Assembly: GCA_016699595.1 (NCBI GenBank)
Contig: CP064982.1
Span: 379,829-443,828, forward strand
Length of the DNA stretch: 64,000 nucleotides
Direction of reading: 5' to 3'
Source: a bacterium
GTDB lineage: Bacteria > Patescibacteriota > Dojkabacteria > GCA-016699595
Shown here: piece after piece, positions 1-64,000 of the stretch
Numbering within the stretch: position 1 is the first letter of the stretch
Layout of the letters: each line of letters starts with the position of its first letter
Program-made: the position numbers and the translations under genes
The notes under the pieces: generated by a model
The model's input: the letters and a program-made list of their open reading frames with translations, nothing else
Told to the model about the DNA's origin: nothing
The model's database searches: none

Positions 1-3000
1 AAAGATACGCTAAGTTAATCTCAACGACCACAGATCCCAAAGAAAGACAAAAATTAAGTCAACAACTAAAGAAAACTAAAGAGAAATTAAATAGCGATGT
101 TGCGAATGCGAAAGTAGATATTGAAAATCATTATAATGAAGAGAGAAAGATTGTTGCAGAAAACAAAAGAGCTATTGAAATTCTAGTAGCGAGAAACATA
201 GACTATGCAAGTTTGCCTCCAATGGAATTACTGGCAATTACTTGGCTTATCGAAGAAGAAATAAACTTTGGAGCAAATAGTGAAATTTTGAAATCAGCTC
301 AAAATTTGGCAAAGTATTATACAGTAACTAGGCAAGCAGATAGACAATTCAATGACCTTCAAGGACGACTCGGCATAAGGGATGTACATAAATTAGGAAA
401 TATACCCCCATGGGTCAATTTGACAAGAAGGGAAGTCGTTGATGATCAAATCAAAACATTCAGAGATTGGGAATTTTCAAATGGACATGACAAAGCAGAG
501 AGAGTAGCGCAATTGATTTCACCAACTAGCTTCGACAAAAATTATGCAACTGTTTTAACTATTAGGGAGAATGAAATTGCAAAAATGAAGGATTTGAAAA
601 TAATTGATGATGATGGATATTACTCTTTGCAAAGAATTGCAGATCTTAATGAGTTGAAAAAGAAGGATGCAAAATCATTAACTGCAGAGGAACTGGCTAC
701 TTTGCAAGTATTTGCAGACATAGAAGACGAATTGACAGCAAATGTCATTACAACTGAAGCAAGAGCTAGACTTACACCGTCAGCTAAAGCAAATTTACTT
801 GAAGAACTAGGTAGAAACGATTTGAAATGGTTACTTACTAGAAAAGGCGAACAAGGGTTAGACCCAAATGAAGATATAGCAGAAAGAATGATTCGCGAAA
901 TGATCGCGCAAGGTTCAAGAGATGTAGGACTCTATATGGCAAAAGTACAAAGAGAAATCACTGGACCGGATGATTCTGGCAAATATATTGAAGATATAGT
1001 TGCACAAACAAAGGAAAGTTTCTTACCTACATACCTAAAGACTCAAGACCTCGCTAGTAGGGCTCATGCAGTTGCCAAGGAAAATGTTGCGTTGCTTATG
1101 CAACAAAATTCTTTCAAAAAATCATACCCCGAACTGCAAGCAAATGACTTGGTTCGTGACATTGCAGAAGCATTGGAAGTTTCGTACAGATGCATTTTGG
1201 AAAGTGAAATGATAGTTCCATCATCAGTTACACAAATCAAACTTACTGGTGATGGACAGATAGCAACTATGATTGAAAGAATTTTGAAAGAAGGTCAAGG
1301 AGCTACTCAACAGATAGAAGATATAGTACATGATGCTTCAAATACACAGAGCATGAGTCCTGATCCTGATGACACTGAATCTCCAACTGCAATCAAAGCC
1401 AAAAAAAGTGTTCCTCAAAAACATGCGGAAGTATTGGTACGATCTTTCCATCAAGCTCCAAGTCCTGACATGATGAGACTTGCATTCCCGGAGTACAATA
1501 GCTCTATAGTTTCAGGTATTAGATTGGATACTGAAGAAGCAAGGAAGCATTATGCAGAGAAATTCGATGTTAGCAGTAATGTGGAAATGGCAACCACCAT
1601 TGCTAGCTACACTTCCGCAAATAACTTAACAAATTACCTAGTATCTACTTTCAAAGGTGGAGGTGCTTGGTTAATTTACAAAAAAAACAAACAGGAACAA
1701 AAAAAAGCTGAAAAGAAACTTAAGTTTTGGGCAGCAATAAACTCTATCCCGATTTTAGGCAATATCAGTGAGATTCATGATGCTATAACGGAACTTGGGA
1801 TCATTTTACCACAACAATGGCAATCCGAACTGAGATCTTATGGCTCAAAGATGTACAAGGATGGAAAAGTCAATCCGTTGTTGCCAACATTGCTTTCAGT
1901 GAGAAATGGCAGGAATGAACCTATTCTAACGAAATATGCATATACCTTGGGTGTACTATCAGAAAATAGTAACGATCATTTTTCCAAAGTACTTGGTAAC
2001 TTCCTTGGAACCAGAGATGAAAGAGCCAAATACAAAGGAGGATTTGCAGACATTCCTTTTCTTACAAAGAGTGTCGTTTGGATCAAGCCAAAAATGCAAA
2101 TCAAGGATGGAAGTGGAAATTTACTCAAAGATGAATTTGGGAAGCCTTTGAAGTTCAAGAAAGCCTACAAAGAAACTGTTGATGGACCATTGAAGAGATC
2201 ATGGTCTGTAAATCAAAGATTTACAGATCCTTTGTTACAAAGCCTACGGTTGGTTGACTACAGAGCTGTAAATATTGGAGGAGAAAATGTCATTATGAGG
2301 GTCAATGTCCCTATGAATGCTCTCAGCAATGCATATCATAGATCTTTTGATGCAGTACTTACTAGGATCTTCGATCCTGGGACGAATTTACCTTATAGTC
2401 AAAACAGCGTTATAGGAACTATCAACAATGGAAGGGTGCAAGTAAACAAAAGGCTGAAACTCGGAGACATTGACAACAAGACAAAAGTTACAAAACTACA
2501 AGGGATAATAATTGATACAAAAACAAATAAAAGAAGATCTACTGTAGATATTATTTTTAGAATAGCTATTCATATTGTAAAAGAAGTCATAGTCGAAACG
2601 GTGAAAGAAGTTGGTCAATTTGTAGACCATAGGTTTGATAATGTAAAGCAATACAGGAGGTTGAAATCTTACTTCAGAGAAGCCTCAACTTCATCAGTTG
2701 AACTTTCAAGATTTGCACTAAATAGATTGAAAACAAGCATGAACCTTTTGCGCGTAACTGCTGGTGGAATTGCAAAGTCTCTACCTGCAGGTGCTGTTGG
2801 TAGTGTAGCTGGTGGATATTTAGGAAGCTATCTAAATCCTATCCTTTCACCTATTTTAGGTAACAATGCAGGTACTATAGTTGGAGCAACAATCGGAGGT
2901 ACATTGTCAGCATCTGCCAAGTTTTCTGAATATATGTTTTCTCCACAGTATAAACTGGGTGGATATAGTAGGTTTCAAAAGGCAGTAATGGAGTTCAATG

Positions 3001-5993
3001 GTGCAGAATGGAAGATGATAGATGGGAAAATGCAGTTTGTTGGCAAAGATAAGTTATTGAATATATACAGGTCTCTTCCTGATAATTATTTTTCAATACT
3101 ATCTTCATCAGGCAAAGTCATCAATTCTACAAGTGTAATTCATACAATAAGAGAAGGAATTGATTCAGGGACTATGAGATTGAATGCTCTTGGTGAGATT
3201 GAAAGCATTGATAGAGCTACTGGTAAGTGGATACTGCACGAATTTTCCTCAGGTGAATCTTTGAAGTTAGTAACAAATGCTGAAGGCATTCGGTCTCTTG
3301 CAAACAGGTCACTCGAATTTGTTGATGGAAAGATTGTATCAAAGGGATTCGTGAATTTGTTTGACAATATGAGTGGTAAATGGGGACTTGTACCTCTAGG
3401 TGCTGGACTTGGAGCTGCTGCCGGTACTGGAGTGGCATACTTGATAAACAAGGGTTTTGATGCAGTAGGATTAGGATTTATAAATTTACCTTATGCTCAA
3501 TTTGCTATTGTAGGAACTATTATTGGCGGTACCGCCCCGATAATTATAAACTGGGGATTGCCAAACATAGCAAATGCATTAAGTCCAGAAAGCTCTTTCG
3601 GTAAGTATATGGGTAGGCTTTCTAGGTTCACTCAAGATCCAGCATCTCTATTGATACAAAACAAAGCAAACTCATTTTACCGGTGGCAAAGTGCTTTATC
3701 TTCAGCCAAAAGTGGCATGTATGTATGGTCATCTGCGACATTGCTTGCTGAAATATTCAATTGGGGAAATCCCTTAGTCACAGGACTTGTTGTTGGAGCT
3801 GGAGCATTCGCTCTTGATTATGGAGTCAGAACATTGGTAGTTCCAAGACTTACTGCATTTCGTGCTATGCTCGCAGAAACTGCGCTTGGTAAATTTGGAT
3901 CTGCACTTGTACACTTGCCTGTTATGGATTCTATTGGACTAGGTTGGGAATACATTAAGTTTAATGATATGTTTGTCCAACCATATCTAACTAGTGGATT
4001 GAATCTAAAAACCTACCTTTTTGGTGGAGATTATACACAAGTTAAATTGTTACATTTACAAGATGGTATAAACATGGGTGGTTTGGTCGATGTGAATGGA
4101 CAGTTACTTACTTTAGATGAAGCCAGAGCACAAGGAATAAACCTAAATGGTGCACGAGTAGAGTATAGAGAAACTAGATCCTTTCAAGGTATACTCAGGA
4201 TGCCTTGGGTCAATCTCATATTTCTTGGAAGTGCATGGACTATACTTGGATATCAATATGCCATAGCAAAGAGTTCTTTTGTTTTTTTCAGAACATTGGC
4301 AGAGAAGTTTCCAAATTTAAGAAGGTTGCAACCTTTGGTTGGACAACAAGGATCTTCGATTTGGGGACGATTTGTACAAAGTAGAGCTGGACAAATATTT
4401 GTAGAAAGTAGACCTGTGACATTTTTCACAAGAATTCCTGCCGGACTATCTTCATGGGGAGCAGAGGCAACTGCAAATATGGGAAATTTCGGAAGATTTG
4501 CGCGATTTGCAACTGGAAGTGTTTGGAAATTTATCAAAGGAGTTGTAAATGCTATTAATCCTCTTACTTGGAGCCTTAATAGTCTGACTATGGGTAACCT
4601 TACAGGTGGATTCATAGGAGCTGCAATTGGAACGGCTATACTAACTGCATTGGGAGTACCTATGGTGCCTGCAGTCATAATTGGGGCAGCAATTGGTGGC
4701 ACTATTTTTAGTTATATAGGAGCTGGCATCGCCTTGTCAATAGTTTCAGCAACAGGGCCAATAGGTTTTCTTCTCAGCACATTAATTGTATCTGTTACTA
4801 CTTCCATAGGTCATGTGCTTGGTGGTTTAGTGGGAAATTTTATAGACAAAACATTTTTTGCTGCAGCTCGGGCTGCACAAGCTTCTATGCATGCATTGAC
4901 AAGTTTAGTCAGCATATTCTCGCTTGCCAAAGCGATCCTTGATGGAGATTGGAGCAAAACTATCATAAATATCATGCAGATGGCTATGGGAGCAGTTGTA
5001 GTTGCTCCTGTAGTTGTTGTTGGAGTAGTGATAATCCCTCAGTTGATAACTCCAACTACCCTTCCTCTTAGCCAATTATTATTACTACCCCCATCTCTAT
5101 ATGTAACAAAAAATGTCAATGTAGGAAGCTATGATCCGTCTGTGCCATCTATAAAATATACTATAACTATCAATCCAACTGATGGCCCAATGCTAGTAAA
5201 TTTAATTGATGATCCAGCAAGCACTGTTTTGATACATCCTATAAGTGGCAGTGGCTGGGATTTTGCAACTATTGATGCCTTAACAAATAATATAGTTGTA
5301 GCCGGACTTCTGAATGAAAGCGTATCTTTAACTTATGAACTGATGCTTGCTGATACTTTAGAAAATTTAAGTGGTATATGTAATAATTTAACTGGGACCA
5401 CACGAACATTAAACGACCAAAATGCAACTGATCAAAGTGTAGTATCCAGTGTATGTGTAGATAAATATGGCAACCCTATTGCAGATCCTACTCACCCAAA
5501 TGTGATTCTTGCCGGACTTCCTATGAATCCGTCTTCTGTCACAAATATGGCTTCATGTTTTGGAGGATCAGCTGGACATCATGGGATAGATCTCTCTACT
5601 CAAGCTGCTGCAACTGAACCGATTTATGCTGTAGCTGATGGTACTATAGTGTACTCAGGTTCTGCTTATGATCCCAATTATTGTACATTTATGAATGGTC
5701 ATGTATATTGCGGAGGTTATGGCAGACTTATCAAGCTAAGGTTAAATAGTGGAGAGTATGTTTACTATGGTCATATAAACGAGGAGTATGTCTCAGTCGG
5801 TGATACAGTTGCAAAGGGAGACATCCTTGGATTGTCAAACAACCGAGGCACTTCCACTGGATCTCATTTACACTTGGAAGTTAGAGGGTCTGATGATAAT
5901 GTATCAAACCAACTAGACCCTTGTGAAATTTTCACCACAGATGGTGGACAGAGTATATGTAGTTCATATGCAGGCGGAGATCGTTGCATATAA
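1..5993 (+). CDS. Giant membrane-associated protein (5' end outside window; >1,990 aa) with Gly/Ala-rich hydrophobic central region and C-terminal M23/LytM metallopeptidase domain
   Basis: The frame of ORF 213..5993 stays open back to position 3, so the TTG at 213 is not the real start and the CDS is 5'-partial. The C-terminus has the M23 motifs HHGID (HxxxD) and SHLHLE (HxH). Residues ~850-1650 are long Gly/Ala/Ile-rich predicted TM/glycine-zipper segments. Confidence 0.8.
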   Translation, partial: RYAKLISTTTDPKERQKLSQQLKKTKEKLNSDVANAKVDIENHYNEERKIVAENKRAIEILVARNIDYASLPPMELLAITWLIEEEINFGANSEILKSAQNLAKYYTVTRQADRQFNDLQGRLGIRDVHKLGNIPPWVNLTRREVVDDQIKTFRDWEFSNGHDKAERVAQLISPTSFDKNYATVLTIRENEIAKMKDLKIIDDDGYYSLQRIADLNELKKKDAKSLTAEELATLQVFADIEDELTANVITTEARARLTPSAKANLLEELGRNDLKWLLTRKGEQGLDPNEDIAERMIREMIAQGSRDVGLYMAKVQREITGPDDSGKYIEDIVAQTKESFLPTYLKTQDLASRAHAVAKENVALLMQQNSFKKSYPELQANDLVRDIAEALEVSYRCILESEMIVPSSVTQIKLTGDGQIATMIERILKEGQGATQQIEDIVHDASNTQSMSPDPDDTESPTAIKAKKSVPQKHAEVLVRSFHQAPSPDMMRLAFPEYNSSIVSGIRLDTEEARKHYAEKFDVSSNVEMATTIASYTSANNLTNYLVSTFKGGGAWLIYKKNKQEQKKAEKKLKFWAAINSIPILGNISEIHDAITELGIILPQQWQSELRSYGSKMYKDGKVNPLLPTLLSVRNGRNEPILTKYAYTLGVLSENSNDHFSKVLGNFLGTRDERAKYKGGFADIPFLTKSVVWIKPKMQIKDGSGNLLKDEFGKPLKFKKAYKETVDGPLKRSWSVNQRFTDPLLQSLRLVDYRAVNIGGENVIMRVNVPMNALSNAYHRSFDAVLTRIFDPGTNLPYSQNSVIGTINNGRVQVNKRLKLGDIDNKTKVTKLQGIIIDTKTNKRRSTVDIIFRIAIHIVKEVIVETVKEVGQFVDHRFDNVKQYRRLKSYFREASTSSVELSRFALNRLKTSMNLLRVTAGGIAKSLPAGAVGSVAGGYLGSYLNPILSPILGNNAGTIVGATIGGTLSASAKFSEYMFSPQYKLGGYSRFQKAVMEFNGAEWKMIDGKMQFVGKDKLLNIYRSLPDNYFSILSSSGKVINSTSVIHTIREGIDSGTMRLNALGEIESIDRATGKWILHEFSSGESLKLVTNAEGIRSLANRSLEFVDGKIVSKGFVNLFDNMSGKWGLVPLGAGLGAAAGTGVAYLINKGFDAVGLGFINLPYAQFAIVGTIIGGTAPIIINWGLPNIANALSPESSFGKYMGRLSRFTQDPASLLIQNKANSFYRWQSALSSAKSGMYVWSSATLLAEIFNWGNPLVTGLVVGAGAFALDYGVRTLVVPRLTAFRAMLAETALGKFGSALVHLPVMDSIGLGWEYIKFNDMFVQPYLTSGLNLKTYLFGGDYTQVKLLHLQDGINMGGLVDVNGQLLTLDEARAQGINLNGARVEYRETRSFQGILRMPWVNLIFLGSAWTILGYQYAIAKSSFVFFRTLAEKFPNLRRLQPLVGQQGSSIWGRFVQSRAGQIFVESRPVTFFTRIPAGLSSWGAEATANMGNFGRFARFATGSVWKFIKGVVNAINPLTWSLNSLTMGNLTGGFIGAAIGTAILTALGVPMVPAVIIGAAIGGTIFSYIGAGIALSIVSATGPIGFLLSTLIVSVTTSIGHVLGGLVGNFIDKTFFAAARAAQASMHALTSLVSIFSLAKAILDGDWSKTIINIMQMAMGAVVVAPVVVVGVVIIPQLITPTTLPLSQLLLLPPSLYVTKNVNVGSYDPSVPSIKYTITINPTDGPMLVNLIDDPASTVLIHPISGSGWDFATIDALTNNIVVAGLLNESVSLTYELMLADTLENLSGICNNLTGTTRTLNDQNATDQSVVSSVCVDKYGNPIADPTHPNVILAGLPMNPSSVTNMASCFGGSAGHHGIDLSTQAAATEPIYAVADGTIVYSGSAYDPNYCTFMNGHVYCGGYGRLIKLRLNSGEYVYYGHINEEYVSVGDTVAKGDILGLSNNRGTSTGSHLHLEVRGSDDNVSNQLDPCEIFTTDGGQSICSSYAGGDRCI

Positions 5994-6014
5994 GTTTCGA
6001 AACAACCAAACGTT

Positions 6015-7007
6015 ATGAAAAATAGTTATTCATCACCAAAATATTATATTGCACTTTTAGTCATTCTTGTTGCGATTGCTACGATACTTGGTTTGTACTT
6101 GTACATTACTATAAATCCAAATAACAACGGTCAAAAAACTTACGTTGTGACATCAACAACCCAATCATTTTTCAATCAAAAATCAGTAAAAAAAGTTCCA
6201 GATAGCTATAAATTTTCTAGTTCAAAGTTAGAAGACACTATAAGTATACCTCTAGATTTGAAAAATATTGAAGTTAGCAAGAAATGCGACATAAATATTT
6301 ATGATTATTTCAATGACAAATATCACACACCTAAGCAAGCGTTTTCAAATGGTCAATTTATTCGAATTACAAATGAATATGAGTTGAATATGCAAGATGA
6401 GTCCAAAATTAAAACTATTTCAATGAAAAATCTGAAAGTGCAAGATAATCTTGCTAATGTAAATAAGGTTAAAGATATTGATATCTATATAAGAGAAATC
6501 GAAAAGAAGGCATTTGCAAGATATAAGGAAATATTTGAAATCGAAAATCCGGAATGCGCAAGCAGTTTTTCTGAAACAAACTTTGACTACTCTTTTAGCT
6601 TTGGCAAAGGAATAGGGATGGAGATTGGACTAGGCACTAAAGACAATTGGAATATACTAAGTATTACTTTGTATCAAAAGTATGATTCATATAAGTTTCT
6701 TGATGAATTTACTGTTCTGGGTTTGTACACATTTGATAGTTATGGTAATTTATACAATGAGTATTATCCATATTTTTCAAAAAATGTTTATGAATTTCAA
6801 CCTACAACTAACTTTGAATCAAACAATTCTACTTTTGTTTTGAAAGATATAATTCGAGATTCCATTACAGCTTCAGATAACTCAAGTATTCCAAACGAAA
6901 TGAATATAAGTAGCTATGAATTTATCTACATGATGTCGAATGGCAAAATAAAACCTTTTTTGAAAATTGATGCTGACTACACTAGCTTATTTTACGAATT
7001 GAAATGA
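6015..7007 (+). CDS. Hypothetical protein with N-terminal membrane anchor
   Basis: ORF with N-terminal hydrophobic helix (YYIALLVILVAIATILGLYLYI). No recognisable motif. Its last 4 bp overlap the downstream PBP gene. Confidence 0.5.
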   Translation: MKNSYSSPKYYIALLVILVAIATILGLYLYITINPNNNGQKTYVVTSTTQSFFNQKSVKKVPDSYKFSSSKLEDTISIPLDLKNIEVSKKCDINIYDYFNDKYHTPKQAFSNGQFIRITNEYELNMQDESKIKTISMKNLKVQDNLANVNKVKDIDIYIREIEKKAFARYKEIFEIENPECASSFSETNFDYSFSFGKGIGMEIGLGTKDNWNILSITLYQKYDSYKFLDEFTVLGLYTFDSYGNLYNEYYPYFSKNVYEFQPTTNFESNNSTFVLKDIIRDSITASDNSSIPNEMNISSYEFIYMMSNGKIKPFLKIDADYTSLFYELK

Positions 7008-8773
7008 AGTTAAAACTACTTTTCCTAAAAACTTTTTTCATTGTTTTTACATTCCTGATTTTAGCTTTTCTTTTTCGTTGGCAAATAATTGATCACAATT
7101 ATTTTTCAAAGTTAGCCGAACAAAGATTTGTAGAATATGTAACTTCAGGAGAAAGAGGAAAAATTATTGCACATGATGGGACAGTCCTTGTATACAATGA
7201 AAATGTATGGGATGTATATGTTTATAAACCAGAACTAGAAATTGCTGAAAAGATACAGAAAGTCAAAGTGAATAATGAATCTTTTGAGGTGCAAAAACAA
7301 ACGAGGAAAGAGTTTGTAGAAAAAGTTGCAGCAATATTGAATGTATTTCCACAAGAGATTGAAGAAAAAATAAATAGTGACGGAAATTACATAAAAATTG
7401 CTAGCCAAATAGACTTGAGCACAAAAAATGCTTTGGAGTTTCTACCTGGCAACTCCCAATCTGGTTACTACCTAAAGGGAATCAACTTCGAAGAGACATT
7501 TAAGCGAGGATACCCAAATGGCACTTTAGCATCAAATATACTAGGTTACTTAGGCTATAGTGACAAACAATCTTTAGTTGGAACTCATGGGATAGAACAA
7601 GCATGGAACGGAGATCTATCACCTCAATCTGGTTATCAAAAAATAGAAATTGACATTGATGGAAATCCAATCATTGCTGGTGAAAGTGAAACATTAAATT
7701 ATAAAAACGGAAGTGATATCAAACTAAGTATTGACCCCACAATTCAAAGTATTTTGGAGAAGAAGTTGAAAGAAGGTAAGGAAAAGTATCAAGCTGAAAA
7801 TGCTATAGGTATAATAATGGAGCCAAAAACTGGAGACATAAAAGGCATGGCTGTGTATCCTTCCTATGACCCAGCTAAATACAGTGAAGTAACTGACTTG
7901 AAACAGCTGAATAATCTAGCAGTATCAGAATCTTATGAACCAGGTTCAATTGGCAAAGTTTTTACAACTGCCGTAGCTTATGATTTAGGAGTAGCAGATG
8001 AAGATACTGTAGTTGTCGAATCACATCCTGGATGTATAAACATAAACGAATGGAAGATTTGTAATGCGTTGAAAGTGCCTGCCAAAAATTTGACAGTGAA
8101 AACAACATTGATGACTTCAGATAATATTGGTGCATATGGTATAGCAAAGTTAGTTGGAGAAGAAAACTTGAAAAACTATCTCAGAAAGTTTGGTCTTGCC
8201 CAGAGTTTGAATGTAGGATTAGCAGAAGAACAAACAGAATTTTATAATTTTGATAGGAAGTGGCCAGAAGTTGAACTTGCAACATCGTCATTCGGCCAAT
8301 CTTATACACTCACTGCATTACAAATCGTAGATGCATATGCTGCTATAGCAAATGATGGATTGAGAATGAAACCGAAGATTGTAAGTGAAGTTGTATCCGA
8401 AGAAGGTGTGAAGGTAATTGAAAATAAACTTATTGAAACTGTCATAAGTCCAGAAGCTTCACAAAAGACAAATGCTACATTGACCAAAGTATTTGCTGAT
8501 AACTTGAAAAATACTGCAACCAGAGCTCAATACGATATACTTTCCAAGTATAGCTTAGCTGGCAAATCTGGAACAGCACAAATACCAAAAAAAGATGGGA
8601 CTGGTTATGAAGACAATGCAGTAAATTCAACCTATATTGGTTATGATACTTCCTCAGAGAAAAGTTTTGTTATGTTGATCAAACTAACTAAGCCGAAAAT
8701 TGGTAGATTTGCCAATAATAATGTAATGCCACTTTGGTATGATACTTTCATTGAATTGAAAGACCTACTCTAA
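7004..8773 (+). CDS. Penicillin-binding protein, class B transpeptidase (FtsI/PBP2 family)
   Basis: N-terminal TM helix and an SxxK active-site motif (GSIGKVF). Overall PBP dimerisation plus transpeptidase architecture, 589 aa. Confidence 0.8.
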   Translation: MKLKLLFLKTFFIVFTFLILAFLFRWQIIDHNYFSKLAEQRFVEYVTSGERGKIIAHDGTVLVYNENVWDVYVYKPELEIAEKIQKVKVNNESFEVQKQTRKEFVEKVAAILNVFPQEIEEKINSDGNYIKIASQIDLSTKNALEFLPGNSQSGYYLKGINFEETFKRGYPNGTLASNILGYLGYSDKQSLVGTHGIEQAWNGDLSPQSGYQKIEIDIDGNPIIAGESETLNYKNGSDIKLSIDPTIQSILEKKLKEGKEKYQAENAIGIIMEPKTGDIKGMAVYPSYDPAKYSEVTDLKQLNNLAVSESYEPGSIGKVFTTAVAYDLGVADEDTVVVESHPGCININEWKICNALKVPAKNLTVKTTLMTSDNIGAYGIAKLVGEENLKNYLRKFGLAQSLNVGLAEEQTEFYNFDRKWPEVELATSSFGQSYTLTALQIVDAYAAIANDGLRMKPKIVSEVVSEEGVKVIENKLIETVISPEASQKTNATLTKVFADNLKNTATRAQYDILSKYSLAGKSGTAQIPKKDGTGYEDNAVNSTYIGYDTSSEKSFVMLIKLTKPKIGRFANNNVMPLWYDTFIELKDLL

Positions 8774-8809
8774 CTCAAAAAACCTTAAATTTCTTATTTC
8801 TATACAAAA

Positions 8810-9472
8810 ATGACATACTTAATCATCTCTGACTTTCACCTAAATCACAAAGTTTCAACAAAGGAACTAAAATTCTATAAACAATTGTTTTTATCAGTAG
8901 ATAAAATAATTATTAATGGAGATTTTTGGGAAGGGATGAGACCTATTGCAAATATTGATAAGTTTATAAAAAGCCAATGGAATGAATTACTACAGATATT
9001 GAAAGATAAGAGTGCTATTTATATTTTCGGCAATCATGATTTTTATGAAATTGATGAACAAGAAAAAGCACTTTGGTTAACTGAAGCACAAAAAGTATTT
9101 TCCAGTATCAGCCATGAATACAGGCTAAATCTTGGAAACAAAGTTTACAAAATTATACATGGTTCACAATTTAGGCATCCTTTTATGATAAATTCTGCTT
9201 TGTTTGAATATTTGTATTACAAAGTTAGCAAATTGGTTTCAAAAACATTTTTGGGTAGTCGAATTTACAACTTCATTGGTGGCAAGTGGAATAGAAGAAT
9301 CATAGAAACAGTCATACCGACTTTGCAAAGTAATGAAATTTTGATTTGCGGAGATACACATGCTCCAATGAAGTCAGATAGATATATCAACACAGGATTT
9401 AATTTTTCAGGAAATTATGGATACTTAATCCTAACTGATAATTTTGAGAAGTTATACTTTGGCAGAATGTAA
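8810..9472 (+). CDS. Calcineurin-like metallophosphoesterase (LpxH-like)
   Basis: Motifs ISDFHLN, INGDFWEG, IFGNHDF, GDTHAP. Confidence 0.65.
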   Translation: MTYLIISDFHLNHKVSTKELKFYKQLFLSVDKIIINGDFWEGMRPIANIDKFIKSQWNELLQILKDKSAIYIFGNHDFYEIDEQEKALWLTEAQKVFSSISHEYRLNLGNKVYKIIHGSQFRHPFMINSALFEYLYYKVSKLVSKTFLGSRIYNFIGGKWNRRIIETVIPTLQSNEILICGDTHAPMKSDRYINTGFNFSGNYGYLILTDNFEKLYFGRM

Positions 9473-9476
9473 CTTT

Positions 9477-10136
9477 TCAGAATTTGTAAATCAAAATTCC
9501 AATTATAGTTGAGATCAACATAGTTAGCACAAGCATCCACGTCCTCCATCTAAGCCAGCCTTTTGAAGTAATATTTTTACCAACAATTGTAAAGAATATA
9601 GTTGTACTTGCAAAACATGAACTCAAGCAATATGGACAAACTGAGCCAATTACAAAAATTGAGTTATACAATAACCATAAACTAAACATTAGAGCTAAAG
9701 TAACTGGTAGTAGAGCTAAGTTCCATAGTTTTTTGCTTAACTCACGATTGAAAAACTGTATAAATCCAAAAACAAATATCCCAGTATAGTAAATAAACCC
9801 TAAAACTGTATTGTTGAAACCAAATATTTCAGATTGCCACGATTTCATAGTTGGTAAGCAATTGATCACGCTATTTACGGAGCATGGAGGAATGTAATTA
9901 GCATCTTTCAGAAGTTTGATTTCTTCACCAAACAGCATGAAAGAAGCAAATAATCCGAGTATAGCCATAAAGCTCAATATTAGAGGGAAAAAGTACTTAT
10001 CAAATGAAATGAACTTCTTGTTATCTCGAACTTTTGAAAATCGCGAAACTGATTTAGCATACTTTATATCTCCTACTGTTTGTATATTTAGTTTCTTTTT
10101 TAATTTTGACTTTTTTGACATACAGGATTTTAGCAT
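9477..10136 (-). CDS. Vitamin K epoxide reductase (VKOR)-family membrane protein
   Basis: Polytopic membrane protein with a loop Cys pair (CSVNSVINC) and a CxxC in a TM segment (CPYC), as in VKOR homologues. Confidence 0.55.
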   Translation of the reverse strand: MLKSCMSKKSKLKKKLNIQTVGDIKYAKSVSRFSKVRDNKKFISFDKYFFPLILSFMAILGLFASFMLFGEEIKLLKDANYIPPCSVNSVINCLPTMKSWQSEIFGFNNTVLGFIYYTGIFVFGFIQFFNRELSKKLWNLALLPVTLALMFSLWLLYNSIFVIGSVCPYCLSSCFASTTIFFTIVGKNITSKGWLRWRTWMLVLTMLISTIIGILIYKF

Positions 10137-10200
10137 TTACCATTACCATTTCAAAAGACATTTATATTTAGATTCAATGTGTTAAAATTCACATTACTTT

Positions 10201-10278
<78 letters not shown>

Positions 10279-10307
10279 TTCTTCTTTATTTTGCGAAAAG
10301 TATATCT

Positions 10308-11039
10308 ATGAGATATAGAGCCTTGATCCTAAATACTCAGCAGTTCAAAGATAATGATTTACTGATAAAAGTTCTTTTAGATACCGGTGAAAAGATAAAT
10401 GTAAAATCCAAAGCAATAAAGAAGATTACATCTCGTAATTTGACGAAAATTGAAGTTGGCAATTATGTTGAAGTAAATTTAATACAAGGCAAGACTATGC
10501 AAATTCTTACAGAGATAAGAGTTTTGAATAATTTCAATGAGTTGAAAACCTCAGTTGTATCAACTGCTACATGGCTGATTCTAGAAGCTATCCAATTTCT
10601 TCCTGATCTACAAGATATCAGAACTTTTGATATAGCAATTGAAATTTTGACTAAATGTAACGAGCATTCAAAAAATAATCTTGAGTTGATCAGTTATACT
10701 CTTTGCATTTTCTTTGCTGAACTTTTGAAGATCATAGGGGTAACTATAAATTTTGACAATTTTGCAAACAACAATCAAAAAATAAAGAAGACAGATAATA
10801 TTTTTGTAGATTCAAGCTTAGGATTTTGCAGTTACAATTCAGGCATCCAGATAGATGCAACTACATTCAAAGTTATTCGCTTTGTTTCTGATGGTGATTT
10901 TGAACAACTTATTAAAACTAATTTTTCTGCTGACAAAATTTATTTATCTTCAGCTCTAAGTACATTTATATTTTGGTTTGAATCTTTGGTAGCAAGGAAA
11001 CTAAACTCTTATAGACTTTTTGCAACTCGTAGTTTATAA
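10308..11039 (+). CDS. recO: DNA repair protein RecO
   Basis: N-terminal OB-fold-like sequence (MRYRALILNTQQFKDNDLLIKVLLDTGEKINVKSKAIKK) and RecO-like C-terminal region. The ORF-track start at 10221 translates the tRNA, so the start was moved to the ATG at 10308. Confidence 0.5.
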   Translation: MRYRALILNTQQFKDNDLLIKVLLDTGEKINVKSKAIKKITSRNLTKIEVGNYVEVNLIQGKTMQILTEIRVLNNFNELKTSVVSTATWLILEAIQFLPDLQDIRTFDIAIEILTKCNEHSKNNLELISYTLCIFFAELLKIIGVTINFDNFANNNQKIKKTDNIFVDSSLGFCSYNSGIQIDATTFKVIRFVSDGDFEQLIKTNFSADKIYLSSALSTFIFWFESLVARKLNSYRLFATRSL

Positions 11040-11058
11040 TTTCTTGACAAATTCTTAT

Positions 11059-11142
11059 GGAGGGGTCGCATAGTTGGTCTAGTGCACAGTCCTGGAAAGA
11101 CTGCGTTCCAAAAGAACCGGAAGTTCGAATCTTCTCCCCTCC
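11059..11142 (+). tRNA. tRNA-Ser (anticodon GGA)
   Basis: Acceptor GGAGGGG/CCCCTCC, anticodon stem CAGTC/GACTG with loop CTGGAAA, long variable arm (GTTC..GAAC), T-loop TTCGAAT. Confidence 0.85.
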
Positions 11143-11268
11143 GAATTGGAAATATCTAGATAAAATAAAAAATTATCAAAAGGACTTTTCACTTTTAGTT
11201 TTCGAATATCTGTAATATGTGTCTATATTTGAGTTGTTTTGATATTTTTGTGGCTCAATAGTTCTTAC

Positions 11269-11348
11269 ACTATACCAAATAATAATAGTGTATAATATTT
11301 GTATAGATGATATAGGGAATTTAGTCGAACTTCGTATGTCCGAGAGTT
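11269..11348. repeat. Copy A (3' part only) of the ~170-bp AT-rich promoter-like repeat (family F1)
   Basis: CCAAATAATAATAGTGTATAATATTTGTATAGATGATATAGGGAATTTAGTCGAACTTCGTATGTCCGAGAGTT closely matches the copies at 19276, 20890, 21500 and 22213. Confidence 0.8.
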
Positions 11349-11396
11349 ATAATCAATTGACAGGCTAGCTAGAAAGATCTTCAAAGAAAGAGTAAT

Positions 11397-11705
11397 ATGA
11401 ATAATACAATGACAAAACAAAAAAATACCTTACTTATGTCTGTTATCTTAGTTTTGTTGATCCTTACAGTAATTGTAGTTGTCGCCAAAATTTCGCCTTA
11501 TAGATGTTGTGCTTGCCATCCAGATAGATATACTTTGTACCCAATTTCCTTTACGCTTTTTGAAAATCATTGGGCTCAATACATAGATTGTCATTGTCTG
11601 CCCGAAATGGGATGTGTTTTGTCTTTTTGGGTAATTCCGATTGATTTAATAGGATTAGTTGCACTTTTATCTGCAATCTTGTTTCACAAATTGAAAAAGA
11701 AGTGA
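11397..11705 (+). CDS. Small Cys-rich membrane protein (hypothetical)
   Basis: ORF with N-terminal TM helix and several Cys (CCACHPDRY, CHC). No known motif. Confidence 0.4.
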   Translation: MNNTMTKQKNTLLMSVILVLLILTVIVVVAKISPYRCCACHPDRYTLYPISFTLFENHWAQYIDCHCLPEMGCVLSFWVIPIDLIGLVALLSAILFHKLKKK

Positions 11706-11714
11706 TGGAAAAGA

Positions 11715-11885
11715 ACGCTCGCCTGTCAACTCTGAACTTTTTATTTGCTTCGCTACAGAACGTTGCACTAAAATTCAGCCCTTCAGGGAATATAACATGT
11801 GATAAAAGACTACAAAACCTTGCAGGATTCTCCATCCAAATTGGGCTATGCCCAACTTCTTTTATCCCTAAACGTTATGTGTAAT
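11715..11885. repeat. GC-richer intergenic element related to the F2/F3/F4 families (degenerate)
   Basis: Shares CGCTTCGCT, ACGTTGCACT and a terminal AACGTTATG (GTTATGT core at 11874-11880) with the other elements. Confidence 0.4.
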
Positions 11886-11922
11886 TGAGATAAAGCTGTT
11901 TTAATAACCACAATTTTCAAAT

Positions 11923-12621
11923 ATGACAATAAATGATGAAGTTCAAAAAATAATCGAAGAAGTAAATCGCCTCAATCACAAGATTGAGATGGTTTCTAAT
12001 GTAAAATCTGGCAAAGAAGCAACAGTCTATAAAGTTCTTTTAGACGATAAACTTGTGGCAATGAAGGTCTATAAAAAACCAGAAGAGAGATCCTTTAAAA
12101 ATACGGGACAATACTTAATGGGAAAATATTACAAGAAACCATCTGAAAGGAAAGCTGTGGCAAAAGGAAATAAATTTGCTAAAAAATTAAAACACCAAAA
12201 TTGGATTAGAAGAGAATATTTTATGCTTGAAAAGTTATATGAACATGGAGCCAAAATTCCAAAACCCATATTACATATTGAAGATGCTATATTTATGGAG
12301 TTATTAGGAAATCAAGATTTTGTGGCTCCTAGATTGTGCGATGTAATTCTGACAAAAGATGAAGCAGAAAGTGCTTATAAAAAGGTACTTGATACAATGA
12401 TTGTGTTTTGGAATTTTGGCATAGTGCATGCGGATTTATCTGAATACAACATTTTATGGTGGAATAATGAACCTTATATTATTGACTTTCCTCAGGCACT
12501 AGATAAAAAGACTAACCCAAATGTAAATGAAGTTTTGGATAGAGATTTGAGAAATATCACAAACTTTTTTGGCAAATTTATCAAAACTGATTTTGATGAA
12601 ATTAGAAAAGACTTTTCTTAA
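11923..12621 (+). CDS. RIO-type serine protein kinase
   Basis: RIO signature motifs: SGKEATVY (ATP-binding loop), IVHADLSEYNIL (catalytic loop), IIDFPQAL (metal-binding loop). Confidence 0.75.
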   Translation: MTINDEVQKIIEEVNRLNHKIEMVSNVKSGKEATVYKVLLDDKLVAMKVYKKPEERSFKNTGQYLMGKYYKKPSERKAVAKGNKFAKKLKHQNWIRREYFMLEKLYEHGAKIPKPILHIEDAIFMELLGNQDFVAPRLCDVILTKDEAESAYKKVLDTMIVFWNFGIVHADLSEYNILWWNNEPYIIDFPQALDKKTNPNVNEVLDRDLRNITNFFGKFIKTDFDEIRKDFS

Positions 12622-12677
12622 CTTGCTCACTATCGGTCGCACCAGATTGTACTCTCTCACTCCCACTGGTCGTTCGG

Positions 12678-12796
12678 GTCTGACAACACAATATATGCGC
12701 TTCGAGCCTTGCAGGCTCACACCCATATTGCGCTACAACTTATAATTTGATAAAATATAGATGTAACACAACATCGCATATACTGGAACGTTAGAT
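12678..12796. repeat. attC-like imperfect palindrome (family F2, long form)
   Basis: GTCTGAC - 7 nt - TATATGCG ... central perfect hairpin GAGCCT-tgc-AGGCTC ... CGCATATA - 7 nt - GTTAGAT (12790-12796). The 8-bp L boxes are perfectly complementary. The next ORF starts 24 bp after the GTT core. Confidence 0.55.
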
Positions 12797-12819
12797 GAAA
12801 TAATACTCAACTATTTTAC

Positions 12820-13218
12820 TTGTTTAATCACGTTAATATGACAAATCAAAGAAACACACTTTCGATAAGAGAAATGATGGAACTCTCAAACGAACTCTTT
12901 GAGCTGAATAAAGAAAAATGGACTCCTAAAACCCCAGAGTCAAATATCTACTGGGTTGGTTGGCTAGTCGCTGAGATCGGAGAAGTTATTGATATCGTTA
13001 AGAAAAAAGGAGTAGATAAAATAATGAATGACAAAGAGATTCGTATTGAAATGCTAGAGGAAATAACAGATTGCTACATGTATTTGGCGGATATTTTAAA
13101 TAGATATCAATATTCTCCAGAAGAGTTTTCGAAAGTGTACAAAGAAAAGATGGAATATAATATGAAAAGAGATTACTCGCAAGGAAAAACAAGTAAGGAT
13201 AAGAAAATCACGAAATAG
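12820..13218 (+). CDS. MazG-like nucleoside triphosphate pyrophosphohydrolase
   Basis: All-alpha NTP-PPase pattern with acidic motifs (VAEIGEV ... EEITDCYMYLADI). Confidence 0.5.
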   Translation: MFNHVNMTNQRNTLSIREMMELSNELFELNKEKWTPKTPESNIYWVGWLVAEIGEVIDIVKKKGVDKIMNDKEIRIEMLEEITDCYMYLADILNRYQYSPEEFSKVYKEKMEYNMKRDYSQGKTSKDKKITK

Positions 13219-13255
13219 TTGAGTATTACTCTCACTCCTAAGGTCGCTCGCCCTC

Positions 13256-13339
13256 GCCTAACAGCGGATATGAGGTTCAGCTCTTACAGAGCCTCAACCC
13301 AAACTGCTACGCAACTTTTCATATCCGCAAACGTTAGCC
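13256..13339. repeat. attC-like site (family F3): GCCTAAC-a-GCGGATATGA ... TCATATCCGC-aaac-GTTAGCC
   Basis: 84 bp. Inverse core GCCTAAC matches RYYYAAC. The 10-bp L boxes are perfectly complementary. CTAAC/GTTAG pair, with asymmetric 1- and 4-nt bulges. The right core GTTAGCC approximates GTTRRRY. Confidence 0.6.
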
Positions 13340-13386
13340 GACATATTTTTGAAAAATTTATATAATCTTATTTAATAATCTAAAAA

Positions 13387-13785
13387 ATGTTAAAAAAACA
13401 CAAAAAAATTATCGTTCTAATTGGTATCGCCTCCATATATTTTATATTAGTTTTTAGTCTGTTCAAATTTCATATCGTTGAGTATGTGTTCCAAAGGGTT
13501 GTTATGGCAAATAATCCTACGGTCTTCTTCTCATGCGGTACATTTGGAGATGAAGATCATTTAAACAAAATAATCGATGAAAAAAGAGACGAGAAGATTA
13601 CAACATTAAGAAAGTACCTATCTGAAAACAATGGTGATTTATATATAGAAGCTGTTGGAAGTAGATGCCCAAACAAATTCCAATTTGTAGCTGCTTTTGG
13701 AGGTGATACTCAAAGAGTTGAAATTGAACAGATACTAAAAGATCAAACAATAAATGGAACACCCGTTTTTTTACTTAATAGATAA
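13387..13785 (+). CDS. Hypothetical membrane-anchored protein
   Basis: ORF with an N-terminal TM helix. No motif recognised. Confidence 0.4.
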   Translation: MLKKHKKIIVLIGIASIYFILVFSLFKFHIVEYVFQRVVMANNPTVFFSCGTFGDEDHLNKIIDEKRDEKITTLRKYLSENNGDLYIEAVGSRCPNKFQFVAAFGGDTQRVEIEQILKDQTINGTPVFLLNR

Positions 13786-13839
13786 TATTATGGATAAATT
13801 TTTCAAAAATACGCAAGGCACGTTGCACTCTCACCCCGC

Positions 13840-13960
13840 TATCGCTCCGTTCGGGTCTGACAACACAATATATGCGCTTCGAGCCTTGCAGTTTCTCACC
13901 CATATTCCGCCGAAGTTTGATAAAATAAACTAAGGTATCGGCGTAACATCGCATATACTA
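13840..13960. repeat. F2-family GC-rich element (copy b; right core degenerate)
   Basis: CCGTTCGGGTCTGACAACACAATATATGCGCTTCGAGCCTTGCAG..CTCACCCATATT is near-identical to 12670-12730. Right arm CGCATATA is present but no GTTAGAT follows. Confidence 0.6.
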
Positions 13961-14088
13961 AAAACAGTATATTATATTTAAAAAATATATAATATATATA
14001 CTCATATTTGCTATATAGTCAAACATTCGCAAAGATGAGAGTTATCGGAAATTTCAAGCAATATTTTTTATACAATTAGCAAAGTTTA

Positions 14089-14505
14089 GTGAAAAATATG
14101 ACAAAGAAAGTTGTTATTGCCGGGAGCGCATCACTTCAAGAAAAAGTTTTGTTCTGGAAAAAGTTTTGGGAAGATAAAGGGTGTCTTGTGACAAATTGTC
14201 CTTTGCCAATAAAAAAGGAGAACTTTTTAGAAGAATATCCTAAGGTTCATACGGATTTTTTCAAAAATATCACAGAGGCGGATATTCTTTTTGTTATGAA
14301 TGAGGATAAAAATGGTATTACTGGATATCTCGGTGTGGAATCTTTTGCAGAAATGTGTTTTGGGGTTGCTCAAAACCTCATTCACAACAAAAATCTTGAG
14401 GTGATGCTTTTGCAAGAACCAAGTGAGCGTGTGCAATCATACGAAGAAGTAGTTTTGTGGTTAAAATTAGGCTGGATAAAATTGCACGACAAAAACATTG
14501 CTTGA
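14089..14505 (+). CDS. Hypothetical Rossmann-like protein (possibly nucleoside 2-deoxyribosyltransferase-like)
   Basis: VVIAGSAS ... ADILFVMNEDKNGITGYLGVESFAEMCFGVAQ pattern. Weak resemblance only. Confidence 0.25.
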   Translation: MKNMTKKVVIAGSASLQEKVLFWKKFWEDKGCLVTNCPLPIKKENFLEEYPKVHTDFFKNITEADILFVMNEDKNGITGYLGVESFAEMCFGVAQNLIHNKNLEVMLLQEPSERVQSYEEVVLWLKLGWIKLHDKNIA

Positions 14506-14751
14506 AAAATCAGATAACAAAACATATACGGTTCGCTCACAGATATTTTGCGTCCTTATTTTGCAAAAATATAAACACAACTGATTTATTATGTTGCTCA
14601 AAAATTAGAGAAATTCAGTAAGACTATCAAAACATTCCTAAATGCTAGGATTGTAGTACAAGTTCTTTTTCATTGTTTCCACACTCCAACTGAAAGATAT
14701 AATACTACATTCCATTCTTCATCGAGAAACATCATAAAGTCTCAGATTCTT

Positions 14752-15738
14752 TTACTTCTCCAATCTCCCTACTTCATTTGCACTTATCATACTGTCTCTA
14801 ATCTGACTTGCGATATCATTCATTCCGGACGGTGAATGTGGAAGCATGATTGTATTTGTTTTGCTACTCATGGAAATCTCTTTCAATGTGTCAAAGTATT
14901 GTGTCATTAGAACCAAATTCATCACATCTTTCGCAGTTGAACCGTGAACTGAACTTTGAAATTCCTCAACAGAATCTTTCAATCCTTGAATTATAGCTCT
15001 TCTTTGATCAGCAATACCTTTACCTTGCAATGCTTTCGATTGTGCTTCAGCTTCAGCTCTTTTGACTAGCAATATTCTTTCTGCTTCACCTTTCTCTGCA
15101 GCCGCAATTCGAAGTCTTTGTGCTGAATTTATCTCGTTCATTGATTCTTTGACCTTTGCATCTGGTTCAATATCGGTAACTAGTGCATTCACTATTCCAA
15201 AACCAAATTGTGTCATAGTTTCTTCCAACTCTTTTTTTACTGCAAGTGCTATTTCATCTTTGTTATCAAAAAGCTGGTCTAGTGTCATTTTGGGGACTTT
15301 CGCTCTAATGACATCATAAACATAAGAATTTATCTGTCTTGCAGGATCATTCAATTTATAAAATGCATCTGCAGCTTTTTGAGGTATGACAAAAAACTGA
15401 ACTGAAGTTGTCAAATGAACAAATACATTGTCCAGTGTCTTCGTTTCAGCCTTTACATTTAATTCTTGAACTCGAAAAGATAACTTTCCTGCCTTTTTTT
15501 CAACAAGAGGAATTTTCCAATTTAGACCAGCTGTTGCAATTCTGACAAATTTGCCAAATCTTTCAATCACTGCAGCAGTTTGCTGTTCAACCGTAAAAAG
15601 AATCGATGGGATAAAAATAAAAACTAATATCAATATGATGATGGGGATAATTATAAGTTCCATAGTAGTTAAGTTAGGATTTGTAAGTATTACATTATTT
15701 AAATTATTAAGAAACATTATACTGCTTTTGTACTGCAT
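14752..15738 (-). CDS. SPFH/band-7 (stomatin/flotillin-like) membrane protein
   Basis: N-terminal TM segment followed by an SPFH domain and a coiled-coil Ala/Glu-rich tail (QRLRIAAAEKGEAERILLVKRAEAEAQSKALQGK). The true start is probably an internal Met. Confidence 0.7.
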   Translation of the reverse strand: MQYKSSIMFLNNLNNVILTNPNLTTMELIIIPIIILILVFIFIPSILFTVEQQTAAVIERFGKFVRIATAGLNWKIPLVEKKAGKLSFRVQELNVKAETKTLDNVFVHLTTSVQFFVIPQKAADAFYKLNDPARQINSYVYDVIRAKVPKMTLDQLFDNKDEIALAVKKELEETMTQFGFGIVNALVTDIEPDAKVKESMNEINSAQRLRIAAAEKGEAERILLVKRAEAEAQSKALQGKGIADQRRAIIQGLKDSVEEFQSSVHGSTAKDVMNLVLMTQYFDTLKEISMSSKTNTIMLPHSPSGMNDIASQIRDSMISANEVGRLEK

Positions 15739-15881
15739 TTTTCAAGTAAAGTTACTAGTTGGAATTTCAAATGCGTTATCACAATTTATCTATAAAATCA
15801 TTTATAATTGTATAATTATCTGATATCATACTCAGGCTATAATGCTGAACTAATAATAAGTAACAGAACTTAAATAAATTT

Positions 15882-17357
15882 ATGTCAAATATCGGACAAT
15901 CACTACAACAAGTAAGAGAATTTAGAGTTCAAAAATTAAACAAGCTGAAGGAATTGGGATTTGACCCATATCCTGCTCGAGTTCAAAAAGACAAAAACAA
16001 TGCAGAACTTATAAATAACTTTGACGAATTGCAAGGGAAAGATTTTTTCATAACCGGAAGAATTGTCTCTATCCGAAGTTATGGTAAATTGTTGTTCCTT
16101 GATGTGCAAGATGAATCAGGCAAAATTCAATGCATTGGTATGCCACAAAATGTGATTGGACTAGAAACAAAATATTTAGAATTTGGACAGTTAGATCTTA
16201 TTGACAATGGAGATTTTGTAGAAGTCTTTGGGACTCTAGGCAAATCAAAAACTGGTGAAATCTCTATATTAGTCAAAAGCATCCGAATTATCACAAAGTC
16301 CCTTAGACCAATTCCAGATGAACTCAATGATGTAGAAGAAAGACAAAGAAAAAGATATCTGGATATAAATGTGAATGGATCAAAAGACAAACTTGACTTA
16401 CAAGCAAGATTTGAGAGAAGATCCAAGTTCTGGCAAGCAAACAGGGACTTCTTAAACTCCAAAGGTTTCATTGAGATGAATATGCCTGTTTTGGAACTCA
16501 CTACAGGAGGAGCTGATGCAAATCCATTTGTAACTCATATGGATGCTATAGACCAAGACTTTTACTTGCGTATTTCTCACGAATTACCACTCAAAAGGCT
16601 AATTGGAGCTGGCTACGAGAAAGTTTATGACATTGGTCCAAGATTCAGAAATGAAGGTTTTTCTGATGAACATTTGCCTGAGCATATTGCTATGGAATGG
16701 TACTGGGCATATGCTGATTTTCAAAAGGGAATGGAATTTATGGAAGAAATGTTTAAGTTTATCTCATATGAAGTTTGGGGCACGACAAAATTTGAAAACA
16801 TGAAAGGCTTTGAAGAAATAGATCTTGAAAAAAAATGGGAAGTTATAACTTATGAGCAAATTTTGCAAGATAGATTTGGAATTGATATTTGGAATGTTGA
16901 TTTGGACAAAGTGAATGTAGAACTTGCCAAGTTTGATGATAAAGCAGAAAATATTAATCGAGGTATTGACAAGCTTTGGAAGAAAATTCGAGCAACTATC
17001 GGAGGTCCAGTTTGGATGATTTATGAGCCTGCATTTCTTTCCCCACTTGCAAAGCCAAGTGATACTGACAAAAGAATAACAGAACGATTTCATCCCATAA
17101 TTGCTGGATCAGAACTTGGAAATGGATTTAGTGAATTGAATGACCCTCAACTTCAACTCCAGAATTTTTTGGAACAAGAAAAACTTAGAGAAGAAGGAGA
17201 TGCTGAGGCGCAAATGTTGGATGATGACTTTGTAGAAATGCTTGAGTACGGTATGCCTCCAACTTGTGGATGGGGACATGCAGAAAGAAATTTTTGGTTC
17301 TTTGAAAATGTTTCAGCAAGAGAAGGAGTGATTTTTCCACCTATGAGAAGAAAGTAA
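15882..17357 (+). CDS. lysS: Lysyl-tRNA synthetase (class II)
   Basis: OB anticodon-binding domain followed by the class II core (FRNEGFSDEHLPEHIAMEWYWAY, GGxxERxxM-like C-terminus). 491 aa. Confidence 0.9.
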   Translation: MSNIGQSLQQVREFRVQKLNKLKELGFDPYPARVQKDKNNAELINNFDELQGKDFFITGRIVSIRSYGKLLFLDVQDESGKIQCIGMPQNVIGLETKYLEFGQLDLIDNGDFVEVFGTLGKSKTGEISILVKSIRIITKSLRPIPDELNDVEERQRKRYLDINVNGSKDKLDLQARFERRSKFWQANRDFLNSKGFIEMNMPVLELTTGGADANPFVTHMDAIDQDFYLRISHELPLKRLIGAGYEKVYDIGPRFRNEGFSDEHLPEHIAMEWYWAYADFQKGMEFMEEMFKFISYEVWGTTKFENMKGFEEIDLEKKWEVITYEQILQDRFGIDIWNVDLDKVNVELAKFDDKAENINRGIDKLWKKIRATIGGPVWMIYEPAFLSPLAKPSDTDKRITERFHPIIAGSELGNGFSELNDPQLQLQNFLEQEKLREEGDAEAQMLDDDFVEMLEYGMPPTCGWGHAERNFWFFENVSAREGVIFPPMRRK

Positions 17358-18649
17358 TGTATTTTACCTCATTTTCTCAAAACACAAACTTCAAAAAATA
17401 CAAATTAGAAATATTAAATAAAGCTTGGTTTCAAGACATTGTTACAAACTTTGAAGATATCACAGCTTTGTCAAAAGAAGAAAGAGAGTTTTGCAAAACT
17501 CAATTTGACAATGAACTTCAAGAATTGAAAAATATCAAGTCAAATAGCCCAACAAAAACCGGCTCTGGAAGAATTATTTCAAAAAAGGCACAATCATTGG
17601 TCCAAACAGAGGAAAATTCCACATTGAAGTTTTCTCAGATTTTCAATGCCGAAGCTAGAGAAGAGTTCAAAAGTTCCAAATTAGAATTTGCAAAAATAAT
17701 AGATTTATCAGCTACTTTACATTTTGAACTAATTAAACTTCTATTTGACAAAGAATCAAATACTTGGAAATCTCTTTTCAAGCTTTATGATGGCAAGAAA
17801 ATTGAATCAGTTTTGATGAGATTTGAAGATGGTCGCAACTCAGTTTGCGTTAGTTCTCAAGTTGGTTGCCCTGTTGGTTGTATTTTTTGTGCTTCTGGTC
17901 AAATGGGATTTATGAGGAATCTAACCTCACAAGAGATTGTCGATCAAGTTTTATTTTGGGCTAGACTTATGAAGCTTATGCCCAAAAACTTGGAAAATGA
18001 TTTGCCTAACCAACAACCTACTTCCACTTCCAATCACTTTTTGAAGGAAAAAGATAATTTTGAAAAAGTTACAAACATAGTTTATATGGGAATGGGCGAA
18101 CCTATGTTGAATTATGAAAATGTAGTTGAAAGTTTGAAAATACTTACAAATCCAAATGAATTTGGTTTAGGAGACAGGCATATAACTTTGTCTAGTTCAG
18201 GTTATATACCACAACTTGAAAAGTATATGACCGAGGGAATGAAAACAAAGCTTGCAATTTCGCTTCACGCACCTAGTCAGGAACTTAGAGAAAAATTAAT
18301 GCCAGTTGCAAAAATTTATTCGCTTGATAAGTTGATGGAATTCATAAAGAAGTATGAGAAATATACCGGGAAAAGAATTAGTTATGAATATACCTTGATA
18401 GATCAGGTAAACGACACTCAAGAATGTGCAAGAAATTTGGCTAAGTTACTCAAAAATCGAGAGGCACATGTAAATTTGATACCTATGAATCCAATTGCTG
18501 AAGCAAAAGATTTGAGAAAATCAGATCTACGAAATGTTTATGCGTTTTATGAAACTTTGAAACATTTCAAAATTCCTACAACAATTAGAATCACCATGGG
18601 TGACAAAATACAAGCAGCTTGTGGTCAACTTGCAAACAAAAATGGTTAG
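17357..18649 (+). CDS. rlmN: 23S rRNA (adenine2503-C2)-methyltransferase RlmN (radical SAM)
   Basis: CVSSQVGCPVGCIFCASG radical-SAM Cys cluster, MGMGEPMLN motif. Start overlaps the lysS stop (TAATG). Confidence 0.85.
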   Translation: MYFTSFSQNTNFKKYKLEILNKAWFQDIVTNFEDITALSKEEREFCKTQFDNELQELKNIKSNSPTKTGSGRIISKKAQSLVQTEENSTLKFSQIFNAEAREEFKSSKLEFAKIIDLSATLHFELIKLLFDKESNTWKSLFKLYDGKKIESVLMRFEDGRNSVCVSSQVGCPVGCIFCASGQMGFMRNLTSQEIVDQVLFWARLMKLMPKNLENDLPNQQPTSTSNHFLKEKDNFEKVTNIVYMGMGEPMLNYENVVESLKILTNPNEFGLGDRHITLSSSGYIPQLEKYMTEGMKTKLAISLHAPSQELREKLMPVAKIYSLDKLMEFIKKYEKYTGKRISYEYTLIDQVNDTQECARNLAKLLKNREAHVNLIPMNPIAEAKDLRKSDLRNVYAFYETLKHFKIPTTIRITMGDKIQAACGQLANKNG

Positions 18650-18652
18650 TAT

Positions 18653-18737
18653 GGAGGGGTGACCGAGTGGTTGAAGGTACCGCTCTCGAAAAGCGGCATG
18701 GGGCAACTCATCGCGAGTTCGAATCTCGCCTCCTCCG
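18653..18737 (+). tRNA. tRNA-Ser (anticodon CGA)
   Basis: Acceptor GGAGGGG/CTCCTCC (one G.T), anticodon stem CCGCT/AGCGG with loop CTCGAAA, long variable arm, T-loop TTCGAAT. Confidence 0.85.
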
Positions 18738-18882
18738 TCGAGTTTTACTTTTTTCACAATTGGCTCTTGATATTATGGAAGATAACTGATTTATTGATTT
18801 GACATATTAAACTAAATACAGTACAATTAATGGTAAATTTGTAGTTTATTAATCTATAAAGCAAAAACATTCTTAAAGAAAT

Positions 18883-19218
18883 ATGGGGAAGAGACGTTAT
18901 CCAAAAGATCAGAAAAGTTTTGATAATGTATATTATGAGACATATGGTGATTATCGTGATAATGTCCTTTATCCAAAAGGGGCTTGGTCTTATCAAAAAA
19001 TCTTCCAGACAGCTTGTGTGGTCAAGAGTCAACAAGAACAATATAAAAAAGCTGGACAGCCTGTCAATCTAATGCTTAGAGAATGTTTGTTATTTCAAAT
19101 AATTCAAAAAGGTGGTATTAACGCAATAGACGCATGGTTAAAAAAGAATGATCCAGGACACTATCGACTTCGGGATATTGCAAACATGGATTGGAGTTGG
19201 TTGGATGAGTCAAGGTAA
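18883..19218 (+). CDS. Hypothetical protein
   Basis: ORF only. No motif. Confidence 0.35.
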   Translation: MGKRRYPKDQKSFDNVYYETYGDYRDNVLYPKGAWSYQKIFQTACVVKSQQEQYKKAGQPVNLMLRECLLFQIIQKGGINAIDAWLKKNDPGHYRLRDIANMDWSWLDESR

Positions 19219-19275
19219 TATAAGGTATAATAATATTACAGTTCTTCACGCAAATAATAAAATTAAGCGAACAGG

Positions 19276-19440
19276 GAAAACTTCTCATACAAGCAAAGGT
19301 TTAACTTCCAGTACTTTCAAAAACTTCGTAATTAGTTCTTTATGCATAACTTATATCACTGTTATACTACCCAATAATAGTGTATAATATTAGTATAGAT
19401 AATATACGCAATCTAGTCGGACTTCGTATATCCGAGAGTT
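19276..19440. repeat. Full-length copy B of the ~170-bp AT-rich promoter-like repeat F1
   Basis: AAACTTCTCATA.AAGCAAAGGTTTAACTTCCAGTACTTTCAAAAACTTC ... CCCAATAATAGTGTATAATATT ... TAGTCG.ACTTCGTATATCCGAGAGTT. About 88 % identical to copy E. Contains a TATAAT box. The next ATG is 42 bp downstream. Confidence 0.85.
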
Positions 19441-19482
19441 AGATGAAATCAAAAACAATTATATTTTTAAAAGCAAAAAGTT

Positions 19483-20295
19483 ATGAAAATCGCATTAACA
19501 AATCTGTGTAAATTAGAAGATTTTGCAAAACACAAGACTTATCAAGATGCAATAGGTTTTTTACATGAAGAAAATATTGAGTATCTTGATTTTTGTTCTG
19601 GTGAAAGTGATTTGGATAATTTAGTGGCAAAGTTTAATAAGTCATTGGATTCTGAGGCGGATATAATATGGATTGTTTGTGGAGGATGGTCATGTATTAA
19701 AACGTTAGAAAAAATTGATTGGGGAAAGGTGGTTGCAAGTAATAAAAAGTTTTATGGATTATCAGATTTTACTCACTTTTCCTCTAAGGCAGTTTCCTTG
19801 GGAATTACTTGTTACTATGGGCAAGGACTTGTGTACATTAAACAGTTTTTCCCAACAAATAATAGCCGTGAATTTATCGTAAATTTCTTAAAAACAGGGG
19901 ATGCTGGTTCTAGTATGGCAAAATCATTGTCTTCAAATACGGAAGATTTAGATATAAATAAGGTAAAAATAACAGGTGGACATATGCTCATATTCGCATT
20001 TATGCAAAATCAGATCAATATAAACTTACAAGAAAGATATCTATTTTTGGAATATCATCATGGGGCTAATGGTATAGAGTTAAAAGAGCTTGAATATTAT
20101 CTAGATCAAGTACTTTATGTAATAAAAAACAATTTACCGAAAGGATTTATTTTAGGAAGAAGTTTACTAAAAAATTTTGATGGAACAGAAATAAAAATAG
20201 AAGAAATAAATGAGTTTCTTGTTTCTAAATTAGAAAAGCTTAACTTACCAATCTATTATGTTGATCATTTTAATAACATTATAACTTTTTGCTAA
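19483..20295 (+). CDS. Possible LD-carboxypeptidase (peptidase S66 family)
   Basis: GLSDFTHF resembles the S66 nucleophile motif (GxSDxT). Weak overall. Confidence 0.35.
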   Translation: MKIALTNLCKLEDFAKHKTYQDAIGFLHEENIEYLDFCSGESDLDNLVAKFNKSLDSEADIIWIVCGGWSCIKTLEKIDWGKVVASNKKFYGLSDFTHFSSKAVSLGITCYYGQGLVYIKQFFPTNNSREFIVNFLKTGDAGSSMAKSLSSNTEDLDINKVKITGGHMLIFAFMQNQININLQERYLFLEYHHGANGIELKELEYYLDQVLYVIKNNLPKGFILGRSLLKNFDGTEIKIEEINEFLVSKLEKLNLPIYYVDHFNNIITFC

Positions 20296-20358
20296 ATATG
20301 GAAAATGTTTTTGACTCTCGCTCCTAAGGTCGCTCGCCCTAACGGGTCATCTAACAGT

Positions 20359-20454
20359 TGATATCTGTTCGCTTCGCACATCCAGACCGATGAGTTAAAT
20401 TTTAATTGAATGGTCGGGACGTCAGATATCAGCGAACGTTATGCGAATAAGGCT
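20359..20454. repeat. attC-like site (family F3, copy b): ATCTAAC-ag-TTGATATCTG ... CAGATATCA-gcgaac-GTTATGC
   Basis: Same architecture as 13256-13339 with different L-box sequence. The 9-bp boxes are perfectly complementary. The preceding CTCGCTCCTAAGGTCGCTCGCCCT is shared with 13231-13255. Confidence 0.55.
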
Positions 20455-20506
20455 CGGGTCAAAGTGAATAGAAAGATTTATATTAGTCAAGAATCAAGAT
20501 AATAAG

Positions 20507-20746
20507 ATGAAGTGGAAGAAATTTTTTAAATTCACAAAAACTCAGATTATTTCTATAATAATTTTAATGATATTGTCATTTCCTTTTTGGTTTCATTTAT
20601 CCTGTATTAATATGTATATTGAACCCAAATTATTTTATAGTCCTTCCAGTTGTGGATTACAATTCTCAGAATTCGTTATTTTGCTTTTAGGTTCATATTT
20701 TATTTCAATTATTATAGATTTTATAATCAGAAAATTCAAAGAATAA
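20507..20746 (+). CDS. Small membrane protein (hypothetical)
   Basis: 79-aa ORF with two hydrophobic helices. Confidence 0.35.
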   Translation: MKWKKFFKFTKTQIISIIILMILSFPFWFHLSCINMYIEPKLFYSPSSCGLQFSEFVILLLGSYFISIIIDFIIRKFKE

Positions 20747-20773
20747 AAATGCTTTTCTTAATTCATTTCTTTG

Positions 20774-20870
20774 AAGTCGCGCTTACTCAAGGGGACGCTT
20801 CGCTTTCGTCGCTATCGCTCCTTACCCTCGTATAACAAGGAAATTGCTCGGCTCGCAACTTTCCCAAGTT
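20774..20870. repeat. GC-rich element family F4 (copy a)
   Basis: CTCAAGGGGACGCTTCGCTTTCGTCGCTATCGCTCC..CCCTCGTATAACAAGG is related to 23960-24040 (CTCAAGGGGCGACTACGCTTTTCACTC..CTCGTACAACAGG). It shares CGCTATCGCTCC with 13840-13850. Confidence 0.55.
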
Positions 20871-20889
20871 TTTCTTCCACTTCGTTTCA

Positions 20890-21050
20890 GAAAAACTTCT
20901 CATATAAGCAAAGGTTTAACTTCCAGTACTTTCAAAAACTTCACAACTAGTGCTTCATACATAGTTTAGATACATTTGTATACTAACTAATGATAGTGTA
21001 TACTATTTGCATGGGATATTTTACAAAATTTAATTGAACTTCGTACATCC
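20890..21050. repeat. Copy C of AT-rich repeat F1 (variant middle module)
   Basis: Shares the 5' AAACTTCTCATATAAGCAAAGGTTTAACTTCCAGTACTTTCAAAAACTTC and 3' GAACTTCGTACATCC modules. The middle ACAACTAGTGCTTCATACATAGTTTAGATACATTTGTATACTAACTAAT is shared only with copy D. Confidence 0.8.
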
Positions 21051-21101
21051 TTAAATGCTAGACGAAATTTTCTTAACTTAATTACTACTACAATCAAAGT
21101 T

Positions 21102-21422
21102 ATGTCAAGGAACAATGGATTCATTATTATCTATATTACCCATCCTGATTTAGAAACTGCAAAGAAAATCGTGTCGTCTTTAATGAAGAGTCGTTTGATT
21201 GCTTGTGGCAACTTCTTTCCAATTCAAAATACATATTGGTGGAAAGGAAAAATTGAGCATTCTACAGAAGTTGTTTCTATTGTAAAGACTAACATGAAGA
21301 ATTGGGAACAAGTTAAGGCGGCGGTAATCAAACTTCATCCCTATGAAACGCCTTGTATTATTAAAATATCTGCATCTGCTAACAGTGATTATGTATCGTG
21401 GATAAATCAAGAAGTGCTATAA
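21102..21422 (+). CDS. cutA: Divalent-cation tolerance protein CutA
   Basis: CutA1 fold signature (IACGNFFP..NTYWWKG..KLHPYETPCII). Confidence 0.75.
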   Translation: MSRNNGFIIIYITHPDLETAKKIVSSLMKSRLIACGNFFPIQNTYWWKGKIEHSTEVVSIVKTNMKNWEQVKAAVIKLHPYETPCIIKISASANSDYVSWINQEVL

Positions 21423-21498
21423 AAGTCGGAGTCAATATTGTCTAACATAGCATATCTGACTTTGCTAATGCTTCTTCATACTCAAGATGATGCCGAAA

Positions 21499-21632
21499 CG
21501 TGTGACTTCCAGTACTTTCAAAAACTTCACAACTAGTGCTTCATACATAATTTAGATACATTTGTATACTAACTAATAATAGTGTATAATGTTTGCATAG
21601 ATAATATACGAAATCTAGTCGAACTTAGTATC
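21499..21632. repeat. Copy D of AT-rich repeat F1 (5'-truncated)
   Basis: Begins at ACTTCCAGTACTTTCAAAAACTTCACAACTAGTGCTTCATACATAATTTAGATACATTTGTATACTAAC ... AGTGTATAATGTTTGCATAGATAATATACGAAATCTAGTCGAACTT. Confidence 0.8.
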
Positions 21633-21650
21633 AACTAGTGTTTTTTATTT

Positions 21651-22100
21651 ATGCACATTAACCTTACTTGGTTCCACTTAAAGAAAGTTTGGAAATTAAC
21701 AATTCCGTTACAAACACTCCTAATTATATTTCTGTTTGTATTCAGATCGGTACAAGCATTCAACATTCAAACAGGATTAGTAAGTGAGCTTCCAAAATTT
21801 GTAACAATTTTCGCACCAATTTATGAAGAAGTTATTTTTCGTGGTCTATGCCTTGCAATGTTTCTTAAATATTTCAATCGTAACAAAGCAATTATTCTGT
21901 CATCACTAATTTTCGGTTTGTGGCATTTGAAAAATTCCACCCATCTTAGTAACTTCGCGTTGTTATATCAAGTCAGTTATGCGATGTTTTTAATAGGTCC
22001 AATATTGGCTTATATCACCATAAAAACAAAAACTATTTGGCCTGGGATCATTCTTCACTATGTAAATAACATTATCTCCTCACTTATCCCTATTATCTAA
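21651..22100 (+). CDS. CPBP-family (CAAX/Abi) intramembrane metalloprotease
   Basis: EEVIFRG (EExxxR), FGLWH and HYVNN motifs in consecutive TM helices. Confidence 0.75.
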   Translation: MHINLTWFHLKKVWKLTIPLQTLLIIFLFVFRSVQAFNIQTGLVSELPKFVTIFAPIYEEVIFRGLCLAMFLKYFNRNKAIILSSLIFGLWHLKNSTHLSNFALLYQVSYAMFLIGPILAYITIKTKTIWPGIILHYVNNIISSLIPII

Positions 22101-22123
22101 GAAACAAGTTTACTATTCCAGGA

Positions 22124-22192
22124 CGTTTCGTTGCTGCTTCGCTTTCACTCCGTTCGGGTCGGACAATACAATAAATACTGGAACGTTATATG
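22124..22192. repeat. F2-family element, short form (hairpin core absent)
   Basis: CCGTTCGGGTCGGACAATACAATA|AATACTGGAACGTTATATG corresponds to the two ends of 12670-12796 with the central ~95 bp missing. Confidence 0.6.
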
Positions 22193-22212
22193 ATAAAATA
22201 ACAAGGAAATGA

Positions 22213-22379
22213 GCGAAACTTCTCATATAAGCAAAGGTTTAACTTTCAGTACTTTCAAAAACTTCGTAATTAATTCTTTATACATAACTTACATACACTG
22301 TTATACTACCCAATAATAGTGTATAATATTTGCATGGATAATATACGAAGTTTAGTCGAACTTCGCATATCTGATAGTT
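22213..22379. repeat. Full-length copy E of AT-rich repeat F1
   Basis: See copy B. The next ATG is 56 bp downstream. Confidence 0.85.
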
Positions 22380-22435
22380 GGCTGGAATAGTATGAACCTG
22401 CCCCTGAAATAATAGAAACATTTAAAAATAACACC

Positions 22436-23206
22436 ATGACATTAATAATACCAATTTTAGGACTAATAACACTTCTTTTTCTTTCGGGTTTGAGAATAGC
22501 ACAAGAATATCAACGAGCTATTGTATTCAGACTTGGACGCTTTAAATCAGTAAAAGGACCAGGACTTTATTGGATAATTCCATTTATTGAAAGACAGCAA
22601 AAAATTGACATAAGAACAAAGACTGTTGATTTAGAACAACAAGAAACCATTACCAAAGACAGTGTAACCATAAAAGTTAATGCTGTACTTTGGTTTAAAA
22701 TTATCAACCCTGAAAGCTCAATTATTAAAGTTGCTGATTACAATAAAGCTGTTTATCAATTTTCAGTTTCAGCATTAAGAAATATAATTGGGCAACATAG
22801 CTTGGACGAAGTTTTGAGGGACCGAGAACAGATAAATTCTAACTTACAAAAAATTGTTGACCAAACGACAGAACCCTGGGGCGTTAAAATTGAAATGGTA
22901 GAAATGAAAGATGTTGAAATTCCAGAAGGAATGCAAAGAGCAATGGCACGGGAAGCAGAAGCAATTAGAGAAAAAAGGGCAAGAATTGTAAAAGCAGAAG
23001 CAGAATTAGATGCTTCCATAAAATTGACACAAGGTGCTAAAGAAATGGAAGGAAGCCCAATTGCATTAGAGTTAAGAAGGATGCAAATGCTTTCTGAAAT
23101 TGGAATTGACAATAACACAACGACTATTGTTTTAGTGCCATCAGACTTTACAAATGCAGCCAAAAGTTTTACAGAATTAGTTACAAACAAGAAATCAAGT
23201 CAATAA
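22436..23206 (+). CDS. SPFH/band-7 family protein (stomatin/HflKC-like)
   Basis: N-terminal TM helix, then QEYQRAIVFRLGRFKSVKGPGLYWIIPFIE, typical of SPFH domain proteins, and a C-terminal coiled coil. Confidence 0.8.
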   Translation: MTLIIPILGLITLLFLSGLRIAQEYQRAIVFRLGRFKSVKGPGLYWIIPFIERQQKIDIRTKTVDLEQQETITKDSVTIKVNAVLWFKIINPESSIIKVADYNKAVYQFSVSALRNIIGQHSLDEVLRDREQINSNLQKIVDQTTEPWGVKIEMVEMKDVEIPEGMQRAMAREAEAIREKRARIVKAEAELDASIKLTQGAKEMEGSPIALELRRMQMLSEIGIDNNTTTIVLVPSDFTNAAKSFTELVTNKKSSQ

Positions 23207-23416
23207 AGCCACTACAGCCAACATCAGTTTGGCAAAAGCAGGGCAGACGGAAGTAATTGAGCATTTGTACTTCTATCAATATTTGCATTATATTTAGGCT
23301 GACGGCTTTCAAAGATCTGCCTTGGCCAAAATGTAACAGTATATGAAATTGAAAATTGGCTAGAATAAGATAAAAACAGTCAAATTTATAATGTTTTACC
23401 TACTCTCTTAAATATT

Positions 23417-23941
23417 ATGATCGAAATAGAAAAAACTTACTTAGCAAAAAAGCTTCCTAAAGATTTGACAAGTTGCAAATTCAATGAGATTATTGATCTG
23501 TATATTCCCAAATCTAGCGAGCAACCAAAATTGAGGCTTAGAAAACATGGTGATAAGTTTGATTTGACCAAAAAAGAGCATGTAAATAGTGGAGACGCTT
23601 CACATCAAGAAGAGCAAACAATAATTCTTACCGAAACTGAATTTAATATCTTAAATCAACAACTCGAAGGAAAGAGAGTTCACAAAATAAGATATTTTTA
23701 TGATTATAAAGATAGAACTGCTGAATTTGATATTTTTCAAGATAGTTTAGCAGGTCTTGTAGTTGTTGATTTTGAATTTGCAACTTTAGAAGAAAAAGAC
23801 AATTTTCAAATGCCTGATTTTTGTCTTGCAGATATAACTCAAGAGGTTTTTATTGCAGGTAGAATGATTTGCGGGAAATCATATGAAGATATTGAAAGTA
23901 ATCTAAGCAAGTTTCAATATAGTAAGTTATTTCTCGAATAA
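23417..23941 (+). CDS. CYTH-domain (triphosphate tunnel metalloenzyme) protein
   Basis: N-terminal ExExK motif (MIEIEKTYL), length and beta-barrel-like pattern typical of CYTH. Confidence 0.6.
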   Translation: MIEIEKTYLAKKLPKDLTSCKFNEIIDLYIPKSSEQPKLRLRKHGDKFDLTKKEHVNSGDASHQEEQTIILTETEFNILNQQLEGKRVHKIRYFYDYKDRTAEFDIFQDSLAGLVVVDFEFATLEEKDNFQMPDFCLADITQEVFIAGRMICGKSYEDIESNLSKFQYSKLFLE

Positions 23942-23959
23942 ATTTTTCTTTTGAATCAA

Positions 23960-24040
23960 TAGTGACGCTAGTTTTCAACTCAAGGGGCGACTACGCTTTT
24001 CACTCTACTTTGCTACATTCACTCTCGTACAACAGGCATT
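23960..24040. repeat. GC-rich element family F4 (copy b)
   Basis: See 20774-20870. Confidence 0.5.
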
Positions 24041-24215
24041 AAGAGAAAATTAGTTAGTATCATATACTTGATTTATGATAAAATTATTTATCCTATCAAT
24101 TCATCAGTAACTATCAGTACAATACTTTCAAAATTTGACTAAACATACTAACTAAATTCTGGCTAGATTCCAAAACCACTTGTTTGCAAAAAATGGAAAC
24201 AAATTATAAGTTTTT

Positions 24216-24983
24216 ATGACAAATAAAGGTGAAGCATGCACAACAAGCATAGTTCCTGAAATAAGAGAAATAGATCTTAAAGTAAAAGAAACAAGAGCTC
24301 CAAAAGATCTAAAAGAGCTATATTTGCTTGAAAAGACCATTCAGCGTGGCTGTAAGCATTTAGTAATAGAAGGACCTTCAGGTGAATACACTGAAATTAG
24401 ATTGTTAAATGTGCCAGTAAGTGGAGAGTATTTTTTTGGACGCGAAAGTGAAATTGCAGAAATATTTGAGGCTTTAGAGCAGTATCAATTTGTATTCTTA
24501 TGTGGGGATAAAAGAGTTGGCAAAAGTTCGATAATGAATGAATTGCATTTTAGGTCCGCTAACAACCCTCAAAGTGAATTTTATTTCGCACCAGTAATAG
24601 AGGGGATACACTTCCGAGATTTGAATATTGAGAACATGCTAAAAGAATTATCGAAGGAAGTAAATAATGCTTCTTCTTCTAGAGTATATGTATGTCAACT
24701 AGATGAAATAGTTAGCATCTTGGAGAAGTTTGGTGATAAATATGAGTTATCTCTATTGCAGTTCATTGAGATTGCAAAACAAAACCTTCCAAATGCCCAA
24801 TTTATACTATCAATGCCAGGAATACACATAAAAAGCTCTCCTAATCTCATGGCTATAGAAATAAAACCAATTGTAAATCCACAAATATTTAGCAATGTAA
24901 TAGATGAAACAAAGATAGGTTTGTTTACTTATATAGTGCACGATGATGGTATAGAAGAAACCGTATATTTACCGAATATATAA
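24216..24983 (+). CDS. Arch_ATPase-like P-loop ATPase (short/truncated)
   Basis: FFGRESEIAEIFEALEQYQFVFLCGDKRVGKSSIMNEL matches the FxxRExE...GxRRxGKT/S start of the archaeal/bacterial ATPase (PF01637-type) family. Only 255 aa. Confidence 0.5.
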   Translation: MTNKGEACTTSIVPEIREIDLKVKETRAPKDLKELYLLEKTIQRGCKHLVIEGPSGEYTEIRLLNVPVSGEYFFGRESEIAEIFEALEQYQFVFLCGDKRVGKSSIMNELHFRSANNPQSEFYFAPVIEGIHFRDLNIENMLKELSKEVNNASSSRVYVCQLDEIVSILEKFGDKYELSLLQFIEIAKQNLPNAQFILSMPGIHIKSSPNLMAIEIKPIVNPQIFSNVIDETKIGLFTYIVHDDGIEETVYLPNI

Positions 24984-25006
24984 AAATCTTTTGCTATAAT
25001 CTTCTA

Positions 25007-25522
25007 ATGAATTCTGCATTATCAAAAATTATTGAGGCTATTTGGTCTCCAGCGGCTTTATTACTTACGCTTAGAGTAATTACACTTATAGGATTATCTG
25101 AAATTTTGAATGTGAATTACACCATTTTTCATGATACAGAACAGTTCAAGATATTCTCAGCTGGATTTTCTTTTCCTACATTACCTGACCTTGTACAAGT
25201 AAATACCTTTTCTTTGTTGATTATTTTGATTGTATTCTCAGGAATAATTGGAATTAGATTCTTTCAAGCACTCAAATTCAATTCCGAACAAATTTCTCCT
25301 AAATCAGCAACAAAACTTATGAACTCAAAGTTTGTTGGACTTATCAAAACACCATTTGAGAACTTTTGGAAAATTTTCACTTGGATGATATTTTTTTATT
25401 TTATAGTTGTATATTCTTTGATAAATATAAGAATGAATTTGACTTCTACATATCTGATAGGAGCATTGATACTTTTGGGAACCATTATAACTATTTTCTT
25501 TTTCAAAGTAATAAATGAATAG
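25007..25522 (+). CDS. Hypothetical polytopic membrane protein
   Basis: Four predicted TM helices. No motif. Confidence 0.4.
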   Translation: MNSALSKIIEAIWSPAALLLTLRVITLIGLSEILNVNYTIFHDTEQFKIFSAGFSFPTLPDLVQVNTFSLLIILIVFSGIIGIRFFQALKFNSEQISPKSATKLMNSKFVGLIKTPFENFWKIFTWMIFFYFIVVYSLINIRMNLTSTYLIGALILLGTIITIFFFKVINE

Positions 25523-26342
25523 TCCTAGTCAATCAAATATTTTGAATGAAATTAAATACTTAAAGGTAAATATTGGATATTTCCCTAGGTTGAATAATTT
25601 TGTTAAACATGGATTTTCATGGGGAAATCAAGCAAATATGTCTTCAAAAAATAAGAATAGCAATGCAAAGAAGAATATCCAATATTTCTTTGATTCAATT
25701 GAACTTACAGAACTTGAAGATTCTTTAGTGTTATTGCCTGATGGACATAAGGATAATATTGTATTTGTCAATGAGGGAAATCTTGATTTATTTCCAAAAG
25801 GTAAAATCGGTATTCCAATTTCTTGTGACGCACTTTTTACAAATATACAAGCTTTACCAATTTCAATTCGTGTTGCTGATTGTACTACTGCTATTTTATA
25901 TGCAAAAACTTTTGATAATATAGAAATTACTGGAATTGTTCATACTGGTCGTAGAAGTGCTGAACTTTTACTTGCAAAGAAGTCAATTGATTGTTTGGTA
26001 AAGCAACAAAATGTAAATCTTGAAACTATAAAAATTGGAATTGTTCCAAGTATAAGTAAAGTTAATTATAAATCTCAAAATTTAGAAAATATTCAAGCTG
26101 AAGTTTGGGGCAGTTTTATTTCAAAAGAGGGGGATTACTTTGAAGTCGATATATTGAATTTTGTTATTAATCAATATTTAGATGCTGGTATAAGTCCAGA
26201 TAATATTGAAGTATATGAGGTTGATACTTACGAATCTGCAAAAAACAAACTTACATTTTCACATAGATACTATTCAGAAAATAAAGATATTGATAAAAAT
26301 TTAGTCGATGGAAGATTTATAGTAGCAACAAGTTTATATTAA
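25515..26342 (+). CDS. pgeF: Peptidoglycan editing factor PgeF (YfiH/DUF152 family)
   Basis: RVADCTTAILY and GIVHTGRRS motifs (Cys/His zinc site of YfiH). Confidence 0.65.
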   Translation: MNSPSQSNILNEIKYLKVNIGYFPRLNNFVKHGFSWGNQANMSSKNKNSNAKKNIQYFFDSIELTELEDSLVLLPDGHKDNIVFVNEGNLDLFPKGKIGIPISCDALFTNIQALPISIRVADCTTAILYAKTFDNIEITGIVHTGRRSAELLLAKKSIDCLVKQQNVNLETIKIGIVPSISKVNYKSQNLENIQAEVWGSFISKEGDYFEVDILNFVINQYLDAGISPDNIEVYEVDTYESAKNKLTFSHRYYSENKDIDKNLVDGRFIVATSLY

Positions 26343-26352
26343 TTTTAAATTT

Positions 26353-27780
26353 ATGAAAATTCACTTTATCGGTATTTGTGGAAAACTCAACGCAGGACTT
26401 GCAATAGAATTGAAGAATTTAGGTCATGAAGTTACAGGTTCTGACAAAGCATTTTATCCACCAATGTCAACTTTGCTTGAAAAGAATAATTTGCCAATCT
26501 TGGTTGGCTATAAAGAAGAACATTTAGATGAAAATAATTTGCCAGATTTAGTTACTTATGGTGCTGCAATCGGTGAAGATAATATTGAAGTTATAAAAGC
26601 AAAAAAGTTGAATATTGAGACTTGTTCTCCAACTGAATTACTTGAAAAGTTTGTGATCAAAAAAAATTCGATTGTTATAACCGGAAATTATGGAAAAACT
26701 ACTATAACGGGTTTATTGGTTAAAATATTTACTGACCTAGGTTTAAATCCAAGTTATATGATTGGTGGTGAAGTTCCAGAACTTGAGTCAGTGAAAATTA
26801 CAAGCTCAGATTGGAGTATCATTGAAGGTGATGAATATCCAGCTGAAAAAAATGGTAAATCAAAGTTTTTTTATTATCATCCGAAGTATCTGATTGTAAC
26901 TTCAGTGAAATGGGATCATACAGATATTTTCAAAACTGAAGAAGATTATAAAGTCAATTTTTTGAATTTGATGCAATCAGTTCCAGAAGGTGGAATTATT
27001 ATAGTCAACGCCGAGGATGAATTGTTTTTAAAAAATTCTAAATTTTCTAAGTTGCAAGAAGATCAAAGTATAAAATCAGAAATTATTTATTCAAATTTAA
27101 GTAATTACTTAGAAACACACACTAATAGTTTAATATTTCTAGATAAACCTATAAACCCTAAAATATTTGGTAAACATAATCTCGAAAATATAAGTTTAGC
27201 TTTAGAACTTTTGAAACAATGTTTTGATAATGATTTTTTGAAAGCTAATATCGACTCAATTATAAATTCAATAAATACTTACCCTGGACCTACTCGCAGA
27301 CTTCAAATAAAATTTGATAATGTAATCAAATCTCAAACTAGTTTAGACAATCATTTAGTTATAATTGATGATTTTGCACATAATCCTGAAAAATTCAAAG
27401 CAAGTATTTCAGCAGTTGCTGATAAATTCAAAGATCATAAAATTACTTGCATAATATTGCCAAATCTAGGAAATATTACAAAAGTTAGTTTAAGTCAATA
27501 TCAAGGAGTATTTGATAATGTAGTTATTGACGAAGTTATAATTCCTCGTTGGAGTACAAAAATTGCAGAAGATAGTGAAACTTATGCAAGTGAAAATTAT
27601 TTTGCACAGTTTCTCAATCTAAACAAGGTGAAAGTCGAAAAGGAAGATGACAAATTCATTGAATGTTTATTGAGTAAAATAGAAACTATAAGTGAAAATC
27701 ACGTAGTTTTATTTATGGGTTCGGAACCATTTCGAGGAATGATTGATATTTTGATTAAAAAGTTAAATAATGCTAATTAA
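26353..27780 (+). CDS. mpl: UDP-N-acetylmuramate:L-alanyl-gamma-D-glutamyl-meso-diaminopimelate ligase (Mpl), Mur ligase family
   Basis: N-terminus MKIHFIGICGKLNAGLAIELKNLGHEVTGSDKAFYPPMSTLLE follows the Mpl pattern. P-loop ITGNYGKTT. Confidence 0.8.
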   Translation: MKIHFIGICGKLNAGLAIELKNLGHEVTGSDKAFYPPMSTLLEKNNLPILVGYKEEHLDENNLPDLVTYGAAIGEDNIEVIKAKKLNIETCSPTELLEKFVIKKNSIVITGNYGKTTITGLLVKIFTDLGLNPSYMIGGEVPELESVKITSSDWSIIEGDEYPAEKNGKSKFFYYHPKYLIVTSVKWDHTDIFKTEEDYKVNFLNLMQSVPEGGIIIVNAEDELFLKNSKFSKLQEDQSIKSEIIYSNLSNYLETHTNSLIFLDKPINPKIFGKHNLENISLALELLKQCFDNDFLKANIDSIINSINTYPGPTRRLQIKFDNVIKSQTSLDNHLVIIDDFAHNPEKFKASISAVADKFKDHKITCIILPNLGNITKVSLSQYQGVFDNVVIDEVIIPRWSTKIAEDSETYASENYFAQFLNLNKVKVEKEDDKFIECLLSKIETISENHVVLFMGSEPFRGMIDILIKKLNNAN

Positions 27781-28582
27781 TAAATTTGCTAAAATAATTT
27801 TGAAAGCACTTGGAGTATTATTTGTACTAGTTTTGATCATTATATTTTACTCAGTTTATATTGAAAGGTTCAATACCCAAATTCAATATACAAAAATAAA
27901 CTTAGGTTTTGAGAAGAGGTTTATTTTGATTTCTGACTTACATTTAGGTAAATTCAAAGATGCAAGTTACTTGGCTTTGGTAGTAAAGAAAATAAATAGC
28001 GTAGAAAATGTTGATGCTGTGCTTATAGCTGGTGACTTTGTTTATAAACAAGACAATACTAAGCTGTCAGAATACTTCAAGCCGTTATCCGAGATAAGAT
28101 ATCCAACTTTTGCGGTTGTGGGAAATCATGATGTACTTGGAAGTGCAGCAGACATGAAAAATCAGATTGTCGAGGTTTTGGAAAGTAATAAAGTGAATGT
28201 TTTGACTAATGAAACTCTTGACTTTGAAAACATCCAAATTGTTGGACTTGGGGATAGATATGTAGGAAATAATCATTCTACTATTTTGAATACTTTGACT
28301 ATTGAAGATAAAGTTTTAGTTTTAGCTCATAACCCAGATTCAGTGAGAGATTATCTAAGTTTGGATAATGTTGATCTTACACTTGCAGGCCACACACATT
28401 GCGGACAAATCAGGTTACCAATTTTATATAAGATGATTTTGCACGTAGAAAATAATGATGGGATTCAGTTTGATAAAGGTTATTATAAATCTCACAAGTT
28501 ATTTATAACTTGTGGTTTAGGTGAATTTGGAATTCCTGCAAGACTTTTCAACCCTCCAACTATTGATGTACTTGATTTATGA
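27770..28582 (+). CDS. Membrane-anchored metallophosphoesterase
   Basis: N-terminal TM helix. Motifs ISDLHLG, IAGDFV, VVGNHD, GHTHCGQIRLP. Confidence 0.75.
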   Translation: MLINKFAKIILKALGVLFVLVLIIIFYSVYIERFNTQIQYTKINLGFEKRFILISDLHLGKFKDASYLALVVKKINSVENVDAVLIAGDFVYKQDNTKLSEYFKPLSEIRYPTFAVVGNHDVLGSAADMKNQIVEVLESNKVNVLTNETLDFENIQIVGLGDRYVGNNHSTILNTLTIEDKVLVLAHNPDSVRDYLSLDNVDLTLAGHTHCGQIRLPILYKMILHVENNDGIQFDKGYYKSHKLFITCGLGEFGIPARLFNPPTIDVLDL

Positions 28583-28650
28583 CGATACTCTAATTCAAAA
28601 CTTTATTCCTTCTACTATGATTAATTTTTTTATGAAAGTAGCACTTGTCT

Positions 28651-29436
28651 TTACAACATATACATCATCACTGCCAAACTTGGTATTATCCCCATCGAAT
28701 TTATTTTGCCCTTCATCGGAATTTTGACTATACGATCCGCACCATCAATCAGAACTCGACTCAATCCTTGATATTCAGAACCAACCATTACAGCAAGTGG
28801 CCTTGGATATTGAATGTCATTATAATACTCTGAAGCATTTGGTGAAGTTGCGACTGTCAAGACATTTTGTTTTCTAGCCCAGTCAATAAAATTCACGCTT
28901 GAATCAATGTAGAAATTTACTGTGAAAAATGCACCCAGGCTACTTCGGATAACAACTGGAGAAAAAATATCTGTTCTTATATCAGTTACTATCACACCAT
29001 CTGCACCAACATTATCAGCGAGCCTCAAAATACCTCCTAGATTTGAACTTTCTTCAATTGATTCTGCAACAATGAAAATTGAGTTGTCTGTAACTTGAAT
29101 ATCATCAATATCACTCACTTCTTTGCTAGCAAGTGCCATAAGTCCTTCCATACTGCTTTGGATTGTACTTAGCTTTTGGAACACTTGCGTACTTATTTCC
29201 TGAACTTCGACATTTTGATTGATGACAAGTTTTATCAAACTTTCATTATCAAACTTTTTATGAAATAACTCTTTGCAGATATAAAGTTTAGAAATTGGAA
29301 AATTTGATTCTATAGCCAATTTAACTAGCCAATACCCTTCTATCAAAAACTGCTTCTTACTATCTCTATATTCTTTTTGTTTAAGTTTTGCTAAATCCTT
29401 TATCTCTGAGTTTTGTGTACTCGTAATTACTTGCAT
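28651..29436 (-). CDS. RNA 2'-O-methyltransferase, TrmH/SpoU (RlmB-like) family
   Basis: SPOUT motifs NLGGILRLADNVGADGVIV, VMVGSEYQGLS, IVKIPMKGKINSMGII. Confidence 0.7.
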   Translation of the reverse strand: MQVITSTQNSEIKDLAKLKQKEYRDSKKQFLIEGYWLVKLAIESNFPISKLYICKELFHKKFDNESLIKLVINQNVEVQEISTQVFQKLSTIQSSMEGLMALASKEVSDIDDIQVTDNSIFIVAESIEESSNLGGILRLADNVGADGVIVTDIRTDIFSPVVIRSSLGAFFTVNFYIDSSVNFIDWARKQNVLTVATSPNASEYYNDIQYPRPLAVMVGSEYQGLSRVLIDGADRIVKIPMKGKINSMGIIPSLAVMMYML

Positions 29437-29441
29437 AACTT

Positions 29442-30527
29442 TTACATTCTGACTAATGCTTCCACAAACAAATCCAATTCTCCATCAAGCACAGATTCTG
29501 CATCACTAGTTTCTACATCAGTTCTCAAATCTTTGACCAATTTATAAGGATGTAGAACATAATTTCTTATTTGATTGCCCCAACCAGCTATCTTATGCTC
29601 ACCCTTGATTCCTGATAGTTCCTCCTGCCTTTTTTGCTCTTCCAGTAGGAATAACTTTGCTTTCAACATTGCCATTGCTGATTTTTTGTTTGCTAGTTGT
29701 GATCTACCTGTTGAACATGTGACAACTATACCACTTGGCTTGTGAATCAATCTCACTGTAGTAGCAACCTTGTTTACATTCTGACCACCTGCTCCACCGG
29801 AACGAACAGCACTAAATTCTATGTCTGACTCTGGAATATCTATATCATTTTCTGTAGAGTTATCCTCGTCGAACAATGGGGCGACTTCCACTCCAGCAAA
29901 ACTCGTTTGTCTAAGTCCCTGTGCATTGAATGGTGATACGCGAACTAACCTATGAGTACCAAGCTCATTTTTGAGTAATCCATAAGCAAACTTTCCATAA
30001 ACTTCAAAATATACTGAACTAATTCCTGCTTCAGTTCCATAGACCTTATCAACAATTTCATATTTAAAACCTTTTTTTTCAAAATACTTTATATACATTC
30101 GCTCAAGCATTGCAGACCAATCGCATGCTTCGGTTCCTCCCTGACCTGCATGGATAGAAAATAATGCTGGAAGATTGTCAAATTTACCTGATAAGTAAGT
30201 CTCAATTTCAAGATTACTTACTAAACTTACATAATGTTGATAATCTTCAAGAATTTGTTCCCGGAGCAAAGAGTCATCTACATCTTTATTCAGATCTTCC
30301 AACTCTTGCAAACTATTTAGCTCATTCAAAATCCCCTGTGTCTTAAGTTCAGAGTTGATCTCCGCAATTCGTTGATTTACTTTTCTAGCTTTAGATTGGT
30401 CTGACCAAAAGTTTGACTCCAAGGTTTGCTTTTCAAGACTTAGCAGCTCAATATTTAACTTATCAAAATCTTTTTTTTTGATAATTTCTTCAATTTTGGA
30501 GATCAGTTCTTTAAACATTAAATACAC
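29442..30527 (-). CDS. prfB: Peptide chain release factor 2
   Basis: GGQ motif ([13 protein letters not shown]) and RF2-specific SPF tripeptide (RVSPFNAQG). Single uninterrupted ORF, so no +1 frameshift site. Confidence 0.9.
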
Positions 30528-30566
30528 AAAACAATTATAATGAAAAACGAAGAATTAAGTTGAAAA

Positions 30567-31358
30567 TCAGATACAAGCAGAATCAAACCACCTCAAATGC
30601 CATGGTTCATACTGGTATCCTTTATTATTATTTTCCGGATAACTTATGTAAAAGCCAAACTTATTGGCATTTTTTTCAAGGTACCTAAATAACTCTTTAT
30701 TTTCTGCATCAACTAAATCAAAAGGATTTGTAGAATAAGTATTAGCAAGATCAACTACTGTTCCTAATTGATGTTCGCTATGTCCAGCCTTTGCAGAGTA
30801 AATGTTGGCTACATTGATAGCTTCTTTATAACTTAAACCTTTAGATTGTTCTTGTTGAACATAACTTGAAAATAGCTCTAATTGTGTTTCATAGGACCTA
30901 TAGCCTGATATTACTTGAAGTTCAAGACCTTGCTTTTTTGCATCTGCAAACAAAGCAATTAGATCAGAAATTAGCTCTTTTTTGATAAGTATAGCTTTGT
31001 TTGTTTTCACTTCGACTAATTCTACTAAATTTGAAGGTACAAACTTTGGATCTAATCCAATTTCTTTGTCAACATTGAGATTTATCAATGCACAATCTAT
31101 ATCAAGCCCTAGTACCTCATTTGTGGAACTGGCAGATGTGTCATAAGCTGAGATAGAATTGACATTGTTTTGATAAGTAGTTGAAGATAGTGATGTACTT
31201 ATTGAGTAAAACAAGCTTTCATCGGCATTTGTGTTAGAAAGATGAAAAAATGAAGTTAAAAAGAAGCTCAGAATCACAAACGATAGTAATATGGGGATAA
31301 AGATAAATATATATCTAATTTTAATTTTTCTAAATTGCTGTGTACTATTAACTTTCAT
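30567..31358 (-). CDS. D-alanyl-D-alanine carboxypeptidase, peptidase M15B (VanY-like), membrane-anchored
   Basis: SGYRSYETQ and AGHSEHQLGTVVDL zinc-binding motifs. N-terminal TM helix. Confidence 0.8.
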   Translation of the reverse strand: MKVNSTQQFRKIKIRYIFIFIPILLSFVILSFFLTSFFHLSNTNADESLFYSISTSLSSTTYQNNVNSISAYDTSASSTNEVLGLDIDCALINLNVDKEIGLDPKFVPSNLVELVEVKTNKAILIKKELISDLIALFADAKKQGLELQVISGYRSYETQLELFSSYVQQEQSKGLSYKEAINVANIYSAKAGHSEHQLGTVVDLANTYSTNPFDLVDAENKELFRYLEKNANKFGFYISYPENNNKGYQYEPWHLRWFDSACI

Positions 31359-31394
31359 AAGTAAAAGTAATCTTATCTAATATAGAAAGTAATT

Positions 31395-32225
31395 TCAATA
31401 CCCAGCAACATTCGTCCATACATTCTGAACATCATCTTGTTCGTCCAGATTTCCCAAAAGATTTTCTAGTTTATTAATTCTCTCCCCACCAATCTCTATT
31501 TGATTTTTTGGCAGTTGAACAAGCTCAGAGCTTTCGATTTTATAACCCAAAGACTCAACTGATTTTGTAGCTTGAGAAAGTGCCGCAGGATCCGTATATA
31601 TCTCAAGACCCTTGTACTCTGAGCTACCATCATTTTTCAAATCATCTTGACCATCAAACTCAAACTCTGTCTCTTTTACATCATGCACTCCTTGAATATC
31701 TAGAATCTGCAGAATGATATCGTCTAAATTTTCATTGTCTCTTTTCAAAGTATCAATACCACCATACTTTTCAGATTTCTCAGTTTTGGCTAAAAAAATA
31801 TTGACTCTACCATATTGATCAAATTGCCATAGAACAGAACCTACTGCACCCAATGTACCTCCAGATGATTCAATGATTTTCTTCAATTCAGCTACTGTTC
31901 TATTCTTGCTATCAGTCAAAGTATCTATAACAAACATAACATCTCCGCCCATCATCCCTTCATAACTAGCATTTTCAAAGACTATATTTTCACCTCCTTT
32001 CCCAGTACCTCTATCAATTGCCTTTTGAATATTGTCCTTTGGCATATTTTCAACTTTTGCCTTGTCAATTGCCAGCCTCAATATGAAATTCATCGACGGA
32101 TCTCCACCACCTTGCTTTGCCGCTATAGTTATTTGATTGCCTATCTTTGTGAAAGTTGCACCACGTTTAGCATCTGCTAGTCCCTTTGATCGTTTAATTT
32201 TTGCCCATTTACTGTGTCCTGACAT
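31395..32225 (-). CDS. yebC: YebC/PmpR-family transcriptional regulator
   Basis: Typical N-terminus MSGHSKWAKIKRSKGLADAKRGATFTKI. Confidence 0.9.
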   Translation of the reverse strand: MSGHSKWAKIKRSKGLADAKRGATFTKIGNQITIAAKQGGGDPSMNFILRLAIDKAKVENMPKDNIQKAIDRGTGKGGENIVFENASYEGMMGGDVMFVIDTLTDSKNRTVAELKKIIESSGGTLGAVGSVLWQFDQYGRVNIFLAKTEKSEKYGGIDTLKRDNENLDDIILQILDIQGVHDVKETEFEFDGQDDLKNDGSSEYKGLEIYTDPAALSQATKSVESLGYKIESSELVQLPKNQIEIGGERINKLENLLGNLDEQDDVQNVWTNVAGY

Positions 32226-32307
32226 TTTTTTGAAATATCATTCTGAATTATCCAAAATTTGGATAAATTGCCAGAATCAATTTATCATCAATAAAAATAT
32301 TTTAAAG

Positions 32308-32568
32308 TTATGAAACTTGCGATTTCAAGTTTTTTGAAGTTTTAGATTTCATTCTATTAGCAGTGTTTTTATGCAAGAAACCTTTTTTCACAGCCTTGTC
32401 TAATTCCTTTTGAAGTTTTGAATTCAAGACTAAGCTCTCAGTTTTTGTACCTTCAAAATTTCTGACATCTTTTATAGCTGCCTTGACTTTTTTTGCTCTT
32501 GCTAGATTTATGTTTCTTTTTCTAGCAGAAACTCTTATTGCTTTTTTCGCTGATTTTGTATTTGCCAT
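32308..32568 (-). CDS. rpsT: 30S ribosomal protein S20
   Basis: MANTKSAKKAIRVSARKRNINLARAKKVKAAIK, basic 86-aa protein. Confidence 0.9.
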   Translation of the reverse strand: MANTKSAKKAIRVSARKRNINLARAKKVKAAIKDVRNFEGTKTESLVLNSKLQKELDKAVKKGFLHKNTANRMKSKTSKNLKSQVS

Positions 32569-32683
32569 AGTGTTGATCTTTGTAAATTTACTTTAAGTAG
32601 ATTGAATACTTTTGATTTAACCGAGTTATTATAGCAAAGATAGATATATAATAACAAGCTCAAATATTGTATATTTTGTAAAT

Positions 32684-33427
32684 TTAATCTGTCATTTTTA
32701 AAGCGTTTATATCAGATTCCCAAGCATCATGGTTTGGGTTCCACCATTCCAAACCCTTAAATTGCAATTTATAATTATCTTTTTTCGAGCTATAACTCCC
32801 CAAATAAAAGTACTTTCTTTTTGTTTGATGTGCCAACTTTATGGAACTTGTCATCATAAACATTCCAAAAGATGTATTTACTAACCCTTGCTCATAGAAA
32901 GGGTATGCATAGTGTAATATTTCCGTGTTTTCAAAACATAGACACATTCCAGCAATTTTATTGGCATTTGTAAACAGAATAAGTGAATTCATATTTAATT
33001 GCCCTTGAAATAACTTTTTTATAACCTGAACTGAGAATAAATTCTCTCCAAACTTTGTCAAATAGAAATCTTTCATCCATTTTCCGAGACTATAATCATA
33101 GCTTTGGTAAGGTAATTTTATTAGATTCATTTCCGTATCAGGAAACTTTGCCAAAATTCTTCGATTTTCAGAAGTGAAAGTAAACTTAGATAAATCAATT
33201 CGTAAAAGTTTCGTAGATTGCATCAGACCATGAGCTTTTCTAGTATATTTGAAGCCTTTGTCATACATATCTGTTGCATCATGCTGATAAGTAACAACTA
33301 TCTCTTTGTAAAATTTATAATCAAACATACAAAAATTATAATACTTTTGTAATAACTTTTTCAAAATAACAGTAATTTGTAATAAAAAAAGCAATTTATC
33401 CAACACTTCCTTCCATACTAAGTTCAA
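32684..33427 (-). CDS. Aminoacyl-tRNA--protein transferase-like protein (ATE1/Bpt family C-terminal domain)
   Basis: C-terminal [26 protein letters not shown] fits the ATE_C YyYLGY...KM.YK...P.E motif. The track start overlaps the sufB end by 32 nt, so the true start is probably the internal ATG at 33328. Confidence 0.45.
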
Positions 33428-34817
33428 TTAACCTATTTAGTTCAACAGCGTATTCCATAGGGAGAGTTTTTGTAATTGGTTCAAGAAATCCTGCAACTAT
33501 CAGATTTTGCGCATCTTTTTCAGATAATCCTCGTGACATCAGGTAATAAATCTGACTTTCGTTTACCTTTCCAGTTGTTGCTTCATGAGCAATAGTTGCA
33601 GTATCATTATCGATTTTCATACTTGGATAAGTATCAGTTTCTGAAATATTGTCAAGTATAAGTGCGTCACAATTTACTTTAACTTTAGCATTTTCTGCAT
33701 TTTTATTTATTCTAACAAGTCCTCGGTAGCTTGTTTTACCTCCAAGCAAACAAACTGATTTTGAATTTATGATTGAGCTAGTATTTCGAGCAGCATGAAT
33801 CATCTTTGCACCATTATCTAAAATCTGTCTATTTATTATATTATTATTTTTTATTTCACCTCTTGCAATTGCCAAACTCAAAACCTCACCATGAGCCTTT
33901 TCTCCAAGGAGTACACAACTTGGATATTTCATCGTAACTTTACTACCTAGATTTCCATCTATCCATTCCATCTTCGCATTCTCGTAAACAAAAGCCCTTT
34001 TTGTTACTAGATTATATACATTTTTACTTCAATTTTGGATTGTAGTATATCGAACTTTACTATTTGGTAGACAAATTATTTCTACTACAGCTGCGTGCAA
34101 AGAATCTGAACTATAAACTGGTGCACTGCATCCCTCTATATAATGCAATTCCGAACCTTCATCAGCAATTATCAAAGTTCTTTCAAATTGTCCCATATTC
34201 TTTGCATTAATTCTGAAATATGCTTGAAGTGGCAATTCAACTTTAACGCCTTTTGGTATATAGATGAAACTTCCTCCTGACCAAACTGCACTATTCAAAC
34301 TTGCGAATTTATTATCTGAGTAAGGAATTACAGTTCCAAAATACTTTTTGAACAATTCTTCATGTTCTCTCAACCCTGAATCAGTGTCTAAAAAAACAAC
34401 ACCAATATCTTTCAGTTTTTTCATTAAACTTCCATAAATAACCTCAGATTCATACTGAGCTTTGACTCCGGCTAGCATTTCTCTTTCAACTTGAGGAATT
34501 TTCAACTTTTCGTAAGTTTCTTTTATTTCATCTGGAAGTAAATCCCAATTGCCAACCTGTGCATCAGTTGGCTTGATATAGTAATAAATATCTTCAAAAT
34601 CAATTGCAGATAGATCAGCACCCCAGCTTGGAATTTGGCGAGCTGTGAAATGTTCAAAAGCTTTCAATCTATATTCAAGCATCCAAGATGGTTCTTGTTT
34701 CATTCCAGAAATCTTTCTAACTATATCTTCAGACAAACCTTTTTCAGGTTTATAGACATAATTTTCAGGCATAGAAAAGCCTTCTTTATATTCTGTTTGG
34801 AAATTTAAGTCTTGCAA
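33396..34817 (-). CDS. sufB: Fe-S cluster assembly protein SufB, interrupted by an in-frame TGA at 34029-34031 (minus strand)
   Basis: ORFs 34029..34817 (SufB N-terminal 262 aa) and 33396..33971 (SufB C-terminal 191 aa, ending ...[22 protein letters not shown]) are in the same frame. Only a TGA stop separates them and there are no other stops. The joined length of 474 codons fits full-length SufB. Confidence 0.85.
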
Positions 34818-34868
34818 AGTTTTTATAATAAAACACTAAACTATACAGCATGTTTTAATACCTAAAGC

Positions 34869-35291
34869 TTATAGCTGCGCAGACAACATCACCCAAGCTG
34901 CGAAATTATCATCTTTCGTATCAAACTTTTTGACTTTCTTATTCTTACCTCTTTTCTGCACTATAAATTGACTCCCAATCCTACTTGTCATAATTTCATC
35001 AACAAAATCTACTTGTAATGTAATTGCATATTGTTGCTTGATAAAGTTTGCAAAATCTTTTGCAAACTTACGAACCTCGTGAGTGAATGCAGTTTCACTT
35101 CCATTATTATAAGGAAGTCCAACTAACAATTTATCAATTCTTTTTTCAATTACAATTTCCTTCAAGTTTGCAAATAAATTATTATCATTCACTATATGCA
35201 AATCTTTGTCAACAAAAGCAATGCTTTCACCCTCGTCTGAAAATGCAACTCCAATTTTTCTTTTTCCATAATCAATCGATAATATAGCCAT
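34869..35291 (-). CDS. ruvX: Putative pre-16S rRNA nuclease / Holliday junction resolvase-like YqgF (RuvX)
   Basis: N-terminus ILSIDYGKRKIGVAFSD matches the YqgF (GxDxGxKxIGVA) motif. Confidence 0.75.
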   Translation of the reverse strand: MAILSIDYGKRKIGVAFSDEGESIAFVDKDLHIVNDNNLFANLKEIVIEKRIDKLLVGLPYNNGSETAFTHEVRKFAKDFANFIKQQYAITLQVDFVDEIMTSRIGSQFIVQKRGKNKKVKKFDTKDDNFAAWVMLSAQL

Positions 35292-35336
35292 TCTTGTGAT
35301 CTGTGTTTGAAATATTTTGAGAATTTAGCACTCCAA

Positions 35337-35798
35337 CTATCTATAATCTTCCTTTTTTATCAAAACTGTTGCCAATTCATTCCCATTCTCATCTTCATAC
35401 CTATATTCAACATTCATATCTTTGTCGCGTATTGAAACTAGATTTGTATCTAATTTCACTGTTTTTGCAAGTAGCTCTTTATTTGATTCCAAAGTTTCCC
35501 TTTTTATATCTACACCATTTGATTGGATCACTGTCACTATTTGCAATGTATCTTGTTTAATCAGCTTTGCTTCTTTTACAGTAACAGTAACCCCGTTATT
35601 ATCAGTCGATTTCGGCAAATCAGCATTCATAGAAGATATAGCATTATTTACCAAAATCATAGAGTCAGATTTTTTATTACCAAAAAAAAACATCAAAAAC
35701 ATCATCACCACTATGATAGCAAAAAGAACTATCCAACCTCTATCGTTACGAAAGATAGATTCATCAAAGTTTGTTTTTTCTTGCTGTTTAGTTTCCAT
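35337..35798 (-). CDS. Hypothetical membrane-anchored protein
   Basis: ORF with one TM helix. No motif. Confidence 0.4.
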   Translation of the reverse strand: METKQQEKTNFDESIFRNDRGWIVLFAIIVVMMFLMFFFGNKKSDSMILVNNAISSMNADLPKSTDNNGVTVTVKEAKLIKQDTLQIVTVIQSNGVDIKRETLESNKELLAKTVKLDTNLVSIRDKDMNVEYRYEDENGNELATVLIKKEDYR

Positions 35799-35886
35799 TT
35801 CTTAGAATTGTCAAATTAGATGATTATATTCATCTACTAATGTATTGACTAATTATATCAAATCAACAAAAGCTAATTTTTGACAA

Positions 35887-36798
35887 TTACATTTCTTTCA
35901 AGACATCTCTAAGTATGGCTGCTTTTTCAAAATACATTTGATCAGCAAAAAGCTCCATCTGCAACTTCAATTCGGTTTTCAAAAGCCTCTTTTCCTTGTT
36001 ATTCATAACCTTGTACTTAGCTATAATTTCATTCGGATCGATGTTCATCACTTTTGCTTCAATGTCTACAGGATTTTCCGATCGAGTCAAAATCGCAGTG
36101 GAATTTATTTCCTTCATAACTGACTTTGGAACAATATGATGCTGAATATTGTAATTCTCTTGAATTTCTCTTCTTCTATAAGTTTCATTAATCGCAAAGA
36201 TCATCGAATCTGTCAAATGATCTGCATACATCAAAACTTTGCCCGACTCATGTCTTGCAGCACGACCTATAGTTTGAATCAGACTTGTTTTTGACCTAAG
36301 GAACCCTTCCTTGTCTGCATCCAAAATTGCAACTAATGAAACTTCAGGTACATCCAGCCCTTCTCTGAGCAAATTTATCCCAACAACCACATCATATACT
36401 CCCAACCTAAGATCTCGTAAAATTTCAACTCTCTCTATTGCATCTAGATCAGAATGGAGATACTGAACCTTGATATTCTTCTCCTTCAAATATTCTGTCA
36501 ATTCTTCTGACATTCTTTTGGTCAAAGTAGTTACAAACACCCTTTGTTTCTTTTCTACAACTAAAGTAATTTCAGATATTAAGTCAATGATTTGTGAAAA
36601 CAAGTCTCTTTGAGGTTTAATAATTCTATGTTTTACATTTTCTATCAAAGTAGAATTTTCTATTTCAAATCTCAAAGTGGAAAAGTTTTGAGAATCAATT
36701 GGCCTAATCTCAATCTCGGGATCAAGAAGACCGGTAGGTCGAATTATCTGTTCAACTATTCCTTCATAATTTTTATCTAAATGATTTTTTTTATCCAT
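35887..36798 (-). pseudogene. uvrB: uvrB 3' fragment (C-terminal half of excinuclease ABC subunit B only)
   Basis: Protein aligns to UvrB from about residue 395 onward ([12 protein letters not shown] ... [18 protein letters not shown] ... [30 protein letters not shown] ... C-terminal UVR motif [11 protein letters not shown]). The N-terminal ~390 aa (ATP-binding, beta-hairpin) are absent. Only 117 bp separate it from the next, unrelated gene. Confidence 0.7.
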
Positions 36799-36915
36799 TC
36801 TTCAATTATTTTCTCCTTGAAGTGAATTGCAATTTCTTCTAAAATTTTCATCTAATAAAACATTAACATCATTAATTTTATACTAGTTAAGTATAAAATA
36901 CCCAAATATATTACC

Positions 36916-39327
36916 ATGAGAACGATAAAAAAATCATCAGATATTATTATGACATTGATACTTTTGTTTGTTTTTTTTAATGTTAATGCCTCTGCTGCAA
37001 TAAATTACTTTATTTCAGGAGAAGTTGGAGGAAATAGCACTACATCTAGATTGGAAACTCAAAACCTGATGAATTCATGGAGCAGTGAAGCAGATAGGCT
37101 AGGATGCGATATTGGGCCAGCTAGTATTTCAAGTCCATTTATAGGAAATACTATGAATATAAGTTCAAATGGTATTCCCATGACTATTACGACAAGAAAT
37201 CAAAATGATAATTTTTATGGCACTTTAGGAAATAATGTAGATATTTTCACTAGCGCTACTTTACAGTCAAATTCACCACGACCCGCCAATTTTTATAATA
37301 CATCATCTCAACCACCTTACTGGGCAGATACAGCAGGTAATGCAACTACTAGAAATGCAGTATTATTTGAATTCACTTCACCTATCAGAGGATTTGGTGC
37401 TTGGTTTGGCGATCTTGAGACTAGTAACTTAGGTACTGAGGCTATTATCAGAGTATTTGACAATGCGGGAAATCAAATTGGACCTGACCATGCTATTCCA
37501 GCAGATACATCTATATCTGGTGTACCTGGTAGCTGTGGAGGATCATTTGTAGGTTGTGGTAATTCTACAACTAGATTTGTAGGATTTTGGAGCTTACCTT
37601 CTGATAATGTTTACAAAGTATTAGTTGTAGTTGGTGACGATGATGTAGGTGGAAATGGCTACTCAGAGAGGCTTTCTTTTATAGGTCCAATGATTCCGAA
37701 TAATTGTGGATATAGTGTAGGTAATCAGGTATGGAATGATACAAACAATAATGGCATTTATGAATCAGGTGAACTAGGAATACCTGGAGTTACTTTAAAT
37801 TTATATAATGATTTGGACAATTCAAACTCCATAAGCTCAGCAGACATGATCGCAAGTGATTTAAATGGAAACTTAGTGAGTTCAATACAAACTGATTCAA
37901 ACGGGAAGTATTTGTTTGAAAATTTATTGAGTGGAAACTACATAGTAAGCATAGATAAATCGACCGTACCTATGCAATATGGCATTAGCTCAATTTTCAC
38001 TGATTCAGATAATGATATAAACAATGATAACAACGGACTATTTGGAACCACATTTATGCCAAATTATTCATCAAATGCAATTAATCTTTCTCTTAGAAAT
38101 GAGCCTGTAAACGATCAAGATACTTTGCTTAATGGAGTCCCTATATTGTTAGGTCATGATAATGATAGTACATCAAACCTTACTGTTGATTTTGGTTTTT
38201 TCAATCAGCCAAAAATCACGATAAATAAAATTGTTGAAAATGGTAGCCTTGGAACTTTGGATGTAACTAATTTTCCATTGAAACTAGTGAACAATATAAC
38301 TTCTGAAGAAGTCAATATAATCAGCGGACAACTCTATTACTTGCCAGTTGGTGAATGGAAATTAGTAGAAACCACAAATTCAAATTATACTGGTTCTATT
38401 TATTGTTCGAACTCAAGTGAGTATGAAGCTTGGTCAAGTGAAGAAGATATATTTGGCGTAAATACTTTTGAGTCAACTTACGATCTGCCTATCTTAGAGG
38501 CCAATAGCACAACTAGCTGTGATCTAACAAATACATTTAACCCAGCACACATAATTTTTACTAAACAAGTTGTTGGGGGATCAAATTTACCAAATGACTT
38601 TAGTTTCAATCTAACAAATTCTATAGATACTCAAACAATTGTTAATCCGAAAAACATACATATTGATGAGCAAATCGAAATCGTTGGTGGAAATTATACG
38701 ATTGATGAAAATAATGCAGTAAACTACAATCCAACTTATGTATGTACAATTGGCAATTATATTGATCAAGATGAAGAGTTAGTCTTCACAACTAGAATAA
38801 CTACTTATGGAAATGAATTTGAAATTTTGCCAGGTGAAATTGCAAAATGTAATGTCACCAATACTTACATATCAAATAATTTGAAGATCGAAAAGACTAG
38901 TAACCAATCTTACTTCACAAAATCAGGTGATAAACTGGACTATCTATACAAGGTTACAAATTTAGGAAATTATGATATTTCTGATTTGAAAGTCTTTGAT
39001 AACAAAATCTTAGATATAAAATGTCCAAAAGTTGCGTTGATTGTAAACGAATCCGTAGTGTGCAATGGTGAATATTTTGTGACACAAGATGATGTAAAAA
39101 ACAAAAGCATTACTAATGTTGCCTATGCAACAGCTAAGTCTATAAATGGCATTTCCATTAGTTCAGTCGAAGTAAATTTAAAATTGAATCTAAAAAACGG
39201 AAATATCTTGGCAGTTACAGGAAATAACATTAGTAATACATATATTGGTATAAACTTATTTGTAATTGCGATATTATTGCTATTACTAAATCGTCTATTC
39301 AAAACAAGAGTGTTAGTGGTTGAGTAA
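36916..39327 (+). CDS. Secreted cell-surface protein with SdrD-B/Cna-B-type domain and LPXTG-like (LAVTG) sortase sorting signal
   Basis: Signal peptide (MRTIKKSSDIIMTLILLFVFFNVNASA). SD-repeat B-domain motif GNQVWNDTNNNGIYESGELGIPGVTLNLYND ... DSNGKYLFENLLSGNYIV. C-terminus LAVTG + hydrophobic stretch IGINLFVIAILLLLL + basic tail NRLFKTR. Confidence 0.65.
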   Translation: MRTIKKSSDIIMTLILLFVFFNVNASAAINYFISGEVGGNSTTSRLETQNLMNSWSSEADRLGCDIGPASISSPFIGNTMNISSNGIPMTITTRNQNDNFYGTLGNNVDIFTSATLQSNSPRPANFYNTSSQPPYWADTAGNATTRNAVLFEFTSPIRGFGAWFGDLETSNLGTEAIIRVFDNAGNQIGPDHAIPADTSISGVPGSCGGSFVGCGNSTTRFVGFWSLPSDNVYKVLVVVGDDDVGGNGYSERLSFIGPMIPNNCGYSVGNQVWNDTNNNGIYESGELGIPGVTLNLYNDLDNSNSISSADMIASDLNGNLVSSIQTDSNGKYLFENLLSGNYIVSIDKSTVPMQYGISSIFTDSDNDINNDNNGLFGTTFMPNYSSNAINLSLRNEPVNDQDTLLNGVPILLGHDNDSTSNLTVDFGFFNQPKITINKIVENGSLGTLDVTNFPLKLVNNITSEEVNIISGQLYYLPVGEWKLVETTNSNYTGSIYCSNSSEYEAWSSEEDIFGVNTFESTYDLPILEANSTTSCDLTNTFNPAHIIFTKQVVGGSNLPNDFSFNLTNSIDTQTIVNPKNIHIDEQIEIVGGNYTIDENNAVNYNPTYVCTIGNYIDQDEELVFTTRITTYGNEFEILPGEIAKCNVTNTYISNNLKIEKTSNQSYFTKSGDKLDYLYKVTNLGNYDISDLKVFDNKILDIKCPKVALIVNESVVCNGEYFVTQDDVKNKSITNVAYATAKSINGISISSVEVNLKLNLKNGNILAVTGNNISNTYIGINLFVIAILLLLLNRLFKTRVLVVE

Positions 39328-39401
39328 GTTGAGTAATAATTGAAATAACTGAGTAATAAAAGGATATCTTCATAATTTAAATTGTAGGCTCTAGTAGTTA
39401 A

Positions 39402-40487
39402 TTAGGTCAGATAATCCATCAAAGCAGCCTCTATTTCAGGTGATTTCAACCTTCTGATAGCTTTGGCTTCAATCTGCCTAATTCTTTCTCTAGTCACCTT
39501 GAATTCAGCACCAACTTCTTCCAGCGTTCTTGCAACGCCATCTTTAAGCCCAAATCTAAGTTCAACCACTTTTCTTTCGCGATCTGTAAGTCCAGACAAA
39601 ATTTCATCTAACTGCTTTTTTAAGTAGTTTAAGTTTGCCATTTCAGCTGGGTTTTCTGCATATTCATCAGCAACAAGTTCACCTAGTGTAGTATCACTGT
39701 TTCCATCCTTTCCACCTCCAATTTTCATATCCAAGCTTTGTGGTCTTTGAGCTATCTGAACGATTTCATTTACTTTATCAATGCTTAGTTTCATAGCTCT
39801 TGCGATTTCTTTTGTTGTAGGTCTTCTACCATGCTTTATTGCAAGTTCGCTAGTTACTTTTGATAACTTATTTATAGTCTCAATCATATGAACAGGAACT
39901 CTCACCGTTCTTGCTTGATCCGCTATAGCCCTTGTAACTGCTTGTCTTATCCACCAAGTTGCATAAGTGGAAAATTTGAACCCTTTGTCATATTCAAACT
40001 TTTCAACAGCCTTCATCAATCCGATATTCCCTTCTTGAATCAAATCCAGAAAATCTAGACCTCTATGAGCATACTTTCTAGCAATAGCAACAACCAATCT
40101 TAGATTGGCTATGGCAAGTAGATCATATGCCTTTTTATCATCTTTCTTTATCCTCTTGGCTAGAATTACCTCTTCTTCATTGTTTAGCAGAGGGATTTTG
40201 CCAATTTCGTGCAAATATGAACGCAATGGATCAGTAGAAGAGTGAGACCGTATTTGTTCAAGAATTTTAAATTTTTCTCTAGTAGTCAAGTCTTTGTCTT
40301 TGTAATCTGTAAAATCTCGTTCTGGATCGTCGATTATTTCAAACGCAGATTTATTTAATTGACTAATCAAACTGTCCAACTCTTCTAAATTTTCTTCTGG
40401 ATATGGGATTACATCTAGAAATTGGCTAAAAGTTATATATCCCTGATTTTTTGCAATTTGAGAAATTTTTTGATACATTATATTCAT
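39402..40487 (-). CDS. rpoD: RNA polymerase sigma-70 factor (primary sigma)
   Basis: Regions 2-4 present: [31 protein letters not shown] (2.4/-10 recognition), [23 protein letters not shown] (4.2). Confidence 0.85.
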
Positions 40488-40579
40488 AGTTTTCGAAAAG
40501 CAATTCTATTGAAGAAACAGCTTTGCATATACCATATCTTTTTGAGAAATTCAATCATTTTATGACTACACCAAAATAA

Positions 40580-41377
40580 ATGTCCAAGTTACTTATTCCA
40601 ATACTTACTACACCTATTGTCGTTTTAACTATACTTTTACCATACTTTCATAATTATTTAGCACTTTACTCTCTATTCCTCATAGTATTGACTATATTGA
40701 TCTATCACTTTGTGTCAGTTATTGGAAAAAAGAATGTAGATATGAGGTCTTTGCTTTTGTTTGATAAAAAGGGATATATAATTCAAATGACAAAGCATTA
40801 TTTGTATCCAATTATCATTGTTCTCGTTCAAATTTCCTTTGTTGCGATTGATTATGATCGACCTTTTGAATTGATCATTCTTACTATTACCTCTGCTTTA
40901 CATTATCTTTTACTAACAAATATTTTTGCTTATTATGACAACAAATTTCAACTAGAAGCGAAGACTCATGTTGTCTATGATTTAGTAAAGTCAATAATTT
41001 ACTTTTTGCTGATATACAATCTTTTGCATTTTTATACTTTGGGTTTTGTAAATATAATCGTGTTTATTGCTAGTGTATTCACAGTTTCAACACTAGCTCT
41101 ATTATCATCAATCCAAAGAAGTTCAAAAGAGTCAAATAAGTATACGGATCTGAAACTAGTTTCAATACTTGCAGGATTGTTAATTGGAATTATTTCATTA
41201 CTACTTATAAGCTTTAACTTAAATATGCTTGCGATTAGTATATTGATATTTAGTACTTTCTACCTCATGATATCAATATTACGGCACAAATTGGACGAAA
41301 GTCTGACTAAAAGAGTAATCGTTGAATATATTAGCTTTGAATTATTACTTTGGGGAATGATTTTCCTTGCTAGATAA
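40580..41377 (+). CDS. Hypothetical polytopic membrane protein
   Basis: Seven or more hydrophobic helices. No motif. Confidence 0.4.
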   Translation: MSKLLIPILTTPIVVLTILLPYFHNYLALYSLFLIVLTILIYHFVSVIGKKNVDMRSLLLFDKKGYIIQMTKHYLYPIIIVLVQISFVAIDYDRPFELIILTITSALHYLLLTNIFAYYDNKFQLEAKTHVVYDLVKSIIYFLLIYNLLHFYTLGFVNIIVFIASVFTVSTLALLSSIQRSSKESNKYTDLKLVSILAGLLIGIISLLLISFNLNMLAISILIFSTFYLMISILRHKLDESLTKRVIVEYISFELLLWGMIFLAR

Positions 41378-41454
41378 AAATACTTTTACAGTTTGGATTG
41401 TTTTTCATCCAAAAGTTGGAAGCAAAGCTATACTCGCCTCCAACTAGAAATACT

Positions 41455-44445
41455 TTAGTCAACCTTGGAAATAGCGAACCAAAGCTCTTCACTTCCAAAA
41501 GTTTTCCTTTGCAATAACTCTCTCGAGGAGCTTCTCTTCATACTTTGTGCTTTAATCTTAGATGAAAGTTGCTCCAAATTTGCTTCAATTGAGTCTAAAA
41601 CAAGATTGGAACCATTGTAAAGTATATTGACCTCATCTTCCAAGTTAAGTCCAATTTGTTTCCTTTCAAGCTGAAAGAAAGATGTAATCTCCCTAACCAA
41701 ACCCAATAATCTGAGTTCATTTGTGATATTTAAATCAAGTTTAATTTTCAAATCATCATTTAATTTGTCATTCACTAATTCAAACACATTTAATTCTTGC
41801 TTAATTAGCTCAATTTGTTCTTTAGTTAGTTTTTTGCTTACTTCAACACTTGACAATACCTGTTTAACAGGGATTTTGTTTTCATCTCGAATCTTCAAAC
41901 CAGCTGAAATTATATCTCTAACCTCTTCCATTTTAGAAAAAACATCTGGGAATTGCTCCACTGTTGAAGTTGCCTGCAAGGTTGTAGTCGTTTCAATATT
42001 CTCCCATTCAACCATATGAACTGATTCAAAGTTAAATTTATCTTGGTAATCTTTCAAAACTTGCCAACTATACTCAGTTACAAAAGGAATCAATGGCGAC
42101 ATACTGAAAGTCAGATTCAACAGCACTCTGTAGAGCGTTTGCAAAGCTGAATTATCTTTCGATACAAATCTATCCCTGTTTGTTTTGATGTACCAACTGG
42201 ACAGTTCATTTATAAATGTCTGCAAATCTTTTGCTACATTTGGTATGTTGTAATTTGACAAGTTTGTATCAGTACCTACAATTAACTGTGATAGTTTTGT
42301 CAAAATCCACGTGTCCGAAAAGTTATCTGAAACAAAGTTCCCATCATATTTGAAATCTTCCGCGTATAAAACAAAGTATTTTAAACTATTCAAAAGTGGC
42401 AAGAGAATGATCTTGACTTGATCTTTAATTGTTTCCTCTTTACATTCTGCATCTCCACCAAGAAGTAAAGGTGAATTCATGAGAAATAGTCTAACAGCTT
42501 CGCCACCTACTTCATTTAAAACTTTTGTACTATCTGGATAATTCCCGTAGCTTTTACTCATCTTCCTTCCATCATTTCCAGCAACTACACCTGTACAAAT
42601 CACATTATCAAAAGCAATATCATCAAAAACTCCAACTGACATCCTATATAAAACATTGAACCACGCTCGAACTTGACCAACATACTCAACTATAAAGTCA
42701 GCTGATGGCTTCGATTTGAAAACCTCTGTGTTTTCAAACGGATAATGGTACTCAGCGAATGGAACTGACCCGGCATCCATCCAATTATCTAGTACTTGAG
42801 AGATTCTTTTGTAATGTTTTCCATCTCTATGTAGAATGATATCGTCACATATGTCCCGGTGCATAGTTACCTCGTTGTCATTTACTTGAAGGTAATATTT
42901 ATCATCCTTTTTGTATATTTGATCATTTGAATTGTCCATCATTTCTTGAATTGAACCTATTACCCACATATCATTTTCATCTTCTAGGTTCACCCAAATT
43001 GGCATAATCGTATTCCAGTATCTTTCACGAGAAATACACCAATCCGGGGAAGATTCTATGGTATTTTTCCATCTACCATCCCTTATGGATTCTGGAATCC
43101 AATTCGTTTGATCTATAAGTTCAAGCATTCTTGGTTTGATTTTTTGTACATCTATAAACCAAGCATCTTGAGTTTTGTAAATAAGTGGATTTACACCTCT
43201 ATAATAAGGAAGTCTATGTTTGTAACTTTTGATTTTCAAGACTTTTTCATCTCGAAGTAATTCTTTTGCTATTTCCAAATTTGCATCCCGAAGGTATTTA
43301 CCTTTATAACTTCCCACTAGTAAATGTCCTGTATTATCTATAGATCCATAGTCACTTAGTTCAAACTTTTTGCCCATTTCGAAGTCTTCTGCACCATATG
43401 CTGGTGCTATATGAACTATACCGGTCCCATCCTCCATTGACACATGATCTCCATGATAGATTTTGAAATCATTAGAATTCTGAGTTGGAATATCAGGCAA
43501 GTATTGCTCATAATTTAAATTCAGCAGTTCTTTTCCTTTGAATTTATCTATAACTTGAGGATTTACGAATTCTTTTGATAAACTTTGTTTTAATTGATCA
43601 AATAATTTGTCTGCAAGTACCAAGTGTTCTTCCTTATTCTCATCATATTTGACTAAAAGATAATCTTCAGCTTCATTCACAGCCAAAGCAAAGTTGGCAT
43701 AAAGTGTCCAAGGAGTTGTAGTCCAAGCCAAAACAAAAACATTACTTCTTTCGAAAACTTTACTAGATAACTCAAATGGATTGATCAATCTAAATTTCAT
43801 ATAAACTGACACATCTTCAGTTTCTTGATAATTATCAGGGTCCATATTTACTTCAAATTCTGAAACTGGGGTACCTGAATCCGTAGAATATAATGAAGTT
43901 CGTTTGCCTTTATAAATTAATCCTTTATCCCAAAGTTGTTTGAATGCCCAAACTACAGATTCTCCAAACTTTTGATCCATAGTTTTGTATGCATGATCCA
44001 TATCAGACCATCGACCTAGTTTGTCCATATACCACCTCCATGCATCAATGTTCGTACCTACAAAGTCACGACACATTTGTATGTAGTTTTTGATACCTAT
44101 TTCATTTTCGATTTTGTCTTTTGACTCTTCTCCCTTGATGCCAAGTTTAGAATTTAGCTTTTCTTCAACAGCAAGTCCATGACAATCCCAACCAAAAACA
44201 CGTCGAACTGATTTACCTTTCATAGTTTGGTAGCGAGGTATCACATCTTTTGCAACCGAACAAAGCATATGACCATAATGTGGAACATCGTTAGGAAAAG
44301 GCGGCCCATCTACAAACCTGTATTTCGGAGCATTTTCTCGCAGTTTTGTAACTTTCTCAAAAATTTGATTTTCTTTCCAGAATTTAGTAACTTCAGCTTC
44401 TATTTCCGGTAATGTTTTGTTTGGTAATTGTATTTGTTTTGACAT
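41455..44445 (-). CDS. ileS: Isoleucyl-tRNA synthetase (type 2, long form)
   Basis: HIGH-region PHYGHML, KMSKS, editing-domain and WCISRERYWN motifs. 996 aa. Confidence 0.8.
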   Translation of the reverse strand: MSKQIQLPNKTLPEIEAEVTKFWKENQIFEKVTKLRENAPKYRFVDGPPFPNDVPHYGHMLCSVAKDVIPRYQTMKGKSVRRVFGWDCHGLAVEEKLNSKLGIKGEESKDKIENEIGIKNYIQMCRDFVGTNIDAWRWYMDKLGRWSDMDHAYKTMDQKFGESVVWAFKQLWDKGLIYKGKRTSLYSTDSGTPVSEFEVNMDPDNYQETEDVSVYMKFRLINPFELSSKVFERSNVFVLAWTTTPWTLYANFALAVNEAEDYLLVKYDENKEEHLVLADKLFDQLKQSLSKEFVNPQVIDKFKGKELLNLNYEQYLPDIPTQNSNDFKIYHGDHVSMEDGTGIVHIAPAYGAEDFEMGKKFELSDYGSIDNTGHLLVGSYKGKYLRDANLEIAKELLRDEKVLKIKSYKHRLPYYRGVNPLIYKTQDAWFIDVQKIKPRMLELIDQTNWIPESIRDGRWKNTIESSPDWCISRERYWNTIMPIWVNLEDENDMWVIGSIQEMMDNSNDQIYKKDDKYYLQVNDNEVTMHRDICDDIILHRDGKHYKRISQVLDNWMDAGSVPFAEYHYPFENTEVFKSKPSADFIVEYVGQVRAWFNVLYRMSVGVFDDIAFDNVICTGVVAGNDGRKMSKSYGNYPDSTKVLNEVGGEAVRLFLMNSPLLLGGDAECKEETIKDQVKIILLPLLNSLKYFVLYAEDFKYDGNFVSDNFSDTWILTKLSQLIVGTDTNLSNYNIPNVAKDLQTFINELSSWYIKTNRDRFVSKDNSALQTLYRVLLNLTFSMSPLIPFVTEYSWQVLKDYQDKFNFESVHMVEWENIETTTTLQATSTVEQFPDVFSKMEEVRDIISAGLKIRDENKIPVKQVLSSVEVSKKLTKEQIELIKQELNVFELVNDKLNDDLKIKLDLNITNELRLLGLVREITSFFQLERKQIGLNLEDEVNILYNGSNLVLDSIEANLEQLSSKIKAQSMKRSSSRELLQRKTFGSEELWFAISKVD

Positions 44446-44446
44446 T

Positions 44447-45523
44447 TTAAAATTTGTGTGATATTTTATCTAAGTAAAGCAAAAACTCTATTTGCTTTAA
44501 GAAATCATCTTTTGCAGTTGATTTGTGCTTAAATTCTTTTGCACTATCAAACAAGAACCGTAAAAACTCGAATATTTCATCTCTATCAATATCAATAAAT
44601 AATTTTGCAGTATCAAAATAGCTTTTTGCAATGTTCTCCAATACTTTAGGTCCATATACATAATTTACATCATAATTTTGTTGTTGCGGCATTTTTACAT
44701 ATTTGTTTAACTGTTCCAAAGATAAATTATAGCTAAGTTTAATTTTATTGGCGGTTGAGTCGAAAACTTTCGACAAGCATTCATCAATAAAGGACGTATA
44801 ATTATAATCCTTACTTTTTTGAAAATCTTCAACTCCTCCATTTATATATATTTTTAATTCCCAAGATAGTAGATCATCTATAGCATCATGCAATCCTTCA
44901 TGATTTACTTTTGAATTCATTAAAGTATTTACTGAATTAAAATGACCAGAACTTACTAAGCACTTTGCATAAGAAAAATAGTCATGTCCTCTTCTAACTC
45001 CGTCAATTATTGGATCCCAATATTCTTTTCCGTCTTTGTCTGTTTCAATATACTTTAAACTTCTAAATTTATCTGAAGCCAAAATCCTACCTTCACTTGA
45101 AATTTTTACATACTTCATTTGTTCTATATACTCAGTAAAATCAATTGGAAAACTTTGCCATAGCCCATCATTATCAAAGTGAGTAGGCAAAGCTACCAAA
45201 GTATGTAGCAACTCTAGACTGTTTGTCTTGATATTTAGAAATGTTTCACTGTCTATATCCAACCTTTCACATATATCAAATGCCTTAAGCCGTACTTTCA
45301 ACAAATCTGTTTGATATTGAATTAGTATATCTCTAACTTTATCTCTCACTTGACCATGAGGACACTCAAATATTTCAGAGTGATTTTCTTGAATATGGTA
45401 GAAATCTTCATGGATGCAAATTCTACTTTTTTGCTCTCCAATATTGACTTTCACAATTTCGAAACCTAAGCTCTGATAGAATTCATCTGTTTGCGTTTTG
45501 AAAAAATTTGCCCAAGATATCAT
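44447..45523 (-). CDS. Hypothetical protein (co-oriented, 1 nt upstream of ileS)
   Basis: 358-aa ORF, no motif. Its start overlaps the stop of the upstream gene by 4 nt. Confidence 0.4.
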   Translation of the reverse strand: MISWANFFKTQTDEFYQSLGFEIVKVNIGEQKSRICIHEDFYHIQENHSEIFECPHGQVRDKVRDILIQYQTDLLKVRLKAFDICERLDIDSETFLNIKTNSLELLHTLVALPTHFDNDGLWQSFPIDFTEYIEQMKYVKISSEGRILASDKFRSLKYIETDKDGKEYWDPIIDGVRRGHDYFSYAKCLVSSGHFNSVNTLMNSKVNHEGLHDAIDDLLSWELKIYINGGVEDFQKSKDYNYTSFIDECLSKVFDSTANKIKLSYNLSLEQLNKYVKMPQQQNYDVNYVYGPKVLENIAKSYFDTAKLFIDIDRDEIFEFLRFLFDSAKEFKHKSTAKDDFLKQIEFLLYLDKISHKF

Positions 45524-46347
45524 TTCTCAAAATAACCTTGATAATTATCTCTTGTAACCCCATACTTTTCTTCAAGTTCCCTAACTACATTATCTGAAAT
45601 CCAATCTGGATCAAAAAACTGATCATTACTTTTTAGCTTTTGTAATATCACCTCTCCTGCAACTTTTGCATTTTCCGCATTTTCACCATATAAACTATGA
45701 ATCCAATCCAATCTTTCTTTTTCTTCTGCAGTAAGTTCATAATTCAAGTATTTAAATATAACTTCTAAAGTACTTTTAACTGAAATATCACTATTGTTTA
45801 TCGGTATATCTACATACCTACTCCAATCTCGAAACTCATACGGTTCAAAATTATAATTTGTCAAGTAATGAGAATTATCTGATACCATTCGCTCCTTTTG
45901 CTTAAGTAAATCTTTAGTTCTCCCATTTATCTCAGCCCTTTTTTGTATAACTTTCCAATTTGCGAAAAGAAATATTGCAGTTGAACTTTCTCCAAAATCT
46001 AAATTAAGATTTTGTTCATTATTTAGATCTGACTTATATTTTCTAAATCTTGCTCCGGGTTTTGATTCAATAACTGCATTTTTATACTTTTCTTGACTTA
46101 ATTTCGCAGCTTCAATCAAGTACTTATCATTTATTGGGTCAATTAGTTCAGCTAACTTCGAACCCATTAATTTGTCGAATTCTTCACCATGATCTTCTAA
46201 TTCAAGCTTTCTTGCAACTGGTCGAAGTGATCCACTGACAATTCCAGCTTGTTTGATGTAAGCTAAACTTAACATAATAGTTGTATTTCCAGTCATTGGA
46301 CATCCACAAAGTATGAAAATACTTTTCATAACATTTATTTGTTTCAT
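45520..46347 (-). CDS. Hypothetical protein
   Basis: 275-aa ORF. N-terminal ILCGCPMTGNTT is only loosely P-loop-like. Confidence 0.35.
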   Translation of the reverse strand: MKQINVMKSIFILCGCPMTGNTTIMLSLAYIKQAGIVSGSLRPVARKLELEDHGEEFDKLMGSKLAELIDPINDKYLIEAAKLSQEKYKNAVIESKPGARFRKYKSDLNNEQNLNLDFGESSTAIFLFANWKVIQKRAEINGRTKDLLKQKERMVSDNSHYLTNYNFEPYEFRDWSRYVDIPINNSDISVKSTLEVIFKYLNYELTAEEKERLDWIHSLYGENAENAKVAGEVILQKLKSNDQFFDPDWISDNVVRELEEKYGVTRDNYQGYFEK

Positions 46348-46636
46348 ATCTGAATCTTGTTTTAATTCTTAATTTTAACCAAATTATTAAAAAACTCCCC
46401 ACACTAGAAATTATCTAATGCAGGGAGTCAAAATTTTAACTCGTACCGTCCTGATTCTCTGAATGTTTCAGACTTTTTCATTTTTACAACTTGTTTGTTG
46501 TCAGGTTCTAATAAGTGTTTAAACTTTTCTTCCCAAATTCTTGCCTTTGATAGAGACTTAAAACGAATTTTGTGAATTATATACTATATGATCCATTAAT
46601 TCAAATTGAATATCTTGTTTTAACTTAAAAATATAT

Positions 46637-48199
46637 TTATAATCCAGTCAATATACTTCCTCCAAACCCAGAAAAGGTTATTACAATAAGCACCAAGAAT
46701 AACTTGGTGAAATGTACCCCTGATTTGCTTCGACCAGTCTTCAAACCTCCAGAATAAACTATCGTCCCGTCAAGAAGAAAAATTACTACCAAAAACATTC
46801 CTACTAAAAGATTTACTCTGTTTTGAAAAGTGATATCTTGAACTCGCATTATTAAGTCCCTAAGATCCAATCCTATGCTTGACAAAATACCGGTAATATT
46901 TGTTTCATCTTCTAATTCAATCGAATTAATCATATTTAGCATTTTCTTTTCATACTCAAGGATTTTTGATTTCAAAACACTGTTTTCAAGTACGACTGTA
47001 TTTTGATTGCCAGCTGCATCAGAAAGTTTGATTTCCACATCGAATCCATTTTCCAGATCGTATGAGAACTGAAAATTATTGTCTAGCAATTCACCCAAAG
47101 GGTCATTATTTAGGGTAGCTGCAATCTTTTCAAGCTTCATATTATCACCAACTGGTACACGAATTGAATATATTGAGCAACTTTCACATCCATCTTTTGC
47201 GAAAACTTCAAGTTTAGCTAATTCTACAAATGGAATTGTTTTATCAAGTGAAAATGAAACTATATCTGATTTCTCTGATAGATTTCCTGCCTTATCAATT
47301 GCATCTGCAGAAATATTTACAACGCCTTCAACAAACTCCTCATGGAGATCATATATCCAAGTGCCATTTTCCGCTATAGATTCACCTAATTTTCTTTCAT
47401 CTTGATAAACTTGAACTTTTGATAATGCCTCAGCTGTGCCAATAATTGGGATATTTTCATTGTTTGTATATGTTCCTGGTATCGGAGAATTGATTCTCGG
47501 TTTATCAGGGGGAGTTGTATCTTTCACAATAACTGGTGCAATACTTGCAGTAGATTTCGTAGTTACATTTGTTTTGGATGTATTTTGAGATAATGGTTGA
47601 GGTTGTGTTACTACCACAGCATTTGCACTTGTGACTTGCGAACTTACAGTAGCAGATGTCACCGTTGTCTGAGAACCTGGTAATGCTCCAAACATTTGGA
47701 CAACCAAAGTAGTCTCTTCCCCAAGCAAAATGCCATCTTTTGCACAAATGCCTATATCTCTAAATTCGGGTTTCATTATATTTGCTTTATGTGAACTACT
47801 TCCCATCCAAGCATTAAATAATGCAGAATCCGAAGAAAAACCTTTGCCGAGATTTTCACCTGCATACAAATAATTATATCCAGCACCTCTTATAAACTGC
47901 CATGGGGTTTCTCCGTTTGGTCCGAAATGCGCCCAGTAATCTTTTGCAAACATATCATCAGCCTTTGCACAAGCTGCATTTGTCAAAGCTGAATTGTATG
48001 ACAGTGTAGCAAGTCCAGCATTACTTCTTGCTTGATTAGTCAATGAAATCAAGCCGTTTGGAGAAATATTTCCAGCATTTACACTAGGCAAACCTACCAA
48101 AGGAAATAGTAAGTTAAACAATACCAAAGATACTGTAATAGTATTTATAAACTTGTGTGAACTTATGAAAGATAATTTATGAGAAATCTTATTTAGCAT
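46637..48199 (-). CDS. Secreted/membrane-anchored CAP (SCP/PR1-like, YkwD-type) domain protein
   Basis: Signal/anchor then CAP domain (LTNQARSNAGLATLSYNSALTNAACAKADDMFAKDYWAHFGPNGE ... GENLGKGFSS ... SSSHKANIM), Ig-like middle region, C-terminal TM helices. Confidence 0.7.
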   Translation of the reverse strand: MLNKISHKLSFISSHKFINTITVSLVLFNLLFPLVGLPSVNAGNISPNGLISLTNQARSNAGLATLSYNSALTNAACAKADDMFAKDYWAHFGPNGETPWQFIRGAGYNYLYAGENLGKGFSSDSALFNAWMGSSSHKANIMKPEFRDIGICAKDGILLGEETTLVVQMFGALPGSQTTVTSATVSSQVTSANAVVVTQPQPLSQNTSKTNVTTKSTASIAPVIVKDTTPPDKPRINSPIPGTYTNNENIPIIGTAEALSKVQVYQDERKLGESIAENGTWIYDLHEEFVEGVVNISADAIDKAGNLSEKSDIVSFSLDKTIPFVELAKLEVFAKDGCESCSIYSIRVPVGDNMKLEKIAATLNNDPLGELLDNNFQFSYDLENGFDVEIKLSDAAGNQNTVVLENSVLKSKILEYEKKMLNMINSIELEDETNITGILSSIGLDLRDLIMRVQDITFQNRVNLLVGMFLVVIFLLDGTIVYSGGLKTGRSKSGVHFTKLFLVLIVITFSGFGGSILTGL

Positions 48200-48306
48200 A
48201 ATATATCAGTCTGATACTATATTTGACATTGATAATGTTGATTTATCTATATTAACAAATAATCTAGTTCATATCAATCTCTTGCAAATCCAGCTATAGA
48301 ACCTAT

Positions 48307-49020
48307 CTAGTTAGAAGCCTTTGCACTATCGAAGTTCCTCCATTTCTCGATTTCTTTATGATTTCCAGATAGTAGAATTTTTGGTACACTGAGGGTCTTC
48401 TTGTCCTTTGTTATGAATTTTTGTGGCCTTGTATATTGCGAATATTCATGGATACCCTTCTGTTGATCAGTTTCGTGCATTAGACTATTCGGATTTCCAA
48501 GTGATCCTGGTAACAATCTTGTTATACTATCAACTATCACAATGGTCGCAGCTTCTCCACCTGAAAGAATAAAATCACCTATAGAAACCTCCTCATCAAC
48601 AAAATTTTCTGATACTCTACTATCAACACCTTCATAATGACCACAAATTATGGTCAAAGTATCTAGTTTTGAATAGTCCATAGCTATAGTTTGGTGATAT
48701 TTCCGACCTTTAGGTGAAGTTAAAACGATCTTGTTTCTATCTCTATTTCGAAACTTCTTGACATCATTAACTGCATCAGGGTAAATACTGAGCAGAGCTT
48801 TATAGATTGGCTCTACCATGAGTATCATTCCTGGCCCGCCACCAAAAGGTCTCATGTCTATTGTTTGATGATTATCGTAAGTGAAGTCCCTTAGGTTCAA
48901 TATATTTATACTTAGTAATTCTTTTTTTTGAGCTCTACTAATAATTGATTCAGAAAAAAAAGAATCAAAGATCTTTGGAAATGCTGTGATTATATTAATC
49001 CTCATGTTTTCGTTTATCAT
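48307..49020 (-). CDS. trmD: tRNA (guanine37-N1)-methyltransferase
   Basis: RINIITAFPKIF and GGGPGMILMVEPI SPOUT/TrmD motifs. Confidence 0.85.
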   Translation of the reverse strand: MINENMRINIITAFPKIFDSFFSESIISRAQKKELLSINILNLRDFTYDNHQTIDMRPFGGGPGMILMVEPIYKALLSIYPDAVNDVKKFRNRDRNKIVLTSPKGRKYHQTIAMDYSKLDTLTIICGHYEGVDSRVSENFVDEEVSIGDFILSGGEAATIVIVDSITRLLPGSLGNPNSLMHETDQQKGIHEYSQYTRPQKFITKDKKTLSVPKILLSGNHKEIEKWRNFDSAKASN

Positions 49021-49630
49021 TCAACCACTTCCTATAATCACTTGGAGTTGAAAGTAATCCACTTAAGTATATCTTGATCGAGCGAGCGAATCTGCTTCTG
49101 AAAAATAAATATATAAACAAAATTATGGTCATAACTATTATTAAGTAAATTATCCTACTTTCTGTGAAAACATGGCCAAAAACTTTGAAAGAGTAAACAA
49201 GCAGCAAACCAAGCAAGGTAAAAAGGATAATGAATAAAGCAAGATTTGACATAAATTTCGTAGTAATTGCTTTCACTTCTTCTTGAGTAAGGCTTTTCAC
49301 TTTTTGAGCTACTTCCCTTTTTTGTTTTCTTTCCTGAGCAACATTTTGTTGATTGAATTGTGGTACCTGTTGAGAGGCATTTGAACTATTTGCTTGGATG
49401 TTTTGCAAAAACTGGGCTTGTTGTTTCAAGGCACCCCTATACTGTACAGGATTTTTTATATCAAAAATTGCAACATTCTCACCTTGTATTTCAAGATAAT
49501 ATTCATAAGTTCCATCAGTTGCGGTATACCCTACGCCCAAACATTCGTTACAAATTCCAGATCCAACTTTCCCAGTAGCATTACATGTTTGGCATTGTAA
49601 AATTTGTGGTTGTTGGCTTTGTGATGGCAT
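48995..49630 (-). CDS. Hypothetical protein with N-terminal CxxC zinc-ribbon and C-terminal TM helices
   Basis: CQTCNATGKVGSGICNECLGVGY (DnaJ-like CxxCxG repeats). Two C-terminal hydrophobic helices. Confidence 0.4.
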   Translation of the reverse strand: MPSQSQQPQILQCQTCNATGKVGSGICNECLGVGYTATDGTYEYYLEIQGENVAIFDIKNPVQYRGALKQQAQFLQNIQANSSNASQQVPQFNQQNVAQERKQKREVAQKVKSLTQEEVKAITTKFMSNLALFIILFTLLGLLLVYSFKVFGHVFTESRIIYLIIVMTIILFIYLFFRSRFARSIKIYLSGLLSTPSDYRKWLNDKRKHED

Positions 49631-49708
49631 GCTATATATATAACTTTTGCAACATTCCTAATAAAGTCATCAAGACAAGAATAATTATAATGTTAGCTAA
49701 ATATGAAA

Positions 49709-50275
49709 TTATGGTTTCCAAACTATATCTTCAAGACCTCCCAATAAATTTAGATATCTTGCGAGCGAGAAAAAGTAATCACTTAATCTATTTAAGAAAA
49801 TATTAAACTCTTCAATCTCAAAAGTATCTCCGTGTGCTATGAAGAAAATTTCAATTTCTCTTACTATAGTTCTTGTCAAATGTGCAAAACTTGCTATTTT
49901 GGTTCCACCTGGAAGGATAAAGTTTTTCAATTCAGAAGTTGATAAACTCATGTCATCTATCTGAATTTCCATATCAGTTGTAGTATATGAAATATTATCT
50001 ACTATGTTAGAATTAATAGCTTCTGAATTAGATCTAGCAATCTCTGTCCCAACTTCAAAAAGTAAGTTTTGAATCTGTCTTAACAATTTCACTTGCTTCA
50101 ACAAATTTTCTTTTGCAATATCAATCTCATCAAAGTTTGCGATATTCATACCAACATAAGCGTTTAGTTTATCAATTTGTCCAAGTAACCTTATCCTGAC
50201 ATCTAACTTGTCTACCCTTACTCCATTCAAAAGTGATGTTTGCCCTTTATCTCCAGTTTTTGTATATATTTTCAT
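49709..50275 (-). CDS. ATP:cob(I)alamin adenosyltransferase, PduO/MMAB type
   Basis: MKIYTKTGDKGQTSLLNGVRVDKLDVRIRLLGQIDKLNAYVG N-terminal signature. Confidence 0.75.
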   Translation of the reverse strand: MKIYTKTGDKGQTSLLNGVRVDKLDVRIRLLGQIDKLNAYVGMNIANFDEIDIAKENLLKQVKLLRQIQNLLFEVGTEIARSNSEAINSNIVDNISYTTTDMEIQIDDMSLSTSELKNFILPGGTKIASFAHLTRTIVREIEIFFIAHGDTFEIEEFNIFLNRLSDYFFSLARYLNLLGGLEDIVWKP

Positions 50276-50489
50276 GTAAGCATTAGATGATTTTAATATT
50301 CATATTTATTCAAAATCTAGCAAGTTTAACAAATATTGCTCTAGACTAAAAAATAATATAATTACTTATCGCTTTATTACATTTCAAGTAACAACAAAAA
50401 TAGTAACAAAGTGAAATGTATGTTTCAAGAGGTTTATTGGATTTAAATTCGTATCTAATCAACAATTTTAGATTTAATGGATCTTCTGT

Positions 50490-51461
50490 CTACTGTCTAA
50501 CAATATTTTTATTAGTCAATCCTTCGTGATCAGCTCTAATTCTTTTCATTTCAAAAACTCCATCTTTTTTTTCATACAAACCTGCTCTCGTAGTAACTGC
50601 ATACTTATAACCAGTTATGGGTAACAGTCTCAGAGTTGTCTCATTATACTTACCAGATGGATAACAAAATGATACAACTTCTATCCCTAGATTAGTTTCT
50701 ATTTCAGATTTACTTTTCAATAATTGTTCTTTTTGCAAACTCTCTGAAGTTTTTGATAAATCAGGATGAGAGATACTATGAGATCCTATTTCGACTAATC
50801 CTGATTCTGAAAGTTCACTTAAGTCTTCCCAAGTCATATAGCCATTTTGTCCAACCTTGTCAGTAATAATAAATATAGTGCTTTTGAACTTATACTTTTT
50901 CAATATAGGAAAAGCGTTTGTATAAAAGTCTTTGTATCCATCATCAAACGTCAAGACTACAGGATTATCTTCATTTGAAAAGGAATTCAACTCTTTCAAA
51001 AAGTATGATTTATAGTTACTGTTCACCAAATTTGATATATCGTTTTCAAAAGCAGATGTAGGAGTTGTCAGGTTATAACCAACTGGATCTGTTTTATAGT
51101 CATTTTTCTCATCATTTATGTAATGGTACATCACTATCGGAAACTTCAATTGTTCATCGGATCTTGAAGTGAATGTAATAGAACTACTTGTAACTTGAGT
51201 CAGACTGCTAGTTGAATTGTTTGACTGTACCTCAGGAGTATTGCTCACTTTCGTTGCGGCAGTTTTCGTTAGCGATAATGATAATGTAGAGACAAAATCC
51301 GATTGATGCGCATAGAAATCTTGATCCCAATTTAGTAACTGGATATTTTGAATCATAAAAAAGAGAAGCAAGAGAAATATCACTAAGTCAACAAACAGCA
51401 AGTAATAAATCATGTTCTTTGTGCTGAAATATCTTTTGAAATATTCAATAGCTTTGTTCAT
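50490..51461 (-). CDS. Polysaccharide deacetylase (NodB-homology/CE4), membrane-anchored
   Basis: N-terminal TM helix. VLTFDDGYKD (TFDDG), EIGSHSISHPDL His motif. Confidence 0.75.
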   Translation of the reverse strand: MNKAIEYFKRYFSTKNMIYYLLFVDLVIFLLLLFFMIQNIQLLNWDQDFYAHQSDFVSTLSLSLTKTAATKVSNTPEVQSNNSTSSLTQVTSSSITFTSRSDEQLKFPIVMYHYINDEKNDYKTDPVGYNLTTPTSAFENDISNLVNSNYKSYFLKELNSFSNEDNPVVLTFDDGYKDFYTNAFPILKKYKFKSTIFIITDKVGQNGYMTWEDLSELSESGLVEIGSHSISHPDLSKTSESLQKEQLLKSKSEIETNLGIEVVSFCYPSGKYNETTLRLLPITGYKYAVTTRAGLYEKKDGVFEMKRIRADHEGLTNKNIVRQ

Positions 51462-52069
51462 AGTATTAGACCTAGCAAAAAACCACCTATCAAACCACCT
51501 ATATGAGCAGAATTATCAATATTTGATATTGAAAAACCTATCACTAGATTCACAAGAATTATTACGATCAAATTATTATAGTCAATGTTTACATATCTTT
51601 TGAGCTTTCCTTTCATAATATTTCTTTTCTCAATGAATTTTTGAGAAAGAAGTAAACCCAGTAATCCAAATATGGCACCACTTGCACCAACAGAGAGACT
51701 ATTTGCATTCATAATTGTATTGACAAGATAACTTGCCGCCGAACCTGTGATACCTGAAAACAAGTAGACAATCATAAAGTTCCGTCTTCCAAATATTTTC
51801 TCTACAGTGCTACCAAGTATCTTCAATGAATACATATTTACCAAAAGATGTATGATATTTGCATGCAAAAACATTGAAGTAAAAAATCTCCAATACTCAT
51901 GCCCATACTTCATATATGAAGTAGCATTCCCACCAAAATCAACAAGAGCTTGAGTATTTGGCTGCAATCCTCGCGAGTACAAAAGCGTTAGTGCAAACAT
52001 CAAAATATTTATTGCGACAAGAACATCCGTCGCATCTAGAAGTTTGAGTTTATACTTGATATTATTCAT
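51458..52069 (-). CDS. Rhomboid-family intramembrane serine protease
   Basis: FLHANIIHLLVNM, GASGAIFGLLG (GxSG) and a downstream AHIGG His in TM helices. Confidence 0.8.
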   Translation of the reverse strand: MNNIKYKLKLLDATDVLVAINILMFALTLLYSRGLQPNTQALVDFGGNATSYMKYGHEYWRFFTSMFLHANIIHLLVNMYSLKILGSTVEKIFGRRNFMIVYLFSGITGSAASYLVNTIMNANSLSVGASGAIFGLLGLLLSQKFIEKRNIMKGKLKRYVNIDYNNLIVIILVNLVIGFSISNIDNSAHIGGLIGGFLLGLIL

Positions 52070-52159
52070 GATAAGTTCTGTTAAATATTTTGAAATGTAA
52101 CTTCACTTTCGTAATTTTATACTTGCACTGAATATAGTTGTATTATACTAAATCTTAGA

Positions 52160-52942
52160 ATGTATTTGTTGACAAAAATCTACAATACTTACAAACTACT
52201 AGCATTTGACTTCTTTGACTTCTTATTTCCTCCCGTTTGTGTCATTTGCAATAAAGTCGGATCCAAGATTTGTCCAGAGTGTAAGCAAAGTTTATTGAAC
52301 AAACAACAAAAGCACGAATGCCATGTATGCAAAAAGCTTTGTTTTGACATAATGCACAAAGATTGTAAGCATTTCTCACATCTTGACGGTTTGTTTGTAG
52401 GATATAAATACTCAAAAGCAATAGAACTTATTGTGCAGGATTTGAAGTATCACGGACATACACAAACTGCAAACACTATAGCTACTTTGATAAAAGAATC
52501 CGAACAAGGAAAGATTTTCGTTGATATTGTCAAAAACAACATCCCCAACGCCTTGTTTATACCGGTACCTTTGCATAAAAGAAAATTAAATTCCCGCGGA
52601 TTCAATCAAGCAAAACTTATTGTAGATGAATTGAGGAATCAAATTTTATCTCCATTTGACACACAAAAAGATTTGCAAAACATAGATCTAATTATCCGTA
52701 CCAAGAATACCAAAACCCAAGTTGGTATGAATAAATTAGAAAGGATAAAAAATCTTCAAGATGTTTTTGACCTTACATCAAATCAGAAAATTTGGAATTT
52801 TGTAATACTAATTGAAAACCCTACTTTTATCCTAGTTGATGATATATATACAACTGGAACAACTATGGAAGAATGTAGCAAAGTTATTAAGAAACATTTC
52901 AAGAATTCAAAAGTTTATGGACTTGTACTGGCTAGAGGATAA
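52160..52942 (+). CDS. comFC: ComF-family phosphoribosyltransferase (ComFC-like)
   Basis: N-terminal zinc finger CVICNKVGSKICPECKQ and PRTase motif ILVDDIYTTGTTMEE. Confidence 0.7.
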   Translation: MYLLTKIYNTYKLLAFDFFDFLFPPVCVICNKVGSKICPECKQSLLNKQQKHECHVCKKLCFDIMHKDCKHFSHLDGLFVGYKYSKAIELIVQDLKYHGHTQTANTIATLIKESEQGKIFVDIVKNNIPNALFIPVPLHKRKLNSRGFNQAKLIVDELRNQILSPFDTQKDLQNIDLIIRTKNTKTQVGMNKLERIKNLQDVFDLTSNQKIWNFVILIENPTFILVDDIYTTGTTMEECSKVIKKHFKNSKVYGLVLARG

Positions 52943-52945
52943 TAA

Positions 52946-53185
52946 CTATTCCTTGTTGAAAATCGAATTTAGTGGATTTGAATTATTTATTGCATCCAAA
53001 ATATCATTTGTATAATTCTGTAAAAAGATTGCACCGACATAAAATATTACAGACCAAGCCACAAGTGTTCCAATAATAGTAAGTACAGCTTTGATAAATG
53101 CATCTAACATTGACCTCTTGATAGAAGTTAGCTTGGATAATTTTTTATCTATACTTTGCAGAAGTTGAAATTGTTCGTCTGACAT
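52946..53185 (-). CDS. Small hypothetical membrane protein
   Basis: 79-aa ORF with one TM helix. Weak. Confidence 0.3.
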   Translation of the reverse strand: MSDEQFQLLQSIDKKLSKLTSIKRSMLDAFIKAVLTIIGTLVAWSVIFYVGAIFLQNYTNDILDAINNSNPLNSIFNKE

Positions 53186-53260
53186 AATGAATTATAAACT
53201 ATTTTCAATGAAAGTGTAATTTGTTATGCCAGTTTTTTAAGGATAAACAGTAAAAGAATG

Positions 53261-54523
53261 TTATTTTGCTTCTCTTCTTGTTAATGAATTAAGTCCAACA
53301 AGATTGACATATACTGATTCGCCTATTAACTTTGCGTTATTTGTTACTGAGTTTACTTCGTTTGGATTTGAAGAAATTACTTTCACTTTCTGACCAATTT
53401 GAATATCAAATTCCTTATAAACTTTTGTAATATCTACAGTCATTATATTCATTGAAATGTTACCAACAATAGGACATGCTTCACCTTGAACAAAAACAAA
53501 CCCTTTATTTGACAATCTTCTATCAATACCGTCATTATACCCAATTGGCAATGTTGCAATTACTGTATTCTTATCAGCTTTGTATTGAGAGTTGTAACCT
53601 ATTGGTTCGTCTTGCCAAACAAATTTGATTTGGGTTATACACGAATACAAGTCAAGAATAGGTGAAGTTATCTTTGAAACTAAGTTTATTGGTGAATAGC
53701 CATATAACAATAAGCCGACTCTATACGAATTCGAGATATCATAAGCTAGCTTCTTCTCAATTGCTGCACTTGCACCTATATGAAAGTACTTTATATCAAG
53801 ACACTCTTTCACAAATAAATCTTTTGCAAATGCGTAGTTTTTTATTTGCAAGTCAGTTGATTTGTCATTATTTTCATCTGCAGAGGAAAAGTGAGACATC
53901 AAGCCTACAATTTTTTGTTTTTCTGATTTTGTCAATGAATCCAAAAAGCTTTGCACCTCAAACATCTTGAGACCTTCTCTGTTCATACCAGTATCTACGA
54001 AAGCATGAAACTTGGCAGTTGGTTGAAATTTTGAAATTAGCTTTACTTGCGATTTACTCCAAACAGCATAATCAAATGGTAACTTTTTTATGTTGAGATT
54101 ATTTGGATCTACATAACCCATTATCAAGACTTTTTGCTGATTATTTATTTTGTATATTTCAAAAGCCTCCGCCAAACTATCTACACAAACATAGGTGTTT
54201 ATGACATAGGCTTGTAATTTTTTATAAGTATGAGTAATCCCATGACCATAGGCATTTGATTTCAAAACCGGGAAAACGATCTTTCCATCTAAATGATTTT
54301 GAATGTTTTTAAAGTTAGTTATTAGTTGCTCTGAGTTCAATTCTATTATATTTAATGACTTATAGTTATTTAAGTTAGGCAAAAAATCCAAGAGCTCATC
54401 AACAGACTTTCCAAATACTCTAGCAATTTTTGAAATAGTATCGTGAGGATTTGCAACTTGATTGTTTTCAAGTTTTATATTTATTTCTCGTAGAAGCTTC
54501 GTTATTTTTTGATCTTGAGGCAT
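53261..54523 (-). CDS. alr: Alanine racemase (with ~60-aa N-terminal extension)
   Basis: PLP-Lys motif FPVLKSNAYGHG. Fold-type III PLP enzyme length. Adjacent to ddl. Confidence 0.8.
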   Translation of the reverse strand: MPQDQKITKLLREINIKLENNQVANPHDTISKIARVFGKSVDELLDFLPNLNNYKSLNIIELNSEQLITNFKNIQNHLDGKIVFPVLKSNAYGHGITHTYKKLQAYVINTYVCVDSLAEAFEIYKINNQQKVLIMGYVDPNNLNIKKLPFDYAVWSKSQVKLISKFQPTAKFHAFVDTGMNREGLKMFEVQSFLDSLTKSEKQKIVGLMSHFSSADENNDKSTDLQIKNYAFAKDLFVKECLDIKYFHIGASAAIEKKLAYDISNSYRVGLLLYGYSPINLVSKITSPILDLYSCITQIKFVWQDEPIGYNSQYKADKNTVIATLPIGYNDGIDRRLSNKGFVFVQGEACPIVGNISMNIMTVDITKVYKEFDIQIGQKVKVISSNPNEVNSVTNNAKLIGESVYVNLVGLNSLTRREAK

Positions 54524-54531
54524 AAAGTTGG

Positions 54532-55560
54532 TTATAAACTATTCTCGATTAAAAAGGATATCAATTCCTTATAGGGCAATCCTATCACATCAGCTTCCTT
54601 AGGCAATAATGAGGTCACAGTAAGTCCTGGTAAAGTATTCGTTTCTAAATAATATAATTTGTTATTTTTGAGTATAAAATCTGATCTTGAGTACAACTTA
54701 CAATTTAGCTTCTTGTGTATTTGAGCTGATATGTTTGCGATTTCGTCTGACATCTCTTTTAAGATAGATACTGGAGGACAAAGTTCATCTGATCCGTCTG
54801 CTTTGTACTTTGAATTATAGTTAAAGAATTTTCCTAACTTCGGTCTAATTTCAACTGGTGGTAACTTAATAAATCTAGACTCTCTAGTCTCTAAAACTCC
54901 ACAAGTAAGTTCAATACCATTTATAAATTCTTCAATCAAAATTTTCTTTTCTAATCCATTTTGGAAATAATTTTCAACATCACGAATATTGTTGCATATT
55001 TTTACTCCAACCGAAGAGCCAGAATCATTTGGTTTTATAACAACAGGAAAACTTAAATTAGCTAACTGCAAAAAATCTTCAATTTCGTATATGTTTTCGC
55101 ACAATGCGGATTTGGGTATTTTCAAATTTGAAATAGAATTTTGGATGTCAGAATTTAAAATTACCCTTGATGATTGAAACTTGTTCATACAACGCTGTGA
55201 AGAAATTGAGTTTGAACCATTATATGCAATATTGTGCATTTCAAATAGTTTCTGAATCTGACCATCTTCGCCAAAACTTCCATGCAAGCATCCAATGAAA
55301 GCTAAATTGTAAGTTTTTATGACCTTAAGTAATTGCTCAAAACCGGTTCTTATCTCAGTACCAAATATCTCATCTGAAAAAATATTAAATAGCTTTGCTT
55401 TTAAGTCTCTTGTAATATATAAATAAGCTACATCAAACTTATCAGAATCTATTTCTTTGGAAATTGCTTTAGCAGACGAGATAGAAACATCGTGTTCATC
55501 TGATGGACCTCCAAATAAAATCAGAATTTTAGGTTTAGTTTGGTAATTTACATTATTCAT
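54532..55560 (-). CDS. ddl: D-alanine--D-alanine ligase
   Basis: ILILFGGPSDEHDVSISSA N-terminus and ATP-grasp C-terminal half. Confidence 0.85.
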   Translation of the reverse strand: MNNVNYQTKPKILILFGGPSDEHDVSISSAKAISKEIDSDKFDVAYLYITRDLKAKLFNIFSDEIFGTEIRTGFEQLLKVIKTYNLAFIGCLHGSFGEDGQIQKLFEMHNIAYNGSNSISSQRCMNKFQSSRVILNSDIQNSISNLKIPKSALCENIYEIEDFLQLANLSFPVVIKPNDSGSSVGVKICNNIRDVENYFQNGLEKKILIEEFINGIELTCGVLETRESRFIKLPPVEIRPKLGKFFNYNSKYKADGSDELCPPVSILKEMSDEIANISAQIHKKLNCKLYSRSDFILKNNKLYYLETNTLPGLTVTSLLPKEADVIGLPYKELISFLIENSL

Positions 55561-55594
55561 AAATTATATTTTGTAATCTATACTTTTAATACTT

Positions 55595-57340
55595 TTAGCA
55601 GGAACCTTTCACGTTTGAATTAATAATTCCTTGCTTTACAATTTTCAAACTAAGTTTTAAGTTTCCATTCCAAGTATCAATATCTAAATTAAATTTCAGG
55701 TCTATTTTATCACCTTGTTTAAATTTTGAATAATTACTATTTGCAAGATTGAATCCAATTGCAGAAAACTTATCAAAATATAGTTTCAAATGTTTACCAG
55801 AAATTGTTTCAATACTGTTAATCTTCAAATTTTTACAACTGAACTTCGGCTTTGAATTTCCCATTCCAAATGGTTCAAACAATTCCAATTCTTTTGCAAA
55901 TTCAAGAGTAATTTCATCTGCTTCAAGTTCTAGATCTATATTTTCTGGTTTAATTATAAGTTCATCACTTAGTTTTTCATTTACAAGTTTCAAAATTGCA
56001 TTTTGAAACTCATCTAGTTTATCATTTTCAATAGAAAGTCCCGCAGCTTGAGCATGACCTCCATAGCGAGTTAAAAAGGAACTAACTTCATTCAAAGTCT
56101 CAGTAATATTTAGGTGCTTCGTTGATCTACAACTTCCAACTGAGTCCAACTCTGACTTCGATAAAACTATAGTTGGTCTGAAATATTCCTCACAAAGTTT
56201 TCCCGCAACCAAACCTATAATTCCTTCTTCCCAATCTTCCCCAATTATAATCAAAATCTTATTATTATTTTTAACTTGAGGAGTTACTTGAGCTTTTGCT
56301 TCTTGAAGTCTAGTTTCAGTTATTTGCTGACGAGTTGAATTCAATGAGTTTAGATCAATTGCGATTTGTTTAGCAACTTTTAGGTCTAGCGTGGTGAAAA
56401 GTCTAACTGCATCAATTGCTGCAGTCAATCTTCCAGCAGCATTTATCCTTGGACCTAACTTGAAACCTAAATCATATGAACTAATGCTCTTCGTTTCAAC
56501 TCCAGAAACTTTGCAAAGCTCAAACAAACCTAAAAGCCCGCCTTGATAAGGAGGGATGCCGTAGGCAGGGAGGTTTAAAACATTCATATTTCTAATCTCC
56601 TCTAATCCAAATTTAACAATTTTTCTATTTTCATCAATCAATGGCATTATGTCGCAATTTGTCGCAAGCGCAACAAGTGGAAGATACTTTTGCCCGCCTT
56701 GGTAAGGAGGGACGCCGTAGGCAGGGAGGTTTAATCTTTCACCCATCGCTCTCACTAAGTACCAAACTACAGTAGTTCCAGAAATTTCTTGAAACTCTAG
56801 TTTTGAATCTTTCAATTTTGGATGAACTACAATTGCCTGTTTTGGTAATATTTCAGGAATTGTATGATGATCTGTAATTATAAACTCAAAGTAATCGTGC
56901 CATTTCTCATCAATCAATTTTGCATCTTTGATTCCACAATCCACGCTAATCAAAAGTGGTTTTTGGTTATTATTTAAATCTACATTTTGAACTTTAATTT
57001 TGTAAATATCATAAATATTTGTTAAGGAATTTTCAGAAAGACCATAACCTTCATCAAACCTTGAAGGAATATATGGATAAATCTGTTTGTAATTCAAGTC
57101 ATAATATATGAAATTGAATAGTGTTGAAGTTGCACAAACTCCATCTACATCAAAATCTCCATGTATGAAAATCCAACCTCCGGTTTGTATTTGAGATTGA
57201 ATTTTCTCAACTGCTTTTTCCATATTTGGAATTTTGAAAGGATTTTGGAATTCAAACTTTGGATTTACAAATTCTTCAACTTGAGATTCTGAAATATTTC
57301 GAACTTGAAGTAATTTTTTGAAAGTTGAGGTAAATTGCAT
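55595..57340 (-). CDS. recJ: Single-stranded-DNA-specific exonuclease RecJ (carries two in-frame 14-aa LNLPAYG(V/I)PPYQGG repeats)
   Basis: DHH motifs (HGDFDVDGVCATS, ITDHH) and DHHA1 region (GGHAQAAG). Confidence 0.85.
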   Translation of the reverse strand: MQFTSTFKKLLQVRNISESQVEEFVNPKFEFQNPFKIPNMEKAVEKIQSQIQTGGWIFIHGDFDVDGVCATSTLFNFIYYDLNYKQIYPYIPSRFDEGYGLSENSLTNIYDIYKIKVQNVDLNNNQKPLLISVDCGIKDAKLIDEKWHDYFEFIITDHHTIPEILPKQAIVVHPKLKDSKLEFQEISGTTVVWYLVRAMGERLNLPAYGVPPYQGGQKYLPLVALATNCDIMPLIDENRKIVKFGLEEIRNMNVLNLPAYGIPPYQGGLLGLFELCKVSGVETKSISSYDLGFKLGPRINAAGRLTAAIDAVRLFTTLDLKVAKQIAIDLNSLNSTRQQITETRLQEAKAQVTPQVKNNNKILIIIGEDWEEGIIGLVAGKLCEEYFRPTIVLSKSELDSVGSCRSTKHLNITETLNEVSSFLTRYGGHAQAAGLSIENDKLDEFQNAILKLVNEKLSDELIIKPENIDLELEADEITLEFAKELELFEPFGMGNSKPKFSCKNLKINSIETISGKHLKLYFDKFSAIGFNLANSNYSKFKQGDKIDLKFNLDIDTWNGNLKLSLKIVKQGIINSNVKGSC

Positions 57341-57395
57341 AACAAATTTTACTATATATCAAAACACAATTCTTTGTTTTTTAACTAAAAAATAC

Positions 57396-57424
57396 TTGAC
57401 ATGATAGATAGATAGATAGATAAT
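57396..57424 (+). promoter_or_regulatory. Sigma-70-type promoter TTGACA-N17-GATAAT whose 17-bp spacer is built from a (GATA)5 microsatellite (57403-57422)
   Basis: Consensus -35 at 57396-57401, exactly 17 bp of spacer, and -10 GATAAT at 57419-57424, 38-56 bp upstream of the 57462/57480 start. Confidence 0.55.
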
Positions 57425-57461
57425 TGTATTATTATTTAAATTAGACGCAAAATATTGCGTT

Positions 57462-57791
57462 TTGCGTGAGAAAAATATCATGCCAGATTCGCCTGATCGA
57501 TATAAACCTAATGTAGCCTTGCCTAATTCAGATCATTACACTGATGCTACTGAAGTGTCTACAAATGGCAGACACTTGTTATTCGGAGCAAATCGCAGTT
57601 ATACAGATCTACTTAGAGAAATTAGAATAGATCAAGTGTTGATTGCTGTATACGACGGAGGATATGGCAAACAAGCAGTGCATCTTGACTCGGAAAAAGA
57701 GTTTCAAGTATTTTACTCACAACATGCACAGGGTTTCTTCGTAAGTTTTGAATTATATGTTTGTCCGAAAAGTATACTCGTAAGAGAATGA
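57462..57791 (+). CDS. Hypothetical protein
   Basis: 109-aa ORF, no motif. Probable ATG at 57480. Confidence 0.4.
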   Translation: MREKNIMPDSPDRYKPNVALPNSDHYTDATEVSTNGRHLLFGANRSYTDLLREIRIDQVLIAVYDGGYGKQAVHLDSEKEFQVFYSQHAQGFFVSFELYVCPKSILVRE

Positions 57792-57795
57792 CCTT

Positions 57796-58908
57796 TTAGA
57801 TACCGTGTATTACAAGTATATTAGACCTTTTCTTAAACTCATCTGAATATTCTATCCCACTTGCCGCTGTCAAGATTGCTTGCGAAGTTAAGTTATTTAG
57901 AAGGAAATCTTCTACATTTCTCAAATGCTTTTCATCAAGTTCTGAAGGCAAATCGTCCAGTAATAATATTGAGCTATACCCAGCTTCTTGAAATAACTCA
58001 TAAAATGCAACCTTGATTATAAAACTTGCAAGTCGCATTTGTCCTCTTGACCCAAAACTTCGCAGATCTTGAGAATTAAGTAAAACTTGCACATCATCTT
58101 TTTGCGGACCATACATAGTTTGTCCAAGTACTTTCTCTTTTTCTGTTGAAGTATTTAATAATTTTTTAAGTTCAAGTTTGTCGGCTTTGTATCTTGAAAT
58201 ATAATTTAATTCAAAAATGTTATTTTCAAAATGATAAATTTGTTTTGCAATTTCACCAACTTTTGGTTTAATGAGGTCCAAAACTTGCAACCTAGTTTTG
58301 ATAACTTCTTCACTAATCTCAAGAAATTGTTCTGTCCAAAATTTTATATCGTTACTGAAATTTTCTGGCACATCTGACTTTGAAGCAAGTTTCAAAACTT
58401 TATTTCTATTTCTCAGAGTTAGATTAAACTTTATCAACTTTTCTTCGTAATCTGGATAATACAATTTTGCAAAATCATCAATTTCCGATCTTCGAACTTC
58501 AGCTGAATCTGATATGAGATCAATTGATTCTGGAGAAAATATAGTCGCTACAATTTTTGATCTAAATTCGGATTTAGTTTTATGCTTTTCATTTATTCTG
58601 GTTAGTTTCTTGATTCTTTCTCCCTTTTCAAAATAAACTTGTTTCTGAATTACTTCATTGTGTGAAGAATATTCTCCAGTTACATTGAAAAACTTATGTG
58701 TATAAATTGAACTGTCAAAGTCCAAGTTTATACTTACTTCATCTGAAACTTTTCGAAATGCAAACCCATTTGTGAGGTAGTAAATCGCTTCAAGTAAATT
58801 TGTTTTGCCATAACCATTTTCAGCAACAAAAAGATTCAATCTATCTCCTAATTCAAGATTAGATATTTGAAGATTTTTGTAATTTTGGATTGAAACACTT
58901 TTGAGCAA
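57796..58908 (-). CDS. recF: DNA replication and repair protein RecF
   Basis: N-terminus MLKSVSIQNYKNLQ..FVAENGYGKTNLLEAIY (Walker A) and SMC-like signature region. Confidence 0.85.
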   Translation of the reverse strand: MLKSVSIQNYKNLQISNLELGDRLNLFVAENGYGKTNLLEAIYYLTNGFAFRKVSDEVSINLDFDSSIYTHKFFNVTGEYSSHNEVIQKQVYFEKGERIKKLTRINEKHKTKSEFRSKIVATIFSPESIDLISDSAEVRRSEIDDFAKLYYPDYEEKLIKFNLTLRNRNKVLKLASKSDVPENFSNDIKFWTEQFLEISEEVIKTRLQVLDLIKPKVGEIAKQIYHFENNIFELNYISRYKADKLELKKLLNTSTEKEKVLGQTMYGPQKDDVQVLLNSQDLRSFGSRGQMRLASFIIKVAFYELFQEAGYSSILLLDDLPSELDEKHLRNVEDFLLNNLTSQAILTAASGIEYSDEFKKRSNILVIHGI

Positions 58909-58923
58909 ATTTTACTTTGGTAC

Positions 58924-59292
58924 TTAGTTTGTGGCCTCCAACTTTTTCAATGATTCAGCACTAAGCATTGCACATTTCATTCTACTCGGATTTGGTTCAA
59001 ACTGAAGTAGATTCTTTATATATACTTCATCAATTTTCTCAATTTCTGAAATATTTTTACCAACTAATTCTTCACAAAGCAGTGAAGTTGCAGCTATTGA
59101 AACTGAACAACCACTACCTTGGAAACCAATATTTGTAATAATACCATTTTCAACATTCAGCCAAAGCTCAATTTCATCACCACATGAGTAGTTTGTAAGT
59201 TTTGAATGATGTGTGTATTTATGTAATTTATTGAAGTACCTTGGGTTTTTATAATGGTCAATTATGTTTTGTTGGATGAAAGTATTATTCAT
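58924..59292 (-). CDS. sufU: Fe-S cluster assembly scaffold SufU/IscU (NifU N-terminal-like)
   Basis: Three conserved Cys (SCGDEIELW, GSGCSVSIA, LLCEEL) in a 122-aa protein. Confidence 0.75.
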   Translation of the reverse strand: MNNTFIQQNIIDHYKNPRYFNKLHKYTHHSKLTNYSCGDEIELWLNVENGIITNIGFQGSGCSVSIAATSLLCEELVGKNISEIEKIDEVYIKNLLQFEPNPSRMKCAMLSAESLKKLEATN

Positions 59293-59300
59293 GAAAGTTT

Positions 59301-59320
59301 AGTCCCGCTGAAGCGGGACT
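59301..59320. terminator. GC-rich perfect hairpin (AGTCCCGC-tgaa-GCGGGACT) between groEL and sufU
   Basis: 8-bp GC-rich stem in an AT-rich spacer immediately 3' of groEL. Palindromic, so it could terminate either strand. Weak T-run. Confidence 0.45.
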
Positions 59321-59378
59321 ATTTCAATTACTTTTATCGCCTAGTGCAAATTTATATGGTTTTTGACCATATAAATTT

Positions 59379-61016
59379 TTAATAATCCATATCATCCATG
59401 CCTCCCATACCACCACCTCGTACTGGAGTATCTTCTTTCTTTTCGGGAAGATCGACGACTATTGCCTCTGTTGTGACAGCGACTTCTACAACTGAAATCG
59501 CATTTTGCAAAGCTAGTCTAGTTACTTTGACTGGATCTATGATACCCTCTTCCATCATATTTACATATTTATCAGCTTTTGCATCATAGCCGATTCCATT
59601 ACCTTTTGACATTTTCTCCATAACAACAACTGCGCCATCTTTCCCTGCATTTTCTGCGATTTGTCTTGTTGGCTCTTCCAAAGCTCTATAGAGAATTTCA
59701 GATGCAACTTTCTCATCACCAATCAGTTCTAAAGTCTTCAAAACTTCCCTTGCTTCAAGCAGTGCGACCCCACCTCCAGCAACGATACCTTCAGCAATTG
59801 CAGCAACAACTGCAGATTTTGCATCATCCACAGCATCTTTCATAGCCTTTTGTTCGACTTCAGTAGCTGCTCCAACTTGAAGAACTGCAACTCCACCTGA
59901 TAATTTTGCAAGTCTTTCAAACAATTTTTCTTTATCATAATCTGATTTAGTATTTTCAATTTCCTGCTTGATAAGTTGTATTCTCTCTTCCAAAGCTGAT
60001 TTCTCACCTTGTCCATCAACTATAACTGTTTCATCTTTTTTAGCTATAACTTTCTTAGCTCGACCTAAATCATTTAGTTCAGCATTTTCGAGCTTTTTGC
60101 CAATATCCGGAGTTATCACTTGCCCTCCAGTAAGTGTCGCGATATCTTGCAACATAGCTTTTCTTCTATCTCCAAACGCAGGAGCCTTCACAGCAACTAC
60201 ATTCAAAATTCCTTTCAATTTGTTTACAATCAATGTAGCCAATGCTTCGCCATCTATATCTTCAGCGATTATTACTATATTTTTACTACCAGCTTGAACT
60301 ATTTTCTCCATTACCGGTAATAATTCTTTGATATTACTAATTTTTTGATCAGTAATAATGATATATGCATCTTCTGCAACAGCTTCCATTTTGTCAGTAT
60401 TTGTCATGAAGTATGGTGAGATATAGCCTTTGTCAAACACCATACCATCTACATATTTAGTAGTAATTCCAAATGTATTGCCATCTTCTACTGTCAAAAC
60501 TCCATCTTTGCCAATCTTGTCAAATATCTCGGCCAATGCATCAGCAATTGCTGTATCTCCGTTTGAAGAAATCAAAGCGACTCTTCTGATATCTTCCTTT
60601 CCTTCAATTTTTGTACTCATATTGTTCAATTCATCCACCAATACATTTACAGCTTTATGCAATCCATTTCGAATTGCGATTGGATTTGCACCAGCTTCTA
60701 CAACTCTAAGACCTTCAGTTAAAATTGATTGAGCCAAAACTGTTGCAGTAGTTGTACCATCTCCAACATTATCTACAGTCTTGGTAGCAACTTCTTTGAT
60801 AAGCTGCGCTCCAGCATTCATTGCTTTGTCTTCAAGTTCGATTTCTTTTGCAATGGTAACACCATCGTTTGTAATATGAGGAGCCCCATAAGATTTGACT
60901 AAAACAACTCCTCGACCTTTTGGTCCGAGAGTCTTTTTGACAGCATTCGCAGCAGCATCAACTCCTGCTTTCAATGCTTTTCTTGCTTGTGTTGAGTATA
61001 TAATTTGTTTTGCCAT
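59379..61016 (-). CDS. groL: Chaperonin GroEL (Hsp60)
   Basis: [25 protein letters not shown]..., GGM-repeat C-terminus ([11 protein letters not shown]). 545 aa. Confidence 0.95.
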
Positions 61017-61103
61017 AAGAATTTTAGAATTAAAAATATTAAATATTAGTTTGAATGCCTAACCGAATATGCATTCTGCCATTTAAATAGTGCGTTGCTA
61101 ATT

Positions 61104-61394
61104 TTATAAGACCATCAAAACATCAGTTTCCTCTATAAGTACATATTTTTCTTTTTCGATTTCAATTTCTTCACTTCCATATTCACTATGTTTGTACATT
61201 ACTTTATCACCTACTTTCACTTCAAGTTCCAACCTTTTCCCTTCATCATTCATTCTTCCAGGACCAACTGCAACAACTTCAGCAACTCGTTTTCTATCTT
61301 TACTTGCAGTATCTGGAAGATAAAAAGAACCAGCCTTGCTTTCTTGTTCCACTGGTTTGACCAAGATATGATTATTCAAAAGTTTTATATTCAT
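61104..61394 (-). CDS. groS: Co-chaperonin GroES (Hsp10)
   Basis: MNIKLLNNHILVKPVE...GDKVMYKHSEYGSEEIEIEKEKYVLIEETDVLMVL. Confidence 0.9.
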   Translation of the reverse strand: MNIKLLNNHILVKPVEQESKAGSFYLPDTASKDRKRVAEVVAVGPGRMNDEGKRLELEVKVGDKVMYKHSEYGSEEIEIEKEKYVLIEETDVLMVL

Positions 61395-61466
61395 AGATTA
61401 AAGATCCTTCATTAAGTTATAAACTTAATGAAGCAAAAAGAATTTTAGTAAGATTCAGCCCAAACT

Positions 61467-61493
61467 TTAGCAGTTAAGTTTGAGTTTTGCTAA
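61467..61493. promoter_or_regulatory. Degenerate CIRCE-like inverted repeat (TTAGCAGTT-N9-TTTTGCTAA) upstream of groES
   Basis: TTAGCA and TGCTAA are separated by exactly 15 nt, as in CIRCE (TTAGCACTC-N9-GAGTGCTAA). 13/18 positions match. Located ~73 bp upstream of the groES start on the minus strand. Confidence 0.35.
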
Positions 61494-61514
61494 TTATATT
61501 TATTGCAGAAATTT

Positions 61515-61543
61515 TTGTCAAGTATTTTTTGAAGTGGTATAAT
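61515..61543 (+). promoter_or_regulatory. Near-consensus sigma-70 promoter TTGTCA-N17-TATAAT (extended -10 TGgTATAAT)
   Basis: Read directly from the sequence. Oriented toward the 61634 and miaA genes. Confidence 0.55.
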
Positions 61544-61633
61544 TTTTCGTGTTAGCTATTATGGCTACAAATATATTTAAATATTTGATTTTTCAAACTT
61601 CACCTCAAGAAGGTTGGAAAATGATTTTATACC

Positions 61634-61861
61634 ATGGATCAACCACAACAAACTCCAATTGCTGAAATCAATGAAAATCAAATTATCACAACTGGACACA
61701 AATTCACTTGCACTGAGTGCAAAAATGAAGTTGATTTATCAGAAAAAGTATATGTCACAGGTGATGTAGTAGAATGTCCATTTTGTGGAATTGAATATAA
61801 AATTGTCAGAGTAACGGATGATGGTGAATATGTACTAGACACAATTGAAGCAGAAAAGTAA
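61634..61861 (+). CDS. Small zinc-ribbon protein (LysW-like fold?)
   Basis: CTECKN ... CPFCG Cys pairs in a 75-aa acidic protein. Weak. Confidence 0.3.
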   Translation: MDQPQQTPIAEINENQIITTGHKFTCTECKNEVDLSEKVYVTGDVVECPFCGIEYKIVRVTDDGEYVLDTIEAEK

Positions 61862-61876
61862 ATTCTGTACTTGTAG

Positions 61877-62680
61877 ATGAAAACTATAATAATATTTGGT
61901 CCGACAAGTTCAGGAAAAACGAAACTAGCTTTTGAAGTTGCAAAGCATTTGAATAATAATGTTGAAGCGATTTCAGCAGATTCTAGGCAAGTTTACAAAA
62001 GTTGTCAAATAGGAACTGGAAGTATTGATAATAAAATATTTGAAGAATTTGGCATAAAATTGCATTTGACTGAGTTTTTAGAACCAAATGAGGATTATTC
62101 AGTTTCAATGTGGCAAAAGTCAGCTTATGAATTAGTCGAACGAATCAAATGCCAAGGTAAAGTTTGTATAATAATTGGTGGAACTGGACTTTATATAGAT
62201 TCTTTGCTTTATAATAGAGAATATGGAAATGACTTACAACCGTTTTGTAAAGATAATATTTTGTTTTTGACTCCAGATATTGAAAGAAATCAAGTTTATG
62301 AAAATATAAACAATAGAGTTGAAGAAATGTTTGAAATGGGTTTTGTAGATGAAGTAAGGCATTTAATAAATTTGTTTGACTCTTCTACTTTAGAAGGTGT
62401 CAAGCAAAACTTATTTGACAATAAACGAGACCGAAGAGGTTTACCAGCAATTTTGCAAGGTGCTGGATATAAACAAATTCTTGAATATCTAGACACTCAA
62501 GAAATATTAAATTCAGGAAGAAAAGTTGAAATAGTTCCAAGATTTAGGCAAAAATATATTTTGGATCTTGAAACTTGCAAAGAAAAAGTGAAAGTTAGCT
62601 ATAGAAATTATGCTAAAAGGCAATATACTTGGTTTAGAAAATATTTTGAAGAGTTCGAAGTTGAGAAAATTAAAATATAA
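61877..62680 (+). CDS. miaA: tRNA dimethylallyltransferase (isopentenyltransferase)
   Basis: IIIFGPTSSGKTKLAFEVAK P-loop, SADSRQVYKSCQIGTG (DSxQVY), IIGGTGLYIDSLL. Confidence 0.8.
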   Translation: MKTIIIFGPTSSGKTKLAFEVAKHLNNNVEAISADSRQVYKSCQIGTGSIDNKIFEEFGIKLHLTEFLEPNEDYSVSMWQKSAYELVERIKCQGKVCIIIGGTGLYIDSLLYNREYGNDLQPFCKDNILFLTPDIERNQVYENINNRVEEMFEMGFVDEVRHLINLFDSSTLEGVKQNLFDNKRDRRGLPAILQGAGYKQILEYLDTQEILNSGRKVEIVPRFRQKYILDLETCKEKVKVSYRNYAKRQYTWFRKYFEEFEVEKIKI

Positions 62681-62685
62681 ATTTT

Positions 62686-63180
62686 ATGAAAACTTATACA
62701 AGAAATTGGTTTCAAAGTTCCCAGGTTAATAATGAACATAGAAACCTAAAAACTCATCAAGTATGGTCGTGGATTATTTCAAATGATTCAAAAGTTTTAA
62801 TTGTAGATGATAAAACTAAATTTAATTTTCCTGGTGGTACAGTAGACAACACTGAAACAAATTTGCAAACATTAGAACGAGAACTGTATGAAGAAATTGG
62901 AATGGAAAAAGAAATGTTTAATCTTACAGAAAAGTATCAATTCGGATATTATGTAATTGAACAATTTGACGAAAATAAACTAGTTGATGAATATTTGCAA
63001 GTTAGATTTTTACTGAGATTAGATAAATCATCATTAGATTATGACTTTAAGCCTACAGAAACTGGTGCATTAGCAATTTTGTCTTGTAAATTTGTAGGTT
63101 TTGAAGAACTTACTAACTATTTTTCCTGGCTTCAAGATTCAGGGGAATATAAATTTATCAAAAATCACTTTTTTAATTAA
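62686..63180 (+). CDS. NUDIX hydrolase
   Basis: Nudix box FPGGTVDNTETNLQTLERELYEEIGM. Confidence 0.75.
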   Translation: MKTYTRNWFQSSQVNNEHRNLKTHQVWSWIISNDSKVLIVDDKTKFNFPGGTVDNTETNLQTLERELYEEIGMEKEMFNLTEKYQFGYYVIEQFDENKLVDEYLQVRFLLRLDKSSLDYDFKPTETGALAILSCKFVGFEELTNYFSWLQDSGEYKFIKNHFFN

Positions 63181-63185
63181 ACAGC

Positions 63186-64000
63186 ATGCAAAAACTTATT
63201 ATCAAAGGAGGAATTCCTCTAACTGGCAAAATTAAACCAGTTGCAAACAAAAACTCAATTTTGAAATTGATTCCTGCTTCTGTATTGATTCAAGGTCAAG
63301 TTACATTGAAAAATGTACCCCATTCAAGCAGCGTCAAAGTTATGCTTGATATATTCAAAGATTTAGGAGGACAAGTCCAATATTTAGAAAACAATGTAGT
63401 TAAACTTGATTCAACAAACCTCAATAAGTTCTCAATCGATGATGAACTTGCCAGTAAAGAAAGAGCTGGTCTAATGTTTCTTGGACCACTAGTTTCTAGG
63501 TTTCATAAAGCTGAAATTCGAGATTCTGGAGGTTGCAAACTTGGAGTACGACCACTTGATGCTATGTTCAAAGGGCTTCAAGGTTTAGGAGTTAAAATTG
63601 AAGGAACAAAGAAGTACTCACTTTCAACTGAAAAGTTAGTTGGACAAAAAGTATGGATGATAGAAGCAAGTGTTACAGGAACTGAAAATTTGATTTTAGC
63701 AGCAGTTAAAGCAGTCGGAGAAACTGAGATTTACAATGCAGCTTGTGAACCTCATACTCAAGACTTGTGCAATTTTTTAGTTGCTTGTGGTGCAAAGATT
63801 GCTGGTATTGGTTCAAATAAGCTTATGATACATGGTGTAGAAGAACTTATAGCGCCAGAAAACTTTGAATGGAGTATCATTTCAGATCATATGGATATTG
63901 GAGGACTTATAATTGCAGCTGCAATTACAGGTGGAGAAATTGAAATAACTGACGCAATCCCTGAACATATGATCGGAATTTTGCAATATTTTGAAAAAAT
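63186..64000 (+). CDS. murA: UDP-N-acetylglucosamine 1-carboxyvinyltransferase (3' end outside window)
   Basis: Starts MQKLIIKGGIPLTGKIKPVANKNSILKLIPASVL (MurA N-terminal pattern). Open to the window end. Not in the ORF track because no stop falls inside the window. Confidence 0.75.
   Translation, partial: MQKLIIKGGIPLTGKIKPVANKNSILKLIPASVLIQGQVTLKNVPHSSSVKVMLDIFKDLGGQVQYLENNVVKLDSTNLNKFSIDDELASKERAGLMFLGPLVSRFHKAEIRDSGGCKLGVRPLDAMFKGLQGLGVKIEGTKKYSLSTEKLVGQKVWMIEASVTGTENLILAAVKAVGETEIYNAACEPHTQDLCNFLVACGAKIAGIGSNKLMIHGVEELIAPENFEWSIISDHMDIGGLIIAAAITGGEIEITDAIPEHMIGILQYFEK

What the first reader, a model, noticed from the sequence alone, without database searches (positions are those of the whole stretch)
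33396..34817. sufB is interrupted by a single in-frame TGA at the position of a conserved Trp codon
The two SufB ORFs are in the same frame and are separated only by TGA (minus strand, 34029-34031). The junction translates ...VRYTTIQN-[TGA][11 protein letters not shown].... In the SufB sequences I can recall, QN is followed by W (TGG). The stop is therefore one G->A transition away from the ancestral codon. The full-length protein would be 474 aa. Possible explanations are a recent nonsense mutation (pseudogene, or a SufB functionally split in two), a sequencing error, or low-level UGA read-through as Trp. A genome-wide UGA reassignment is unlikely, because every other long conserved gene here is intact with TGG for Trp and an RF2 gene (SPF motif) is present.
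Basis: partly seen in the sequence, partly recalled or inferred. Interest (0 to 1): 0.7.

Follow-up and report, generated by a model that had tools for sequence, protein, structure and literature searches.

The report
Lone stop codon inside sufB
An otherwise perfect iron-sulfur assembly gene (sufB) in a tiny wastewater bacterium carries one stop codon where an essential tryptophan should be; this is most likely an uncorrected sequencing error or a very recent mutation, not a change in the genetic code.

Summary
sufB (minus strand, 33396..34817) has one in-frame TGA at 34029-34031. It sits at the codon for the tryptophan that is W287 in E. coli SufB, a functionally critical residue. That Trp is present in all 12 nearest homologues and in every SufB among 80 genome loci. 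The nearest relative's DNA reads TGG.

Nothing else in the gene is damaged. The window uses the standard code: RF2 is intact, 9 of 55 other ORFs end in TGA, and those ORFs hold 181 TGG codons and no in-frame TGA.

The window comes from GenBank CP064982, a circular 761,814-bp Dojkabacteria (Patescibacteria) genome from activated sludge. It was assembled from Nanopore R9.4.1 reads and polished with Illumina reads. The locus-tag and protein numbering implies that NCBI treats sufB as a pseudogene.

Independent Illumina-derived contigs match 23.7 kb of the window. Their only mismatch lies 44 nt from the TGA. They leave a 58-bp gap that contains the TGA, so the base has no independent support.

I estimate about 0.55 for a residual consensus error, about 0.4 for a real recent nonsense allele (dead, or leaky through Trp read-through), and under 0.05 for anything more exotic. 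The finding is ordinary. Checking the raw reads would settle it.

The parts
34032..34817 (-). sufB 5' part (codons 1-262, TTG start; an alternative ATG start lies at codon 16). It ends ...VRYTTIQN.
   Evidence: Holds C230 and Q261, the equivalents of E. coli C254 and Q285.
34029..34031 (-). In-frame TGA at the codon for the invariant Trp (E. coli SufB W287).
   Evidence: Lies inside the 58-bp stretch (34006-34063) that the independent Illumina contigs do not cover.
33396..34028 (-). sufB 3' part (210 codons plus a TAA stop), same frame and fully conserved. The first possible start is ATG at 33969-33971 (M283).
   Evidence: It is 86% identical to the nearest homologue, against 79% for the 5' part. 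It retains K273, C383, H411 and E412, the equivalents of E. coli K303, C405, H433 and E434.
34074..34074 (-). The only mismatch between the window and 23.7 kb of independent Illumina-derived contigs. The window has T (ATT, Ile); contig L083 has G (ATG, Met). It lies 10 nt from the contig end and 44 nt upstream of the TGA.
29442..30527 (-). prfB (release factor 2). One intact ORF with SPF and GGQ motifs and no +1 frameshift site.
58924..59292 (-). SufU-type sulfur-transfer/scaffold protein. Context: the SUF pathway appears to be in use.
   Evidence: TIGR01994, 93.0 bits against a 92.5 cutoff.
17357..18649 (+). RlmN, a radical-SAM [4Fe-4S] enzyme. Context: a client of Fe-S assembly.
   Evidence: TIGR00048, 302 bits against a 290 cutoff.

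Best explanation
The TGA is most likely a single-base consensus error (true codon TGG) that survived polishing in a Nanopore-based metagenome-assembled genome. On this reading sufB is an ordinary, intact, functional gene. Shown: the window is CP064982, assembled with CANU from R9.4.1 reads, polished with Racon and medaka, and then given one Racon round with Illumina reads. Shown: the gene has no other defect. Shown: the one independent short-read assembly available fails to cover exactly this spot and disagrees with the genome 44 nt away. Inferred: short-read support was locally too thin to correct the long-read consensus. Inferred: TTGGAG read as TTGAAG (G-run shortened, A-run lengthened) is a plausible Nanopore miscall.
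For: 1. Provenance. Neighbouring proteins are identical to QQR93216-QQR93242 on a 761,814-bp contig. The paper's Supplementary Data 3 lists CP064982 as Fred_18-Q3-R57-64_BAT3C.481: circular, Dojkabacteria o__B142, Illumina coverage 16.5x, Nanopore coverage 51.8x, polymorphic rate 1.8e-4. The pipeline was Guppy 2.2.3 flip-flop, CANU, Racon, two rounds of medaka 0.6.5, then Racon with Illumina reads using --include-unpolished.
2. Independent reads. Contigs assembled from run SRR11674035 are Illumina-derived, since a TruSeq adapter sits at one contig end. They cover 49775-46135, 46048-42107, 42129-34064, 34005-30550 and 22301-28799. Identity is 100% except for one mismatch at 34074. They leave 34006-34063, which holds the TGA, uncovered. 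Gaps take up about 1% of the stretch examined, so landing on the only nonsense codon by chance has p of about 0.01.
3. No decay. The part after the stop is 86% identical to the nearest homologue, against 79% for the part before it. Besides the Trp, only 3 of 178 columns that are invariant in 12 relatives deviate, which is within the range seen for the relatives themselves. All known critical residues are kept.
4. The pathway looks needed. SufU and the Fe-S enzyme RlmN are encoded in the same window.
5. No public assembly among about 15 billion proteins carries either sufB fragment as a complete ORF.
Against: Residual errors in such assemblies are mostly homopolymer indels, and none of the 55 other ORFs is frameshifted. 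The assembly is therefore locally accurate and substitution errors should be rare. With 52x Nanopore coverage, only a systematic miscall would persist. The motif TTGGAG is not depleted in the window (65 copies), so there is no sign of a motif-wide miscall, although elsewhere polishing would have repaired one. I could not show that SRR11674035 is the run used for polishing. The gap could also reflect shared k-mers in this very conserved block, because an unrelated CPR genome shares the exact 31-mer with TGG. At 34074 the genome's Ile matches relatives better than the Illumina contig's Met, so the genome is not simply error-ridden here. The genome also carries a truncated uvrB that the Illumina contig reproduces exactly, so real gene decay does occur in it.
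Confidence: 0.55

Rival explanations
1. A genuine, very recent G->A nonsense mutation in the dominant strain. sufB would be a fresh pseudogene, as the NCBI numbering implies, truncated to a 262-aa fragment. That fragment lacks the Fe-S ligand region and the equivalents of the critical E. coli residues W287, K303 and C405.
For: The base is in the deposited, polished, 52x/16.5x genome. G->A is the commonest spontaneous change in AT-rich genomes, and TGG is one step from a stop (established knowledge). The assembly is otherwise exact over 23.7 kb. The same genome has a confirmed truncated uvrB. sufB has a locus-tag slot (IPJ91_02035) but no protein accession between QQR93218 and QQR93219. Other environmental SufB genes with a lone in-frame stop exist, for example L090.
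Against: There is no second lesion and no relaxed conservation downstream. SufU and a radical-SAM client in the window argue that SUF is in use. Where SUF is the only Fe-S system, loss of SufB is lethal (established knowledge for Bacillus subtilis). The only independent short-read data neither cover nor confirm the base. No related strain or species shows it.
Confidence: 0.25
2. A real TGA allele that is tolerated because the normal tRNA-Trp (anticodon CCA) occasionally reads UGA. This would restore exactly the required Trp and give a low level of full-length SufB. It would be accidental rescue, not a programmed device.
For: Near-cognate decoding of UGA inserts Trp, the one residue that would restore function at this site. 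Low-level UGA read-through as Trp is documented in E. coli, and tRNA-Trp variants raise it (PMC13092985, PMC10570021). It is also reported for Bacillus subtilis (my own knowledge). Pseudogenes with in-frame stops are expressed at low level in Salmonella (PMC9122581). The downstream half is fully intact.
Against: RF2 is intact. The TGA-A context matches 5 of the 9 genuine TGA terminators in the window, so it is not a special leaky context here. No stimulatory structure follows the stop (96 nt fold, z = -0.11). The stop is absent from all relatives. No tRNA-Trp gene lies in the window to inspect.
Confidence: 0.14
3. The lineage decodes UGA as an amino acid (code 4, Trp, or code 25, Gly), or the UGA encodes selenocysteine.
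For: UGA reassignments do occur in Patescibacteria: UGA->Gly in Gracilibacteria and Absconditabacteria, and UGA->Trp in the family JAKLIH01 (PMC13092985).
Against: RF2 is present and complete. Nine of 55 ORFs end in TGA at the expected protein ends; for example, YebC and VanY match their Pfam profiles to the end. There are 181 TGG codons and 0 other in-frame TGA in 17,954 codons. No tRNA with anticodon UCA is in the window. There is no SECIS-like fold, and the position is Trp, not Cys or Gly, in all homologues. The reassigned Patescibacteria lineages belong to other classes and lack RF2.
Confidence: 0.02

Closest known systems
Residual base errors in long-read (Nanopore R9.4.1) metagenome-assembled genomes that create apparent pseudogenes
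   Same: The assembly chemistry and polishing pipeline are documented. There is a single-base lesion in an otherwise perfect, conserved gene. Independent short-read support is missing exactly at the site.
   Different: The typical residual error is a homopolymer indel that causes a frameshift. Here the lesion is a substitution, and no frameshifts are visible in the 55 other ORFs.
Recent unitary pseudogene with an internal stop (the PGAP 'internal stop' class)
   Same: One nonsense codon interrupts a gene whose orthologues are all intact. By its numbering, the public record gives the locus no protein.
   Different: There is no further decay, and the gene belongs to a pathway that looks to be in use. 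That the allele exists in cells is not shown.
Near-cognate UGA read-through by tRNA-Trp(CCA), and 'pseudo-pseudogenes' (PMC9122581, PMC10570021, PMC13092985)
   Same: The codon is UGA and the residue required is Trp, which is what near-cognate decoding would insert.
   Different: No evidence of expression, no leaky context, no conserved stop, no stimulatory RNA structure. At most this would be an accidental rescue.
UGA->Trp reassignment (Mycoplasmatales; Patescibacteriota family JAKLIH01, PMC13092985)
   Same: A UGA sits at a conserved Trp position in a Patescibacteria genome.
   Different: Those lineages lack RF2 and do not end genes with UGA, and they carry many in-frame UGA codons. This window has RF2, uses UGA as a terminator, and has a single in-frame UGA.

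Membership tests
SufB (Fe-S cluster assembly scaffold, TIGR01980) | Full-length match above the curated cutoff | tested here: met
   672.4 bits against a 346.4 cutoff, profile positions 2-448 of 448, with the stop written as X. E = 6.5e-107 to E. coli SufB 5awf_A.
SufB (Fe-S cluster assembly scaffold, TIGR01980) | Critical residues of E. coli SufB (C254, Q285, W287, K303, C405, H433, E434) are present | tested here: not met
   C230, Q261, K273, C383, H411 and E412 are present. The W287 equivalent is TGA. As written, the gene cannot encode a complete SufB.
Genetic code with UGA = Trp (table 4) | Loss of release factor 2 | tested here: not met
   prfB is present: TIGR00020, 412.7 bits against a 370 cutoff, profile positions 2-352 of 353, with SPF and GGQ motifs.
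Genetic code with UGA = Trp (table 4) | UGA is not used as a terminator, and many in-frame UGA codons sit at conserved Trp positions | tested here: not met
   Nine of 55 ORFs end in TGA. There are 181 TGG codons and 0 in-frame TGA in 17,954 codons outside sufB. YebC and VanY end at the ends of their Pfam profiles.
Genetic code with UGA = Trp (table 4) | A tRNA-Trp with anticodon UCA, or a tRNA-Trp(CCA) with a 4-bp anticodon stem | not testable with these tools
   The window holds only tRNA-Thr(CGU), tRNA-Ser(GGA) and tRNA-Ser(CGA). The rest of CP064982 was not available.
Selenocysteine recoding | A SECIS hairpin just downstream of the UGA, and a Cys or Sec at that position in homologues | tested here: not met
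   The 96-nt fold gives -10.3 kcal/mol, z = -0.11 against shuffles. No Rfam match beyond tRNAs. The position is Trp in all homologues.
Programmed stop-codon read-through | The stop is conserved in related genomes | tested here: not met
   All 12 nearest homologues, every SufB among 80 genome loci, and the nearest relative's DNA have Trp/TGG.
Functionally split gene (two polypeptides) | The second part has its own start and ribosome-binding site, and no essential residues are lost | tested here: not met
   No ATG, GTG or TTG lies between the TGA and M283. No Shine-Dalgarno-like sequence precedes M283. The 20 lost residues include K273, the E. coli K303 equivalent.
Recent unitary pseudogene | The lesion is confirmed in independent sequence data from the same organism | tested here: inconclusive
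   Illumina-derived contigs of SRR11674035 stop at 34064 and resume at 34005. A 98%-identical strain in SRR30164240 is covered only from 33455 downward. Neither fragment nor a full-length form is present among 15 billion proteins.

The most novel reading that the evidence does not exclude
The TGA is real and fixed, and full-length SufB is made only by Trp-inserting read-through. Fe-S assembly in this reduced symbiont-like bacterium would then be throttled by, or tied to, the balance between RF2 and tRNA-Trp.
Probability: 0.04. Interest if true: 0.55.

Novelty: already known. Interest (0 to 1): 0.15.

Why it matters
It matters little biologically. Practically, it is a clean example of how one unverified base in a long-read metagenome-assembled genome can look like a recoding event or a gene loss. 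Metabolic reconstructions of Dojkabacteria from CP064982 should not score SufB, and with it the SUF pathway, as absent until the reads are checked. If the stop proved real and fixed, it would be a natural case of an apparently needed gene kept alive by near-cognate UGA read-through. That would be of moderate interest.

Tried and rejected
- Genome-wide code change: rejected. RF2 is present, TGA is used as a terminator, and no other in-frame TGA exists.
- Selenocysteine or a stimulatory RNA structure: rejected. The fold gives z = -0.11 and Rfam finds nothing beyond tRNAs.
- Split gene or re-initiation: rejected. There is no start before M283 and K273 would be lost.
- Intein-related break: rejected. 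The longer tblastn matches in L001 and L003 contain no intein. P0002 is a chimeric partial duplication.
- Systematic miscall of the TTGGAG motif: not supported. The motif is not depleted.
- Search for an independent copy of the allele: exact look-ups of both fragments, and of W- or G-containing full-length forms, found nothing.
- Scan of JGI metagenomes for the 31-mer with either allele: found only an unrelated CPR genome with TGG.
- Homologue searches with a junction-centred query and with the N-terminal fragment: no near-identical fragment turned up.
- Related strain: a 98%-identical strain (SRR30164240) does not reach the site.
- Apparent recurrence of stops next to this Trp in other metagenomes (L090, L091): followed up. 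I judged it mainly a consequence of looking only at N-terminal fragments of 260-270 aa.

Full report
**Observation.**
On the minus strand the window reads ...CGA TAT ACT ACA ATC CAA AAT TGA AGT AAA AAT GTA TAT AAT CTA GTA ACA AAA AGG..., with the TGA at 34031-34029. The ORFs 34029..34817 (262 aa) and 33396..33971 share one frame. Translating 33396-34817 gives 474 codons with a single internal stop, so the read-through protein would be 473 aa.

With the stop masked, the sequence matches TIGR01980 SufB end to end: 672 bits against a cutoff of 346. It also matches E. coli SufB (5awf_A) at E = 6.5e-107. Counting along that alignment from Y224, the stop falls on E. coli W287. A review of the SUF machinery lists W287 among the residues critical for SufBC2D function, together with C254, Q285, K303, C405, H433 and E434 (PMC6006206).

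The 12 closest homologues (63-82% identity) all have Trp there, inside the block [21 protein letters not shown]. Every SufB among 80 loci from reference genomes reads QNWS or QNWA. The nearest relative's DNA reads CAG AAC TGG AGC.

**The genetic code in the window.**
- A scan under a code without TGA stops finds no other long ORF with a mid-gene TGA.
- In 55 other ORFs (17,954 codons) there are 181 TGG codons and no in-frame TGA.
- Terminators are TAA 40, TGA 9 and TAG 6. Five of the nine genuine TGA terminators are followed by A, as the sufB TGA is.
- YebC and VanY, both ending in TGA, match their Pfam profiles to the end.
- The ORF 29442..30527 is release factor 2: TIGR00020, 413 bits against a 370 cutoff, full length, with SPF and GGQ motifs, and no +1 frameshift site.
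- The window's three tRNAs are Thr and two Ser.
- The 96 nt around and after the TGA fold no better than shuffles (z = -0.11).

Code 4, code 25 and selenocysteine are therefore excluded as far as a 64-kb window allows. The UGA->Trp lineage known in Patescibacteriota (family JAKLIH01, class Minisyncoccia) lacks RF2 and lacks UGA terminators (PMC13092985). That is the opposite of what is seen here.

**State of the gene.**
Apart from the stop, nothing is wrong with it. The part after the stop is 86% identical to the nearest homologue, and the part before it is 79% identical. Of 178 alignment columns that are invariant in the 12 relatives, the window deviates at three besides the Trp. Leave-one-out values for the relatives themselves range from 0 to 16.

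The equivalents of C254, Q285, K303, C405, H433 and E434 are all present. A functional split is implausible. No ATG, GTG or TTG lies between the TGA and M283, and no Shine-Dalgarno-like sequence precedes M283. The 20 skipped residues include K273, the K303 equivalent.

The window also encodes a SufU-type protein (TIGR01994, just above its cutoff) and RlmN, a radical-SAM [4Fe-4S] enzyme. The SUF route therefore looks to be in use. No sufC-like ABC ATPase lies in the window. Stand-alone sufB also occurs in the nearest relative.

**Where the sequence comes from.**
Exact look-ups show that the neighbouring proteins are QQR93216 (YebC) through QQR93242 (GroEL), on a 761,814-bp NCBI contig. Locus tags run IPJ91_02030 (QQR93218, the downstream neighbour), IPJ91_02045 (QQR93220) and IPJ91_02050 (QQR93221), with RuvX as QQR93219. 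sufB therefore holds a tag slot (02035) but has no protein. I infer this from the numbering and did not read it from the record; it is how NCBI's pipeline treats a pseudogene.

The size identifies the genome in Supplementary Data 3 of Singleton et al. 2021 (PMC8012365). It is MAG Fred_18-Q3-R57-64_BAT3C.481, accession CP064982, a single circular contig. Its taxonomy is Patescibacteria; c__Dojkabacteria; o__B142. Illumina coverage is 16.5x, Nanopore coverage 51.8x, and the polymorphic rate 1.8e-4.

The methods were:
- R9.4.1 reads basecalled with Guppy 2.2.3 flip-flop.
- CANU assembly, then Racon, then two rounds of medaka 0.6.5.
- One Racon round with PCR-free 2x150 Illumina reads, run with --include-unpolished.

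**Independent evidence for the base.**
The same proteins occur on contigs assembled independently from SRA run SRR11674035. That run is Illumina, because one contig begins with 22 nt of TruSeq adapter. Five contigs map to the window:
- 49775-46135
- 46048-42107
- 42129-34064
- 34005-30550
- 22301-28799

Together they cover 23.7 kb with no indel and one mismatch. The contig coming from upstream ends at 34064, and the next begins at 34005. The uncovered 58 bp (34006-34063) contain the TGA.

The single mismatch is at 34074: the genome has ATT (Ile) and the contig has ATG (Met). It lies 10 nt from that contig's end and 44 nt from the TGA. Other junctions between contigs are an 86-bp gap and a 23-nt overlap, so gaps of this size are not unusual. 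They take up only about 1% of the stretch, so a chance hit on the one nonsense codon has p of about 0.01.

Three readings of this coincidence are possible:
- Short-read coverage was locally too thin, so this stretch kept the unpolished Nanopore consensus.
- The population is locally heterogeneous.
- The assembly graph tangles in this extremely conserved block. An unrelated CPR genome shares the identical 31-mer with TGG, which shows that cross-species k-mer sharing happens here.

No other data help. Neither fragment, nor a full-length W or G form, exists among about 15 billion proteins. A 98.1%-identical strain in SRR30164240 is covered only from 33455 downward. Two further homologue searches gave no near-identical fragment.

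**Weighing the explanations.**
For a real mutation:
- The assembly is otherwise exact and free of frameshifts.
- Substitutions are the rarer Nanopore error type.
- G->A is the commonest natural change in an AT-rich genome.
- The genome has a truncated uvrB that the Illumina contig reproduces exactly.

For an error:
- The lesion is a single base in a gene with no other decay.
- The pathway appears to be needed.
- The short reads fail to cover that very base and disagree with the genome next to it.
- TTGGAG read as TTGAAG is a run-boundary shift, a kind of miscall that Nanopore consensus can make.

A rough Bayesian tally starts from prior odds that favour a real mutation several-fold. It then applies a likelihood ratio of roughly 5-40 from the coverage gap, depending on whether SRR11674035 is the polishing run. 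The result is about 0.55 for error, 0.25 for a dead recent pseudogene, 0.14 for a real allele rescued by Trp-inserting near-cognate read-through, and a few percent for anything else. These figures are judgement, not measurement.

**Comparison with what is known, and verdict.**
Both leading explanations are ordinary: a residual base error in a long-read MAG, or an 'internal stop' pseudogene. The public record already appears to treat the locus as a pseudogene. Read-through by tRNA-Trp is a documented low-level phenomenon (PMC10570021, PMC13092985). Pseudogenes with in-frame stops are known to be expressed at low level in Salmonella (PMC9122581). Here read-through would be an accidental rescue, because the stop is not conserved and has no special context.

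The finding is real in the sequence but not novel. I score interest at 0.15. The decisive test is to look at the raw reads at this one position.

Noticed in passing
window 35887..36798 (minus): Only the C-terminal third of UvrB is encoded. It aligns to positions 423-656 of the 658-position TIGR00631 profile, with Helicase_C and UvrB domains. It has its own ATG and lies next to an unrelated gene on the other strand. The independent Illumina contig L083 has the identical arrangement, so the truncation is real. NCBI calls it a hypothetical protein (QQR93221).
   Followed up: partly
window 29442..30527 (minus): The RF2 gene is one continuous ORF. It lacks the programmed +1 frameshift site (CUU UGA C) that autoregulates prfB in most bacteria.
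   Followed up: partly
L090:898-915 and L091:3801-3818: Two unrelated high-GC environmental SufB genes read CAG AAC TGG TAG AAC AAC (QNW*NN). This is an in-frame TAG replacing the Ser codon right after the same Trp. L090 is otherwise intact, and its N-fragment cluster has 11 members. L091 has further lesions near its contig end. This is probably a selection effect, because I inspected only N-terminal fragments of 260-270 aa, but the identical change in two lineages is odd.
   Followed up: partly
window 34074: This is the only disagreement between the genome and 23.7 kb of Illumina-derived contigs (T in the genome, G in the contig; Ile against Met in SufB). It lies 10 nt from a contig end and 44 nt from the TGA. 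It is either a minor variant or a single-fragment artefact.
   Followed up: partly
P0002 (650 aa, JGI): A database 'SufB' with an intein Pfam hit is really a chimeric partial duplication. Residues 1-266 end at RYTTIR, then the protein restarts at the equivalent of residue 122. The break is in the same conserved block as the window's TGA.
   Followed up: partly
window 33396..34817 and L081: sufB stands alone, with no adjacent sufC, sufD or sufS, both here and in the nearest relative. A SufU-type gene lies 25 kb away at 58924..59292. No ABC-ATPase signature occurs in any ORF of at least 150 aa in the 64-kb window.
   Followed up: partly
window 33840..33870 (minus; SufB residues ~319-327): A lineage-specific 9-residue AT-rich insertion (GEIKNNNII) sits in a loop of SufB relative to most homologues. 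One relative (P0008) has a different insertion at the same place.
   Followed up: no
window 213..5993 (+) and 36916..39327 (+): Two very large ORFs: 1,926 aa, which runs to the window start, and 803 aa, which carries SdrD_B and CLIPPER_2 Pfam hits according to the contig annotation. Both are probably surface proteins.
   Followed up: no

Follow-up and report, generated by a model that had tools for sequence, protein, structure and literature searches.

The window analysed here, by which we mean the whole 64-kb stretch of DNA, contains a small gene without an assigned function between recJ and recF, as the earlier note had described (Table 1). The small gene diverges from recJ and converges with recF. 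A terminator scan detected no terminator between the small gene and recF, so that transcripts from the strong promoter would be expected to continue into recF in antisense orientation, and those of recF into the small gene. The stop codons of the two genes are 4 bp apart (57789-57798). The small gene had been described as encoding 109 aa (57462-57791), which would place its start at a TTG codon; the gene itself stands as the presumed target of the promoter described below, whereas its start is likelier to be the ATG at 57480, which is also the start given in GenBank and yields a product of 103 aa. The log-likelihood per codon was +0.22 in frame, compared with -0.63 and -1.06 out of frame, and the GC content decreased in the order GC1 > GC2 > GC3. 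With this normal coding signal, the small gene appears to be a real coding gene; it is also encoded on a Logan contig of 8,605 bp. The lack of a Shine-Dalgarno sequence in front of it is uninformative, because only 4 of the 42 genes in the window have the Shine-Dalgarno core. Several genes of the window, recJ among them, have a -10-like hexamer a few bases 5' of the start codon, and their mRNAs may therefore be leaderless or carry short leaders.

Table 1 Features of the region between recJ and recF, and contigs that carry relatives of the small protein.
Feature	Position	Strand	Evidence and remarks
recJ	55595-57340	-	Pfam DHH, DHHA1, RecJ_OB; NCBI name RecJ; divergent from the promoter
-35 hexamer TTGACA	57396-57401	+	6/6 consensus; sequence reading and promoter scan
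17-bp spacer TGATAGATAGATAGATA, T then (GATA)4	57402-57418	+	Sequence reading
Perfect (GATA)5 microsatellite GATAGATAGATAGATAGATA	57403-57422		TRF and regex scan
-10 hexamer GATAAT	57419-57424	+	5/6 consensus; first T missing; fifth repeat unit supplies the first four bases
Predicted 5' leader, about 50-55 nt	57425-57479	+	Conserved in the related contig L003
Alternative -10 TATTAT	57427-57432	+	9/12 with TAGATA inside the repeat; promoter scan and simulation
103-aa gene, function without assignment, presumed promoter target	57480-57791	+	GenBank QQR93239.1, IPJ91_02140
recF	57796-58908	-	Pfam SMC_N; NCBI name RecF; convergent with the 103-aa gene
Small-protein family members on virus-like contigs	L004-L007, 6001-6576; L012, 5001-5240		

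The intergenic region between recJ and the small gene carries a sequence with the hexamers, spacing and orientation of a sigma-70-type housekeeping promoter. In the consensus promoter scan, TTGACA and GATAAT separated by 17 bp matched the consensus at 11 of 12 positions. The (GATA)5 tract accounts for 16 of the 17 bases in the spacer and extends over the first four positions of the -10 hexamer; TRF described it as period 4 with 5.0 copies and 100% matches, so that in silico the repeat fills the spacer of an 11/12 promoter. Direct reading of the sequence agreed in every position with the hexamers and the 17-bp gap first noted here, and both this reading and TRF placed (GATA)5 in the spacer as had been claimed. 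Transcription is predicted to start near 57430-57432.

An 11/12 match is by itself within reach of chance. Matches of at least 11/12 numbered 11 in the window compared with 5.1 +/- 2.0 in shuffles, and at the lower threshold of at least 9/12 there were 69 matches in 14 kb where 65.7 were expected. Four of the 11 sit antisense within genes, and at least four are found in the 11% of the DNA that is non-coding, upstream of correctly oriented genes. Canonical -35/-10 promoters appear to be in use in this genome, given this enrichment and the intergenic, correctly oriented matches, one of which is a 12/12 site before groES. As to the repeat, (GATA)5 is the sole tetranucleotide tract with three or more units in the window, and the regex scan found only one other simple sequence repeat (SSR) of at least 10 bp, (TA)5 at 49633. 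The expected number of 5-unit tetranucleotide tracts under an iid model is 9e-5 per 64-kb window and 1e-3 per 762-kb genome, and tetranucleotide tracts of four or more units never arose in first-order Markov shuffles. Because the tract is such a unique outlier, we infer that it arose by slippage and not from base composition. Homopolymer runs are depleted in the window (two of at least 9 nt vs 11.6 expected, and none of at least 10 nt vs 4.4 expected), which makes (GATA)5 conspicuous, since slippage-prone DNA is otherwise avoided in this genome.

We compared the region with its nearest relative. Among 5.8 billion proteins, the closest match to RecJ by BLASTP was P0019, with 75% identity (78% over aligned codons), while all others reached at most 44%. 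P0019 is encoded on a 3,432-bp contig, L003, which has a homologous divergent intergenic region. In the orientation of the window, L003 reads CTTGACA-TTATAGATAGATAGGTA-GATTAT, a 10/12 match with a 17-bp spacer. The -35 TTGACA (435..430) is identical to that of the window, and the -10 GATTAT lies at the same distance from it and keeps A2 and T6. The spacers have equal length and match at 15 of 17 bases. The equivalent of the tract (428..409) reads TATA GATA GATA GGTA GATT in L003, that is, 20 bp with three substitutions and no indel, and no perfect GATA run in L003 exceeds about two to three units. Where the window has the alternative -10 TATTAT, L003 has CATAAT.

The conservation is sharply confined. 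The block that begins one base ahead of the -35 and runs to the ATG (57395-57482; L003 348-436) is identical at 76 of 90 positions (84%), whereas the third codon positions of recJ, which we used as the neutral reference (about 0.65), are 63-67% identical (P=3e-5 for the block), and the stretch of 54-66 bp that separates the -35 from recJ reaches only 53% identity, with indels. Because the block exceeds both the neutral level and the adjacent DNA, the core promoter and leader are under purifying selection. Intergenic position, correct orientation and conservation in the relative together make the promoter credible, and the small gene very probably has here a functional promoter of the sigma-70 type reading into it. 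The spacer, at 88%, is conserved to a similar degree as the whole block (84%), and the divergence within the L003 tract (15%) equals that of the whole block, as would be expected from ordinary decay of an ancestral perfect tract. The simplest history would be an ancestral tract, perfect or nearly so, that decayed in L003 and stayed intact here by chance. Judging from this one comparison, the 17-bp spacing seems to have been held since the lineages of the window and L003 split.

A second relative of the locus was not found among the 5.8e9 proteins or in the JGI metagenomes. When these metagenomes were scanned with the promoter flanks joined by a gap of variable length, which allows any repeat number, there were no matches; a scan built on words from the conserved -35 and leader produced three, all of which were unrelated chance matches. 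The RecJ search of genome contigs returned relatives of 30-32% identity only, and among named sequences the nearest RecJ proteins are from Candidatus Dojkabacteria (about 38-41% identity). In the two relatives at 43-44% identity (L013 and L014), recJ lies within a co-directional operon and there is no divergent intergenic region, so these contigs are uninformative on the promoter. The divergent promoter arrangement thus appears to be confined to the lineage that comprises the window and L003.

The predicted leader of the small gene folds at -16.6 kcal/mol in the window (z -2.55), while the z score is 0.05 in L003, and the two hairpins at 57443-57462 and 57464-57483 are present in this genome only. 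An attenuator or riboswitch formed by the leader hairpin was considered and rejected as a conserved structure, since the hairpin is stable here and not conserved in L003. A permissive Rfam search of 57200-57900 gave no match. On the other side of the intergenic region, the hexamer TAAAAT ends 5 nt before the ATG of recJ and is conserved in both the window and L003, suggesting that recJ has a proximal promoter of the leaderless type that is clear of the repeat.

We then scored consensus promoters in simulated alleles with 0-9 GATA units. Promoters of 11/12 were obtained with five units (using GATAAT), with three units, where TATTAT at 57427-57432 would pair with TTGACA at 17 bp, and with two units (TATTAT at 16 bp). 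With four units, or six and more, the best promoter dropped from 11/12 to 9/12 or less. The 9/12 promoters formed by TAGATA with either TATTAT at 16 bp or GATAAT persisted at every unit number from five upward. The earlier note had proposed that gain or loss of one unit switches the promoter off. In silico the 11/12 promoter is indeed lost, but because the residual 9/12 promoters persist, a change in unit number would result in high and low expression and not in a clean on/off switch.

In most proven tetranucleotide switches the unit number is between 10 and over 30. In Haemophilus influenzae, most tetranucleotide tracts have 15 or more (PMC4235727). PhasomeIt requires at least five units within 200 bp of the ATG for tetranucleotides (PMC5953494), and (GATA)5 is just at this minimum, yet Table 1 of PMC4235727 would place it in the 'mutable' and not the 'hypermutable' class. 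In that table, tetranucleotide tracts of 3-9 or 3-12 units are 'mutable', with predicted rates of 1e-7 to 1e-5 per division, and 'hypermutable' tracts have more than 9-10 units; the ranges overlap, and 2-4 units are also counted as proto-mutable. Switches are rare in the 'mutable' class (PMC4235727). By length, (GATA)5 fits the 'mutable' SSR class of Bidmos and Bayliss 2014 (PMC4235727); that class is said to arise mainly from genome composition, whereas (GATA)5 is far beyond composition and lies in a conserved promoter.

Promoter-spacer phase variation, the mechanism that had been invoked, is a known one. The optimal -35/-10 distance of 17/18 nt is modulated by SSRs, with changes in expression (PMC4235727), and in Neisseria meningitidis the poly-G tract of porA and the poly-C tracts of opc and fetA lie between the -35 and -10 (PMC3639595; PMC4235727). 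The locus resembles these in that the repeat sits between the hexamers, its length sets the spacing and would thereby set promoter strength, and one length would be optimal. It differs from them in the tract, five tetranucleotide units changing in 4-bp steps here compared with hypermutable homopolymers of 9-12 or more units; in the length polymorphism, which occurs between and within strains there and was not seen in the comparison with L003; and in the target, outer-membrane proteins there and a soluble-looking protein without an assigned function here. In the account of van Ham et al. (1993) given in PMC11868660 and PMC2651432, the H. influenzae hifA and hifB genes share a combined divergent promoter with (TA)9-11. 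Here too a divergent gene pair has the repeat within its core promoter, and a decayed, non-variable form of the hif tract, (TA)4ATTA in strain R2866 (PMC2651432), parallels the interrupted tract of L003. According to these accounts, however, the 9-11 dinucleotide units of the hif tract have been demonstrated to control both genes, while the candidate recJ-side promoter at our locus is weak (8/12) and the proximal recJ promoter is likelier. The AGAT(n) tract of Moraxella catarrhalis uspA2 is GATA in another register and likewise lies upstream of the ORF, at about 130 bp, and affects the transcript level, altering expression 1.4- to 3.4-fold (PMC7302503). Unlike (GATA)5, it is not between the hexamers, has 12-20 units, varies between strains and controls a surface protein.

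That the tract acts as a phase-variable switch, the central proposal of the earlier note, is possible in principle but found no support in the relative, and this one comparison partly speaks against it. The repeat number does not differ between the two: L003 keeps five 4-bp units, a tract of equal length (20 bp) and the 17-bp spacer, and differs by its three substitutions. For H. influenzae, short SSRs of threshold length in which strains differ by substitutions and not in length were judged 'not consistent with phase variation' (PMC2651432), and the pattern in L003 appears to be the one reported for such short, non-phase-variable repeats.

The 103-aa protein gave no Pfam or PHROG match. A HMMER scan of 1.8 billion representatives yielded eight weak relatives of 83-182 aa (most of 83-94 aa; E 4e-5 to 8e-4); a ninth match, to an Ig-repeat protein, was spurious. 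A leave-one-out family HMM, built with the query excluded, scored the 103-aa protein at 64 bits, which argues that the family is real. The contigs of the family members carry genes for ribonucleotide reductase (RNR), ankyrin, PLOD-type glycosyltransferase (GT_PLOD) and SNase, and the family also occurs on a giant-virus MAG in IMG/VR, so the few homologues of the protein appear to lie on giant-virus-like contigs. It is odd to find a family that otherwise occurs on such contigs in a Candidate Phyla Radiation bacterium. The AlphaFold model (pLDDT 74, pTM 0.62) is a small alpha/beta domain; it had no PDB match and no significant fold match, and the best, non-significant fold match was an uncharacterised Marseillevirus protein (E 0.0098). 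By eye, the sequence has no apparent signal peptide or membrane segment, and the product looks small and soluble, which makes the gene unlike a typical contingency gene. Nor does the window, which covers 8% of the genome, contain another slippage-prone tract that would make the target part of a set of SSR loci. Behind the promoter and leader, L003 has a gene (L003 3-350) unrelated to the 103-aa gene, and the DNA similarity ends at the ATG. Homology of the two downstream genes was considered and rejected (BLASTP E 0.61; hhalign probability 0.1%; DNA local score equal to that of shuffles). This suggests a swappable slot for accessory genes behind a conserved promoter and leader.

Several explanations of the tract can be considered. 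It could be a genuine contingency promoter, in which slippage toggles the 103-aa gene between high expression (five units, 17-bp spacing) and low expression (four or six units). The perfect tract reaches the in-silico cut-off (PMC5953494) and lies exactly between the -35 and -10, the simulated 4- and 6-unit alleles fall from 11/12 to 9/12 or less, and no comparable tract exists in the window, where other slippage-prone runs are depleted. The target would be an accessory gene with virus-associated homologues, conceivably tied to phage-host conflict. Genes of phage-host conflict are often phase variable. We nevertheless regard this explanation as unlikely. In L003 the tract has equal length and is interrupted by three substitutions, implying that a switch was not maintained in that lineage; five units are 'mutable' (1e-7 to 1e-5 per division) and not hypermutable (PMC4235727), and proven switches are longer, such as the 12-20 AGAT units of uspA2 (PMC7302503). 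In addition, the 64 kb contain no second slippage-prone SSR locus, the product is by eye small and soluble, and the residual 9/12 promoters at every higher unit number make an 'off' state doubtful.

The GATA tract could instead be a functional DNA element in itself, either a regulator site or a spacer shared by overlapping divergent promoters. In the latter version, the plus-strand promoter would be combined with a weak recJ promoter, AATACA (57430..57425)-18-TATCAT (57406..57401), in a manner like hifA/hifB. Promoter spacer sequence is usually free to vary. Here 15 of the 17 spacer bases are conserved, and the minus-strand candidate, 8/12 in the window, has a 9/12 counterpart at the corresponding place in L003 (ATGCAA-17-TATAAT); the (TA)n tract in the combined hifA/hifB promoter of H. 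influenzae provides a precedent (PMC2651432). But the conservation of the spacer does not exceed that of the remaining block, AT-rich DNA commonly yields matches of 8-9/12 (as the count of matches of at least 9/12 given above indicates), the conserved recJ-proximal TAAAAT fits a promoter that does not touch the repeat, and no regulator or motif is known, so that we consider such an element very unlikely. It also seems highly improbable that there is no promoter at all, that is, that the hexamers are chance occurrences in AT-rich intergenic DNA and the repeat is a neutral microsatellite. The -10 is partly made by the repeat itself (GATA followed by AT) and lacks the first T, about five matches of at least 11/12 are expected per window by chance, and 4 of the 11 observed are antisense within genes. 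Against this, the -35, the spacing and A2 and T6 of the -10 are conserved in L003; the conservation is sharply bounded, with only 53% identity just upstream of the -35 and an end of the similarity at the ATG; the site is correctly oriented, 55 nt upstream of a gene with coding signal; and a neutral microsatellite would not be expected to hold its length and 84% identity at such divergence.

The explanation we favour, with a probability of about 0.6, is a fixed and conserved promoter that is built on an old, length-stable microsatellite of the 'mutable' class. According to this explanation, a conserved sigma-70-type promoter with a leader of about 50 nt would drive the accessory gene divergent from recJ, and its spacer would have been built by slippage-expansion of GATA before the split from the L003 lineage. 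In both lineages the tract would since have stayed at the length needed for the optimal 17-bp spacing, remaining perfect here and acquiring three point substitutions in L003. The promoter would be fixed and probably constitutively 'ON', while the perfect five-unit tract would retain a latent, low-rate capacity for slippage by +/-4 bp that would weaken the promoter; we saw no sign of its use or of selection for it. It is notable that a perfect tract was kept precisely in a promoter spacer while other slippage-prone tracts are avoided, which counts against a plain fixed promoter. Two assemblies at the 17-bp 'ON' length would also fit phase variation under selection for ON, or assembly of the majority consensus, and the stability of the 'ON' length is judged from a single relative.

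Under the fixed-promoter explanation, the locus would be a clean example of how an optimal 17-bp spacing is built from a microsatellite and then held fixed, and it illustrates that reaching the customary software cut-off is not enough to call a repeat phase variable, and that length polymorphism is needed as well. A common promoter and leader before unrelated genes in two related genomes also give a small lead on the exchange of accessory genes in reduced genomes. It would be a long shot that (GATA)5 is a working contingency switch gating an accessory gene that has homologues solely on giant-virus-like contigs and occupies a swappable slot in a Dojkabacteria-like Candidate Phyla Radiation bacterium of about 0.76 Mb. 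If true, no earlier case of SSR phase variation has been reported from the Candidate Phyla Radiation, as far as our literature search shows; the switch would mean that bet-hedging driven by repeats reaches beyond host-adapted pathogens into ultra-small uncultured environmental bacteria, and would provide a handle on an accessory gene without an assigned function.

Some further features were observed in the window. The first 30 codons of recJ (57251-57340) have 93% nucleotide identity to L003, and 28 of their 30 third positions match, compared with 63% gene-wide (P=1.6e-4). A near-palindrome, TTCTGAAATATTTCGAA, lies within this start region at 57287-57303. These features hint that the 5' end of recJ may be under an overlapping constraint at the nucleotide level, for example an operator or an RNA element. 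Further inside recJ there is a GC-rich direct repeat of 43 nt (56536-56578 and 56692-56734; 95% identical, 156 nt apart), which is in frame and encodes LNLPAYG[VI]PPYQGG twice; L003 likewise has the two copies (1156-1188 and 1303-1335). The 12/12 promoter of groES (61521..61493, minus strand; region 61468-61543) is followed by a CIRCE-like inverted repeat, TTAGCAGTT-N9-TTTTGCTAA. Its -35 overlaps back to back with the -35 of an 11/12 plus-strand promoter with a TG extension (61515-61543), which reads into a 75-aa ORF.
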